Assembly: GCF_000023965.1 (NCBI RefSeq) | Contig: NC_013202.1 | Span: 1,590,001-1,622,000 of the forward strand | DNA: 32,000 bases | Direction: 5' to 3' | Source of the DNA: Halomicrobium mukohataei DSM 12286 | Lineage (GTDB): Archaea > Halobacteriota > Halobacteria > Halobacteriales > Haloarculaceae | Shown here: one piece after another, positions 1 through 32,000 of the stretch | Layout of the letters: the number at the start of each line of letters is the position of its first letter | Position numbering within the stretch: position 1 is the stretch's first letter | Made by a program: the position numbers and the translations under genes | Notes under the pieces: model-generated | Told to the model about the DNA's origin: nothing | Database searches by the model: none | The model's input: the letters and a program-made list of their open reading frames with translations, nothing else

Positions 1-667
1 AGCCGTCGTCGCCGCTCCCGGCCGTCCGGACTCTGAACGGTCGCGGGCCGTCGGCCGTCTCGCAGGTCACGACCGTATCGAGCCCCGCGCCGTCGGCGAC
101 CGCCGTGACGACCTCGTCGGCGTCCTCGCCGGCCAGTACTGCCTCGGCCAGCGGTGCGTCGGCGACGGCGTCGGCCGGAACGTCGAACGTCTCGGCGTAG
201 GCGGCGTTGGCGGCGCGGACGACCGGGCCGTGTCCGTCGTCGACGACGTACAGGACCGGATCGGGATGGTCGTCGAACAGGTCCGCGGGCGTCGGGGTGG
301 GCCGTCGCGGTTCCCGTCCGACGGTCATCGTCTCGTCGACCGGCTCGCCGTCGCCCGTCGCGGCGTAGTTGGTCACGACGCCGATGCCGCCCCCGAGTGC
401 GATACCCAGACCCACCGCGCCGGACATCGCGAGTGGGACGCCCAGGAACGCGACCGCGACGTAGCCGATCGCCGCCCCGGAGACAGCGCCGACGACGATA
501 CCAGCGAGGAGTCCGCCGACGCCACGGAGCCGGCGTGTCCCGGCGGCGACCAGCACTGTCGCCACGGCGGTGTCCTGTGTGAACACACCGGTGACCGCGA
601 GGGCGACACAGACGAGTGTGACGGCGCTCACCACCAGACGCTGACCGCGTACACCAACCCCCGTCAT
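1..667 (-). CDS. Membrane-anchored PAS-type sensor protein, N-terminal part only (3' end of gene lies beyond window start)
   Basis: Reverse-strand translation from ATG (667-665) gives MTGVGVRGQRLVVSAVTLVCVALAVTGVF... with several Gly/Ala-rich hydrophobic helices. This is followed by DLFDDHPDPVLYVVDDGHGPVVRAANAAYAETFDV, which looks like the start of a haloarchaeal PAS sensor domain. The frame stays open to position 1, so it is absent from the ORF track. Confidence 0.6.
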   Translation of the reverse strand, partial: MTGVGVRGQRLVVSAVTLVCVALAVTGVFTQDTAVATVLVAAGTRRLRGVGGLLAGIVVGAVSGAAIGYVAVAFLGVPLAMSGAVGLGIALGGGIGVVTNYAATGDGEPVDETMTVGREPRRPTPTPADLFDDHPDPVLYVVDDGHGPVVRAANAAYAETFDVPADAVADAPLAEAVLAGEDADEVVTAVADGAGLDTVVTCETADGPRPFRVRTAGSGDDG

Positions 668-719
668 CGTTTCGTCACTGATCGCCAGACGGTAAAACAG
701 TGTCTCATCGACGCCGTGG

Positions 720-1349
720 TCAGGCGTCGTCTCGGAGCAGCGATTCCCGTACGTAGTCGTCGAAGGCAGCCAGCACTGCCTCCGAGGGGTCGTCGTCTCT
801 GGTCGACTGTCGGAACGTCTGTCCGGCGACGAGCGTCGAGACGAACGTCGCGGTCTGTTCCGGGTCCACGTCCCTGAACACGCCGGACGCGACGCCGTTT
901 TCGACGATCTCCGCGATCTGGTCCTCGAAGCTGCGGTCGACCTCGGTGAACTTCTCGCGGATCGTCTCGTCCTGGACGGCCTGTGCGCGCAGTTCGACGT
1001 AGGTGCCCAGCACTGTCGACGCGGGCGATTCCTCGGAGACCTTCTCGGCGGTCGTCGGGTCGAGAATGAGACGAACGAACGTCCGGAGGTTCGCTTCCGG
1101 ACCGTCGCCGGCCTCCAGTGAGAACACGCGGGTGAACTCCGCGAGGATGAAGTCGACGAACGAGGTCAACAGATCGTGTTTGTCGTCGTAGTGGTGGTAG
1201 AACGTCGACTTGCTCAGATCCGCCTCGTCGGCGATCCGCTGGATCGAGAGCCCGGCGTAGCCGTACTGCTTCAGCGCACAGTACGTCGCACGCATGATCG
1301 CCTCCCGCGAGTCGTCGGGGTCGCCCGGGAAGGGCGTCTCTGGAGCCAT
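720..1349 (-). CDS. TetR/AcrR-family transcriptional regulator
   Basis: Inside ORF 720..1646(-). Start trimmed to the ATG at 1349 (MAPETPFPGDPDDSREAIMRATYCALKQYGYAGLSIQRIADEADLSKSTFYHHYDDKHDLL), a typical TetR N-terminal HTH. The upstream part of the ORF is low-complexity and overlaps the promoter region. Confidence 0.9.
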   Translation of the reverse strand: MAPETPFPGDPDDSREAIMRATYCALKQYGYAGLSIQRIADEADLSKSTFYHHYDDKHDLLTSFVDFILAEFTRVFSLEAGDGPEANLRTFVRLILDPTTAEKVSEESPASTVLGTYVELRAQAVQDETIREKFTEVDRSFEDQIAEIVENGVASGVFRDVDPEQTATFVSTLVAGQTFRQSTRDDDPSEAVLAAFDDYVRESLLRDDA

Positions 1350-1457
1350 ACCGAACGAATATTCGGTCGGCTTGGTAAGGGTTTCGGTGGGTGCGACAGC
1401 GATAGATTGATATGATACCGAACGTTCGTTCGACACGAATGCCCGAACGATCGTTCG
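1350..1457. promoter_or_regulatory. Divergent TetR / surface-protein intergenic region with three CGAA(C)-N-(G)TTCG palindromes (candidate TetR operators)
   Basis: Perfect palindromes CGAATATTCG (1356-1365), CGAACGTTCG (1419-1428) and CGAACGATCGTTCG (1444-1457). CCGAACG occurs three times (1351, 1418, 1443). An AT-rich stretch GATAGATTGATATGATA lies at 1401-1417. Confidence 0.4.
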
Positions 1458-1569
1458 AGAGCGCTCGGCTGCGAGCGTCGACCGACCGCCACGCCCTCTT
1501 TTGTGCTCTGTGGCGTGGATCGGCCCGCCGCGACACGGCACCTCGAACGGTCTGGCGGGCCAGAAACTC

Positions 1570-3498
1570 ATGAACGGACGCACCCTTCTTCCGATAGCCG
1601 TCGTTGTATTGCTCGTCACGTCGGGACTCGCCACGGCAGCGGTCACCGGCAGTCCCGATATCAGCGTTCACGTGGCCGACGACACCCTCGCACCCGGCGA
1701 GGAGTCGACGCTGGACGTCGTCCTCGTCAACAGCGGCGACCTCGACTCGGGGTCGGCGCGAAACCCCGCGCTCAACAGCGAGGTGACGACCGCTCGCGGA
1801 ACGACCGTCAGCGTCGACAACGGAAACGCTCCGCTGACCGTCGAGACGGGTGAGCAGGCCGTCGGGTCGCTTCCGGAGGGATCGACGCGCGAGCCGCTCC
1901 CGTTCAAAGTCTCCGTTCCGGACGACGCCGAACCCGGAACCTACGACGTGCAGGTCACCGTCGAGTACGACTACTACAGCTACGTCTCGGAGGCGTCGGG
2001 TTCGCGGGACCGCGAGTCCGAGAGCCGGACCTACGACGTGCAGGTGAAAATCGAGGAGTCGGCCCGACTCGACGTCACCGACGTAGACACGACGACGCGG
2101 GTCGACGGGACCGGCACCGTCGAACTCACCGTCGAAAACAACGGGTCGGCGACGGCCCGAGACGCGACCCTCTCGCTGGCTTCCCCCAGCGCCGACCTGA
2201 CGCTCGGCCAGTCCGCGAGCGCAGAACGATACGTCGAACAGTGGGAACCCGACGAACAGCGGACCTTCACCTACCGGCTGAGTGCCGCCCAGACCGCCGA
2301 GTCCGAACCGTACCCGTTCACGCTGACGGCGGACTACGAACTCGGGAGCGGCGAGTCACGCACGAGCCAGCCGGTCACCGTCGAAGTGACCCCGGAGCCA
2401 GAACAGGAGTTCACCGTCAGCTCGATCGACAGCACCGTTCCGGTCGGTGACAGCGGTGACTACACCGTCACGCTTCGCAACGACGGATCGGAGACGCTCA
2501 CGGACGCCTCGGTCCAGCTGACCTCACAGAACGCAGACATCACGTTCGGCCAGTCGAACAGCGCCAGCCAGTACGTCGAGGAGTGGGAACCGGGCGCAGA
2601 ACGGACTCTCACCTTCGACGCTCGGGCCGGTGACGATGCCGAGCGGCGCAACTACACGGTCGACGCGACGGTCGAGTACGATCGACCGGACGACTCCGCC
2701 ACCCATCGACAGGACGTGTCCCTCTCGCTGCGGCCGGTCGCCGAGCAGACCTTCGCCGTCGACACCGTCGACGCGGACCTGGAAGTCGGTGACGACGGGA
2801 CGCTGTCGGCCGAGTTGACCAACACCGGCCCCCGCACCGCCGAAGACGTCGTCGTGGTGTGGGCCAGCGAGCAGCGCAACGTCGATCCGATCGAAACGGA
2901 GTACTCGATCGGGAACCTCGACGCGGGCGAGTCCGCGTCGTTCGACTTCGACGTGGACATCAGCGACAGCGCGCGCAGCGGCCCCCGACAGTTCACGCTC
3001 CAGACGCGCTACACCAACGACGACGACGAACAGCGCACCGGTGACTCGATGAACGTCCGTGCCGACGTCGCGCCAGAGCGCGACGAGTTCGACGTAGCCA
3101 TCCGGAGTGCAAACGTCTCTGCCGGCGACGGGACGGAGCTCACCGTCGAGATCACGAACGCCAAGAACCAGACGCTCAGCGACATCAAGGCCAAGATCTT
3201 CGCCGACTCGCCGATCTCGGCCAACGACGACGAGGCGTTCGTGGACGAACTCTCACCGGGCGAGTCCCGGGAGATCACCTTCTCGATCAGCGCGGGCAGC
3301 AGTGCGCTCTCGAAGCCCTATCCCGTCTCGATGGACTTCCAGTACGACGAAGCCGACGGTGACACGGTCACCTCGGACACGTACAACATCCCGGTCGAGG
3401 TCGAAGAGTCGAGCGGCGGCAGTTCACCGCTCGTGTTGATCGGTGTGGTGGTCGTCCTGATCGTCGCTGCCGTGGGCGGCTACGTTCGGTTCCGATAG
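1570..3498 (+). CDS. Secreted, C-terminally membrane-anchored protein built of about five tandem beta-sandwich repeats (COG1361 / CARDB-like S-layer-domain type)
   Basis: ORF 1501..3498 trimmed to the ATG at 1570 (MNGRTLLPIAVVVLLVTSGLATAAV, a signal peptide). Recurring modules of about 100 aa, e.g. VELTVENNGSATARDATLSLAS..LTLGQS..YVEQWEPDEQRTFTY versus YTVTLRNDGSETLTDASVQLTS..ITFGQS..YVEEWEPGAERTLTF. C-terminal TM anchor PLVLIGVVVVLIVAAVGGYVRFR. Confidence 0.8.
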   Translation: MNGRTLLPIAVVVLLVTSGLATAAVTGSPDISVHVADDTLAPGEESTLDVVLVNSGDLDSGSARNPALNSEVTTARGTTVSVDNGNAPLTVETGEQAVGSLPEGSTREPLPFKVSVPDDAEPGTYDVQVTVEYDYYSYVSEASGSRDRESESRTYDVQVKIEESARLDVTDVDTTTRVDGTGTVELTVENNGSATARDATLSLASPSADLTLGQSASAERYVEQWEPDEQRTFTYRLSAAQTAESEPYPFTLTADYELGSGESRTSQPVTVEVTPEPEQEFTVSSIDSTVPVGDSGDYTVTLRNDGSETLTDASVQLTSQNADITFGQSNSASQYVEEWEPGAERTLTFDARAGDDAERRNYTVDATVEYDRPDDSATHRQDVSLSLRPVAEQTFAVDTVDADLEVGDDGTLSAELTNTGPRTAEDVVVVWASEQRNVDPIETEYSIGNLDAGESASFDFDVDISDSARSGPRQFTLQTRYTNDDDEQRTGDSMNVRADVAPERDEFDVAIRSANVSAGDGTELTVEITNAKNQTLSDIKAKIFADSPISANDDEAFVDELSPGESREITFSISAGSSALSKPYPVSMDFQYDEADGDTVTSDTYNIPVEVEESSGGSSPLVLIGVVVVLIVAAVGGYVRFR

Positions 3499-3501
3499 CA
3501 C

Positions 3502-6030
3502 ATGGAGTACCAACGCTACATCGACTGGATCGACGACAAGATCATCTACGACTCCAGGCGCGTCATCCTGGCGTTCCTGGTCCTGACACTCGTCTTCGGG
3601 GCGGGGCTCAGCAACATCTCCACGTCCGCCGGGACCTCGCAGTTCGCCACCGGCCTCGAAGAGGAGCAGGCGCTCGAAGACATCAACCGGGAGTTCTCTC
3701 CGACCTTCGAGACCGACACCGGGAGTACGCAGCTCATTCAAAAGGAGAACAACGTCCTCTCGAAGCCGGCCATGCTGCGGATGCTCGAAGCCCAAAAGCG
3801 GGTGCAGGACCACCCGGACATGCGGGTCACGTCGACGAGCAGTGCCGCCGCGATCGTCGCACAGACGCTCGATCCGTCGGCGACGACCCTCGACCAGCAG
3901 ATCGACGCGATCGAGCGCGCCCCCGCGTCCGAGATCGACCGTGCGGTGCGCCGGGCCGACGAATCGAGCCCGCGGTTCAGCTCGATCGTCAGCCAGGACT
4001 TCAACCGCGGGGACGCCAGCGCCTCGGCGTCGATCGGCGTCATCAGCCACGAGGTGCCCGCCGGACTCTCGTCGGGGTCGGGGCAGGGTGGCTCCAGTCC
4101 CCTGACCGCGATCCAGAAGCAAGCTGAGTTCCAGGTCGACTCCGCCGCTGGCGGTTCGATCACCGTCTTCGGTAGCGGTATCGTCGCCGACGAGTTCGGG
4201 AGCGTCATCACCGACTCCCTGCTGATCGTCGTTCCCGCCGCCGTCCTCTTCATCTTCCTGTTCCTCTCGATCGCCTACCGCGATCCCGTCGACCTCGCGC
4301 TGGGCCTGTTCGCCCTGCTGATGGCGATCGTCTGGACGTTCGGGTTCACCGGTATCGCCGGCATCCCCTTCAGCCAGATGTTGATCGCCGTGCCGCCGCT
4401 GTTGCTGGCCGTCGGGATCGACTTCGGGATCCACGCGGTCAACCGTTACCGCGAGGAACTCGTGCTCGGCAGGGGCGTCGACGAGTCGATGCGGACCACG
4501 ACCGATCAGCTACTGGTGGCGTTCTTCATCGTCACCGGGACGACGGTCATCGGCTTCCTGGCGAACTTCACGAGCGCGCTGGAGCCTATCCGCGAGTTCG
4601 GCGTCGTCGCCGGGGTCGGCATCGTCTTTACGTTCCTCATCTTCGGAATCTTCCTCCCGGCCGCGAAAGTCGAGATCGACCGGCTCCGCGAGCGCTACCC
4701 GATCCCGACGCTGAGCGAGACGCCGCTTGGCTCCGAGGATTCGGCGCTGGGATCGGTACTGCGAGTCGGAGTGACGATCGGCGACGCCGCACCGGCGCTC
4801 GTCCTCGTCGTCCTGCTCGTCGGCAGTGCCGGCGCTGGCGTCTACGCTCAGGAAATCGACACGACGTTCAGCCAGGAGGACTTCCTCCCGCCAGAGGACA
4901 CCCCGGCGTTCCTCGAAGAGCTACCGGAACCGTTCGCGCCGGGCGAGTACACCGTCTCCGCGCAGCTGAACTACCTCGAAGACAAGTTCGCGACCACGCA
5001 GTCGAGTGAGACGACGGTGTACGTCGAAGGGCCGATGCAACGGGACACGGCGCTCGAAGAGATCTATCGGGCCGGAGACGACCCGCCGGACTCCTTCGCC
5101 GAGAGCGACGGCCGCGCGGAGTCGACCTCGATCGTCACCGTCATCCAGAGCTACGCCCAGCAAGATCCCGAGTTTCGCCGGCTCGTCGACCGCAACGACC
5201 AGAACGACAACGGCGTTCCGGACCAGAACCTCGAACTGATCTACGACGAACTGTTCGCCTCGCCGGCCGGCGACCGCGCCGAGAACTACATGACGGCGGA
5301 ACGGCGGAGCGCCCGCGTCGTCTACACGGTCGAGGCCGACGCCGAACAGAACGAGATCACCGAGGACACCCGAACGGTCGCCGATCGGTTCCGGATGACC
5401 GCGACCGCGACCGGCAACACCGTCGTGTTCAAGGCCGTCTCGGACCTCATCCTCGAATCCGCGATCACCAGTCTCGCCGTCGCGCTGATCGGCTCGGCGA
5501 TCTTCCTGATGGTCATCTACCGAGTGTTCGAGGGGTACGCCACGCTGGGGATCGTCAACGTCCTCCCCGTCGCGGTGACGGTGACGATGGTGGCCGCGTC
5601 GATGCGGTTCCTCGCCATCCCGTTCAACGCGATCACCGCGACGATCCTGGCGATCACGATCGGACTCGGCGTCGACTACTCGGTCCACGTGACCCACCGG
5701 TTCGCCGACGAGCGCGCGGAACACGACCTCCGGACGGCGCTCGACCGGACGGTCCGTGGCACCGGTGGGGCGCTGCTGGGCAGCATGCTCACCACCGTCT
5801 CGGGGATCGGCGTGCTCGCGCTCGCGCTGTTCCCCGCGCTGGGTCAGTTCGGCATCCTCACCGGGCTGTCGATCACTTTCGCCTTCCTGGCGTCGCTGCT
5901 CGTCCTTCCACCGGCGCTGGTGCTGTGGGACGCGCTGATCAACGAGGATCGCCGCCTCGCCTCCCTGTTCGGGATCGGGCCGAAACAGAAGGCCACGCAG
6001 GCCCCGACCGTCGGCGGGCCCGACGAGTAG
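3502..6030 (+). CDS. RND-superfamily exporter, MMPL / COG1033 type
   Basis: 842 aa, starting 4 nt after the upstream stop. Two blocks of about 6 TM helices (e.g. LLIVVPAAVLFIFLFLSIAYRDPVDLALGLFALLMAIVWTFGFTGIAGIPFSQM and SAIFLMVIYRVFEGYATLGIVNVLPVAVTVTMVAASMRFLAIPFNAITATILAITIGLGVDYSVH), each following a large soluble loop. Confidence 0.9.
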   Translation: MEYQRYIDWIDDKIIYDSRRVILAFLVLTLVFGAGLSNISTSAGTSQFATGLEEEQALEDINREFSPTFETDTGSTQLIQKENNVLSKPAMLRMLEAQKRVQDHPDMRVTSTSSAAAIVAQTLDPSATTLDQQIDAIERAPASEIDRAVRRADESSPRFSSIVSQDFNRGDASASASIGVISHEVPAGLSSGSGQGGSSPLTAIQKQAEFQVDSAAGGSITVFGSGIVADEFGSVITDSLLIVVPAAVLFIFLFLSIAYRDPVDLALGLFALLMAIVWTFGFTGIAGIPFSQMLIAVPPLLLAVGIDFGIHAVNRYREELVLGRGVDESMRTTTDQLLVAFFIVTGTTVIGFLANFTSALEPIREFGVVAGVGIVFTFLIFGIFLPAAKVEIDRLRERYPIPTLSETPLGSEDSALGSVLRVGVTIGDAAPALVLVVLLVGSAGAGVYAQEIDTTFSQEDFLPPEDTPAFLEELPEPFAPGEYTVSAQLNYLEDKFATTQSSETTVYVEGPMQRDTALEEIYRAGDDPPDSFAESDGRAESTSIVTVIQSYAQQDPEFRRLVDRNDQNDNGVPDQNLELIYDELFASPAGDRAENYMTAERRSARVVYTVEADAEQNEITEDTRTVADRFRMTATATGNTVVFKAVSDLILESAITSLAVALIGSAIFLMVIYRVFEGYATLGIVNVLPVAVTVTMVAASMRFLAIPFNAITATILAITIGLGVDYSVHVTHRFADERAEHDLRTALDRTVRGTGGALLGSMLTTVSGIGVLALALFPALGQFGILTGLSITFAFLASLLVLPPALVLWDALINEDRRLASLFGIGPKQKATQAPTVGGPDE

Positions 6031-6098
6031 CCCGACGGCGACGCCGGTGAGCGCCACGTTACTGAACGCTTTTGGGTCGGCGTCCGTTTAGTGTCGGT

Positions 6099-7520
6099 AT
6101 GACCCACGTCGTCATCATCGGAGCCTACGGCAGCGCCGGAGCCGCCGTCGCTGGCGAGCTGGCAGAGGAACCGGGTATCGAACTGACGCTGATCGACGAC
6201 GGCGAGCCCGGCGGCGGACTCTGTATCCTTCGGGGTTGTATGCCCTCGAAAGAAGTCCTCTCGGCAGGAGCCCATCGCTTCCAGGCCCGCCACGACGACC
6301 GACTGGTCGGCGACGCGCCCGAGGTCGACCTCGAACGGACCGTCGAGCGCAAGGACGACCACACCCTCGGGTGGGCGGGCCACCGCCGCGCCGGCATCGA
6401 GGAGCTGGCCGAGCGCGACGACGTGCGCTTCGTCCACGACACCGCTCGGTTCGTCGACCCACACACCGTCCGCGCGGGCGGCGAGGAGTTCGACGCCGAC
6501 TACGTCGTCGTCGCCACCGGCTCCAGCGTCAACGTCCCCGACGTTCCGGGGATCGACGAGGTCGAGTTCATGACCAGCGCCGACGTGCTGGACGCCACCG
6601 ACTTCCCCGACTCCGGGATCGTGATGGGCTTTGGCTACATCGGCATGGAGATGGTCCCGTACCTCGCCGAGGCCGGCGGGATGGACCTGACCGTCGTCGA
6701 GCACGACGACCGACCGATCGACGAGGCCGACCCCGAGTTCGGGGACGCCGCACTGGAGCTGTATCGGAACCACTGGGACCTGGAGATTCCGACCAACTGC
6801 CACGAACGGCGTCTCGAAGCGACCGACGACGGCGGCGTCCGGCTCACCGTCGAGTTCGAGGACGACGGGGCCGACGGTCCCACTCGGGAGACCTACGAGG
6901 CCGACCAGCTGTTTTGCTTCACCGGCCGCCGCCCGACCGTCGAGGGGCTCGGACTGGACAACACGGAGATCGCCGTCTCCGGCGACTGGGTCCGCGAGAC
7001 GATGCAGACGGCAGCCCACGACCACGTGTACGCCGTCGGCGACGTCAACGGCAAGGAGCCGATCCTCCACGTCGCCAAGGAGCAGGGCTTTACCGCCGCA
7101 GAGAACATCCGCCGACAGGAAGCCGGGAACGCGCCCCAGCCCTACGAGAACGTCCACCATCACGTGATCTTCTCCGGGCTCGGCGTCTATCCGTTCGCCC
7201 GCGTCGGCCACAACGAACAGACCGCCAGAGAGGCGGGCCACGATATCGCCGTCGCGACCCGGCAGGCGAGCGACGACGGGGTCTTCAAGTCCAAGTACGT
7301 TCCCGAGGGGCTCGCGAAGCTCGTCGTCGACCGGGCAGACGGCACCGTGCTCGGCTGGCAGGGGATGCACTACCACGCCGACAGCTTCGCGAAGACGATG
7401 CAGATCGTCGTCGAGATGGGGTTAGACGTTCGGGAGCTGCCCGATCGCTCCTACCACCCGACCCTGCCCGAGAACCTCGACGGACTGTTCCGTGACGCCG
7501 CCGACGCCGTCGAGCAGTAA
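6099..7520 (+). CDS. Class-I pyridine-nucleotide disulfide oxidoreductase (dihydrolipoamide dehydrogenase / MerA / disulfide-reductase-like)
   Basis: ATG at 6099 gives MTHVVIIGAYGSAGAAVAG (FAD-binding GxGxxG). Redox-active pair GGLCILRGCMPSK (CxxxxC). Second Rossmann fold VMGFGYIGMEMV. C-terminal dimerisation motif YHPTLPE. Confidence 0.85.
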   Translation: MTHVVIIGAYGSAGAAVAGELAEEPGIELTLIDDGEPGGGLCILRGCMPSKEVLSAGAHRFQARHDDRLVGDAPEVDLERTVERKDDHTLGWAGHRRAGIEELAERDDVRFVHDTARFVDPHTVRAGGEEFDADYVVVATGSSVNVPDVPGIDEVEFMTSADVLDATDFPDSGIVMGFGYIGMEMVPYLAEAGGMDLTVVEHDDRPIDEADPEFGDAALELYRNHWDLEIPTNCHERRLEATDDGGVRLTVEFEDDGADGPTRETYEADQLFCFTGRRPTVEGLGLDNTEIAVSGDWVRETMQTAAHDHVYAVGDVNGKEPILHVAKEQGFTAAENIRRQEAGNAPQPYENVHHHVIFSGLGVYPFARVGHNEQTAREAGHDIAVATRQASDDGVFKSKYVPEGLAKLVVDRADGTVLGWQGMHYHADSFAKTMQIVVEMGLDVRELPDRSYHPTLPENLDGLFRDAADAVEQ

Positions 7521-7535
7521 GGCACTGCGACGGGA

Positions 7536-9434
7536 TCAGGCGAGGGGCAGGTCACGGATCTCGAAGCGCGCCCCGCCGTCGTCGCCGTCGGTGACGGTGA
7601 CGTATCCGCCGTGAGCCTCGGCGATCTCGGAGACGATCTTGAGGCCGAACCCGGTGCCGTCGTCGATGGTCGTGTAGGCAGACTGGAAGACGTCGTCGCG
7701 CTCGTCTTCGGGGATACCGGGGCCGTCGTCGGCGACGTAGAAGCCGGTCCCCTCTTCGAGGGGCCCGACGGTGATGACGACCCCTCGACCGGCGTGCTGG
7801 ACCGCGTTTCGAAAGAGATTCTCCAGGAGCTGCTGGAGACGCGTCGCGTCGCCGAGGAAACGGTCGTCGACGTCGATTCGCAGCGTCGCCTCGTCGCTTT
7901 CGACGACCGCCCAGGCGTCCTCGGCGACGGTCTCGATGTCGACCGGCGTCGGTTCCGAGACGGTCCTGCCGTCGCGTGCCACCGACAGGATGTCCTCGAT
8001 CAGCGTGTCCATCCGCTGGAGCGACCGCTCGATCGCGTCGAAGTGCTCCTCGGCCCCGGTTTCGCGTGCCACGTCGATCCGTCCGAGTGCGACGCTGAGC
8101 GGGTTGCGCAGGTCGTGGCTGACGACGCTGGCGAACTCTTCGAGCCGGTTTCGCTCGCGGGCGATCTCGTTCTGGTGACGGCGGCGCTCCTGTTCGTAGC
8201 TCACCCAGTTGCCGAGCAGTTCCACGAGGGCGATCTCCCAGTCCGAGAAGGGCTCGGTCCGTGGCTCTCGGTCGTAGAAGCAGAACGTGCCGTACACCTC
8301 GTCCTCGACCACTACGGGGGTACCGAGATAGCAGGCGATGCCATCGTCGGTGTATCCGGCGCGTTCGGCCAGTTCCGGCGCGTCCCGTGCGATGTCTTCG
8401 AGGACCAGCGTCTCTTCGGTGACGATCGCCCGCTCGCAGTTGGTCTCGTCGAGCGCGACCCGGTCCCCGGGCTGGGTGTCGCCGGTCGGATCGCGAACGA
8501 CCTCGAAGACGTACTCGTCGCCCTCTCTGGAGGAGAGCGCCCCGTAGTCGGTTCCGAGCACCGACTGGCCGATCGAGAGCAACCGATCGACCTGCTCCTC
8601 GAAGCTGAGCGTCTTCTCGGAGACGACGCGGTACATCTCCTTGAGGATGCGCTCGCGCTCCCGGAGCGTCTCGATCCGGTGCTTTCGATCCGTCACGTCC
8701 TGGAAGTACACCGAGAGCCCGTCGACCGAGGGGTAGGCCCGCACCTCGAACCACGTCCCGAGGGGCTCGTACTCGGCCTCGAAGGTCGTCACCCGCTGTT
8801 CGTCCATCGCTTCGGTGTATCGGTCGTAGAACTCCGTGTCGACGACTTCCGGCAACAGATCCCAGATTCGGGTCCCGACGAGGTCGTCGATCGACCGATC
8901 CACGTCGGCGGCGTCACACACGATCTCTCGCGCCCGTTCGTTGAGGTAGGTGAACCGCCACTCCACGTCCAGCGCGAAGAACGCGTCGGTCATGCGATCG
9001 AGGATCGCCGACTGTTCGTGCGGGCGGCTCACTGCCTCGGTGACGGTCGTGACGAGCGTGGGGAGCTGTTCTTCGAGTGGCGTCCGCCGGAGATAGCCGG
9101 TCACGTCGGCGTCGATCGCCTCGCTGGCGACCGTCTCGCTGCCGTCGTCGGTGAACAACACGAACGGGAGCGACGGGGCGCGACGCCGTATCGATCGCAG
9201 CAGCGACAGCCCACTACCGTCCGGGAGGTCCTGTTCGCTGACGACACAGTCTGTCGATCCGTCCGTCACGTGGGCAAGTGCCGTCGCCGCGTCGGCGACG
9301 TGTGTGACGCGAAACGGCCCGCTGTCGCCGAACGAGTCTCGAACCGTCGAGTCCGTGTCCGGGTCGACGTAGAGGACGTCGACGGTGTCCCCTCGCGGCG
9401 CTCGCGTTCGATCGACACTGTTCGCCCGGTCCAT
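7536..9434 (-). CDS. Hybrid sensor histidine kinase (REC-PAS-GAF-HisKA-HATPase_c)
   Basis: Receiver: VLYVDPD...CVVSEQDLPDGSGLSLLRSIR. PAS: ILDRMTDAFFALDVEWRFTYLNERA. GAF-like: LLSIGQSVLGTDYGALSS...CYLGTPVVVEDEVYGTFCFYD. H-box: FASVVSHDLRNPLSV. ATPase G-boxes: YVADDGPGIP and GTGFGLKIV. Confidence 0.9.
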   Translation of the reverse strand: MDRANSVDRTRAPRGDTVDVLYVDPDTDSTVRDSFGDSGPFRVTHVADAATALAHVTDGSTDCVVSEQDLPDGSGLSLLRSIRRRAPSLPFVLFTDDGSETVASEAIDADVTGYLRRTPLEEQLPTLVTTVTEAVSRPHEQSAILDRMTDAFFALDVEWRFTYLNERAREIVCDAADVDRSIDDLVGTRIWDLLPEVVDTEFYDRYTEAMDEQRVTTFEAEYEPLGTWFEVRAYPSVDGLSVYFQDVTDRKHRIETLRERERILKEMYRVVSEKTLSFEEQVDRLLSIGQSVLGTDYGALSSREGDEYVFEVVRDPTGDTQPGDRVALDETNCERAIVTEETLVLEDIARDAPELAERAGYTDDGIACYLGTPVVVEDEVYGTFCFYDREPRTEPFSDWEIALVELLGNWVSYEQERRRHQNEIARERNRLEEFASVVSHDLRNPLSVALGRIDVARETGAEEHFDAIERSLQRMDTLIEDILSVARDGRTVSEPTPVDIETVAEDAWAVVESDEATLRIDVDDRFLGDATRLQQLLENLFRNAVQHAGRGVVITVGPLEEGTGFYVADDGPGIPEDERDDVFQSAYTTIDDGTGFGLKIVSEIAEAHGGYVTVTDGDDGGARFEIRDLPLA

Positions 9435-9647
9435 ACACGGGATTGACGAGCCAGCGACATAGGTGTGGTGTCCGCGAGTAGCTGCTCCGTTTCGGCTGCG
9501 TTACCGACACGTACGGTGTTGCTATCGGGAACTGGGTTGGTAACAACCGTCTTGACTAGTGTTGCCGTACCACGGAGTATGTACGAGACGATTCTCGTTC
9601 CGACCGACGGGAGCGACCACGCCAACCGGGCGTTCGACAGTGCGATC

Positions 9648-9850
9648 ACCTACCTCGCCGTGAACGGCGAGGTTTGTCGGTGGACTCCCGGTCTGTCCAC
9701 TATACTGTGGAAGGCGAGTAGTCGCCGTTCCCGTTCACTGTTCCCGACTTCAGGGCGAGGTGATGGGTCGCCCCTCCAGAACCAGACTTGAGCCGGTTCT
9801 GGATGAATCTGTGTGCGATGTTGCGCGCCGCGTTGTAGTCGCTATGAAGT
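9648..9850 (-). ncRNA. Predicted omega (right-end) RNA scaffold of the TnpB element
   Basis: Positional inference only. In characterised TnpB systems the guide RNA overlaps the 3' end of tnpB and the right end. Here the tnpB stop (9700) lies 26 nt from the right-end hairpin (9652-9673). Exact 5' and 3' ends are unknown. Confidence 0.3.
9652..9673 (-). repeat. Right-end subterminal hairpin of the IS element
   Basis: ACCTCGCCG-TGAA-CGGCGAGGT: perfect 9-bp stem with a 4-nt loop. Confidence 0.6.
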
Positions 9851-10917
9851 TCTTTCCCGCATTTCTGGCAGGTGAACTGGTCGCCGTCGCGGTTGTCCTC
9901 GTGGGTGAAGCCACAGTCGGCGTGACTACACCGCTGGCTGGTGTAGGCCGGATGGACTGATTCGACAGCGATTCCTTCGGCACGGGCTTTGTATGTCGTC
10001 TGGCGCTTCAACTCGCGGAACGCCCACTGCTGGAATTTCGAGGCGTTCGAGATACGTTCTCGTATCTGTTCCAAGTCCTCGAACACGATTGCCGAACAGC
10101 CCCGTGACATGGCTTCTTTCACCAGTCGTTTCGACGTTTGGTGTAGAACGTCCTCGGACCAGTTAGCGAAGGTGTCACCGATTGACTGAATCGTGAGGTG
10201 TGCGCTTCGCGTCCCCTGTTGTTGTAGTCGGGCGCGACGACGTTCATACTCGCGGCGCTTGTGGTTCAGTAGGTCAGCGTTGCCGATGAACGCTCCTGTA
10301 CTGGTGACAGCAAGATACCCGTCGACGTTCCGGTCTACGCCGAGAACTGTTCGGCTCTCGGCCTCTTCCAACGAATCTTCGCGTTCCTGTTTGACGGAAA
10401 CGTGCAAGTAGTAGGTATCGGTCTGATGGTCGTATCGGAGTTTCGCGCCTTGTTTGGTCCACTCGCTACTCTCCATGTATTCGGCCTGGAGCGAGTCGTC
10501 TGGGTAGACGTATTCAGCATGAACACGCCCACTTCCGTAAGCGGCCAGCGAACAGTATCCGTCGAAGTAACTGATTGCACTGGTGTTGTAGACGGTCGTG
10601 TTCGACGTGAACACAGGTTTTGAGGGGCGTTCGCCAGCTTTCATTTTGTCTACACAGCCGGTAAGCGCGTCGGCGGCATGGTTGACGGCGGCCACGGTCA
10701 AGTCTGAGTGAAGGCCGGTGTCGTCCCGTATGTCGTCGTAGACGAGCGGTTGTAGTCGAGAGCGCGACGTTATCACGTACCCATTGTCATCTCTTTCCCA
10801 TCCCCGGTTGGCAAACCGCTGTGCAGCGTCCCGAAACGTGTTCATCGTTCGTTTCAGGTCGTCGCGCCGCTGGTCGGGGACGGAAAGTTTGACGACAGCA
10901 GTACGCTGAATCTCCAT
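9700..10917 (-). CDS. tnpB: TnpB (IS605 OrfB-type) RuvC-like RNA-guided endonuclease
   Basis: 405 aa. RuvC motifs VLGVDRNVDG (D), SAIVFEDL (E) and HSDYNAARNIAHRF (D). Zinc finger CSHADCGFTHEDNRDGDQFTCQKCG between them. The ORF appears intact. Confidence 0.9.
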   Translation of the reverse strand: MEIQRTAVVKLSVPDQRRDDLKRTMNTFRDAAQRFANRGWERDDNGYVITSRSRLQPLVYDDIRDDTGLHSDLTVAAVNHAADALTGCVDKMKAGERPSKPVFTSNTTVYNTSAISYFDGYCSLAAYGSGRVHAEYVYPDDSLQAEYMESSEWTKQGAKLRYDHQTDTYYLHVSVKQEREDSLEEAESRTVLGVDRNVDGYLAVTSTGAFIGNADLLNHKRREYERRRARLQQQGTRSAHLTIQSIGDTFANWSEDVLHQTSKRLVKEAMSRGCSAIVFEDLEQIRERISNASKFQQWAFRELKRQTTYKARAEGIAVESVHPAYTSQRCSHADCGFTHEDNRDGDQFTCQKCGKELHSDYNAARNIAHRFIQNRLKSGSGGATHHLALKSGTVNGNGDYSPSTV

Positions 10918-10941
10918 CTACACATCACAAGTGGGACTAAC

Positions 10942-10956
10942 TATATATAAATAATT
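10942..10956 (-). promoter_or_regulatory. AT-rich TATA-like box upstream of tnpB
   Basis: TATATATAAATAATT lies about 25-40 nt upstream of the tnpB ATG (10917) inside the element's left end. Confidence 0.4.
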
Positions 10957-11011
10957 GGGAGTAGGCCGGGAATTGAACGGTGGATAGTCACTAGAGCTTA
11001 CGCGATTCCCG

Positions 11012-11029
11012 CCCGCCGTGAACGGCGGG
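11012..11029 (-). repeat. Left-end subterminal hairpin of the IS element
   Basis: CCCGCCG-TGAA-CGGCGGG: perfect 7-bp stem with the same TGAA loop and CGCCGTGAACGGCG core as the hairpin at 9652-9673. Confidence 0.6.
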
Positions 11030-11310
11030 ACTCCCTCGCTGAATAAGGTGGCGCTGGCCGACCGAGCGGACAGCTCGCTCGCCCTGTTGCACGTCGTCGA
11101 CACCGGGACGATCGGCGAACCCGCGCTGTCGGCGACCGAACTCGTCGTCGGCCAGCGCGAGGACGACGGCACCGCGCTGTTGAAGCGCCTGGCCCAGCGC
11201 GCTCGCGACCGCGGCATCAGTACCCAGCTGCACAACTGTCACGGCGAGCCGAGCCGGGAGATACGGAGCTACGCCGACGAGATCGAGGCCGACCTCGTCG
11301 TCATGGGCTA

Positions 11311-11390
11311 TAGTAACAATTGAAACGATTTACACACCGATCGCACTGCCATCGTGCGATCGGGTGTGCATTGATTTTCAATGGCTACTA
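11311..11390. mobile_element. 80-bp palindromic MITE-like insertion flanked by a TA direct repeat
   Basis: TA|TAGTAACAATTGAAACGATTTACACACCGATCGCACTGCCATCGTGCGATCGGGTGTGCATTGATTTTCAATGGCTACTA|TA. Termini TAGTAACAATTGAAA versus the reverse complement TAGTAGCCATTGAAA match at 13 of 15. Inner arms CACACCGATCGCAC / GTGCGATCGGGTGTG. Deleting the insert plus one TA restores ATG GGC TAC CAG GGC (MGYQG) in frame. Confidence 0.65.
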
Positions 11391-11482
11391 TACCAGGGCC
11401 GGGACCACGACCGCACGCTCGGCACCGTGACGGCACAGGTCGTCAAGGCGTGTGAGCGGCCCGTGATGCTGGTGTAGCGCGG

Positions 11483-12184
11483 TCAGGGACGCCGCGCTTC
11501 GAGCACCGGCATCTCCTCGATGCGGTCCTCGTCGAGGGCCGCCCAGTCGATGCCGTCCGGGCGGTCGTACGGCGTCGCCGTCTCGACGGTCCGTTCGGGC
11601 GTCACCACCAGGTCCATCGGTACGTCGTGTTCGTCGACGAGTTCGTGGTCTCGAAGCTGGCGCTCGTGGACCGTCGTCACCACTGGCGTCTCGTCGTCGA
11701 CCAGATCGAGTTCGCGGAGCAGCGCGTATTCGAGGTCGCTGTACCCCTCGCCCTTGCCGATCCGCGCACCGCGTTCGCTGACGGCGACGCTCCCCGAGAC
11801 GATCAGGTCGATCGCGGGCATCTCGTCGGGGCCGACCTGCACGCCCGCCTCGCTGGAGCCGCTGACGGTCGTGGCGTCGTCGATGTCGTCGACCGCCGCC
11901 GGGTCGAGTTCGATGAAACACCGCTCGTCGCGCAACCGCGGGACGGCCATGTAGACGGTCTTGCCGGCCCGCATCGCCGCCCGCCGGACCGGGAGCTGCG
12001 GGGCGTCGGGGTTGGCCTTTAGGGCGTCGGCGTCCGCCCAGATCGCCGTCTCGGCCAGCCGGTCGGCCGCGGCGTCCGCGTCGGCGAAGTTCGGGATGCG
12101 ACCGTGGGGCGGGAACGGAAACCGGGCGTCGCCGCTCTCTTCGAGGTCGTCCCACACGCGCTGGCGCAGCGTCTGCTTGTCCAT
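11483..12184 (-). CDS. 5-formyltetrahydrofolate cyclo-ligase family protein
   Basis: The C-terminal 233 aa of ORF 11483..13996(-), starting at MDKQTLRQRVWDDLEE (ATG 12184). Family-like motif IDLIVSGSVAVSERGARIGKGEGYSDLEYALL (G-x-R-I/L-G-x-G-x-G-Y-x-D). The longer N-terminal extension is antisense to the FNT gene. Confidence 0.8.
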   Translation of the reverse strand: MDKQTLRQRVWDDLEESGDARFPFPPHGRIPNFADADAAADRLAETAIWADADALKANPDAPQLPVRRAAMRAGKTVYMAVPRLRDERCFIELDPAAVDDIDDATTVSGSSEAGVQVGPDEMPAIDLIVSGSVAVSERGARIGKGEGYSDLEYALLRELDLVDDETPVVTTVHERQLRDHELVDEHDVPMDLVVTPERTVETATPYDRPDGIDWAALDEDRIEEMPVLEARRP

Positions 12185-12271
12185 GTGGACGGCGACGGAC
12201 GCTCGCACAAAAGCGCTGGCGTCACGCCGGAAACCAAACGCTTTCCTCGGGGCCGACGGAGAATCACGACG

Positions 12272-14086
12272 ATGGACGAACAGGATCCACCAGATCCCGA
12301 GGAGAGCGTGAGAGAGGCCGTCGAGCGGTCTCGCAGTGGGGCTCCGGCAGTGGGACGGGTCGTTCGCGACCGGTTCTCGACCGACGAGGTGTTCCAGCGC
12401 ATCGTCGCCGCGGCCGACGAGGAGATCACGTCGGGCAGTCGCGAGCTGTACTTCAGCGGTCTGGCGGCCGGGTTCGCGATCACGATCACGTTCCTGATGC
12501 TGGTGTCGCTGACGGCCTCGACCGGCGGCGACCCGATTCTGAGCACGCTCCTGTACCCGCTGGGGTTCATCTACATCATCATCGGCGGCTACCAGCTGTA
12601 CACGGAGAACACGCTGCCGCCCGTCGCGCTGACGCTGGAGCGCATCGCCAGCGTGCCCGCGCTCTTGCGCAACTGGATCGTCGTGCTCGCCGGGAACTTC
12701 ACCGGCGGCGCGATCGGCGCGATGGCGCTGGCCTGGGGCGGGGTGCTGTCGGCCGACGGGACGGCCGCGGCGTTCTCGATCGCACAGAAGGGCATCAAGG
12801 CGAGCCAGGGCGAACTGTTCGTGAAGGCCGCGTTCGCCGGGCTGATCGTCGCTGGCGTCGTCTGGGTCGAGTACGCCTCTCGGGACACGATCTCGCGGAT
12901 CGCCGTCGTCTACCTCGCCTTCCTCGCGATCCCGCTTGGCGGGCTCTACCACGTCGTGGTCTCCTTTACCGAGATGGTGTATCTGGTGCTGGTCGGCGAT
13001 CTCGGGGTCGTCGTCGGGATGGTCGAGTTCGTGCTCCCCGTGTTGCTCGGTAACACCGTCGGCGGCATCCTGCTGGTCACCGTCGTCAACTACTTCCAGA
13101 CGACCGAGGAGCGCCTGGAGTCGGCCCGTTTCGACGGTGCCAACCGACAGCTCTCCTGGCGAGAGTGGATCCTGGGCGGTCTCGCGGGGCGGTCGTACGT
13201 GCCCCTGATCGACACGAGCGAGCGAGCGGCCGGACACGGCGCTGGCTCCGAGCGGATCCTTGTTCCGATCTCCAACCCGCGGACCGAGGGGACCCTCGCC
13301 GAGCTCGCGTGTGCGTACGCTGCCGGCAAGGAGGCGGCCTACGTGGAGTTCGTCCACATCGTCCGCCTGCCCGACCGGCTGGCGGGCGGGTACGGCGGCG
13401 ACCAGACCGACCAGATCGTCGCCGAATCCGACGCACAGATGGAGCGGGTCCGCGAGATCGCGTCCAGCTACGAGGTCGACTCCGAGACCTCGACGATCGT
13501 CTCGCATCGCTCCATCGAGGAGGTGTTCCAGCTCGCAGACCGGAAGGGCGCGGACACGGTCGTGATGGGCTGGGACGAGGACGCGCTCTGGAAGGCCGGC
13601 CGGGCCGAACGCCCGCTCGACGAGCTGACGAGTTCGCTCCCGGCGGACTTCCTGGTGCTTGCCGATCGCGGGTTCGATCCCGAGGAGATCCTGATTCCGG
13701 TCGCGGGCAACGAACACTCCGTGCTGAGCGGCGAAGTCGCCAGTGCGCTCGGCCAGACCGTCGGTTCGGCGATCTCGCTGCTCCGGGTCGCCGACGGGCC
13801 GGGCCGGCGGACGGAAAACGAGGACTTTCTCGCCCGGTGGGCGAAGAACAACGACCTCGAATCGGCAGACCGCATCGTCGACGACAGCGGCGACGTCGAG
13901 GGGGCCATCGTGCGGGCCGCACCGGAACACGGCCTCATCATCATCGGGGCGACCAGAGACGGGCTCCTCTCGCGGATCGGGAGCGACTCGCTGCACCTCG
14001 ACGTGCTGTCGGACGTGGACTGCTCGGTGTTGCTCGCCGAGCGAGCGACCGAGCGCGGGCTGCTCCAGCGGCTGTTCGGGAACTGA
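12272..14086 (+). CDS. Formate/nitrite transporter (FNT) family channel fused to two C-terminal universal-stress-protein domains
   Basis: ATG at 12272 (MDEQDPPDPEES). FNT features: six TM helices, LAGNFTGGAIGA, GGLYHVVVSFTEM, LLGNTVGGILLV. USP-like domain 1: ILVPISNPRTEGTLAELA...ADTVVMGW. USP-like domain 2: ILIPVAGNEHSVLSGEVA...HGLIIIGATRDG...CSVLLAE. Confidence 0.85.
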   Translation: MDEQDPPDPEESVREAVERSRSGAPAVGRVVRDRFSTDEVFQRIVAAADEEITSGSRELYFSGLAAGFAITITFLMLVSLTASTGGDPILSTLLYPLGFIYIIIGGYQLYTENTLPPVALTLERIASVPALLRNWIVVLAGNFTGGAIGAMALAWGGVLSADGTAAAFSIAQKGIKASQGELFVKAAFAGLIVAGVVWVEYASRDTISRIAVVYLAFLAIPLGGLYHVVVSFTEMVYLVLVGDLGVVVGMVEFVLPVLLGNTVGGILLVTVVNYFQTTEERLESARFDGANRQLSWREWILGGLAGRSYVPLIDTSERAAGHGAGSERILVPISNPRTEGTLAELACAYAAGKEAAYVEFVHIVRLPDRLAGGYGGDQTDQIVAESDAQMERVREIASSYEVDSETSTIVSHRSIEEVFQLADRKGADTVVMGWDEDALWKAGRAERPLDELTSSLPADFLVLADRGFDPEEILIPVAGNEHSVLSGEVASALGQTVGSAISLLRVADGPGRRTENEDFLARWAKNNDLESADRIVDDSGDVEGAIVRAAPEHGLIIIGATRDGLLSRIGSDSLHLDVLSDVDCSVLLAERATERGLLQRLFGN

Positions 14087-14136
14087 TCGGCGCGGGAAAC
14101 GACAGCCCGAAGACGACGGCGGCCCACTGAGCCGTC

Positions 14137-16509
14137 GTGGACGAGACTATCGCGTGGCTCCGGGAACGACCCTTCTACGAGGGGCAGATCGTCGACCAGC
14201 GGACGGTACCGGGACGGGACGCGACCGTCGCCGACCTCGACGTACGCGACCGACTGGCCGACGCGCTGGCCGAGGACGGCATCGAACAGCTCTACGCCCA
14301 CCAGGCCGACGCCGTCGGAGCCGTCCGTGACGGCGACAACGTGGTGCTTTCGACCGCGACGGCGAGCGGAAAGAGTCTCGCCTACACGGTGCCGGCCTTC
14401 GAGCGCGCCCTCGAAGATCGCCGGACCACACTCTACGTCGCCCCCCAGGTCGCGCTGATCAACGACCAGACGGAGACGCTCTCGACGCTGGCGGATCGGC
14501 TCGGCTTCGCGTCGGGCGTGTCGGTCGCCCAGTACACCGGCCGCCAGTCCCAGACCGAGAAAGAGCAGATCCGCGAGCGCCAGCCCACCGTCCTCCTGAC
14601 GACGCCGGACATGCTCCACTACGGCATCTTGCCCCACGCACACCGCCTCTGGAAGTGGTTCTTCCAGCGACTCGACACCGTCGTGGTCGACGAGGTCCAC
14701 AGCTACCGGGGGGTGTTCGGCAGTCACGTCGCACTCGTGTTTCGACGCCTCCAGCGCATCGCAGAGCGGTTCGACGCCGAGCCGGAGTGGCTCTGTTGCT
14801 CGGCGACGATCGGCAACCCCGTCGAGCACGCGGCGACGGTGACCGGCACTGCCCCGTCCTCGTACCGACTCGTCGACGACGACGCCAGCGCCAGCGGCCC
14901 CCGCCACTGGCTGGTGTGGAACCCGCCCGAGTACAGCGGGGACGGCTGGGGGAGCGGCCGCCGGAAGTCCAGTCACGTCGAGACCAGACGGCTGTTCGTC
15001 GAGCTGGTCCAGCGGGGCCTCCAGACGGTGGTGTTCACCGGCTCGCGCCAGACTGCAGAGCGCTACGCGGCGGACAGCGCCGAGGCACTGCGCGACCGGG
15101 GAGCCCACGACCTCGCGGACGCCGTCGGTGCGTACCAGGCCGCACTGACCGACGACCGTCGCCGTCGGCTGGAGCGAGAACTCAAGTCCGGCGCGCTGCG
15201 TGGCGTCTGGAGCACGAACGCGCTGGAACTCGGCGTCGACGTGGGCGGTCTCGACGCCGTCGTGCTCGATGGCTACCCCGGCACCCGGATGCAGACCTTC
15301 CAGCAGGCGGGCCGGGCCGGACGCGGGCGCGACCCCGCCCTCGTCGTGCTGGTCGGCGGCGAGGACCAGCTCGACCAGTACGTCGTCGACAACCCGGACA
15401 CGCTGTTCGAGCACCCGCCCGAGCAGGCGGTGACGAACCCGGAGAACGAACAGCTCATGCCCGCACACGCCTGCTCGGCCGCCCGCGAGACGTGGCTGAA
15501 ACCCGACGACGACCGGTACTTCGGCGAGACGTTCCCCGCGCTGGTGGCCGACCTGGAGCGGGACGGCCGCCTCGCGCGCCGGACGACTGCGGAGGGGACC
15601 CGCTGGGTGTACGGCGGCGAGGGCAGTCCACAGCACGAGACGAGTCTCCGGACCGTCGACGACCAGTCGATCCAGCTGCGCCACGGCGAGGACACGATCG
15701 CGACGCTACCCCTCGGCGACGCGCTGCGAGACGCACACCCCGGCGCGATCTACCACCACCAGGGGACGACCTACGAGGTGACCGACCTCGACCTCGATCA
15801 CGGCATCGCCGAACTCGACCGGACGTGGGCCGACTACTTCACCCGCGTGCGCCACGAGAAGGAGATCACCGTCGAGGCCGACCTGCGAGCGGACACGCTC
15901 GACGCCCGGCCCGACGTGCCCGTGCGCTTTGCGGACGTGACCATGCGCAAGCAGATCACCGGCTACGAGCGCCGCGACGGGCAGAACGGCGAGGTGATCG
16001 GGCGGCGTAGCCTCGATCTCCCCGAGACAACCCTCAGGACCAAAGCGCTGTATTTCACCGTCCCCGCGGATCTAGAGCGAGCGATGCTTGGCGAGGCGGT
16101 CCCGGCGACCGACGACGGGACGGCGGACGGCCGCGACCGTCCGCCCGCCCCCGACGATCCCGGCGACTTCCCCGGCGGCATCCACGCCGCCGAACACGCC
16201 GCGATCTCGATGCTCCCCTTCGAGTATCTCTGTGACCGCCGCGACGTTGGCGGGCTCTCGACGCCGCTGCACCCCCACACCGACGAGCCCACGATCTTCG
16301 TGTACGACGGCCATCCCGGCGGCGTCGGCATCGTCCGGAGCGCCTACGACGACGTCGAGGGGCTGCTGGCGACGACGCTCTCGATGCTGCGGTCCTGTGA
16401 CTGTGCCGACGGCTGCCCGGCCTGCGTGCAGTCGCCCCACTGTGGCAACGCCAACGACCCGCTGGACAAGGGGCTGGCGACGTACCTGCTGGACGGGCTG
16501 ACGGAGTGA
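14137..16509 (+). CDS. DEAD/DEAH-box (DEVH) superfamily-2 helicase with C-terminal DUF1998 / MrfA-type zinc-binding domain
   Basis: GTG start. Walker A TATASGKS, DEVH box, SAT motif, motif VI QQAGRAGRG. C-terminal Cys cluster CDCADGCPACVQSPHCGNANDPLDK. Confidence 0.9.
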   Translation: MDETIAWLRERPFYEGQIVDQRTVPGRDATVADLDVRDRLADALAEDGIEQLYAHQADAVGAVRDGDNVVLSTATASGKSLAYTVPAFERALEDRRTTLYVAPQVALINDQTETLSTLADRLGFASGVSVAQYTGRQSQTEKEQIRERQPTVLLTTPDMLHYGILPHAHRLWKWFFQRLDTVVVDEVHSYRGVFGSHVALVFRRLQRIAERFDAEPEWLCCSATIGNPVEHAATVTGTAPSSYRLVDDDASASGPRHWLVWNPPEYSGDGWGSGRRKSSHVETRRLFVELVQRGLQTVVFTGSRQTAERYAADSAEALRDRGAHDLADAVGAYQAALTDDRRRRLERELKSGALRGVWSTNALELGVDVGGLDAVVLDGYPGTRMQTFQQAGRAGRGRDPALVVLVGGEDQLDQYVVDNPDTLFEHPPEQAVTNPENEQLMPAHACSAARETWLKPDDDRYFGETFPALVADLERDGRLARRTTAEGTRWVYGGEGSPQHETSLRTVDDQSIQLRHGEDTIATLPLGDALRDAHPGAIYHHQGTTYEVTDLDLDHGIAELDRTWADYFTRVRHEKEITVEADLRADTLDARPDVPVRFADVTMRKQITGYERRDGQNGEVIGRRSLDLPETTLRTKALYFTVPADLERAMLGEAVPATDDGTADGRDRPPAPDDPGDFPGGIHAAEHAAISMLPFEYLCDRRDVGGLSTPLHPHTDEPTIFVYDGHPGGVGIVRSAYDDVEGLLATTLSMLRSCDCADGCPACVQSPHCGNANDPLDKGLATYLLDGLTE

Positions 16510-16531
16510 TCGCGTTCGGGCCAGAGAGGCG

Positions 16532-17161
16532 TCAGCCCAGTTCCTCGACGAACTCCTTGACGATCTTCTCCTCGGCCCGGTGGAGCGTCTCGCTGCAGGT
16601 CGACTTGGCGATGCCGACCTCCGAGGCGAGTTCGGTCAGCGAACAGTCCCGCGGCGTGTCGTAGTAGCCGTTCTCGACGGCGGCCTGGATCAACTCCAGT
16701 TGGCTCCCCGTGAGCAGCTGCTCGGTCTCGACGTGCTGGCTGACCCGCTCGACGTGGAACGGAATGCCGAACTCTTCGAGTTGCTGGCCCAGCGCGGACA
16801 GTCGCTCCTGTGGCGCGGTGATCTCCCAGCGGGCCTCGCCGTCGCTGAGTCTGAACGGCATCTCCAGTGGGATACCGGAGCCCTGCACCGGGAACAACAG
16901 GAGCGGATCGCTGGTCTCGAACTGGACCAGCGCCGTGTCCTCCCAGCGCTGGAGAATCTCTAAACTGGTGACGGCCTCACTCTCGTCCATCTGGCCGAGG
17001 ATGGCGACCAGTTCGTCGGCGGTGATCTCCGTGAGCCCGACGCCCGACTCCTCGCCGGGGACCGCCGCCAGGATGCGAAACTCCGCGTCCGGAAACGACC
17101 GCGAGAGCGAACCGATCCACACCTCCTCTGGAATCGTCAGCGTCAGTTCGGCTCGTGGCAT
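16532..17161 (-). CDS. Bat-type HTH_10 DNA-binding regulator
   Basis: ORF 16532..17503(-) trimmed to MPRAELTLTIPEEVWIGSLSRSFPDAEFRILAAVPGEE (ATG 17161). C-terminal HTH: LTGSQLELIQAAVENGYYDTPRDCSLTELASEVGIAKSTCSETLHRAEEKIV. Confidence 0.85.
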   Translation of the reverse strand: MPRAELTLTIPEEVWIGSLSRSFPDAEFRILAAVPGEESGVGLTEITADELVAILGQMDESEAVTSLEILQRWEDTALVQFETSDPLLLFPVQGSGIPLEMPFRLSDGEARWEITAPQERLSALGQQLEEFGIPFHVERVSQHVETEQLLTGSQLELIQAAVENGYYDTPRDCSLTELASEVGIAKSTCSETLHRAEEKIVKEFVEELG

Positions 17162-17166
17162 GTGTG

Positions 17167-17212
17167 CGAATATGTTCGTCCGGGCGACGGCTCCTGTCCC
17201 GAACATGTTCGG
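17167..17212. promoter_or_regulatory. Candidate operator pair in the divergent HTH_10 / SRPBCC promoter
   Basis: Perfect 14-bp palindrome CCGAACATGTTCGG (17199-17212) and an imperfect copy CGAATATGTTCG (17167-17178), 33 bp centre to centre. The half-site ACATGTTCGG recurs at 17768-17777, upstream of the CGCGG gene. Confidence 0.4.
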
Positions 17213-17318
17213 CAACGGCAGCGACGCGGAAAACCCTTCGGAGAGAACCGCGCTGTCGGGAGCGGCCTCGCCCAGCGACCGCAGAAGGCTTAACCGGACG
17301 GGCGACGCGCCAGCACTC

Positions 17319-17735
17319 ATGCAAGAAGTAACGGTGACGCGGGATTTGCCGGCCGCGCCCGAGGCGGTCCGCTCGCTGGTCGAAGAGACCGAGTCGTTCA
17401 TGAGTGCCGCCGGGTTCGACGCCGTCCGCGTGGAGGGCGAGACCATCCGGATCCAGAACCGCGTGGGGCTGTTCGACGTCGAGCTCATCGCCGGCATCGT
17501 CAAGGACGACGACGCCGTGCTCGCCTACGAACAGGAAGAGGGGATCTTCGAGGACATGCACACGGCCTACCACCTCGAAGAGACCGACGACGGCACGACG
17601 ATCTCGGCGACGACCACGTTCGAGGCCGTGGACCTGCCGATCGTCGGCCAGGTGCTGGACGCGACCGTCGTCAAGCGCCAGCGCAGCTCCGAGTTGAACG
17701 CGCAATTCGACTGGCTCGAAGCGGAGCTCTCGTAG
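17319..17735 (+). CDS. SRPBCC (START / polyketide-cyclase-like) ligand-binding family protein
   Basis: 138 aa from ATG 17319: MQEVTVTRDLPAAPEAVRSLVEETESFMSAAGFD...TTFEAVDLPIVGQVLDATVVKRQRSSELNAQFDWLEAEL. Size and pattern are typical of haloarchaeal SRPBCC proteins. The assignment is by resemblance only. Confidence 0.7.
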   Translation: MQEVTVTRDLPAAPEAVRSLVEETESFMSAAGFDAVRVEGETIRIQNRVGLFDVELIAGIVKDDDAVLAYEQEEGIFEDMHTAYHLEETDDGTTISATTTFEAVDLPIVGQVLDATVVKRQRSSELNAQFDWLEAELS

Positions 17736-17814
17736 TCCGGTTCTCGCCCCCCTGGAAAATCTCCCTCACATGTTCGGGACGGTGCAGTCGGTCGTGGCGC
17801 TCCAAGCTGTTCGT

Positions 17815-18111
17815 ATGAGCGTCTCACACGACGACGTCGAGCCCGTGACCGACCACGTCCACGAGAACTCCTGGTCGGTGAACCTCGAACAGCCAGCCCA
17901 CGGCGACGACCGCGACCTCGTCGTGGCCCAGGCGATCGACGCGATCGAACACACGGCCTCGGGCAACCACGTCAACCTCGTCACGCACGGCGAGCACGGC
18001 CACCCGGAGACGTACCTCTACGACGCCCTCGAAGCGCGCGAGGACGTGACCTACGACTACGTCGAACAGTGTGGCTGTGGCGGCCACGTGGTCCGCGTCC
18101 AGGTGCAATGA
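17815..18111 (+). CDS. Small acidic His-rich protein with C-terminal CGCGG motif (putative rSAM-modified precursor or substrate protein)
   Basis: MSVSHDDVEPVTDHVHENSW...HTASGNHVNLVTHGEHGHPETYLYDALEAREDVTYDYVEQCGCGGHVVRVQVQ*. Its TGA (18109-18111) overlaps the ATG (18108-18110) of the radical SAM gene. An alternative upstream ATG lies at 17770. Confidence 0.75.
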   Translation: MSVSHDDVEPVTDHVHENSWSVNLEQPAHGDDRDLVVAQAIDAIEHTASGNHVNLVTHGEHGHPETYLYDALEAREDVTYDYVEQCGCGGHVVRVQVQ

Positions 18112-19202
18112 GGGGCGTCGACGTCGAGGAACGGCCGCTGGTGCTGATCTGGGAGCTGACACAGGCCTGTGGGCTGACCTGCAAGCACTGCCGGGCCGAC
18201 GCCCGGCCCGAGCGTCATCCCGACGAGCTCACGACCGCCGAGGGCAAGCGGTTGCTCGATCAGGCCGCCGACTTCGGCGACGGCCAGCTGGTCGTGCTCT
18301 CGGGGGGCGACCCGCTCGTGCGCGACGACGTGACCGAACTCGTCGAGTACGGTACCCGGCAGGGACTGGGAATGACACTGACCCCCAGCGGCACCGAGTC
18401 GCTGACCCCGGAGCGCATCGAAGCCCTGCAGGACGCCGGGCTCCGCCGGATGGCCCTCTCTCTGGACGGTGGCGACGCCGACTCCCACGACGCCTTCCGC
18501 GGCGAGTCCGGGAGCTTCGAGGCGACGCTCGCGGCCGCCGAGGCCGCCCGTGAGACCGATCTCCCCTTGCAGATCAACACGACGGTGTGTGCCGAGACGG
18601 TCGACCAGCTGCCGGCGATCCGGGAACTCGTGGCCGACCTCGGTGCGGTCATGTGGTCGGTGTTCTTCCTCGTCCCGGTCGGTCGGGGTCGGGTGCTGAC
18701 CCAGATCAGCCCCGACCGGGCCGAGCGAGTGATGGAGTGGCTCCACGAGGTCTCCGAGTCGGAGCCGTTCGGCCTCAAGACGACGGAAGCACCCCACTAT
18801 CGACGGGTGACCATCGAGCGAGAGCGCGACGGAGAGGCCGGAGAGAACGACGGGCTCCAGCGTCGCACCGGCATCCGCGCGGGCCAGGGCTTTGCCTTCG
18901 TCAGTCACACCGGCGAGATGTACCCCTCGGGGTTCCTCCCGGAGTCGGCCGGCAACGTCCGCTCGGAGGGCGTCGTCGATCTGTATCGAGAGTCGGCGCT
19001 GTTTCAGCGCCTCCGTGACGACAGTGCCCTGGAAGGCAAATGCGGTGCCTGCCCCTACCGCGGGGTCTGTGGCGGGAGCCGTTCGCGGGCGTACGCGGCG
19101 ACCGGCGACCCGATGGGCAGCGATCCGCTGTGTTCGTTCGTGCCCGACGAGTACGACGGTCCGCTCCCCGCGACCCACGGGGAGCGCGTTCCCACAGACT
19201 GA
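18108..19202 (+). CDS. Radical SAM enzyme with C-terminal SPASM-type Cys-rich domain
   Basis: MRGVDVEERPLVLIWELTQACGLTCKHC (CxxxCxxC). Followed by VLSGGDPL. C-terminal auxiliary-cluster cysteines: GKCGACPYRGVCGGSRSRAYA...DPLCSF. Confidence 0.9.
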   Translation: MRGVDVEERPLVLIWELTQACGLTCKHCRADARPERHPDELTTAEGKRLLDQAADFGDGQLVVLSGGDPLVRDDVTELVEYGTRQGLGMTLTPSGTESLTPERIEALQDAGLRRMALSLDGGDADSHDAFRGESGSFEATLAAAEAARETDLPLQINTTVCAETVDQLPAIRELVADLGAVMWSVFFLVPVGRGRVLTQISPDRAERVMEWLHEVSESEPFGLKTTEAPHYRRVTIERERDGEAGENDGLQRRTGIRAGQGFAFVSHTGEMYPSGFLPESAGNVRSEGVVDLYRESALFQRLRDDSALEGKCGACPYRGVCGGSRSRAYAATGDPMGSDPLCSFVPDEYDGPLPATHGERVPTD

Positions 19203-19218
19203 GAACACGCGTTTCCCG

Positions 19219-19224
19219 TTTTAC
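19219..19224 (+). promoter_or_regulatory. TATA-like box for the second HTH_10 gene
   Basis: TTTTAC is centred about 27 nt upstream of ATG 19248, consistent with a leaderless transcript. It lies within the inverted repeat CGTTTCCC...GGGAACG (19210-19234). Confidence 0.3.
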
Positions 19225-19247
19225 TGTGGGAACGCCAATTAGCGGCT

Positions 19248-19874
19248 ATGTCCGAGGGACTTCGCGTCGAGCTGGCGATCGACTCGCCCGAGGCCTGCCC
19301 CGTCGCCGACGCCTCCGAGCGGGTCGACGGGTCGGTCACGAACGTCACGCGTTCGACCGGCGGCGAAGCGGTCGTCGAAGAGTTCTCCGCGCCCGCCGGA
19401 ACGGACGTGGGCGAGGCCGTCGAACCGCTCTTCGAGAACGGCTCGGAGGCGCGCTATCGCTTCCGGCGCGATCCCGACCAGGACTGTTTCTGTGACGCCG
19501 TCGAGACGTTCGACTGTGCGGTCAGCGACATCCAGGCGGAGGACGGGCAAGTCATCGCCACGGCCCACGTCGACGACGCGGCCCAGGTGCGTGCAGTCGT
19601 CGAGGAACTCCGGGACGCGTTCGGCGACGTGGCCCTGCGCTCGCTGCACCAGCACGGCGAGGGGACGCTGGGGGACGCCGTCGTCGTCGACCGCGGACAG
19701 CTGACCGATCGACAGCGCGAAGTGCTGGAAACCGCCCACGAGATGGGCTATTTCGACTATCCGAAAGGCGCGAACGCCGGTGAGGTCGCCGAGGCGCTCG
19801 ACATCTCCGTCTCGACGCTGGCCGAGCACCTCGCGGCCGCCCAGACCAAACTGCTCGACGACGTACTGCCCTAG
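19248..19874 (+). CDS. Bat-type HTH_10 DNA-binding regulator with Cys-containing N-terminal domain
   Basis: C-terminal LTDRQREVLETAHEMGYFDYPKGANAGEVAEALDISVSTLAEHLAAAQTKLL. The N-domain carries cysteines at SPEACPVAD, DQDCFCDAVETFDC. Confidence 0.85.
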   Translation: MSEGLRVELAIDSPEACPVADASERVDGSVTNVTRSTGGEAVVEEFSAPAGTDVGEAVEPLFENGSEARYRFRRDPDQDCFCDAVETFDCAVSDIQAEDGQVIATAHVDDAAQVRAVVEELRDAFGDVALRSLHQHGEGTLGDAVVVDRGQLTDRQREVLETAHEMGYFDYPKGANAGEVAEALDISVSTLAEHLAAAQTKLLDDVLP

Positions 19875-19902
19875 ACCGTCTTTCGTCGCCGCGTCGTCGC
19901 CC

Positions 19903-21078
19903 TCATCCGCGGGCGACGAACGCGCTCGCGAGCAGGGAGGCGTAGCCGACTGCCCCCGCGAGCACGGCCAGCCGTCCGACCGGGGTCGCGCTCGGCACGA
20001 CCAGACCCGCGAGCTGGCACAGGAGTCCAGCCGCGAGAAGCGAGACACTGGCCAGCGCCGTCCGGTCGTTCGACCCCGGCCAGACGCCCACCGACGGGGG
20101 GTAGAACTGCAGGGCCGCACCGACGATCGTCAGGCCCAGAAAGCCCACGAGCGCGAACTGGTAGTGCAGAGTCACCACCGCGGGGGCTCGCCCGACGAAG
20201 ACGAGGTGTGTGGCCAGACCGACCGCGACGACGCCCGCGGCGACGCCCGCGAGGACGGCCCGCAGTCCGACCCGCGTGCGGTCGGAGCGTCGGTACAGCA
20301 GTCCGTAGGCGAGCGCGAAGCCGAGGATCGCGACCGCCTCGAGGATCGCGCCGACCACCAGGAACGGTCCGCCGTCCAGCCCGGTCGCGAGGAGTGCGGG
20401 GCCGACGCTGCCGGCACCGAGGACGACGAGCACGAGCGCACGTGGGGGGTGTGCGACCAGAAACCGCGGGAACAGCCGGAAGCCGACGGCAAACACCAGC
20501 AGCGCCGCCCCGCCCGCCCCCAGCAGGTGTGAGATCCGAGCCGGGACACCGCCCAGTGGCGCTGGGAGCCCGACCGCACCCGCGAACAGCGCGTAGCTCC
20601 CGACCGACAGATAGCCAGCGACGAACGGGACCGCGGCGTTGCTGACGCGATCGATCGGACGCCGATCGGACTGGTGGTCGCCGGTGGCAGTCTCCCGACC
20701 GGTGAGATTGTCCCGAACGGTCCAGCCGAGTGCGCCGAGCCAGACGAGGACACCGGCGAACCACGCCGCCGCGCCGACCGTCGACACGACGCCGGGAACG
20801 CCCGGCCGCGTGCCGGCTGCCAGCGCGACGACGCCGACGACGGAGAGGGGAAACTGGACGGCCGGGGCTCGCGGCGTCGCCAGCGTCCGGTCGAAGTACG
20901 ACGGGATCAGCGCGTAGGACTTCCCGAAGACCGTGTGCAAGACGAAGCCGTACAGCAACAGGACGACCGCCGGCCGTCGTCCGACGCCGAGCGGCGCGAG
21001 GACCGCCCAGGCGACGAGCGCGGCCGCGCCTGCCCCGACGAACCGTCGCGACCACCGCGAGACCCGTGGTGGCGACAT
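19903..21078 (-). CDS. Polytopic (about 12 TM) membrane protein of unknown function; weak NnrS-like resemblance
   Basis: 391 aa, hydrophobic throughout. Chosen over the Arg-rich alternative frame 19871..21055. Recurrent His-led helices: LHTVFGKSYALIPSYF, HLLGAGGAALLVFAVGFRLFPRF, HYQFALVGFLGLTIVGAALQFYPP. Confidence 0.7.
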   Translation of the reverse strand: MSPPRVSRWSRRFVGAGAAALVAWAVLAPLGVGRRPAVVLLLYGFVLHTVFGKSYALIPSYFDRTLATPRAPAVQFPLSVVGVVALAAGTRPGVPGVVSTVGAAAWFAGVLVWLGALGWTVRDNLTGRETATGDHQSDRRPIDRVSNAAVPFVAGYLSVGSYALFAGAVGLPAPLGGVPARISHLLGAGGAALLVFAVGFRLFPRFLVAHPPRALVLVVLGAGSVGPALLATGLDGGPFLVVGAILEAVAILGFALAYGLLYRRSDRTRVGLRAVLAGVAAGVVAVGLATHLVFVGRAPAVVTLHYQFALVGFLGLTIVGAALQFYPPSVGVWPGSNDRTALASVSLLAAGLLCQLAGLVVPSATPVGRLAVLAGAVGYASLLASAFVARG

Positions 21079-21135
21079 CGTCGGATCGACGCCCGCCGTC
21101 GGCCTAAAGCTACGGGCGAACGACTGGGGTTGGGG

Positions 21136-21567
21136 CTACTCCAGTTCCCGCTCGCGCTCCTGGCTGGCCCGCTCGCGGTACTCTTCGACGTCTTCGAGCG
21201 TCTCGGTCTCCAGCAGTCGGTCGAGCTTGCGCTCGAACTGCTCGTCGGTGAGCTCGCCTTCGGCGTAGCGACGGCGCAGCGCCTCCAGTGGGATCTCGTT
21301 CGGACTGTCGGCTTCCCGCTCCGATTCGTCTCTCGTCGTCTCGCCAGATACAGTGCCGGTCACGTCGTCGGCCCACTCCTCTCGGTCTTCCTCGTCGCCG
21401 AACAGGGTCGCGGTCAGTGGAACGAACACGGCGTATCCGACGATCAGCGCCGGGAGCCACCACTCCTGTCCGGTGAACAGACCGATCATCCAGATGCCGG
21501 TCACCAGCATGGAGACGATCCCCGTGGCGTTCTCGCGGGCGCGGTCGATCGGCGTCTCCTCGCTCAT
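21136..21567 (-). CDS. Two-TM membrane protein with C-terminal SHOCT-like domain
   Basis: ORF trimmed to MSEETPIDRARENATGIVSMLVTGIWMIGLFTGQEWWLPALIVGYAVFVPL. C-terminus LEALRRRYAEGELTDEQFERKLDRLLE matches the SHOCT pattern. Confidence 0.75.
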   Translation of the reverse strand: MSEETPIDRARENATGIVSMLVTGIWMIGLFTGQEWWLPALIVGYAVFVPLTATLFGDEEDREEWADDVTGTVSGETTRDESEREADSPNEIPLEALRRRYAEGELTDEQFERKLDRLLETETLEDVEEYRERASQERERELE

Positions 21568-21590
21568 TGGTCGTGGTTCTCGGGAGACGG

Positions 21591-21597
21591 TTATAAT
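21591..21597 (-). promoter_or_regulatory. TATA box for the SHOCT-domain gene
   Basis: TTATAAT (palindromic TTATAA core) is centred 27 nt upstream of ATG 21567. Confidence 0.4.
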
Positions 21598-21610
21598 GGT
21601 GGCGAGAGCG

Positions 21611-22111
21611 TCACTCGTCGCCGGAGAGGGGTTCGATCGGGACCCCGCCGACGCGCTCGCCCGGTGCCACGTCGCGGTTGACGAACGAGTGGGCGGCGAC
21701 CGTCGCACCGTCGCCGATCGTCACGCCCGGCCGCGTCGAGGAGCCGTGTCCCAGGGTCACGTCGTCGCCGATCTCGACGGGGCCGACGTGCCACTCGTCG
21801 GTGTACCCCTCGTGGGTGAGCAGCTTCGTCCCCCAGCCGATCAGCGATCCCTCGCCGATCGTGATCTTCTCCGGGAAGAACGGGTCGACGACGACGGCCG
21901 GCGCGAGCACTGAGCCCGACCCGATCTCGACGCCGAAGGCCCGATAGACCGGGTTCTTGGCGATCGGTGGCAGGTGTTTACACAGTTCGAAGACGTAGTA
22001 GGTCAGGCCGAACCGGATCGGATTCCGTATCTGGTACCAGCCAGCGGCCGGTACGTCGCGGCGTTCGACGCTGTCGTCGACGGTCGACCGCTTCGCTTCG
22101 CGTCCGTCCAT
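21611..22111 (-). CDS. Left-handed beta-helix (hexapeptide-repeat) acyl/acetyltransferase
   Basis: IGSGSVLAPAVVVD, ITIGEGSLIGWGTKLLTHE, VEIGDDVTLGHGSSTRPGVTIGDGATVAAHSFVNRDV: hexapeptide-repeat periodicity. Confidence 0.85.
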   Translation of the reverse strand: MDGREAKRSTVDDSVERRDVPAAGWYQIRNPIRFGLTYYVFELCKHLPPIAKNPVYRAFGVEIGSGSVLAPAVVVDPFFPEKITIGEGSLIGWGTKLLTHEGYTDEWHVGPVEIGDDVTLGHGSSTRPGVTIGDGATVAAHSFVNRDVAPGERVGGVPIEPLSGDE

Positions 22112-22165
22112 GCCCGTCGTAGGCGCGCCGTCGACAAGTCGGTTCCTCCGACGACGCCGGCAGCG

Positions 22166-23686
22166 TCACTCGACCGACGCGAGGGCCTCGGTGTCGCCCA
22201 GCGCCGGATAGTCCTCGAAGATCGCGGTGGCGGTGTGTTCGCCGCTGATGAGACACATCGGCATCCCGATCCCCGGCGTCGTGTAGGCCCCGGTGTAGTA
22301 GAAGCCGTCCAGTGGACCGCGGTGACTCGGTCGGAAGGGACCGGTCTGGAACAGGGTGTGTGCGAGACCCAGCGCCGTCCCGTCGGGGTCACCGTAGCGG
22401 TCGGCGAACTCGCTGACGCAGGCCGTCGTCTCCGAGACGATCCGATCGCGGAGGTCCACGCCGGTGTGTTCTGCCAGATCCGTGAGGACCTGCTCGCGGA
22501 ACCGCTCGCGCACGTCCGGAGCGTCGTCGAGACCCGGAGCGATCGGGACGAGCGCGACGACCGCGTGGTGTCCGTCGGGAGCGACGGTGTCGTCGGTCTT
22601 CGAGGTCACCGAGAGGTAGTAGGCCGGATCGTCGGGCCAGCGCGGCTCGTCGAAGATCGCCTCGAAGTGGTCCGACCAGTCCGTCGGCAAGACGAGCGTG
22701 TGATGTTCGAGCGGGTCCACGTCGCCCTCGACGCCGAGATACAGCAAGAACGCCGACGGCGCGTAGGTCTGGTCGTCCCAGTATCCGGGGTCGTGTGCGC
22801 GGTCCCGGTCGTCGAGCAGCGCTCGCTCGGTGTCGGCCGGGTTGGCGTTGCTGACGACGAGGTCGCTCTCTACGAGGCCGTCGTCGGTCGACAGTTCGAA
22901 CTGACCGGCCTCGCCGCCGACGTGCTGGACCTCGACGCCGGTCCGGATGGTGACGCCTTGCTCGCGGGCCAGCTCCGCCAGCGCGTCGACGACGCCAGCG
23001 ATACCCCCCTCCGGGTAGAAGACGTTCAGGTTCAGGTCGACGTGACTCATGATCGAGTACAGCGCAGGGGTGTTGTACGGCGAGCCACCGAGGAAGACGA
23101 GGGTGTACTCCAGGAGCTGACGGAGCTTCGGGTGCTCGACGTAGCGGCTCACGTAGTCGTCTATGTTCCCGAACAGGCGATAGCGCGGTGCCATCGGGAG
23201 CAGGTCGGTGTCGACGAACTCTCGGAGTCGCTCACGGCCCTCGTAGACGACGCGATCCATCGCCAGCTCGTAGTTGCGCTCGGCGTCGTCGAGGTACGCG
23301 GCGAGTGCCTCGCCGGCCCCCTCCTCGTAGGACTCGAAGATCGCCTCGACGCGGTCGCGATCGGGCGGGACCGTCACGCTGTCGCCGTCCTTCCAGCACA
23401 CCCGGTACTGTGGATCGAGTCGCTCCAGTTCGTAGTAGTCACCCGGTTCGCGGTCGAAGTGAGCGAAGAACCGCTCGAACACGTCGGGCATCAGGTACCA
23501 GGACGGTCCCGTGTCGAACCGGAACCCGTCGCGTTCGAGTACACCGGCGTGACCCCCGACCCGGTCGTGGCGTTCGAGGAGTCGCACGTCCAGTCCTGCC
23601 CGTCCGAGGTACGCGGCCGCCGAGAGGCCGCCGAACCCGCCGCCGATCACCGTCACCGTCGGATCGCCCGAGCGCCGACTTTGCAT
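22166..23686 (-). CDS. crtI: Phytoene-desaturase-family (CrtI/CrtD-type) FAD-dependent carotenoid desaturase
   Basis: ORF 22166..24211 trimmed to MQSRRSGDPTVTVIGGGFGGLSAAAYLGRAGLDVRLLERHDRVGGHAGVLERDGFRFDTGPSWYLMPDVFE (ATG 23686). C-terminal GFYYTGAYTTPGIGMPMCLISG. CrtI cannot be distinguished from CrtD by eye. Confidence 0.85.
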   Translation of the reverse strand: MQSRRSGDPTVTVIGGGFGGLSAAAYLGRAGLDVRLLERHDRVGGHAGVLERDGFRFDTGPSWYLMPDVFERFFAHFDREPGDYYELERLDPQYRVCWKDGDSVTVPPDRDRVEAIFESYEEGAGEALAAYLDDAERNYELAMDRVVYEGRERLREFVDTDLLPMAPRYRLFGNIDDYVSRYVEHPKLRQLLEYTLVFLGGSPYNTPALYSIMSHVDLNLNVFYPEGGIAGVVDALAELAREQGVTIRTGVEVQHVGGEAGQFELSTDDGLVESDLVVSNANPADTERALLDDRDRAHDPGYWDDQTYAPSAFLLYLGVEGDVDPLEHHTLVLPTDWSDHFEAIFDEPRWPDDPAYYLSVTSKTDDTVAPDGHHAVVALVPIAPGLDDAPDVRERFREQVLTDLAEHTGVDLRDRIVSETTACVSEFADRYGDPDGTALGLAHTLFQTGPFRPSHRGPLDGFYYTGAYTTPGIGMPMCLISGEHTATAIFEDYPALGDTEALASVE

Positions 23687-23755
23687 GCCCGTCGCTAGCG
23701 GTCCCGTCGTTTTGAGGGCACCTGCCGTTCCCACACACTGGGAGTTAGGTATTCC

Positions 23756-23765
23756 ACTTTTTTCA
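23756..23765 (+). promoter_or_regulatory. T-rich TATA-like element for the Brp/Blh gene
   Basis: ACTTTTTTCA is centred about 28 nt upstream of ATG 23788, in the 101-bp divergent crtI/brp spacer. Confidence 0.3.
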
Positions 23766-23787
23766 CGAACGACGCTAGGGTCCGACG

Positions 23788-24852
23788 ATGCGCCCGACGG
23801 AGACCCTCTCGGCGTGGCGGCTGTACCGGGACGTGGACACACACCCGTCGCTCGGACTCTCTCGGGCCGCACTGCTGGTCTTGCTGGTCGGGTTCGGCGG
23901 GCTCGCACTCGCCGGGATCGAGGTTCCGCTCCGGGCCCAGATGGTCGTCTACCTCGTCGGGATGGTCGCGCTGAACCTCCCACACGGCGGGTACGAGCAC
24001 TTCGAGAACCTCCGGCGGCGACGGCCGACGGTCCGGTGGCGGTACGTCGGAGCGTACCTGCTGGCCATCGGTGCCTTCGTGGGACTCTTTTTGCTCGCGC
24101 CGGTCGCGGGGCTCGCGCTCGCCCTGGTGGTCGCGATGGCGAAAGGCGGGCTCGGTGGGCTCCACGTGCTCGCGGCGACGAGTGGGACCGGACACCTGCA
24201 GACCCGTCCACAGCGTGCGCTCGCGATCGCCGTCCGGGGCGGTGCGGTCATGCTCGTCCCCATCGTCTTCCACCCGACGACGTTCCACAGCTTCAGCTCG
24301 CTCATGGTCGGGCTCGTCGAACCCGGCGCGCTCGCGGCCTACAGCGGCCAGTTCGACCTGACCCGGCGCGTGATCGCCGTCGGCTACGCGCTCGCGCTGG
24401 GCGCGCACGTCGGACTGGGCTACGTCCGGGGCGGCGGCCGCTCGTGGCTCGTCGACGCGGGCGAGTCCGTCCTGCTGGCCGCGTACTTCGCCGTCGTGCC
24501 CGTGCTGGTCGCGGTCGGTCTGTACTTCCCGTTCTGGTACTCGGCCCGCCAGGTCGCTCGGACGGCGACCGTCGAGGCCGAACCGGTCGGCGACGACGAG
24601 TGGGATCTGGTCGGGGGCAGCTCGGCGTCGACGGTGGCGCTGCGCGCGTGGGGCATCCTGATCGCCGGTGCGCTGGCGACGTTCGCCGTGCTCGCGGTCG
24701 TCTACTGGCTGTTCCCCAACCCCCTCGCCGGTACCGCCGCACTCCCCGGTGCAGTCGCGTTCTGGAGCGTCTTCATCAGTATCGTCGCGCTCCCACACGT
24801 CCTCGTGGGCTCGCTGCTGGACCGCGACCGGGGCATCTGGTACGTTCCCTGA
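23788..24852 (+). CDS. Brp/Blh-family beta-carotene 15,15'-dioxygenase (retinal-forming)
   Basis: 354-aa polytopic membrane protein with conserved His-containing motifs: VALNLPHGGYEHFEN, GGLGGLHVL, ALGAHVGLGY, FPFWYSARQ, SIVALPHVLVGSLLD. Confidence 0.8.
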   Translation: MRPTETLSAWRLYRDVDTHPSLGLSRAALLVLLVGFGGLALAGIEVPLRAQMVVYLVGMVALNLPHGGYEHFENLRRRRPTVRWRYVGAYLLAIGAFVGLFLLAPVAGLALALVVAMAKGGLGGLHVLAATSGTGHLQTRPQRALAIAVRGGAVMLVPIVFHPTTFHSFSSLMVGLVEPGALAAYSGQFDLTRRVIAVGYALALGAHVGLGYVRGGGRSWLVDAGESVLLAAYFAVVPVLVAVGLYFPFWYSARQVARTATVEAEPVGDDEWDLVGGSSASTVALRAWGILIAGALATFAVLAVVYWLFPNPLAGTAALPGAVAFWSVFISIVALPHVLVGSLLDRDRGIWYVP

Positions 24853-25536
24853 CTACGGCAGCGTGAACGGCTGCCAGCCGTCCGGCTGACCGCGCAGGCC
24901 GCGCACGCGCAACTCGCCGTCGGCGTCGCCGTCCTCCGGTTCCCGGACTTCGATCCGCCCGTCGGCCACCTGACTGATCGTGTTGACCGTCTTCGTGTCG
25001 TGAGTCGTCGGATCGATCGAGAACAGCCCCAGTCCACCGGCGCTGTCGATCCGACCCGAGAGCGTCTGGACGAACCGGAACAGCGCCCGCATGTCGACGT
25101 ACATCGACAGCGACGAGAGGCTGACCAGCCCGGTCCGGACGCGGCCGTCGGCGGCGTCGGCGTACAGCGACTCGTACAGCGCCGAGAAGCGCATCCCGAT
25201 GCCGGTGAGGTCGCTCTGGGTCGAGATCGACCTGACCCTGAGATCGAACTGCGACTCGGCGAGGTCCTGTCCGGTACAGTCGATGACGCCCGCCCGGTCG
25301 GTGTCGAACGACGGGTGGAGTCGACGGCAGCTGTCGAGCAGCGTCTCGCAGCTCTGGTTGGTCGAGACGAACAGCATGCCGTCGCCCGTCTCCGTCCCGT
25401 CGGCGACCATCGAGCGGACGAGGTCCTCGGCGCGGCTCAGCGCCGGCCCGGCGACCAGCACGGTCGAACCCGCCTCGATCGGTTCGATCGGGACGCCGTC
25501 GCCGAACTCGTAGACGCCGTCGGCTCCGCCGCTCAT
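24853..25536 (-). CDS. KaiC/RecA-fold protein with degenerate P-loop (probable non-catalytic signalling adaptor)
   Basis: Trimmed to MSGGADGVYEFGDGVPIEPIEAGSTVLVAGPALSRAEDL (ATG 25536). The layout follows KaiC-like ATPases (..MLFVSTNQS.., ..TGLVSLSSLSMYV.., ..GLGLFSIDPT.., ..VADGRIEV..) but lacks GxxxxGK[ST]. Its ATG overlaps the upstream stop (ATGA). Confidence 0.65.
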   Translation of the reverse strand: MSGGADGVYEFGDGVPIEPIEAGSTVLVAGPALSRAEDLVRSMVADGTETGDGMLFVSTNQSCETLLDSCRRLHPSFDTDRAGVIDCTGQDLAESQFDLRVRSISTQSDLTGIGMRFSALYESLYADAADGRVRTGLVSLSSLSMYVDMRALFRFVQTLSGRIDSAGGLGLFSIDPTTHDTKTVNTISQVADGRIEVREPEDGDADGELRVRGLRGQPDGWQPFTLP

Positions 25537-26453
25537 GGCTCTTCTCCGTCCGTCTCGACGCCGCCGTCCAGTCGGGCGTGGAGTTCGATCACGTCCATGG
25601 CGACGGCCGCCAGATCGCGGAGATACGCTTCGTCGGCCGCCGAGAACGAACGCGGCTCGTCGTCGTAGATACACAGCGGCCCGATCACGAGCCCGCTCCT
25701 GGTCACGAGGTTCGCGCCCAGGTACGCCCGGATCCCCATGTCCAGGAGCGTGTCGCTGCGGGACTCGAAGCGCGGGTCCTCGGTCACGTCCTCGACGGCG
25801 AGCACGTCGTCGTCTTCGACGATCGTGAACGTACAGATAGAGTCCTGCCGGTCCATCGTGTCCCACTCGTTGGCCCCGCCGTAGCAGGCCAGAAAGTCCT
25901 GACTGTGCTCGCTGATGATGTTGATCGAGGCGCGCTCGACCGAGAAGTGCGTGGCCGCCAGGTCGGTGATGCGGTCCAGGGATTCGAGCAGTGCCCGATC
26001 GTCGAGATCGTACGACTGGAGGGCCGCCAGCCGCTCGCGTTCGTTCTGTGGCAGCGGGTACGAGGCCTGTGACTTGCCCTCAACAGTCGTCTGGAGCAGT
26101 CTGGCCAGTCGTTCGGTCCCGAACACCGAGCCCTTGCCGACGTACTCGGTGATGGTCCCGCGCAGTTCGTCGGTGCTGATGGCGTCCGGAGCGGCGTCAG
26201 TATAGAGGATACAGCCCGCGTCCGGCGCGGTGTCACGGACCGCAGTCACCAGTTCCAGGCCCGTTCCGTCGGCCAGGTCGTACTCCGTGACGACGGCGGC
26301 CAGGTCGGTCGAGACGGCTGTTGTCGCGTCGTCGAGGGTCGCCGCGGTCTCGAAGACCGGGTCGAACTCCGTGAGCTCGGTCCGGAGCCGTTCGACCGTG
26401 TCCTGGCGGGCGTCCTCGTCGGGATCGACACAGAGGATGCGATGAGACGGCAT
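25533..26453 (-). CDS. Response-regulator receiver + GAF domain protein
   Basis: MPSHRILCVDPDEDARQ...AVVTEYDLADGTGLELVTAVR (REC). LPQNERERLAALQSYDL...AYLGANLVTRSGLVIGPLCIYDDEPRSF (GAF). The ATG at 26453 is preferred over the GTG at 26477 because a TATA-like TACATA lies about 30 nt upstream. Confidence 0.85.
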   Translation of the reverse strand: MPSHRILCVDPDEDARQDTVERLRTELTEFDPVFETAATLDDATTAVSTDLAAVVTEYDLADGTGLELVTAVRDTAPDAGCILYTDAAPDAISTDELRGTITEYVGKGSVFGTERLARLLQTTVEGKSQASYPLPQNERERLAALQSYDLDDRALLESLDRITDLAATHFSVERASINIISEHSQDFLACYGGANEWDTMDRQDSICTFTIVEDDDVLAVEDVTEDPRFESRSDTLLDMGIRAYLGANLVTRSGLVIGPLCIYDDEPRSFSAADEAYLRDLAAVAMDVIELHARLDGGVETDGEEP

Positions 26454-26527
26454 GCTGTTGGCTACATCGTCTGCCACGAGCGGTATGTACGTACTGGCCG
26501 AAGTATCAACAGCGAAAACTGCGCGCC

Positions 26528-28180
26528 CTACTCAGTGCCAAGCACCGCGTCGAGCGTCGCGTCGTCGACGTGGCGGCCTTCCCGGCCCGCCGTGTAGGTC
26601 TTTGCGACGGCGATGGCCCGTCCGGTCCGGGAGTCGCCCAGATCCGGCGAGAGCTCCGACTCCAGCAGGTCGGTCGTCCACGAGCACTCCTCGTAGTCGA
26701 TTTCACCGGCGACGAGGCCCAGACACAGCGAGACGACGATGTCGTTCATCGCGTCGGTGACGAACGCCGGGGTCGCTCCGCTGATCGCTCCCAGCTGCTC
26801 TACGTCGACCTGCGTCCCGTTGACCGTCGCAGCGAACACGACCGAGCCGGCGGCCAGCTCGGGGGCCGTGTAGTCGCCGTCCGGTTCGTCGGCCGCGTAC
26901 CGTTCGAGCGTCCGCCGACTCTCCTCGGCGACGGCGTCGGAGAGTTCCAGTTCGGCGACGAGATCCGAGACGATCTCCGCCGGGCTGGGGCTGGGGATGT
27001 CCGCGTCGATTGCCTCGTCCAGCGCGCCCAGCGTCTGCACGACCGCGCGGGCCTCGACGGGCCGGTGGGCGGCCACGTCCCCAGCGTCGGTGTCGGCCTC
27101 GTTCAGTCGCAGCCCCGCGACGAGTGTCGCACCCGCCAGCTCGGTCGCGTTCGACACGTCGACCTCGCCGACGGCGTCGCCCACCATCCCGCGAGCGAGC
27201 AGGCGCGTCGGCGCGTCGACGTCGAGCTCCTCGACCAGCGCGTCGATCTCGTCTTCGACCGCTTGGACGGTCACGTCGGGCTCTGCCTCTGTCACCGCGG
27301 TCTCGGGTTCGTCGCCCGCGTCTCCCGGTGTCGGCCCGGAAGGAGTCTCGCCGTCCGCGTCTCCCGGTGTCGGCCCGGAAGGAGTCTCGCCGTCCGCGTC
27401 TCCCGGTGTCGGCCCGGAGGGAGTCTCGCCGTCCGCGTCTCCCGGTGTGGTCTCGTCGGGCTCTGCAGCCGACTGCTCCTCTGCTTCGCCAGCGCCGTCG
27501 GTGGCCGTCGCGGCTTCGGCCGGCTGGGCGACCTGTCCCTCCGTCTCGGCGCTCATCTGGTAGCGCTCGTCTTGCAGTCGGTCACCGAGCAGGCGTTTGA
27601 GCGCCTCCGCGCGGTTCTCGATCGCCACGCGGCTGGTCTTCGAGGCCCCGCTGAGGACGTTCTGTACGTCCTCCGCGTCGTGGCCGTTGACCAGCGCCGC
27701 CAGCGACAGCGCACCCCCGGCGGTCGCCCCCGGCGAGCGCCCGTTCGCGATCACCTCGGGATTCAGCTCGAAGGCGTCAAGCAGGATCCGGTGTGCCACG
27801 TCGACCAGCGAGTCGGGCATCTCGACGGCCAGGCCCAGGCGGTCGGCGAGCGCCTGTGGCTTGGGCGGGACCTCGTCGACGTCGAGGTAGACGCTCGCGG
27901 TGTCGAGTTGCTGCTCGGTGATCGTGATCTCTCGGTCGTCGAGCAGCTCGGACCACGCGCTCGCGACCGTCTCCTCGTCGACCGGGAGCCCGTCCTCGCG
28001 AGCCGACAGGACCAGTGCCGCCGCAAGGAAGTCGTCGATGTTCCCCTCGTCGATCTCGGGCTTGTTGCGCAGCTGTCCCAGCCGGACCTGAGTGATCTGT
28101 AACGTCTCTTTCGGTATCTGGAGTTGCTCGCAGACGCGGAGCAACCGATCCTCGACGCCGTCTCCTGCACTACTTGCCAT
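26528..28180 (-). CDS. Double TFB-core (four cyclin-fold repeats) protein without zinc ribbon or B-reader, with acidic repeat linker
   Basis: The N-half aligns by eye with the archaeal TFB core: LLRVCEQLQIPKETLQITQ...DDFLAAALVLSAREDGLPVDEETVA and NGRSPGATAGGALSLAALVNGHDAEDVQNVLSGASKTSRVAIENRAEALKRLL. The C-half repeats the pattern: LVEELDVDAPTRLLARGMV...ELAGATLVAGLRL and ELAAGSVVFAATVNGTQVDVEQLGAISGATPAFVTDAMNDIV. There is no CxxC ribbon at the N-terminus. Confidence 0.7.
   Translation of the reverse strand: MASSAGDGVEDRLLRVCEQLQIPKETLQITQVRLGQLRNKPEIDEGNIDDFLAAALVLSAREDGLPVDEETVASAWSELLDDREITITEQQLDTASVYLDVDEVPPKPQALADRLGLAVEMPDSLVDVAHRILLDAFELNPEVIANGRSPGATAGGALSLAALVNGHDAEDVQNVLSGASKTSRVAIENRAEALKRLLGDRLQDERYQMSAETEGQVAQPAEAATATDGAGEAEEQSAAEPDETTPGDADGETPSGPTPGDADGETPSGPTPGDADGETPSGPTPGDAGDEPETAVTEAEPDVTVQAVEDEIDALVEELDVDAPTRLLARGMVGDAVGEVDVSNATELAGATLVAGLRLNEADTDAGDVAAHRPVEARAVVQTLGALDEAIDADIPSPSPAEIVSDLVAELELSDAVAEESRRTLERYAADEPDGDYTAPELAAGSVVFAATVNGTQVDVEQLGAISGATPAFVTDAMNDIVVSLCLGLVAGEIDYEECSWTTDLLESELSPDLGDSRTGRAIAVAKTYTAGREGRHVDDATLDAVLGTE
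27318..27448 (-). repeat. 39-bp perfect or near-perfect tandem repeat, 3.4 copies, in-frame inside the TFB-like gene
   Basis: Unit GCGTCTCCCGGTGTCGGCCCGGAAGGAGTCTCGCCGTCC at 27318, 27357 and 27396 (one mismatch in copy 3), plus a 14-nt partial copy. It encodes TPGDADGETPSGP x3. Confidence 0.95.
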
Positions 28181-28205
28181 AGTGCAGTCGTTCACGCTTC
28201 ACTGT

Positions 28206-28217
28206 CTTAACTTTTGG
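28206..28217 (-). promoter_or_regulatory. TATA-like element for the TFB-like gene
   Basis: The reverse strand reads CCAAAAGTTAAG, about 30 nt upstream of ATG 28180. Confidence 0.3.
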
Positions 28218-28286
28218 ATGCTCGAACCGCCGATCGGAGCCGGCGCGGGACCGTCGCCGTCCCGGACCGTCGAGCGGCGGCTCCCC

Positions 28287-29303
28287 TCACCGCTCGTCTG
28301 CTGGCCCGAGGCCGGGGACGGCGACGGCCGCTTCGAGCCGATCCATCGCCAGCGCGGTCGTCAACACCAGCGCGAGATACAGAACCGCCACGACGACGTA
28401 GGTGTCGGTGACCCGGAAGCTATCGGAGGCGATGATCCGGGCCTGTCGGAACAGCTCGGGCACGGTGATGAACGCGGCCAGCGAGGAGTACTTGATGAGA
28501 TAGACGAACTCGTTGGTCCAGCCGGGAATCGCGTAGCGCAACCCCTGTGGCAGGACGACGTGGCGGATCCCCGCCGCCTTCGAGAGGCCGATCGATCGGG
28601 CGGCCACGAGTTGTCCGCTGTCGACCGACTGGAGCGCGCCCCGGATGTACTCGGCCTGGTAGGCCGAGGAGTTGATCGTGAAGCCGACGATCGCCACGAA
28701 GACGGCCGCCCGTGGCACGGCTCCCTCGCCGACGAGCCCGAGCCCCTCGATCTCCTCTGCCAGGGGGAGCCCGTAGTACAGTAAGAACAGCTGGGCGAGC
28801 AGCGGCGTCCCGCGAACGAGCTCCGTGTACGCGAGCGAGACGGTGCCGACGATCCGCCCGCCGTAGACCCGCGCGACGGAGAGCGGGACGGCGATCGCCA
28901 GTCCGAGCACCATCGACGCGAGCGTCAGGTACACCGTGATGAAGGCACCGGCGGCCATCGCCGGCCCGCCCTCGATGGCGAAGGCAGTCAGTTCGAACGG
29001 CCAGGCGAGCCACTCCGCGAGGAGTCCGAGCGGCCCCAGATCGGCACCGACAGCGGTCAGGGTCTCGGCGGCGTTCGCGAACGGTGCGGTCGGGAGCCAC
29101 GGCTCGCGAGCGAGCACCGCCGTCTCCGAGCGGATCAGGTCCGGGACGCCAAGCGCCGTGGCGACGGCGTCGAGGACCGTGTTGTGGTAGGCCCAGCGCA
29201 GCGACAGCCACGTCCAGAAGACGACGCCGACGGTCACGACGGCGACGCGTCGCCGGCCCGGCAGATCGCCGACGGCGGCGGGTTGGGTCTGGTCCGTGCT
29301 CAT
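28287..29303 (-). CDS. Polar amino-acid ABC transporter permease (His/Glu/Gln/Arg/opine family) with long N-terminal extension
   Basis: Trimmed to MSTDQTQPAAV (ATG 29303, overlapping the upstream stop by 1 nt). Permease core: YTELVRGTPLLAQLFLLYYGLP...SSAYQAEYIRGALQSVDSGQLVAARSIGLSKAAGIRHVVLPQGLRYAIPGWTNEFVYLIKYSSLA. Confidence 0.85.
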   Translation of the reverse strand: MSTDQTQPAAVGDLPGRRRVAVVTVGVVFWTWLSLRWAYHNTVLDAVATALGVPDLIRSETAVLAREPWLPTAPFANAAETLTAVGADLGPLGLLAEWLAWPFELTAFAIEGGPAMAAGAFITVYLTLASMVLGLAIAVPLSVARVYGGRIVGTVSLAYTELVRGTPLLAQLFLLYYGLPLAEEIEGLGLVGEGAVPRAAVFVAIVGFTINSSAYQAEYIRGALQSVDSGQLVAARSIGLSKAAGIRHVVLPQGLRYAIPGWTNEFVYLIKYSSLAAFITVPELFRQARIIASDSFRVTDTYVVVAVLYLALVLTTALAMDRLEAAVAVPGLGPADER

Positions 29304-30034
29304 CAGTGGATCTCTGTGAGGTCGCCCAGGAACTCGCGTGTGCGGTCGTGTTCGGGGTCGTCGAACAGCTGTTCGGGCGGTCCCCGTTCGACGATCCGCC
29401 CGTCGTCGAGGAAGGTGAGCGTCGTGGCCGCAGAGCGGGCAAAGCCCATCTCGTGGGTGACACACAGCATCGTCATCCCCTCGTCGGCCAGGTCGTTCAT
29501 CACGCCCAGCACCTCGCCGATCAGTTCCGGGTCCAGCGCGCTGGTGGGTTCGTCGAAGAGGATGAGCTCCGGGTCCATCGCCAGCGAGCGAGCGATCCCG
29601 ACCCGCTGTTTCTGGCCGCCGGACAGCTCTGCCGGGTAGGAGTCTGCCTGCTCGGCCAGCCCGACGCGGTCGAGGAACTCCATCGCGCGGTCGTGGGCCT
29701 CGCCGCTCGGGAGATCGAGCACCTCGGTCAGCCCCAGCGTGACGTTGCCCACCGCGGTGCGGTGCGCGAAGAGATTGAAGTCCTGAAACACCATCCCGAC
29801 CCGTCGCCGGAGGTCGTTCTCGTCCATCGCGTGGACGTCCTCGCCGTCGAGGAAGATCGACCCGCCGTCGATCTCGGTGAGACGGTTGATACAGCGCAAC
29901 AGGGTGGACTTGCCCGATCCGCTCGGGCCGACGATCACGTCCACGTCCCGTGTGTCCATCTCGAACCCGACGCCGTGCAGTACCTCCTCTTTCCCGTACG
30001 ATTTCTCGACGTCTTCGAGTCGAAGTAGGCTCAT
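29303..30034 (-). CDS. Polar amino-acid ABC transporter ATP-binding protein
   Basis: Walker A GPSGSGKST, Q-loop, signature LSGGQKQRVGIARSL, Walker B LILFDEPTSALD, H-loop VTHEMGFA. Confidence 0.95.
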   Translation of the reverse strand: MSLLRLEDVEKSYGKEEVLHGVGFEMDTRDVDVIVGPSGSGKSTLLRCINRLTEIDGGSIFLDGEDVHAMDENDLRRRVGMVFQDFNLFAHRTAVGNVTLGLTEVLDLPSGEAHDRAMEFLDRVGLAEQADSYPAELSGGQKQRVGIARSLAMDPELILFDEPTSALDPELIGEVLGVMNDLADEGMTMLCVTHEMGFARSAATTLTFLDDGRIVERGPPEQLFDDPEHDRTREFLGDLTEIH

Positions 30035-30747
30035 TCGTTGCCTCCTGGGATCGCGTAGCGGTCGTGTAGTCGATCGAGCGTCCGGTTTGTCGCGACGGTC
30101 AACACGAAGTAGATCGCGGTGATCGTGAGGATGACCTCCATCACGGCGGTGCCCCGGCCGGGCTGGAGATAGAGGTTCTCGGCCCGAGTCAGGAGCTCCG
30201 CCAGTCCGATCGCGAAGGCGACGCTGGTGTCTTTCAGCACGATCGTGAACTCGTTTTGAAAGCCGGGGATCGAGCGCCGGATCGCCTGCGGGAAGATCAC
30301 GTGGCGGATGGCCTGGAGCTTGCTCATGCCGATCGAGCGGGCCCCCTCCATCTGACCTTCGCTGATCGACTGTATCGCGCCCCGGAACACTTGGCTCTGG
30401 TAGGCCCCGCTACGGAGCCCGAGCGCCAGCGCCGCCGCGAGAAACGGCGTCACCTGGATGTCGAGCGCCGGCACGGTGCCAAGCTGTGGGATCGGGAGCC
30501 CGAAGTACAGCACCACGACGAGCACGACGATCGGCGTACCACGGAAGACGACGCCGACGGTGCCGACCACCGACCGGAGCGAGTCCGGCCCGTACACCTC
30601 GATCGCCCCCATCGGGAATCCGGCCAGAAACCCCAGCGAGAGACTGGTGATCGTCAGCAACACCGTGACGATCGTTCCCAGCAGCAGGAAGTCCGCGTTG
30701 CTGGCGACGAAGAGCCAATCGCTGCTTTGCAACACGATCCCCGCCAT
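30031..30747 (-). CDS. Polar amino-acid ABC transporter permease
   Basis: VVFRGTPIVVLVVVLYFGLP...SGAYQSQVFRGAIQSISEGQMEGARSIGMSKLQAIRHVIFPQAIRRSIPGFQNEFTIVLKDTSVA. Overlaps the ATPase gene by 4 nt. Confidence 0.9.
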   Translation of the reverse strand: MAGIVLQSSDWLFVASNADFLLLGTIVTVLLTITSLSLGFLAGFPMGAIEVYGPDSLRSVVGTVGVVFRGTPIVVLVVVLYFGLPIPQLGTVPALDIQVTPFLAAALALGLRSGAYQSQVFRGAIQSISEGQMEGARSIGMSKLQAIRHVIFPQAIRRSIPGFQNEFTIVLKDTSVAFAIGLAELLTRAENLYLQPGRGTAVMEVILTITAIYFVLTVATNRTLDRLHDRYAIPGGNE

Positions 30748-30752
30748 CTATC

Positions 30753-31529
30753 TCACTCGAACCACTCGCCGACGAGCTCGTCGTATGTACCGTCGTCGCG
30801 CAGTTCCGCGAGCGCGTCGTTCAGATCGCTCAGGCGCTCGTCGTCGGGACGCATCCCCATGCCGAACTGCTCGCCGGTGTCGATGACGAACGCGATCGCG
30901 ACCGCACGGTCGCCCGCGAAGCTCCCGGCCACGGGCTCGTCGACGATCACGGCGTCGACGTTGCCGTTTTCGAGGTCCTGGGCTGCCAGCGTGTAGTTGT
31001 CGTAGCGCCGGAGGTCGTCTTCGGCGACGAGTCCGTCCTCGACGAGTGCCTCCGCCTCGCCCTCGCCCGTGGTGCCGCCCTGGGCACCGACGCGGACGCC
31101 TTCGAGATCCTCGACCGACTCCGGCTGGAACTCGCCGCCTTCCTGGACGAGGACGGCCTGGCTGGACTCCCAGTAGGGGTCGGTGAAGTCGATCTGCTCC
31201 TGGCGGTCCGGGCCGATCGTCATGCCGGCGGCGATCAGATCGATATCGCCGTCCAGCACCGACGGGATCAGCGACTCGAAGGCGATGTCCTGCCACTCGC
31301 CGACCTCGTAGCCGGCCCGGTCGATGACCGTCTCGGCCAGCTCGATGTCGAAGCCGACCAGTTCGCCGTCCTCGGTGTACTCGAACGGCGGGAACCCGGA
31401 GTTCGTCCCGGGAACGATCGTCTCCGTGTTCTCCTCGCTACTCGAACAGCCGGCGATCGCCGTCGTGGCTCCGAGAGCCCCGACGGTCTTCATGTACGCC
31501 CGCCGATCCATACTGTACGTACGAGCCAT
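30753..31529 (-). CDS. Family-3 solute-binding lipoprotein (polar amino-acid ABC transporter), Tat signal
   Basis: Trimmed to MARTYSMDRRAYMKTVGALGATTAIAGCSS (twin-arginine plus lipobox). NSGFPPFEYTEDGELVGFDIELAE...DLIAAGMTIGPDRQEQIDFTDPYW. An alternative start is at 31511. Confidence 0.85.
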   Translation of the reverse strand: MARTYSMDRRAYMKTVGALGATTAIAGCSSSEENTETIVPGTNSGFPPFEYTEDGELVGFDIELAETVIDRAGYEVGEWQDIAFESLIPSVLDGDIDLIAAGMTIGPDRQEQIDFTDPYWESSQAVLVQEGGEFQPESVEDLEGVRVGAQGGTTGEGEAEALVEDGLVAEDDLRRYDNYTLAAQDLENGNVDAVIVDEPVAGSFAGDRAVAIAFVIDTGEQFGMGMRPDDERLSDLNDALAELRDDGTYDELVGEWFE

Positions 31530-31687
31530 ACCGATTGATCGGTAGAGCCACTGTTGAACGTTTCGGGCCTGTTCTGGATGGTCTATCATGCCGACGGCGG
31601 TGATCGGCATTTTTCGAGGGCGGGCGAGGGGGTAATCACTCGCGGCTCTGCTTCGTATCTGAACACCGCCGTCTCCGTGGCGGGACC

Positions 31688-31694
31688 ATTTATG
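31688..31694 (+). promoter_or_regulatory. TATA-like box for the terminal zinc-ribbon gene
   Basis: ATTTATG is centred 28 nt upstream of ATG 31719. Confidence 0.35.
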
Positions 31695-31718
31695 TTCGCG
31701 CGTACCACACGGGTGAGC

Positions 31719-32000
31719 ATGGAACAGCTATCCTCGTGTTACTTCTGTGGAGCCGCCCTCGACGCCCAGATCGAGCCGTACCAGGTCGTGCCGGCGTCGC
31801 TGGAGCCGACCGACGACCAGCAGCGAGCCGTCTCGCTGTGTCCGAGCTGTCGCCAGAAGCTCGCACACGTCGTCGAGACCGTCGTCGAAGCCAGCGACGA
31901 CGGGGACGCCACCGCGGCCATGGACGACGTGTCGGATCTCGACCCCGATGGAACGCTCCTCGACGACGAGCCAGGCACCGCGACCGGAGTCGACGACTCC
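31719..32000 (+). CDS. Small CxxC...CxxC zinc-ribbon protein with acidic tail (partial; runs off window end)
   Basis: MEQLSSCYFCGAALDAQIEPYQVVPASLEPTDDQQRAVSLCPSCRQKLAHVVETVVEASDDGD... The frame is open to position 32000. The antisense ORF 31739..31978 was rejected. Confidence 0.55.
   Translation, partial: MEQLSSCYFCGAALDAQIEPYQVVPASLEPTDDQQRAVSLCPSCRQKLAHVVETVVEASDDGDATAAMDDVSDLDPDGTLLDDEPGTATGVDDS

Follow-up and report, generated by a model that had tools for sequence, protein, structure and literature searches.

A small protein whose gene is translationally coupled to that of a radical SAM enzyme raises the question of whether it is the enzyme's substrate or serves in some other capacity. 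The window, i.e. the 32-kb stretch of Halomicrobium mukohataei DNA analyzed here, holds such a pair, which the original prediction described as an uncharacterised archaeal peptide- or protein-modification cassette. Its description of the genes was borne out by translation. The forward-strand open reading frame at 17815–18111 encodes a 98-residue, acidic and His-rich protein (10 His, 19 Asp plus Glu versus 3 Lys plus Arg, pI 4.6) with C-terminus ...EQCGCGGHVVRVQVQ, the translated frame terminating in ...TYDYVEQCGCGGHVVRVQVQ before the stop codon, and its only Cys residues are at positions 86 and 88. An alternative in-frame ATG upstream, at 17770, would yield 113 residues; since homologues begin MSVSHDDVEP, 17815 is the true start. 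The TGA of this gene (18109–18111) overlaps the ATG (18108–18110) of the radical SAM gene as ATGA, and the downstream product carries the site CGLTCKHC.

The family names given in the original prediction proved correct, with scores far beyond chance. HMM searches assign the small protein to TIGR03995 (133.9 bits, cut-off 70, E = 2e-39, residues 17–97, all 83 profile positions) and the enzyme to TIGR04053 (494.1 bits, cut-off 395, E = 2.7e-148), and PF26005 is annotated in precomputed form on all homologues of the small protein; a search of a local copy of Pfam with the small protein itself returned no match. The label 'CGCGG family putative rSAM-modified RiPP protein' (TIGR03995 / PF26005) and the association with TIGR04053 are computational predictions, and the window pair belongs to both families and has the adjacency that defines the pairing. 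Literature searches turned up no relevant statement on the CGCGG family, TIGR04053/TIGR03995 or HVO_2148 in the main text of any paper, the sole mention found being in a supplementary table.

Identity of the radical SAM enzyme

The enzyme (18108–19202, forward strand) comprises 364 residues, with a radical SAM core beginning at residue 13–16, and matches Pfam Radical_SAM as well as, weakly and below cut-off, Fer4_12 and Amidohydro_2. The best NCBIfam matches after TIGR04053 are tetrapyrrole radical SAM enzymes throughout, namely AhbD (342 bits, full length), NirJ2 (220), NirJ (161) and AhbC (160), ahead of PqqE (139) and MftC (131). Its Haloferax volcanii orthologue HVO_2144 (ADE02283.1, UniProt D4GUU1, 'Coproheme decarboxylase AhbD') shows 73% identity and the same HMM profile, scoring 500 bits with TIGR04053 and 339 with AhbD versus 494 and 342 for the window enzyme. 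Deletion of HVO_2144 abolishes anaerobic growth alone, which protoheme rescues (PMC5746218), and HVO_2144 is 42% identical to the biochemically characterised Methanosarcina barkeri AhbD (PMC8305020). The evidence for AhbD function in haloarchaea is genetic and comes from a genus other than Halomicrobium.

The cysteines of the window enzyme are arranged as C21-x3-C25-x2-C28 (the CGLTCKHC site) and, near the C-terminus, C312-x2-C315-x5-C321-x20-C342, and all eight Cys are conserved in 121 orthologues. A CX3CX2C motif with a C-terminal CX2CX5CX20–38C and no AuxI Cys is the pattern of AhbDs from non-methanogenic archaea, including one haloarchaeon (PMC10452713), and C21/C25/C28 with C312/C315/C321/C342 conform to it. 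Among known systems, the window enzyme is closest to AhbD (M. barkeri Mbar_A1458, Desulfovibrio vulgaris AhbD, HVO_2144): its alignment to the AhbD model is full-length, and it shares the CX3CX2C and CX2CX5CX20C motifs (PMC10452713) and resembles AhbD in its anaerobic regulation (PMC5746218; supplement of PMC11218638). Unlike the AhbDs of methanogens and sulfate reducers, it lacks the four AuxI Cys, as do other non-methanogenic archaeal AhbDs, and it is filed under TIGR04053, below NCBI's AhbD equivalog cut-off. That model, TIGR04545, requires 500 bits, whereas the window enzyme scores 341.8 and HVO_2144 338.6; because the validated HVO_2144 falls short as well, the threshold excludes the whole haloarchaeal clade. 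For the characterised AhbDs, in contrast to the window enzyme, no small coupled partner protein has been described.

These sequence comparisons make it almost certain that the window enzyme is AhbD, by which haloarchaea convert Fe-coproporphyrin III to heme b without oxygen (PMC5746218, PMC8305020, PMC10452713). AhbC/NirJ1-like genes adjoin the TIGR04053 gene in other genera. The description of the enzyme as uncharacterised is thus superseded by an orthologue that is a genetically validated AhbD (PMC5746218, PMC8305020), and the idea of an uncharacterised modification cassette gives way to the AhbD orthology, the Cys pattern and the lack of both a full SPASM motif and an RRE. The original prediction had named, as one outcome that would count against it, a radical SAM protein lying within a family with a known, unrelated substrate; this is the case here because the HVO_2144 orthologue is the heme synthase AhbD.

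The C-terminal extension is Cys-rich, as had been proposed, but its likeness to SPASM is partial: it corresponds to the second half of the motif and provides ligands for one auxiliary cluster instead of two. A full SPASM motif has 7–8 Cys and two auxiliary clusters, whereas the window enzyme has five Cys beyond the radical SAM motif and is missing the first half. No RRE or PqqD-like domain is fused to it (Pfam) or encoded nearby, the neighbors being the SRPBCC, HTH_10 and DmsR-like genes. The SPASM peptide and protein modifiers (PqqE/PqqA, MftC/MftA, AlbA, anSME/sulfatase, QhpD/QhpC) belong to the same superfamily, and their genes often lie next to that of the polypeptide they modify; folded proteins such as QhpC and sulfatases serve as radical SAM substrates. 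The window enzyme differs from these modifiers in having one auxiliary-cluster motif and no PqqD domain or PqqD-like neighbor, and it is more distant from them (131–139 bits) than from AhbD (342 bits).

This comparison bears on an alternative in which the TIGR04053 enzyme would abstract a hydrogen in or near the CGCGG hairpin, instead of or besides making heme, and leave a cross-link, a thioether or an oxidized Cys cofactor. Its place in the SPASM/twitch superfamily, some members of which modify proteins, agrees with such a role. Against it, the enzyme is an orthologue of an AhbD whose deletion phenotype is heme-rescuable (PMC5746218), its closest relatives all act on tetrapyrroles, and it combines a single auxiliary-cluster motif with the lack of an RRE.

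Fold and cysteine motif of the CGCGG protein

The AlphaFold2 model of the small protein is an α/β domain (pLDDT 79.5, pTM 0.67) in which Cys86-Gly-Cys88-Gly-Gly forms the turn, or tip, of a C-terminal β-hairpin. Together with the conservation of the full length, the model indicates that the protein is a folded domain and not a leader/core peptide, in line with the original expectation that it looked foldable. A RiPP precursor of leader/core architecture would be short and mostly unstructured; the CGCGG protein has 98 residues, a confidently predicted fold and end-to-end conservation. Between genera, its identity is 60–87% over the whole length. A Halomicrobium sp. ZPS1 / H. mukohataei protein matches the small protein with 100% identity, and H. 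katesii has a locus 97–99% identical to that of the window.

Residues C86-G-C88-G-G-H-V-V-R-V fit the family pattern C-G-C-G-G followed by (H/Y)-V-x-R-V. The CGCGG motif does not vary among 47 haloarchaeal sequences and hardly varies in a 17-sequence alignment that includes bacterial members, and the two Cys are the only ones conserved throughout the family, whose matches in our homologue searches came from haloarchaea and Bacillales only. His and Tyr replace one another at positions 52 and 91. His-rich N-terminal tails, e.g. PHDHDHDHDHD, occur in some paralogues, and one paralogue that is coupled to a radical SAM gene in Halorarius lacks both Cys; this copy could be a decaying gene. The original prediction laid stress on the His residues near CGCGG, an emphasis that does not extend to the family, as these His are conserved in haloarchaea and become Tyr, Pro or Asp in the aligned bacterial members. 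A His-rich metal site was accordingly rejected as a family-wide conserved core, and since there are only two universal Cys and the His are lost in bacteria, any metal site would need a dimer or ligands from outside. We also dropped the idea of CGCGGH as a CXXCH-like heme attachment site, as many members have Tyr or Phe in place of the His.

A search of the PDB with the family sequence profile gave no match for the CGCGG protein. Foldseek comparison of the model with the PDB returned weak matches only, to halves of class I methyltransferase folds (E ≥ 0.0066, TM ~0.5–0.6), and no metalloprotein or chaperone relative; we treat these matches as a generic Rossmann-like resemblance and not as a sign of function. 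At the level of motif, E-C-G-C-G resembles the C-terminal, cluster-binding CGCG of A-type Fe-S carriers. Comparison with Escherichia coli IscA by hhalign gave a probability of 41% for a 30-column match around ECGCG, which is not significant, and homology to the A-type carriers IscA/SufA was rejected, the match to HesB/IscA being confined to the motif. More broadly, IscA/SufA (C-terminal CGCG), Cox11 (CFCF) and CCS domain 3 (CXC) are likewise small and soluble, with a CXC pair on a flexible stretch rich in Gly close to the C-terminus, and the genes of such Cys-pair metallochaperones and carriers also neighbor those for metalloenzymes and Fe-S assembly (DUF59-like, Mrp-like, TusA-like). The CGCGG protein differs from them in its predicted fold and shows no detectable homology.

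The placement of the Cys pair at a modeled hairpin tip could suit an enzyme target, and both NCBIfam and Pfam label the family as a putative one. On balance, the 'rSAM-modified RiPP' label is probably wrong.

Gene neighborhoods and the denitrification regulon

How far the coupling extends depends on the side from which it is counted. A first census from the small gene gave 5 pairings in 41, a misleadingly low figure because many genomes hold two paralogues and the one away from the enzyme had been picked; counts that start from the enzyme and from an unbiased metagenome set were therefore added. From the enzyme side, a PF26005 gene is adjacent in 4/9 genera and within 5 kb in 8/9. From the small-gene side, the enzyme lies directly downstream in 14 of 80 haloarchaeal loci (4/39 and 10/41), and no radical SAM gene is adjacent at any of the 23 bacterial loci. 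The junction measures −4 to +9 nt in 15 of the 18 adjacent pairs. In Haloferax, the two genes are 4.7 kb apart in separate transcription units. The conserved adjacency on which the original prediction depends thus gives a mixed picture, with frequent proximity on the enzyme side and recurrent tight coupling, but with few small genes next to the enzyme.

For the reading of the small protein as a radical SAM substrate, the tight junctions and the proximity in 8/9 genera are points in favor. They are offset by the complete lack of adjacency in bacteria, by the separation of the genes in Haloferax and by the enzyme-coupled Halorarius paralogue that has neither Cys, and with the AhbD evidence in view we consider a substrate pair unlikely. 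The pairing of TIGR03995 with TIGR04053 is moreover not a rule of the families, most members, including all bacterial loci examined, being away from the enzyme. The tight coupling, which led curators to the label of a radical SAM target, fits an enzyme–substrate pair equally well. Because it recurs in part of the haloarchaea, a partnership of the CGCGG protein with AhbD seems likely.

A second haloarchaeal pair of this kind, TIGR04347 'pseudo-SAM/SPASM' with TIGR04031 'Htur_1727 rSAM-partnered candidate RiPP', also combines an Ahb/NirJ-like radical SAM homologue with a small coupled protein, and in Natrinema, Halorarius and Halopiger it directly adjoins the TIGR04053 gene. It differs in that the TIGR04031 protein is PaaB-like and unrelated to CGCGG and the TIGR04347 enzyme is closest to AhbC/NirJ1, and the pair is absent from the window.

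The operon in the window begins with a gene for a 138-residue SRPBCC / polyketide-cyclase-like ligand-binding protein (17319–17735, forward strand; Pfam Polyketide_cyc2, weak, E = 1.7e-4), and the order SRPBCC–CGCGG–radical SAM is kept at nine other loci. Divergent from it is a gene for a 209-residue HTH_10 (Bat-type) transcription regulator (16532–17161, reverse strand, start mapped to 17161; Pfam HTH_10, E = 3.6e-19), a homologue of which occupies the equivalent divergent position at many loci. Downstream of the enzyme lies a gene for a 208-residue DmsR/NarO-like regulator (19248–19874, forward strand) composed of DmsR_N, BAT and HTH_10 domains (Pfam DmsR_N, E = 1.8e-40; HTH_10, E = 1.2e-20), with four Cys in its N-terminal domain and similarly placed homologues at two Haloarcula loci. 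It is followed by a gene for a 391-residue polytopic membrane protein with ~10 TM helices (19903–21078, reverse strand), a recurrent member of these islands that has no Pfam or NCBIfam match and is 42–52% identical to the products of genes after DUF7998 or the regulator at four other loci. A faint resemblance to the oxidase-like protein Hv_446 is seen in members of this membrane-protein family.

Two exact copies of the denitrification promoter palindrome CGAA-N4-TTCG precede the operon, CGAATATGTTCG at 17167–17178 and CGAACATGTTCG at 17200–17211, the far end of the latter being 50 nt from the ATG of the divergent HTH_10 gene; paired boxes 33–35 bp apart recur at four other loci. A degenerate copy with two mismatches, CTCACATGTTCG (17765–17776), sits exactly 50 nt 5′ of the CGCGG start codon, a position at which the box is exact in most other genomes. 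Overall, 28 of 41 genomes carry an exact palindrome no more than 130 nt 5′ of the CGCGG gene, mostly at −50 (P ~1e-33 versus local background). Work on Haloferax promoters, including their mutation at this motif, served to define it (PMC5746218, PMC10062603). In Haloferax mediterranei, the CGCGG gene is induced about 20-fold under denitrification (log2FC 4.30; 2.78 for the TIGR04053 gene) and shares a palindrome with a divergent nor gene (supplement of PMC11218638), and mutation of this shared box lowers nor promoter activity (PMC10062603). The palindromes and the induction of the H. mediterranei orthologue place the CGCGG gene in the haloarchaeal denitrification (NarO-type) regulon.

The wider neighborhoods share a metal or Fe-S theme. 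The most constant neighbor in both domains is a DUF59 / FeS_assembly_P-like protein; in Bacillales, CGCGG genes are accompanied by DUF59-like, oxidase-like and DUF2249 genes, and genes for TusA–DUF2249 and Mrp-like FeS_assembly_P–DUF2249 proteins occur in CGCGG islands. The CGCGG gene adjoins nirK or diverges from norB in several genera, and CopA-type ATPase, HMA, CopD and SCO1 genes are present in some islands.

The latter neighbors would suit a cytoplasmic chaperone that supplies copper(I) or iron to denitrification enzymes (candidates being NirK, halocyanins and the non-heme metal site of NorB or the oxidase-like membrane proteins), by analogy with Cox11 CFCF or CCS CXC, its link to ahbD then being that of a shared regulon only. 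The His-rich tail and conserved His of haloarchaeal members are compatible with this role. Tat-exported proteins load their cofactors in the cytoplasm, and haloarchaeal NirK carries a Tat-type signal, so that its loading would be cytoplasmic. Yet the window contains no nirK, nor or copper genes in its 32 kb and still keeps the ATGA coupling to ahbD, the constant bacterial neighbors are DUF59-like and oxidase-like and not NirK, and the His are not conserved in bacteria. Such a chaperone strikes us as rather improbable.

Possible roles of the CGCGG protein

The external electron acceptor of AhbD under physiological conditions is unknown (PMC10452713), which gives some appeal to a role of the CGCGG protein as a dedicated redox partner, either accepting electrons at each decarboxylation or donating them to reduce the radical SAM cluster, through a strained Cys-Gly-Cys disulfide/dithiol or a bound cluster. 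The translational coupling of the two genes and the absence of AuxI from haloarchaeal AhbDs favor this possibility, and CXC peptides form redox-active disulfides. The distribution of the family runs counter to it: other archaea with AuxI-less AhbDs are absent among the CGCGG matches, which are from haloarchaea and Bacillales only, bacterial members are not beside an AhbD-type enzyme, and the copy coupled to the enzyme in Halorarius is Cys-less. We accord a dedicated redox partner a small probability.

Heme b is the common denominator of AhbD, NorB and the oxidase-like membrane proteins encoded around CGCGG genes, and the residues found at positions 52 and 91, His and Tyr, are both able to ligate heme. 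A carrier that brings coproheme to AhbD, or heme from AhbD to NorB and the oxidase-like proteins, with a Cys thiolate (plus His/Tyr) as axial ligand, would account for these observations. It is nonetheless very unlikely in our judgment, as the SRPBCC protein of the same operon is the more natural candidate for a hydrophobic ligand, the model has no obvious pocket-forming fold relative and no heme-binding family was matched.

The explanation that we favor, and to which we give an even chance as a whole, is that of an AhbD operon within the denitrification regulon whose folded CGCGG protein acts as a metal- or Fe-S-handling accessory and not as a RiPP precursor. The operon SRPBCC–CGCGG–ahbD–narO/dmsR-like regulator would be induced anaerobically as part of the anaerobic-respiration/denitrification regulon. 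AhbD, using SAM and a [4Fe-4S] cluster, would catalyze the oxidative decarboxylation of two propionates of Fe-coproporphyrin III to vinyl groups and so supply heme b made without O2 to nitric oxide reductase, nitrate reductase and related proteins. The CGCGG protein would be a cytoplasmic domain presenting Cys-Gly-Cys at its predicted hairpin tip, surrounded in haloarchaea by seven conserved His and a His-rich N-terminal tail. We infer that the hairpin Cys pair may bind a metal centre, with an Fe-S cluster or iron bridging two protomers as the likeliest form. Alongside the neighboring DUF59-like protein, the CGCGG protein could then assist AhbD and the other NO-exposed metalloenzymes of the island in maturation, repair or electron transfer.

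A further reading, which we put forward tentatively and regard as possible though doubtful, is that anaerobic heme synthase has in the CGCGG protein an accessory subunit of a new, Cys-hairpin kind. This protein may be (i) the external electron acceptor of AhbD, (ii) an in-trans cluster or iron donor that replaces AuxI under NO stress or, broadly, (iii) a class of metallochaperone common to the denitrification modules of haloarchaea and Bacillales (DUF59-like, oxidase-like, DUF2249).

For genome mining, the CGCGG/TIGR04053 pair should not be counted as a RiPP cluster. Its enzyme corresponds to the heme synthase that works without oxygen and on which haloarchaea depend when respiring nitrate and DMSO, and its small protein is marked by strong induction under denitrification, by tight coupling to ahbD in several genera and by membership of a module of uncharacterised proteins that is shared with denitrifying or anaerobic Bacillales. 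Were the CGCGG protein a redox or cluster partner of AhbD, it would address the missing electron acceptor of anaerobic heme synthesis; otherwise, it offers a tractable entry to the accessory machinery of archaeal denitrification, with Haloferax HVO_2148 being genetically accessible.

Identity of the radical SAM enzyme

The window, from Halomicrobium, encodes a 98-residue protein (17815-18111, forward strand; C-terminal end ...TYDYVEQCGCGGHVVRVQVQ) whose TGA overlaps, as ATGA, the ATG of a radical SAM gene (18108-19202, forward strand). The small protein contains 10 His and 19 acidic versus 3 basic residues, with Cys at positions 86 and 88 only, and the enzyme combines a CGLTCKHC site (C21/C25/C28) with a C-terminal C312-x2-C315-x5-C321-x20-C342 pattern. 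The region matches its description in the original prediction, and both family names given there were confirmed by NCBIfam scores above cut-off: 133.9 bits (cut-off 70) against TIGR03995, 'CGCGG family putative rSAM-modified RiPP protein', and 494.1 bits (cut-off 395) against TIGR04053.

After TIGR04053, the NCBIfam ranking of the enzyme comprises tetrapyrrole-modifying radical SAM models only (AhbD, NirJ2, NirJ and AhbC), with a full-length match of 341.8 bits to the AhbD heme b synthase model; the PqqE and MftC models rank below this type. A domain search of the protein detected no RRE/PqqD domain. The single Haloferax volcanii DS2 protein among the close homologues (P0218, ADE02283.1, UniProt D4GUU1; 73% identical) is annotated 'Coproheme decarboxylase AhbD', and its gene occupies the HVO_2144 position, between nirK and norB. 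Since this AhbD shares the score profile of the window enzyme (500.1 bits for TIGR04053 and 338.6 for the AhbD model), we conclude that TIGR04053 corresponds to the haloarchaeal AhbD clade. All AhbDs share CX3CX2C and C-terminal CX2CX5CX20-38C motifs, and four AuxI cysteines are absent from those of non-methanogenic archaea, in an alignment that includes a Halorubrum sequence (PMC10452713). This pattern without AuxI cysteines fits the window enzyme and 121 orthologues exactly.

HVO_2144 is listed as ahbD and is 42% identical to the M. barkeri enzyme, which has been characterised biochemically (PMC8305020). An HVO_2144 deletion mutant retains its aerobic growth but no longer grows by denitrification or DMSO respiration, and protoheme rescues it (PMC5746218). 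We consider it very probable that the window enzyme is AhbD, a function already published for Haloferax. The proposal of an uncharacterised peptide- or protein-modification cassette gives way to this orthologue with its heme-rescued deletion.

An AhbC/NirJ1-like gene (TIGR04347) adjoins the enzyme gene in other genera. It belongs to a second 'radical SAM plus candidate RiPP' pair, found beside the TIGR04053/AhbD gene at L049:8277-9853, L050:11595-13114 and L131:8306-9852 and also at L088 and L125. The TIGR04347 'pseudo-SAM/SPASM' protein scores 721-747 bits (next best NirJ1/AhbC, ~430), and its upstream partner is a PaaB-like protein of 101-120 aa (TIGR04031, 'Htur_1727 rSAM-partnered candidate RiPP'). 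Possibly, this pair too consists of an Ahb/NirJ-type enzyme and a small partner wrongly labelled a RiPP.

Coupling and genomic neighbourhood

Our enzyme-side census covered nine genera. A CGCGG-family (PF26005) gene lies directly upstream of the enzyme gene in Halomicrobium, Haloarcula, Halorarius and Haloarchaeobius and 1.7-4.7 kb away in Halosimplex, Natrinema, Halopiger and Haloferax; in Halovenus none occurs within 10 kb. The anticipated tight coupling recurs, with junctions of -4 to +9 nt in 15 of 18 adjacent pairs (ATGA in four), but, counted from the small-gene side, an immediately downstream enzyme gene occurs at only 4/39 genome loci, 10/41 haloarchaeal metagenome loci and 0/23 bacterial-type loci. 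One bacterial contig carries a TIGR04053-like gene 2.5 kb from the CGCGG gene.

The recurrence of the tight coupling favours a haloarchaeal partnership with AhbD, whether physical or functional. We regard it as distinctly improbable that the CGCGG protein acts as AhbD's redox partner or electron acceptor. The bacterial context and the Haloferax arrangement indicate that the role of the protein is not confined to that of an AhbD substrate, and we judge a true radical SAM substrate unlikely.

Several genomes possess two PF26005 paralogues. In Halorarius halobius, one (L050:9669-10004), with a stop codon that overlaps the start of the radical SAM gene, lacks CGCGG (...VDERAAGHVSEV), both cysteines and the WS motif, and the second (L050:1119-1409), beside nirK, is intact. 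A single metagenomic contig (L080, GC 0.55) also carries two CGCGG-family genes (2502-2774 and 3905-4189), separated by ~1.1 kb.

The most constant neighbours across both domains of life are DUF7998, a protein related to DUF59/FeS_assembly_P; polytopic membrane proteins with a distant relationship to subunit I of heme-copper oxidases; DUF2249, in some cases fused to TusA; Cupin_2; and, often, NirK or NorB. As a copper or iron chaperone, the CGCGG protein would serve NirK, Nor or the oxidase-like proteins, a role we think quite doubtful. Bacillales and Halobacteria share a gene module that combines CGCGG with DUF7998, one or two of the oxidase-related membrane proteins (390-460 aa), DUF2249 (with or without TusA), Cupin_2 and a NirK-like copper oxidase, and is found at L045:7001-14291, L058-L060, L063, L066, L070-L073 and the haloarchaeal loci L042, L049, L050 and L133. 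Its distribution suggests an accessory set for NO and denitrification that spans both domains and may have been transferred horizontally.

One common haloarchaeal order is SRPBCC, CGCGG, ahbD, DUF7998 and oxidase-like gene; the window holds a reduced form, in which HTH_10, SRPBCC, CGCGG and ahbD are joined by a DmsR-like regulator and by a membrane protein of 391 aa that belongs to the island. The sole other nitrite-related gene of the window, 3.7 kb upstream of the operon, encodes a fusion protein with a formate/nitrite transporter part (Form_Nir_trans) and a universal stress protein domain (12104-14086, +). The window also encodes a 405-aa protein with a Cas12f1-like TNB domain, typical of TnpB-type transposon-associated nucleases (9700-10917, -), and a 790-aa DEAD/DEAH helicase with a C-terminal MrfA Zn-binding domain (MZB; 14137-16509, +). 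Downstream, the listed SHOCT-domain membrane protein (21136-21708, -) and hexapeptide acyltransferase (21611-22111, -) genes overlap by 98 nt, the true SHOCT start probably being later than listed; a CrtI-like phytoene desaturase gene (22166-23698) follows.

Regulation

Anaerobic activation of nirK in H. volcanii requires the palindrome CGAA-N4-TTCG (PMC5746218, citing Hattori et al. 2016), which has also been subjected to mutation in the nor and nos promoters of H. mediterranei (PMC10062603). Among 41 haloarchaeal genomes, 28 carry an exact copy no more than 130 nt ahead of the CGCGG gene, usually with 50-56 nt separating it from the ATG (P about 1e-33 versus local background); these include loci with nothing else in common, such as those of Halosimplex. 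There (cluster c8, L002-L013), a helicase-like gene different from that of the window flanks the CGCGG paralogue, and the -50 palindrome is the sole feature shared with other CGCGG loci. In the window, two exact palindromes (17167 and 17200) occupy the divergent promoter upstream of the SRPBCC gene, and a third, with two mismatches (17765), precedes the CGCGG start by exactly 50 nt.

RNA-seq of denitrifying H. mediterranei showed induction of the CGCGG gene E6P09_00745 (log2FC 4.30), which shares one box with a divergent nor gene (log2FC 5.73), and of the TIGR04053 gene (log2FC 2.78) (PMC11218638 supplement).

The DmsR_N/HTH_10 regulator gene (19248-19874, +) is probably co-transcribed with ahbD across a 45-nt gap, since no exact palindrome precedes it. 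Its N-terminal domain has four cysteines (C17, C80, C82 and C90), an arrangement also present in NarO/DmsR-type oxygen or redox sensors.

Fold and proposed role of the CGCGG protein

The family is small (97 clusters at 50% identity among 1.84 billion representatives searched), and its named or locus-checked members belong to Halobacteria and Bacillales, the latter including Paenibacillaceae, Thermobacillus, Brevibacillus, Microaerobacter, Anaerobacillus, Texcoconibacillus and Evansella. Identity across haloarchaeal genera is 60-87%, with seven His, C86 and C88 conserved; the His positions become Tyr, Pro or Asp in bacterial members. The universal core consists of W-S..L-E, T47, V-N-x-V-T, G-x-P and C-G-C-G-G-(H/Y)-V-x-R-V. 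CGCGG domains also occur fused to a cupin-like C-terminal domain judged by eye (P0318, 220 aa) and to an Asp/Glu racemase-family domain (P0331, 155 aa; precomputed PF01177), and at L045:6273-7291 a gene of the racemase family immediately precedes the CGCGG gene.

AlphaFold2 predicts a confident alpha/beta domain (pLDDT 79.5, pTM 0.67) with the motif at the turn of a C-terminal hairpin. Sequence searches found no matching solved structure, and the Foldseek hits amounted to no more than a weak similarity with halves of methyltransferase folds. We think it likely that the protein is folded and anaerobically induced, and not a RiPP precursor.

Our preferred, still tentative reading, given roughly even or slightly lower odds, is a metal- or cluster-handling accessory acting through the Cys-Gly-Cys hairpin; the site would probably span a dimer, with Fe or Fe-S favoured. 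This reading draws on the persistence of neighbours of the DUF59-like, Mrp-like and TusA-like types, on tails rich in His in some paralogues, on the requirement that Fe-S enzymes such as AhbD work in NO-rich conditions, and on a resemblance to the CGCG motif in A-type carriers that holds at motif level and is not significant as homology. That the protein instead carries heme seems to us very unlikely.

Both families were already catalogued, and the useful outcome is the correction of the 'RiPP' label, which is probably wrong. The CGCGG protein itself is small, strongly induced and cross-domain.

What the first reader, a model, noticed from the sequence alone, without database searches (positions are those of the whole stretch)
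26528..28180. Zinc-ribbon-less tandem-duplicated TFB core protein (four cyclin folds): possible TBP/DNA decoy or specialised initiation factor
The N-terminal 200 aa or so match the two cyclin repeats of archaeal TFB, down to the GRSP...A..Y.A... and T..T.RNR-like segments (NGRSPGATAGGALSLAAL...SRVAIENRAEAL). After an acidic linker, a second, more divergent pair of cyclin-like repeats follows.

The protein starts directly at cyclin repeat 1. It therefore lacks the Zn-ribbon, B-reader and B-linker that recruit RNA polymerase and open the promoter.

Inference: such a protein could bind TBP-DNA without supporting initiation (a repressor or anti-TFB), or it could scaffold two TBP/promoter complexes. 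It sits directly upstream of, and co-directional with, a REC-GAF regulator and a degenerate KaiC-like protein.
Basis: partly seen in the sequence, partly recalled or inferred. Interest (0 to 1): 0.65.

Follow-up and report, generated by a model that had tools for sequence, protein, structure and literature searches.

The report
Zinc-ribbon-less double TFB-core protein
This haloarchaeal gene encodes two complete copies of the promoter-binding core of transcription initiation factor TFB but lacks the part that recruits RNA polymerase. It belongs to a conserved, unstudied family confined to one archaeal family, and it probably modulates rather than starts transcription.

Summary
Window 26528-28180 (minus strand) is a real 550-aa gene. 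Residues 8-205 and 303-492 are each a full two-cyclin TFB/TFIIB core. A disordered acidic linker containing a 39-bp tandem repeat joins them, and a conserved 58-aa tail follows. There is no zinc ribbon, B-reader or B-linker, and no upstream coding room for them.

About 80 homologues share this architecture. All that carry an organism name are from Haloarculaceae. Both cores and the tail are under purifying selection.

New points:
- 43 of 79 members carry a winged-helix-like insert in the linker. The window's clade has lost it.
- Most members keep the canonical BRE-reading helix (EVTVRNRY). The window protein has VAIENR.
- The second core has no basic residues in the equivalent helix.
- Each core resembles generic TFB cores more than it resembles the other core, so "tandem duplication" is not proven.
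- The REC-GAF/DUF7504 neighbourhood is not conserved beyond this species.
- Bare zinc-less TFB cores, and double-core TFBs that do have a zinc ribbon, exist elsewhere.

Function is untested. The most likely role is a non-initiating binder of TBP/promoter complexes, or a protein adaptor. I rate it a new variant of a known kind, of moderate interest.

The parts
26528..28180 (-). Complete gene, 550 aa plus stop: zinc-ribbon-less double TFB-core protein
   Evidence: ORF. Start fixed by homologue alignment and by an upstream stop. Acidic composition and GC3 of 0.86, typical of real haloarchaeal genes. 78 homologues.
28205..28217 (-). A/T-rich TATA-like box (CCAAAAGTTAAGA) about 31 nt upstream of the ATG. 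Candidate promoter of a leaderless or short-leader transcript.
   Evidence: Read directly from the sequence. This is an inference only; there are no transcript data.
27881..28159 (-). First core, cyclin repeat 1 (aa 8-100). Contains the invariant REDGLP motif at aa 61-66.
   Evidence: AF2 helices 9-19, 24-38, 48-62, 69-79 and 89-98, pLDDT above 90. Aligned to human TFIIB from residue 119. Invariant columns.
27566..27880 (-). First core, cyclin repeat 2 (aa 101-205), with the GRSP motif and the HTH equivalent to the BRE-recognition helix
   Evidence: Profile alignment to P. woesei TFB residues 105-194, E 1.9e-12 for the domain. Pfam TFIIB repeat at aa 111-168, E 1.2e-3, below threshold.
27599..27634 (-). 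Degenerate BRE-recognition helix SRVAIENRAEAL (aa 183-194). The canonical TFB sequence is EVTVRNRYKEL.
   Evidence: Alignments. At aa 188, 45 of 79 family members have R, 12 have K, 15 have Q, and only the Halomicrobium clade has E.
27275..27565 (-). Disordered acidic linker (aa 206-302). In 43 of 79 relatives this region holds a winged-helix-like insert of about 60 aa, which is absent here.
   Evidence: pLDDT below 50 for aa 213-299. Mean pairwise identity 0.31, against 0.54-0.64 for the rest of the protein. Insert census. Weak hits to several wHTH Pfam families.
27309..27448 (.). 39-bp tandem repeat, 3.6 copies, 97% matches, encoding TPGDADGETPSGP three times. Copy number differs between strains.
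   Evidence: TRF result. The H. katesii DSM 19301 orthologue is 26 aa shorter at exactly this place.
26705..27274 (-). Second TFB core (aa 303-492): two cyclin repeats, very acidic, with no basic residues in the equivalent recognition helix (FVTDAMNDIVV)
   Evidence: hhalign against a canonical TFB core: 99.2%, E 3.5e-19. AF2 model of the C half. Foldseek TFIIB/TFB top hits. Alignment and charge, where the C-half segment used (aa 300-550, so including the tail) has net charge -41.
26531..26704 (-). Conserved C-terminal tail (aa 493-550; W501, GDSxTGR, AKTYxAGRE). It is the best-conserved segment of the family, modelled as two or three helices after the second core.
   Evidence: Mean pairwise identity 0.64, the highest of all segments. 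Invariant W501, Y529, A531, G532 and R533. Helices 517-534 and 540-547.

Best explanation
**What it is (shown).** The gene encodes a lineage-specific paralogue of archaeal transcription factor B. It consists of two complete TFB cores, each with two cyclin repeats, joined by a disordered acidic linker and followed by a conserved tail. It has none of the N-terminal elements (zinc ribbon, B-reader, B-linker) that canonical TFB uses to recruit RNA polymerase and open the promoter.

**How it most likely works (inferred).**
- The first core docks on TBP-bound promoters in the same way TFB does. Across the family it keeps the TFB signature of the BRE-reading helix, and most members add a winged-helix-like domain.
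- Because it cannot recruit polymerase, occupancy would block or re-route initiation. It would act as a competitor of the many haloarchaeal TFBs.
- The second core has lost the basic DNA-reading residues but is at least as conserved as the first. Together with the tail, it is likely a protein-binding effector module whose partner is unknown.
- In the Halomicrobium variant in this window, the winged helix has been lost and the key helix reads VAIENR. Sequence-specific DNA reading is probably weakened, so action would rest mainly on protein contacts, for example with TBP.
For: - **Architecture:**
- **No zinc ribbon anywhere in the family:** all homologues start at the same position.
- **Real, constrained gene:** about 80 homologues across six genera of Haloarculaceae. 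Against H. katesii, the folded parts show 15 synonymous and 4 nonsynonymous codon differences, while the linker shows 6 and 7.
- **BRE-helix signature:** (E)VTVRNR(Y) is kept in most members, with R or K at the key position in 57 of 79.
- **Extra domain:** a wHTH-like insert is present in 43 of 79.
- **Domain roles in canonical TFB:** taken from PMC13502027, read. [quoted passage not shown]
- **Second core:** no basic residues in the recognition helix, and net charge -41 for aa 300-550, i.e. second core plus tail.
Against: - No binding to TBP or DNA was tested, and no complex could be modelled here.
- Both cores are much more acidic than the haloarchaeal TFB cores at hand: net -21 (N half) and -41 (C half including the tail), against about +1 to -11. 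This argues against strong DNA binding.
- In this protein the position aligned with human TFIIB R286 is Glu, and the wHTH is missing.
- There is no conserved gene neighbourhood to hint at a pathway.
- Residue-level TBP contacts could not be checked.
Confidence: 0.4

Rival explanations
1. It is a pure protein-protein adaptor. The cyclin folds have been re-used, as in cyclins or the Rb pocket, to bind partners off DNA. Possible partners are TBP sequestered in solution, RNAP subunits or other regulators. There would be no promoter binding.
For: - Extreme acidity of both halves.
- The second core lacks basic recognition-helix residues.
- The best-conserved part is the non-TFB tail.
- The window variant has lost the wHTH and the basic residue in the BRE helix.
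Against: Near-canonical EVTVRNRY is conserved in most members and in the most divergent genera, and 43 of 79 carry a wHTH-like insert. Both are hard to explain without DNA contact, at least ancestrally.
Confidence: 0.3
2. It is a specialised positive initiation factor, working either as a split TFB or by an alternative recruitment route. The cores would bind TBP/BRE, and polymerase would be recruited through the second core plus tail, or through a separately encoded zinc-ribbon/B-reader protein. This would be the mirror image of Sulfolobus TFB3, which has the N-terminal part but no core.
For: - TFB parts occur in varied combinations. Bare cores exist (P0104, checked). Cores with C-terminal CxxC repeats exist (P0108). 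Double cores with zinc ribbons exist (P0157 and P0088).
- The strongly conserved tail could be a docking element.
Against: No zinc-ribbon partner gene lies nearby or is conserved in synteny. Nothing in the tail resembles a known RNAP-dock-binding element. B-reader and B-linker functions in promoter opening would still be missing (PMC13502027).
Confidence: 0.12
3. It is the output or partner of the adjacent REC-GAF/DUF7504 (KaiC-like) signalling pair, forming one functional module.
For: Co-directional adjacency in the window, with a gap of about 50 nt. A REC-HalX gene lies downstream in Halapricum salinum.
Against: Homologues of REC-GAF and DUF7504 are next to the gene only in H. katesii and in none of 14 other loci. 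No neighbour is conserved beyond genus level. The spacer contains a T-run and a TATA-like box, and REC-GAF/DUF7504 overlap by ATGA as a unit of their own.
Confidence: 0.05
4. It is a decaying TFB paralogue with no function.
For: For the window protein, Pfam and NCBIfam scores fall below the curated cut-offs.
Against: The full-length architecture is conserved across six genera. Identity is 54-64% in all folded segments against 31% in the linker. Synonymous changes outnumber nonsynonymous ones in the folded parts. The AF2 models are confident.
Confidence: 0.03

Closest known systems
Archaeal TFB / eukaryotic TFIIB (core domain; PDB 1d3u, 1ais, 1vol, 1c9b)
   Same: Both halves are homologous to the whole two-cyclin core in sequence profile and in fold. 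The first half keeps the GxSP motif, and most of the family keeps the VTVRNR(Y) BRE helix.
   Different: There is no zinc ribbon, B-reader or B-linker. There are two cores instead of one, plus an extra conserved tail. The protein is far more acidic. Curated family cut-offs are not reached: NCBIfam 34.7 bits against 384, Pfam 19.3 against 23.6.
Brf1/Brf2 and Rrn7/TAF1B (TFIIB-related factors with long C-terminal extensions)
   Same: A TFIIB-type cyclin pair is followed by a long C-terminal region. Brf1 is hit by the family profile at E 4e-10. Brf2 is found by Foldseek at E 9e-4 over about 269 columns. JGI labels some members with the COG name "TFIIIB Brf1 subunit/TFIIB".
   Different: Those factors have the zinc ribbon and linker. 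Their extensions are TBP-anchoring or Bdp1-binding segments, not a second cyclin pair. The Brf1 similarity here is confined to the cyclin region.
Sulfolobus TFB3 and Pyrococcus TFB2 (naturally truncated or degenerate TFB paralogues)
   Same: They are lineage-specific TFB paralogues that lack part of the canonical domain set and act as modulators (PMC6101594 abstract; PMC13502027).
   Different: The truncation is the opposite one. As far as I recall, TFB3 keeps the N-terminal part and lacks the core. [quoted passage not shown] Here the N-terminal part is missing entirely and the core is doubled.
Stand-alone zinc-ribbon-less TFB-core proteins and double-core TFBs from metagenomes (uncharacterised; P0104, P0092, P0097, P0099; P0157, P0088)
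   Same: The bare cores of about 200 aa lack a zinc ribbon. For P0104 this was verified by upstream stops. P0157 and P0088 carry two full TFB cores in one chain. hhalign of the N half against these bare cores gives E 1.9e-27.
   Different: None of them combines both traits. The double-core proteins still have a zinc ribbon, and the bare cores have a single core. They lack the conserved tail and the wHTH insert. None has been studied, as far as the searched literature shows.
ORC6, cyclins and the Rb pocket (other proteins built of paired cyclin folds)
   Same: All have a paired five-helix cyclin-fold architecture. There is a weak Pfam ORC6_2nd hit at aa 405-472 (E 0.034), and cyclins appear lower in the Foldseek list.
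   Different: These matches are much weaker than the TFB/TFIIB matches: cyclins at E of about 1e-3 or worse with rmsd of about 15-17 Å, and ORC6 below threshold. There is no evidence of membership.

Membership tests
Canonical TFB/TFIIB general initiation factor | N-terminal zinc ribbon (CxxC...CxxC) that docks on RNA polymerase | tested here: not met
   The protein starts 8 residues before the first cyclin helix. It has only three isolated Cys residues (17, 486, 499). An upstream stop and a neighbouring gene leave no coding room. All homologues start at the same point.
Canonical TFB/TFIIB general initiation factor | B-reader and B-linker between the ribbon and the core | tested here: not met
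   The TFB profile aligns only from position 131 of 312. Human TFIIB aligns only from residue 119.
Canonical TFB/TFIIB general initiation factor | Core of two cyclin repeats | tested here: met
   Met twice. aa 8-205. aa 303-492.
Canonical TFB/TFIIB general initiation factor | HTH in repeat 2 with the BRE-reading helix (EVTVRNRY-type) | tested here: inconclusive
   The family keeps it in most members. The window protein has VAIENR, with Glu at the position I recall as equivalent to human TFIIB R286. The second core has no basic residues in that helix. DNA binding itself was not tested.
Canonical TFB/TFIIB general initiation factor | Binds TBP-DNA and supports initiation | not testable with these tools
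   This needs biochemistry or modelling of the complex.
Canonical TFB/TFIIB general initiation factor | Reaches curated family cut-offs (NCBIfam PRK00423 at 384 bits; Pfam PF00382 at 23.6 bits) | tested here: not met
   34.7 bits and 19.3 bits for the window protein. 60 of 79 family members match PF00382 at E <= 1e-3.
Brf1/Brf2-type TFIIB-related factors | Zinc ribbon plus a C-terminal TBP-binding extension (homology blocks or anchor) | tested here: not met
   There is no ribbon. The profile match to Brf1 is driven by the cyclin region and continues only as a gappy, low-complexity alignment into the acidic linker. The C-terminal region here is a second TFB core.
ORC6 | Match to ORC6 cyclin-like domain models | tested here: not met
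   PF21913 at E 0.034, 15.1 bits against a cut-off of 27. TFIIB/TFB matches are far stronger.
Haloarculaceae double TFB-core family (defined here) | Zinc-less TFB core, acidic linker, second TFB core, and a tail with W...GDSxTGR...AKTYxAGRE | tested here: met
   The window protein aligns end to end with 78 homologues at 33-97% identity. The tail invariants W501, Y529, A531, G532 and R533 are present.
Haloarculaceae double TFB-core family (defined here) | Winged-helix-like insert in the linker (PDELPTT...RKRAGS..VW.P) | tested here: not met
   Present in 43 of 79 members. Absent from the window protein and its closest relatives P0001-P0009.

The most novel reading that the evidence does not exclude
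The family is a natural anti-TFB. The first core, helped in most members by the winged helix, would sit on TBP/BRE at selected promoters exactly as TFB does. The DNA-blind second core plus tail would then hold a second partner, such as another TBP paralogue, a TFB or RNAP. That would give Haloarculaceae a general-factor mimic that represses or re-programmes promoter choice among their many TBP/TFB pairs. It would be the first general-factor decoy described in archaea. It would also be a living example of a four-CLR/HTH initiation-factor relative of the kind postulated in the sigma/TFB homology hypothesis (PMC4581349), although here it is clearly derived rather than ancestral.
Probability: 0.2. 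Interest if true: 0.7.

Novelty: new variant of a known kind. Interest (0 to 1): 0.5.

Why it matters
Haloarchaea are the model for regulation through multiple TBP and TFB paralogues. A conserved paralogue that keeps the promoter- and TBP-binding core twice but cannot recruit polymerase would add a negative or adaptor layer to that system. That role is filled in bacteria by anti-sigma factors and has no described TFB-based counterpart in archaea.

The family, together with the bare cores and the double-core TFBs seen in passing, shows that the TFB core is a mobile, reusable module. Databases currently call these proteins "hypothetical" or "TFIIB family". The domain map given here makes the question directly testable.

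Tried and rejected
- **Single-sequence phmmer against PDB.** It gave only low-complexity linker matches to Sen34. A family profile was needed.
- **Foldseek on the full-length model.** The output does not say which half was aligned. I therefore modelled aa 300-550 alone and searched again.
- **"Tandem duplication".** I tested it with hhalign and HMM cross-scores. The halves are homologous, but each is closer to generic TFB cores than to the other, so the origin is unresolved. The comparison sets were picked by similarity to the C half and are biased.
- **Synteny with REC-GAF/DUF7504 or any other neighbour.** Rejected.
- **Defence-system or viral origin.** No PADLOC or PHROGs match for the protein.
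- **Literature.** Seven full-text searches and six papers read found no description of this family or of double-core or zinc-less TFBs in archaea. The library lacks most subscription journals, so absence is not proof.
- **Residue-level mapping of TBP and DNA contacts.** Abandoned. Model coordinates are not exposed. The papers reached gave no contact list. The search for TFIIB V283/R286 found nothing usable. The equivalence of aa 188 to TFIIB R286 therefore rests on my recollection of Lagrange 1998 and Tsai & Sigler 2000.
- **Complex prediction with TBP.** Not possible.
Full report
**1. The observation**

The finding's coordinates correspond to a minus-strand ORF, 26528-28195 counted from a GTG, with an ATG at 28180 that gives 550 aa. 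A TGA lies two codons upstream of the GTG. The next same-strand gene upstream, an ABC-transporter permease, ends at 28287. The spacer of about 100 nt contains an A/T-rich box, CCAAAAGTTAAGA, about 31 nt before the ATG. All 78 homologues begin at the position of this ATG with MSS/MAS...D.SVE.RL. The start is therefore sound, and no upstream exon or alternative start can supply a zinc ribbon. The protein has three isolated cysteines and no CxxC motif. Its composition (21% D+E, 6% K+R, GC3 0.86) is that of a genuine haloarchaeal gene. The long antisense ORF is Arg-rich, which is the usual frame artefact.

**2. Both halves are TFB cores**

*N half.* NCBIfam's TFB model aligns aa 13-196 to profile positions 131-304 of 312, E 1e-8. 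A profile of the family hits the Pyrococcus woesei TFB core (1d3u/1ais) at E 7e-13, human TFIIB residues 119-290 at E 1e-8, and yeast Brf1 at E 4e-10.

*C half.* hhalign against a profile of 32 zinc-ribbon-bearing TFB cores gives 99.2%, E 3.5e-19, over 177 columns. The N half gives 99.5%, E 4e-23. A search of 1.84 billion representative proteins with the C-half profile found the family itself, then a sharp drop, and then a tail of hits at E 1e-11 to 1e-4; every one of the ten or so I examined is a TFB-family protein.

*Models.* AlphaFold2 models are confident. The full-length model has pLDDT above 90 in both halves and below 50 for aa 213-299. The C half alone has pLDDT 89 and pTM 0.84. Each half has 5+5 helices. 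Foldseek of the C-half model against the PDB returns TFIIB/TFB cores first: 5iy7_M at 6e-6, and 1d3u_B at 1.3e-5 with TM 0.63 over 185 columns. Brf1 and Brf2 come next, and cyclins follow only with much poorer superpositions.

The description as four cyclin folds in two TFB-type cores without ribbon, reader or linker is confirmed.

**3.

(a) *The family.* About 80 homologues of 510-650 aa share the architecture. The named ones come from Halomicrobium, Haloarcula/Halomicroarcula, Halovenus, Halorhabdus, Halapricum and Halorientalis. All six are genera of Haloarculaceae. Only 11 clusters at 50% identity exist in the 1.84-billion-protein library. The window itself is from a strain very close to Halomicrobium katesii DSM 19301, with flanking proteins 97-99% identical.

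(b) *Constraint.* Mean pairwise identity across the family is as follows.

| Segment | Mean pairwise identity |
|---|---|
| Four cyclin repeats | 0.54-0.59 |
| C-terminal tail | 0.64 |
| Linker | 0.31 |

Against H. katesii, the folded parts differ at 15 synonymous and 4 nonsynonymous codons. The linker differs at 6 and 7, and also carries a 26-aa indel. The indel falls in a 39-bp, 3.6-copy tandem repeat at 27309-27448 that encodes TPGDADGETPSGP.

(c) *A lost domain.* In 43 of 79 members the linker holds a conserved insert of about 60 aa, (V)LETVRS.YPDELPTT..VAE......A...L..L...G.L.RKRAGS..VW.P. It gives weak but consistent hits to winged-helix families such as GntR, TrmB, HTH_69, LexA and TFIIE-alpha. 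The most divergent genera have it. The window protein and its nearest relatives do not.

(d) *The DNA-reading helix.* Canonical TFB reads the BRE with the HTH of repeat 2 (PMC13502027). Most family members keep (E)VTVRNR(Y). At aa 188 there are 45 R, 12 K, 15 Q, 1 H, 1 T and 5 E. All five with E belong to the Halomicrobium clade, which reads VAIENR. From memory, this position matches TFIIB R286, a BRE-contacting residue; I could not verify that here. The equivalent helix of the second core, FVTDAMNDIVV, has no basic residue in any member.

(e) *Charge.* The N half (aa 1-205) has net charge -21 and the C half (aa 300-550, including the tail) -41. Halophile-type canonical TFB cores in hand range from about +1 to -11, although these were measured on partial envelopes.

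(f) *Origin.* N against C gives hhalign E 1e-8, and cross-half HMM scores are low, with medians of 9-14 bits. Each half scores far better against generic TFB cores and against bare zinc-less cores (E 1.9e-27 and 6.4e-23). An old intragenic duplication and a fusion of two paralogues cannot be told apart. The comparison set is biased, because it was collected with the C-half profile.

**4. Surroundings**

Downstream lie a REC-like/GAF protein (25533-26477) and a DUF7504 KaiC/RecA-like protein (24853-25536). Their stop and start overlap as ATGA. The 50-nt gap after the TFB-like gene contains a T-run and a TATA-like TTGATACTT. This pair accompanies the gene only in H. katesii. None of 14 loci from other species has either gene within about 5 kb, and no neighbour is conserved beyond genus level. 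The gene therefore behaves as a stand-alone unit, and the proposed functional link is not supported. There are no PADLOC or PHROGs matches.

**5. Mechanism**

*Shown.* The protein is a conserved, zinc-ribbon-less protein with two TFB cores and a conserved tail.

*Inferred.* A protein with this domain set can at most occupy the TFB position on TBP-promoter complexes. It cannot carry out the polymerase-directed steps. The family-wide retention of the BRE-helix signature and the frequent winged helix argue that promoter binding is, or was, part of its job. The DNA-blind but highly conserved second core and tail look like a partner-binding module.

I therefore favour a non-initiating competitor or modulator of TFB at TBP-bound promoters (confidence about 0.4 for the whole statement; the architectural part is near certain). 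In the Halomicrobium variant the DNA-reading parts are degraded, which shifts weight towards action through protein contacts.

*Rivals.*
- A purely protein-binding adaptor (0.3).
- A specialised positive factor that recruits RNAP by another route or with a trans-acting ribbon protein (0.12).
- A module with the REC-GAF/DUF7504 pair (0.05).
- A decaying paralogue (0.03).

**6. Comparison and novelty**

The protein is a member of the TFB/TFIIB superfamily by homology. It fails the defining features of a canonical TFB (ribbon, reader/linker, curated cut-offs) and of Brf-type factors. Some database entries already call relatives "transcription initiation factor IIB family protein", or carry the COG label "Brf1/TFIIB". 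Recognition as TFIIB-like is therefore not new.

What I found no description of, in seven full-text searches and six papers, is:
- the double core without a ribbon;
- the tail;
- the variable winged helix;
- the restriction to Haloarculaceae.

Related unstudied forms exist:
- bare cores of about 200 aa (P0104, confirmed by upstream stops);
- a core followed by an HTH (P0087);
- a core followed by CxxC repeats (P0108);
- zinc-ribbon TFBs with a second full core (P0157 and P0088).

I rate the finding a new variant of a known kind, with interest 0.5. It would not astonish a specialist, given the known radiation of haloarchaeal TFBs. It does offer a concrete, testable candidate for a TFB-based negative regulator.

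Noticed in passing
Family members P0010-P0078 (e.g. P0011 aa ~255-320); absent from window 27275-27565: 43 of 79 family members carry a conserved winged-helix-like insert of about 60 aa in the linker (PDELPTT...RKRAGS..VW.P). The window's clade lacks it, and the loss pattern suggests more than one loss.
   Followed up: partly
window 27309-27448: A 39-bp tandem repeat of 3.6 copies inside the coding linker. The H. katesii DSM 19301 orthologue has two copies fewer (26 aa), so this is a strain-level length polymorphism.
   Followed up: yes
P0157 (515 aa), P0088/P0226 (542 aa); locus L016:3001-4629: Metagenomic archaeal TFBs that have a zinc ribbon and then two full TFB cores in one chain (canonical-core HMM hits at 115-297 and 336-510 in P0157). 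This is an independent double-core architecture, apparently undescribed.
   Followed up: partly
P0104 (L017:3001-3582), P0092, P0097, P0099, P0114; also P0087 and P0108: Stand-alone TFB cores of about 200 aa without a zinc ribbon. For P0104 this was verified by stop codons throughout the 480 nt upstream. Variants exist with a C-terminal HTH (P0087) or C-terminal CxxC repeats (P0108). 47 such candidates were among the 145 weaker hits.
   Followed up: partly
window 24853-26477 (-): A REC-like/GAF gene and a DUF7504 (KaiC/RecA-like) gene overlap by ATGA at 25533-25536, so they look translationally coupled. The REC domain scores below Pfam threshold (E 0.0086). The GAF part matches a phage protein family of unknown function (phrog_14602, E 2e-25).
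   Followed up: partly
window 9700-10917 (-), inside the GC dip at 10001-11000 (GC 0.55 against about 0.68): A 405-aa ORF with a Cas12f1-like TNB domain (TnpB-type, IS200/IS605-like) lies in a low-GC island. It is probably an inserted mobile element.
   Followed up: no
window 7536-9434 (-): A hybrid sensor kinase with REC-PAS-GAF-HisKA-HATPase domains lies about 17 kb from the REC-GAF gene. It could be a signalling partner.
   Followed up: no
window 22166-24852: A divergent pair of carotenoid/retinal genes: a phytoene-desaturase-like amine oxidase on the minus strand, and a beta-carotene 15,15'-dioxygenase (Brp/Blh type, PF15461, E 2e-74) on the plus strand at 23788-24852.
   Followed up: no
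locus L014 (Haloarcula rara plasmid unnamed1, 247.6 kb): One family member is plasmid-borne, so the gene can sit on secondary replicons.
   Followed up: no
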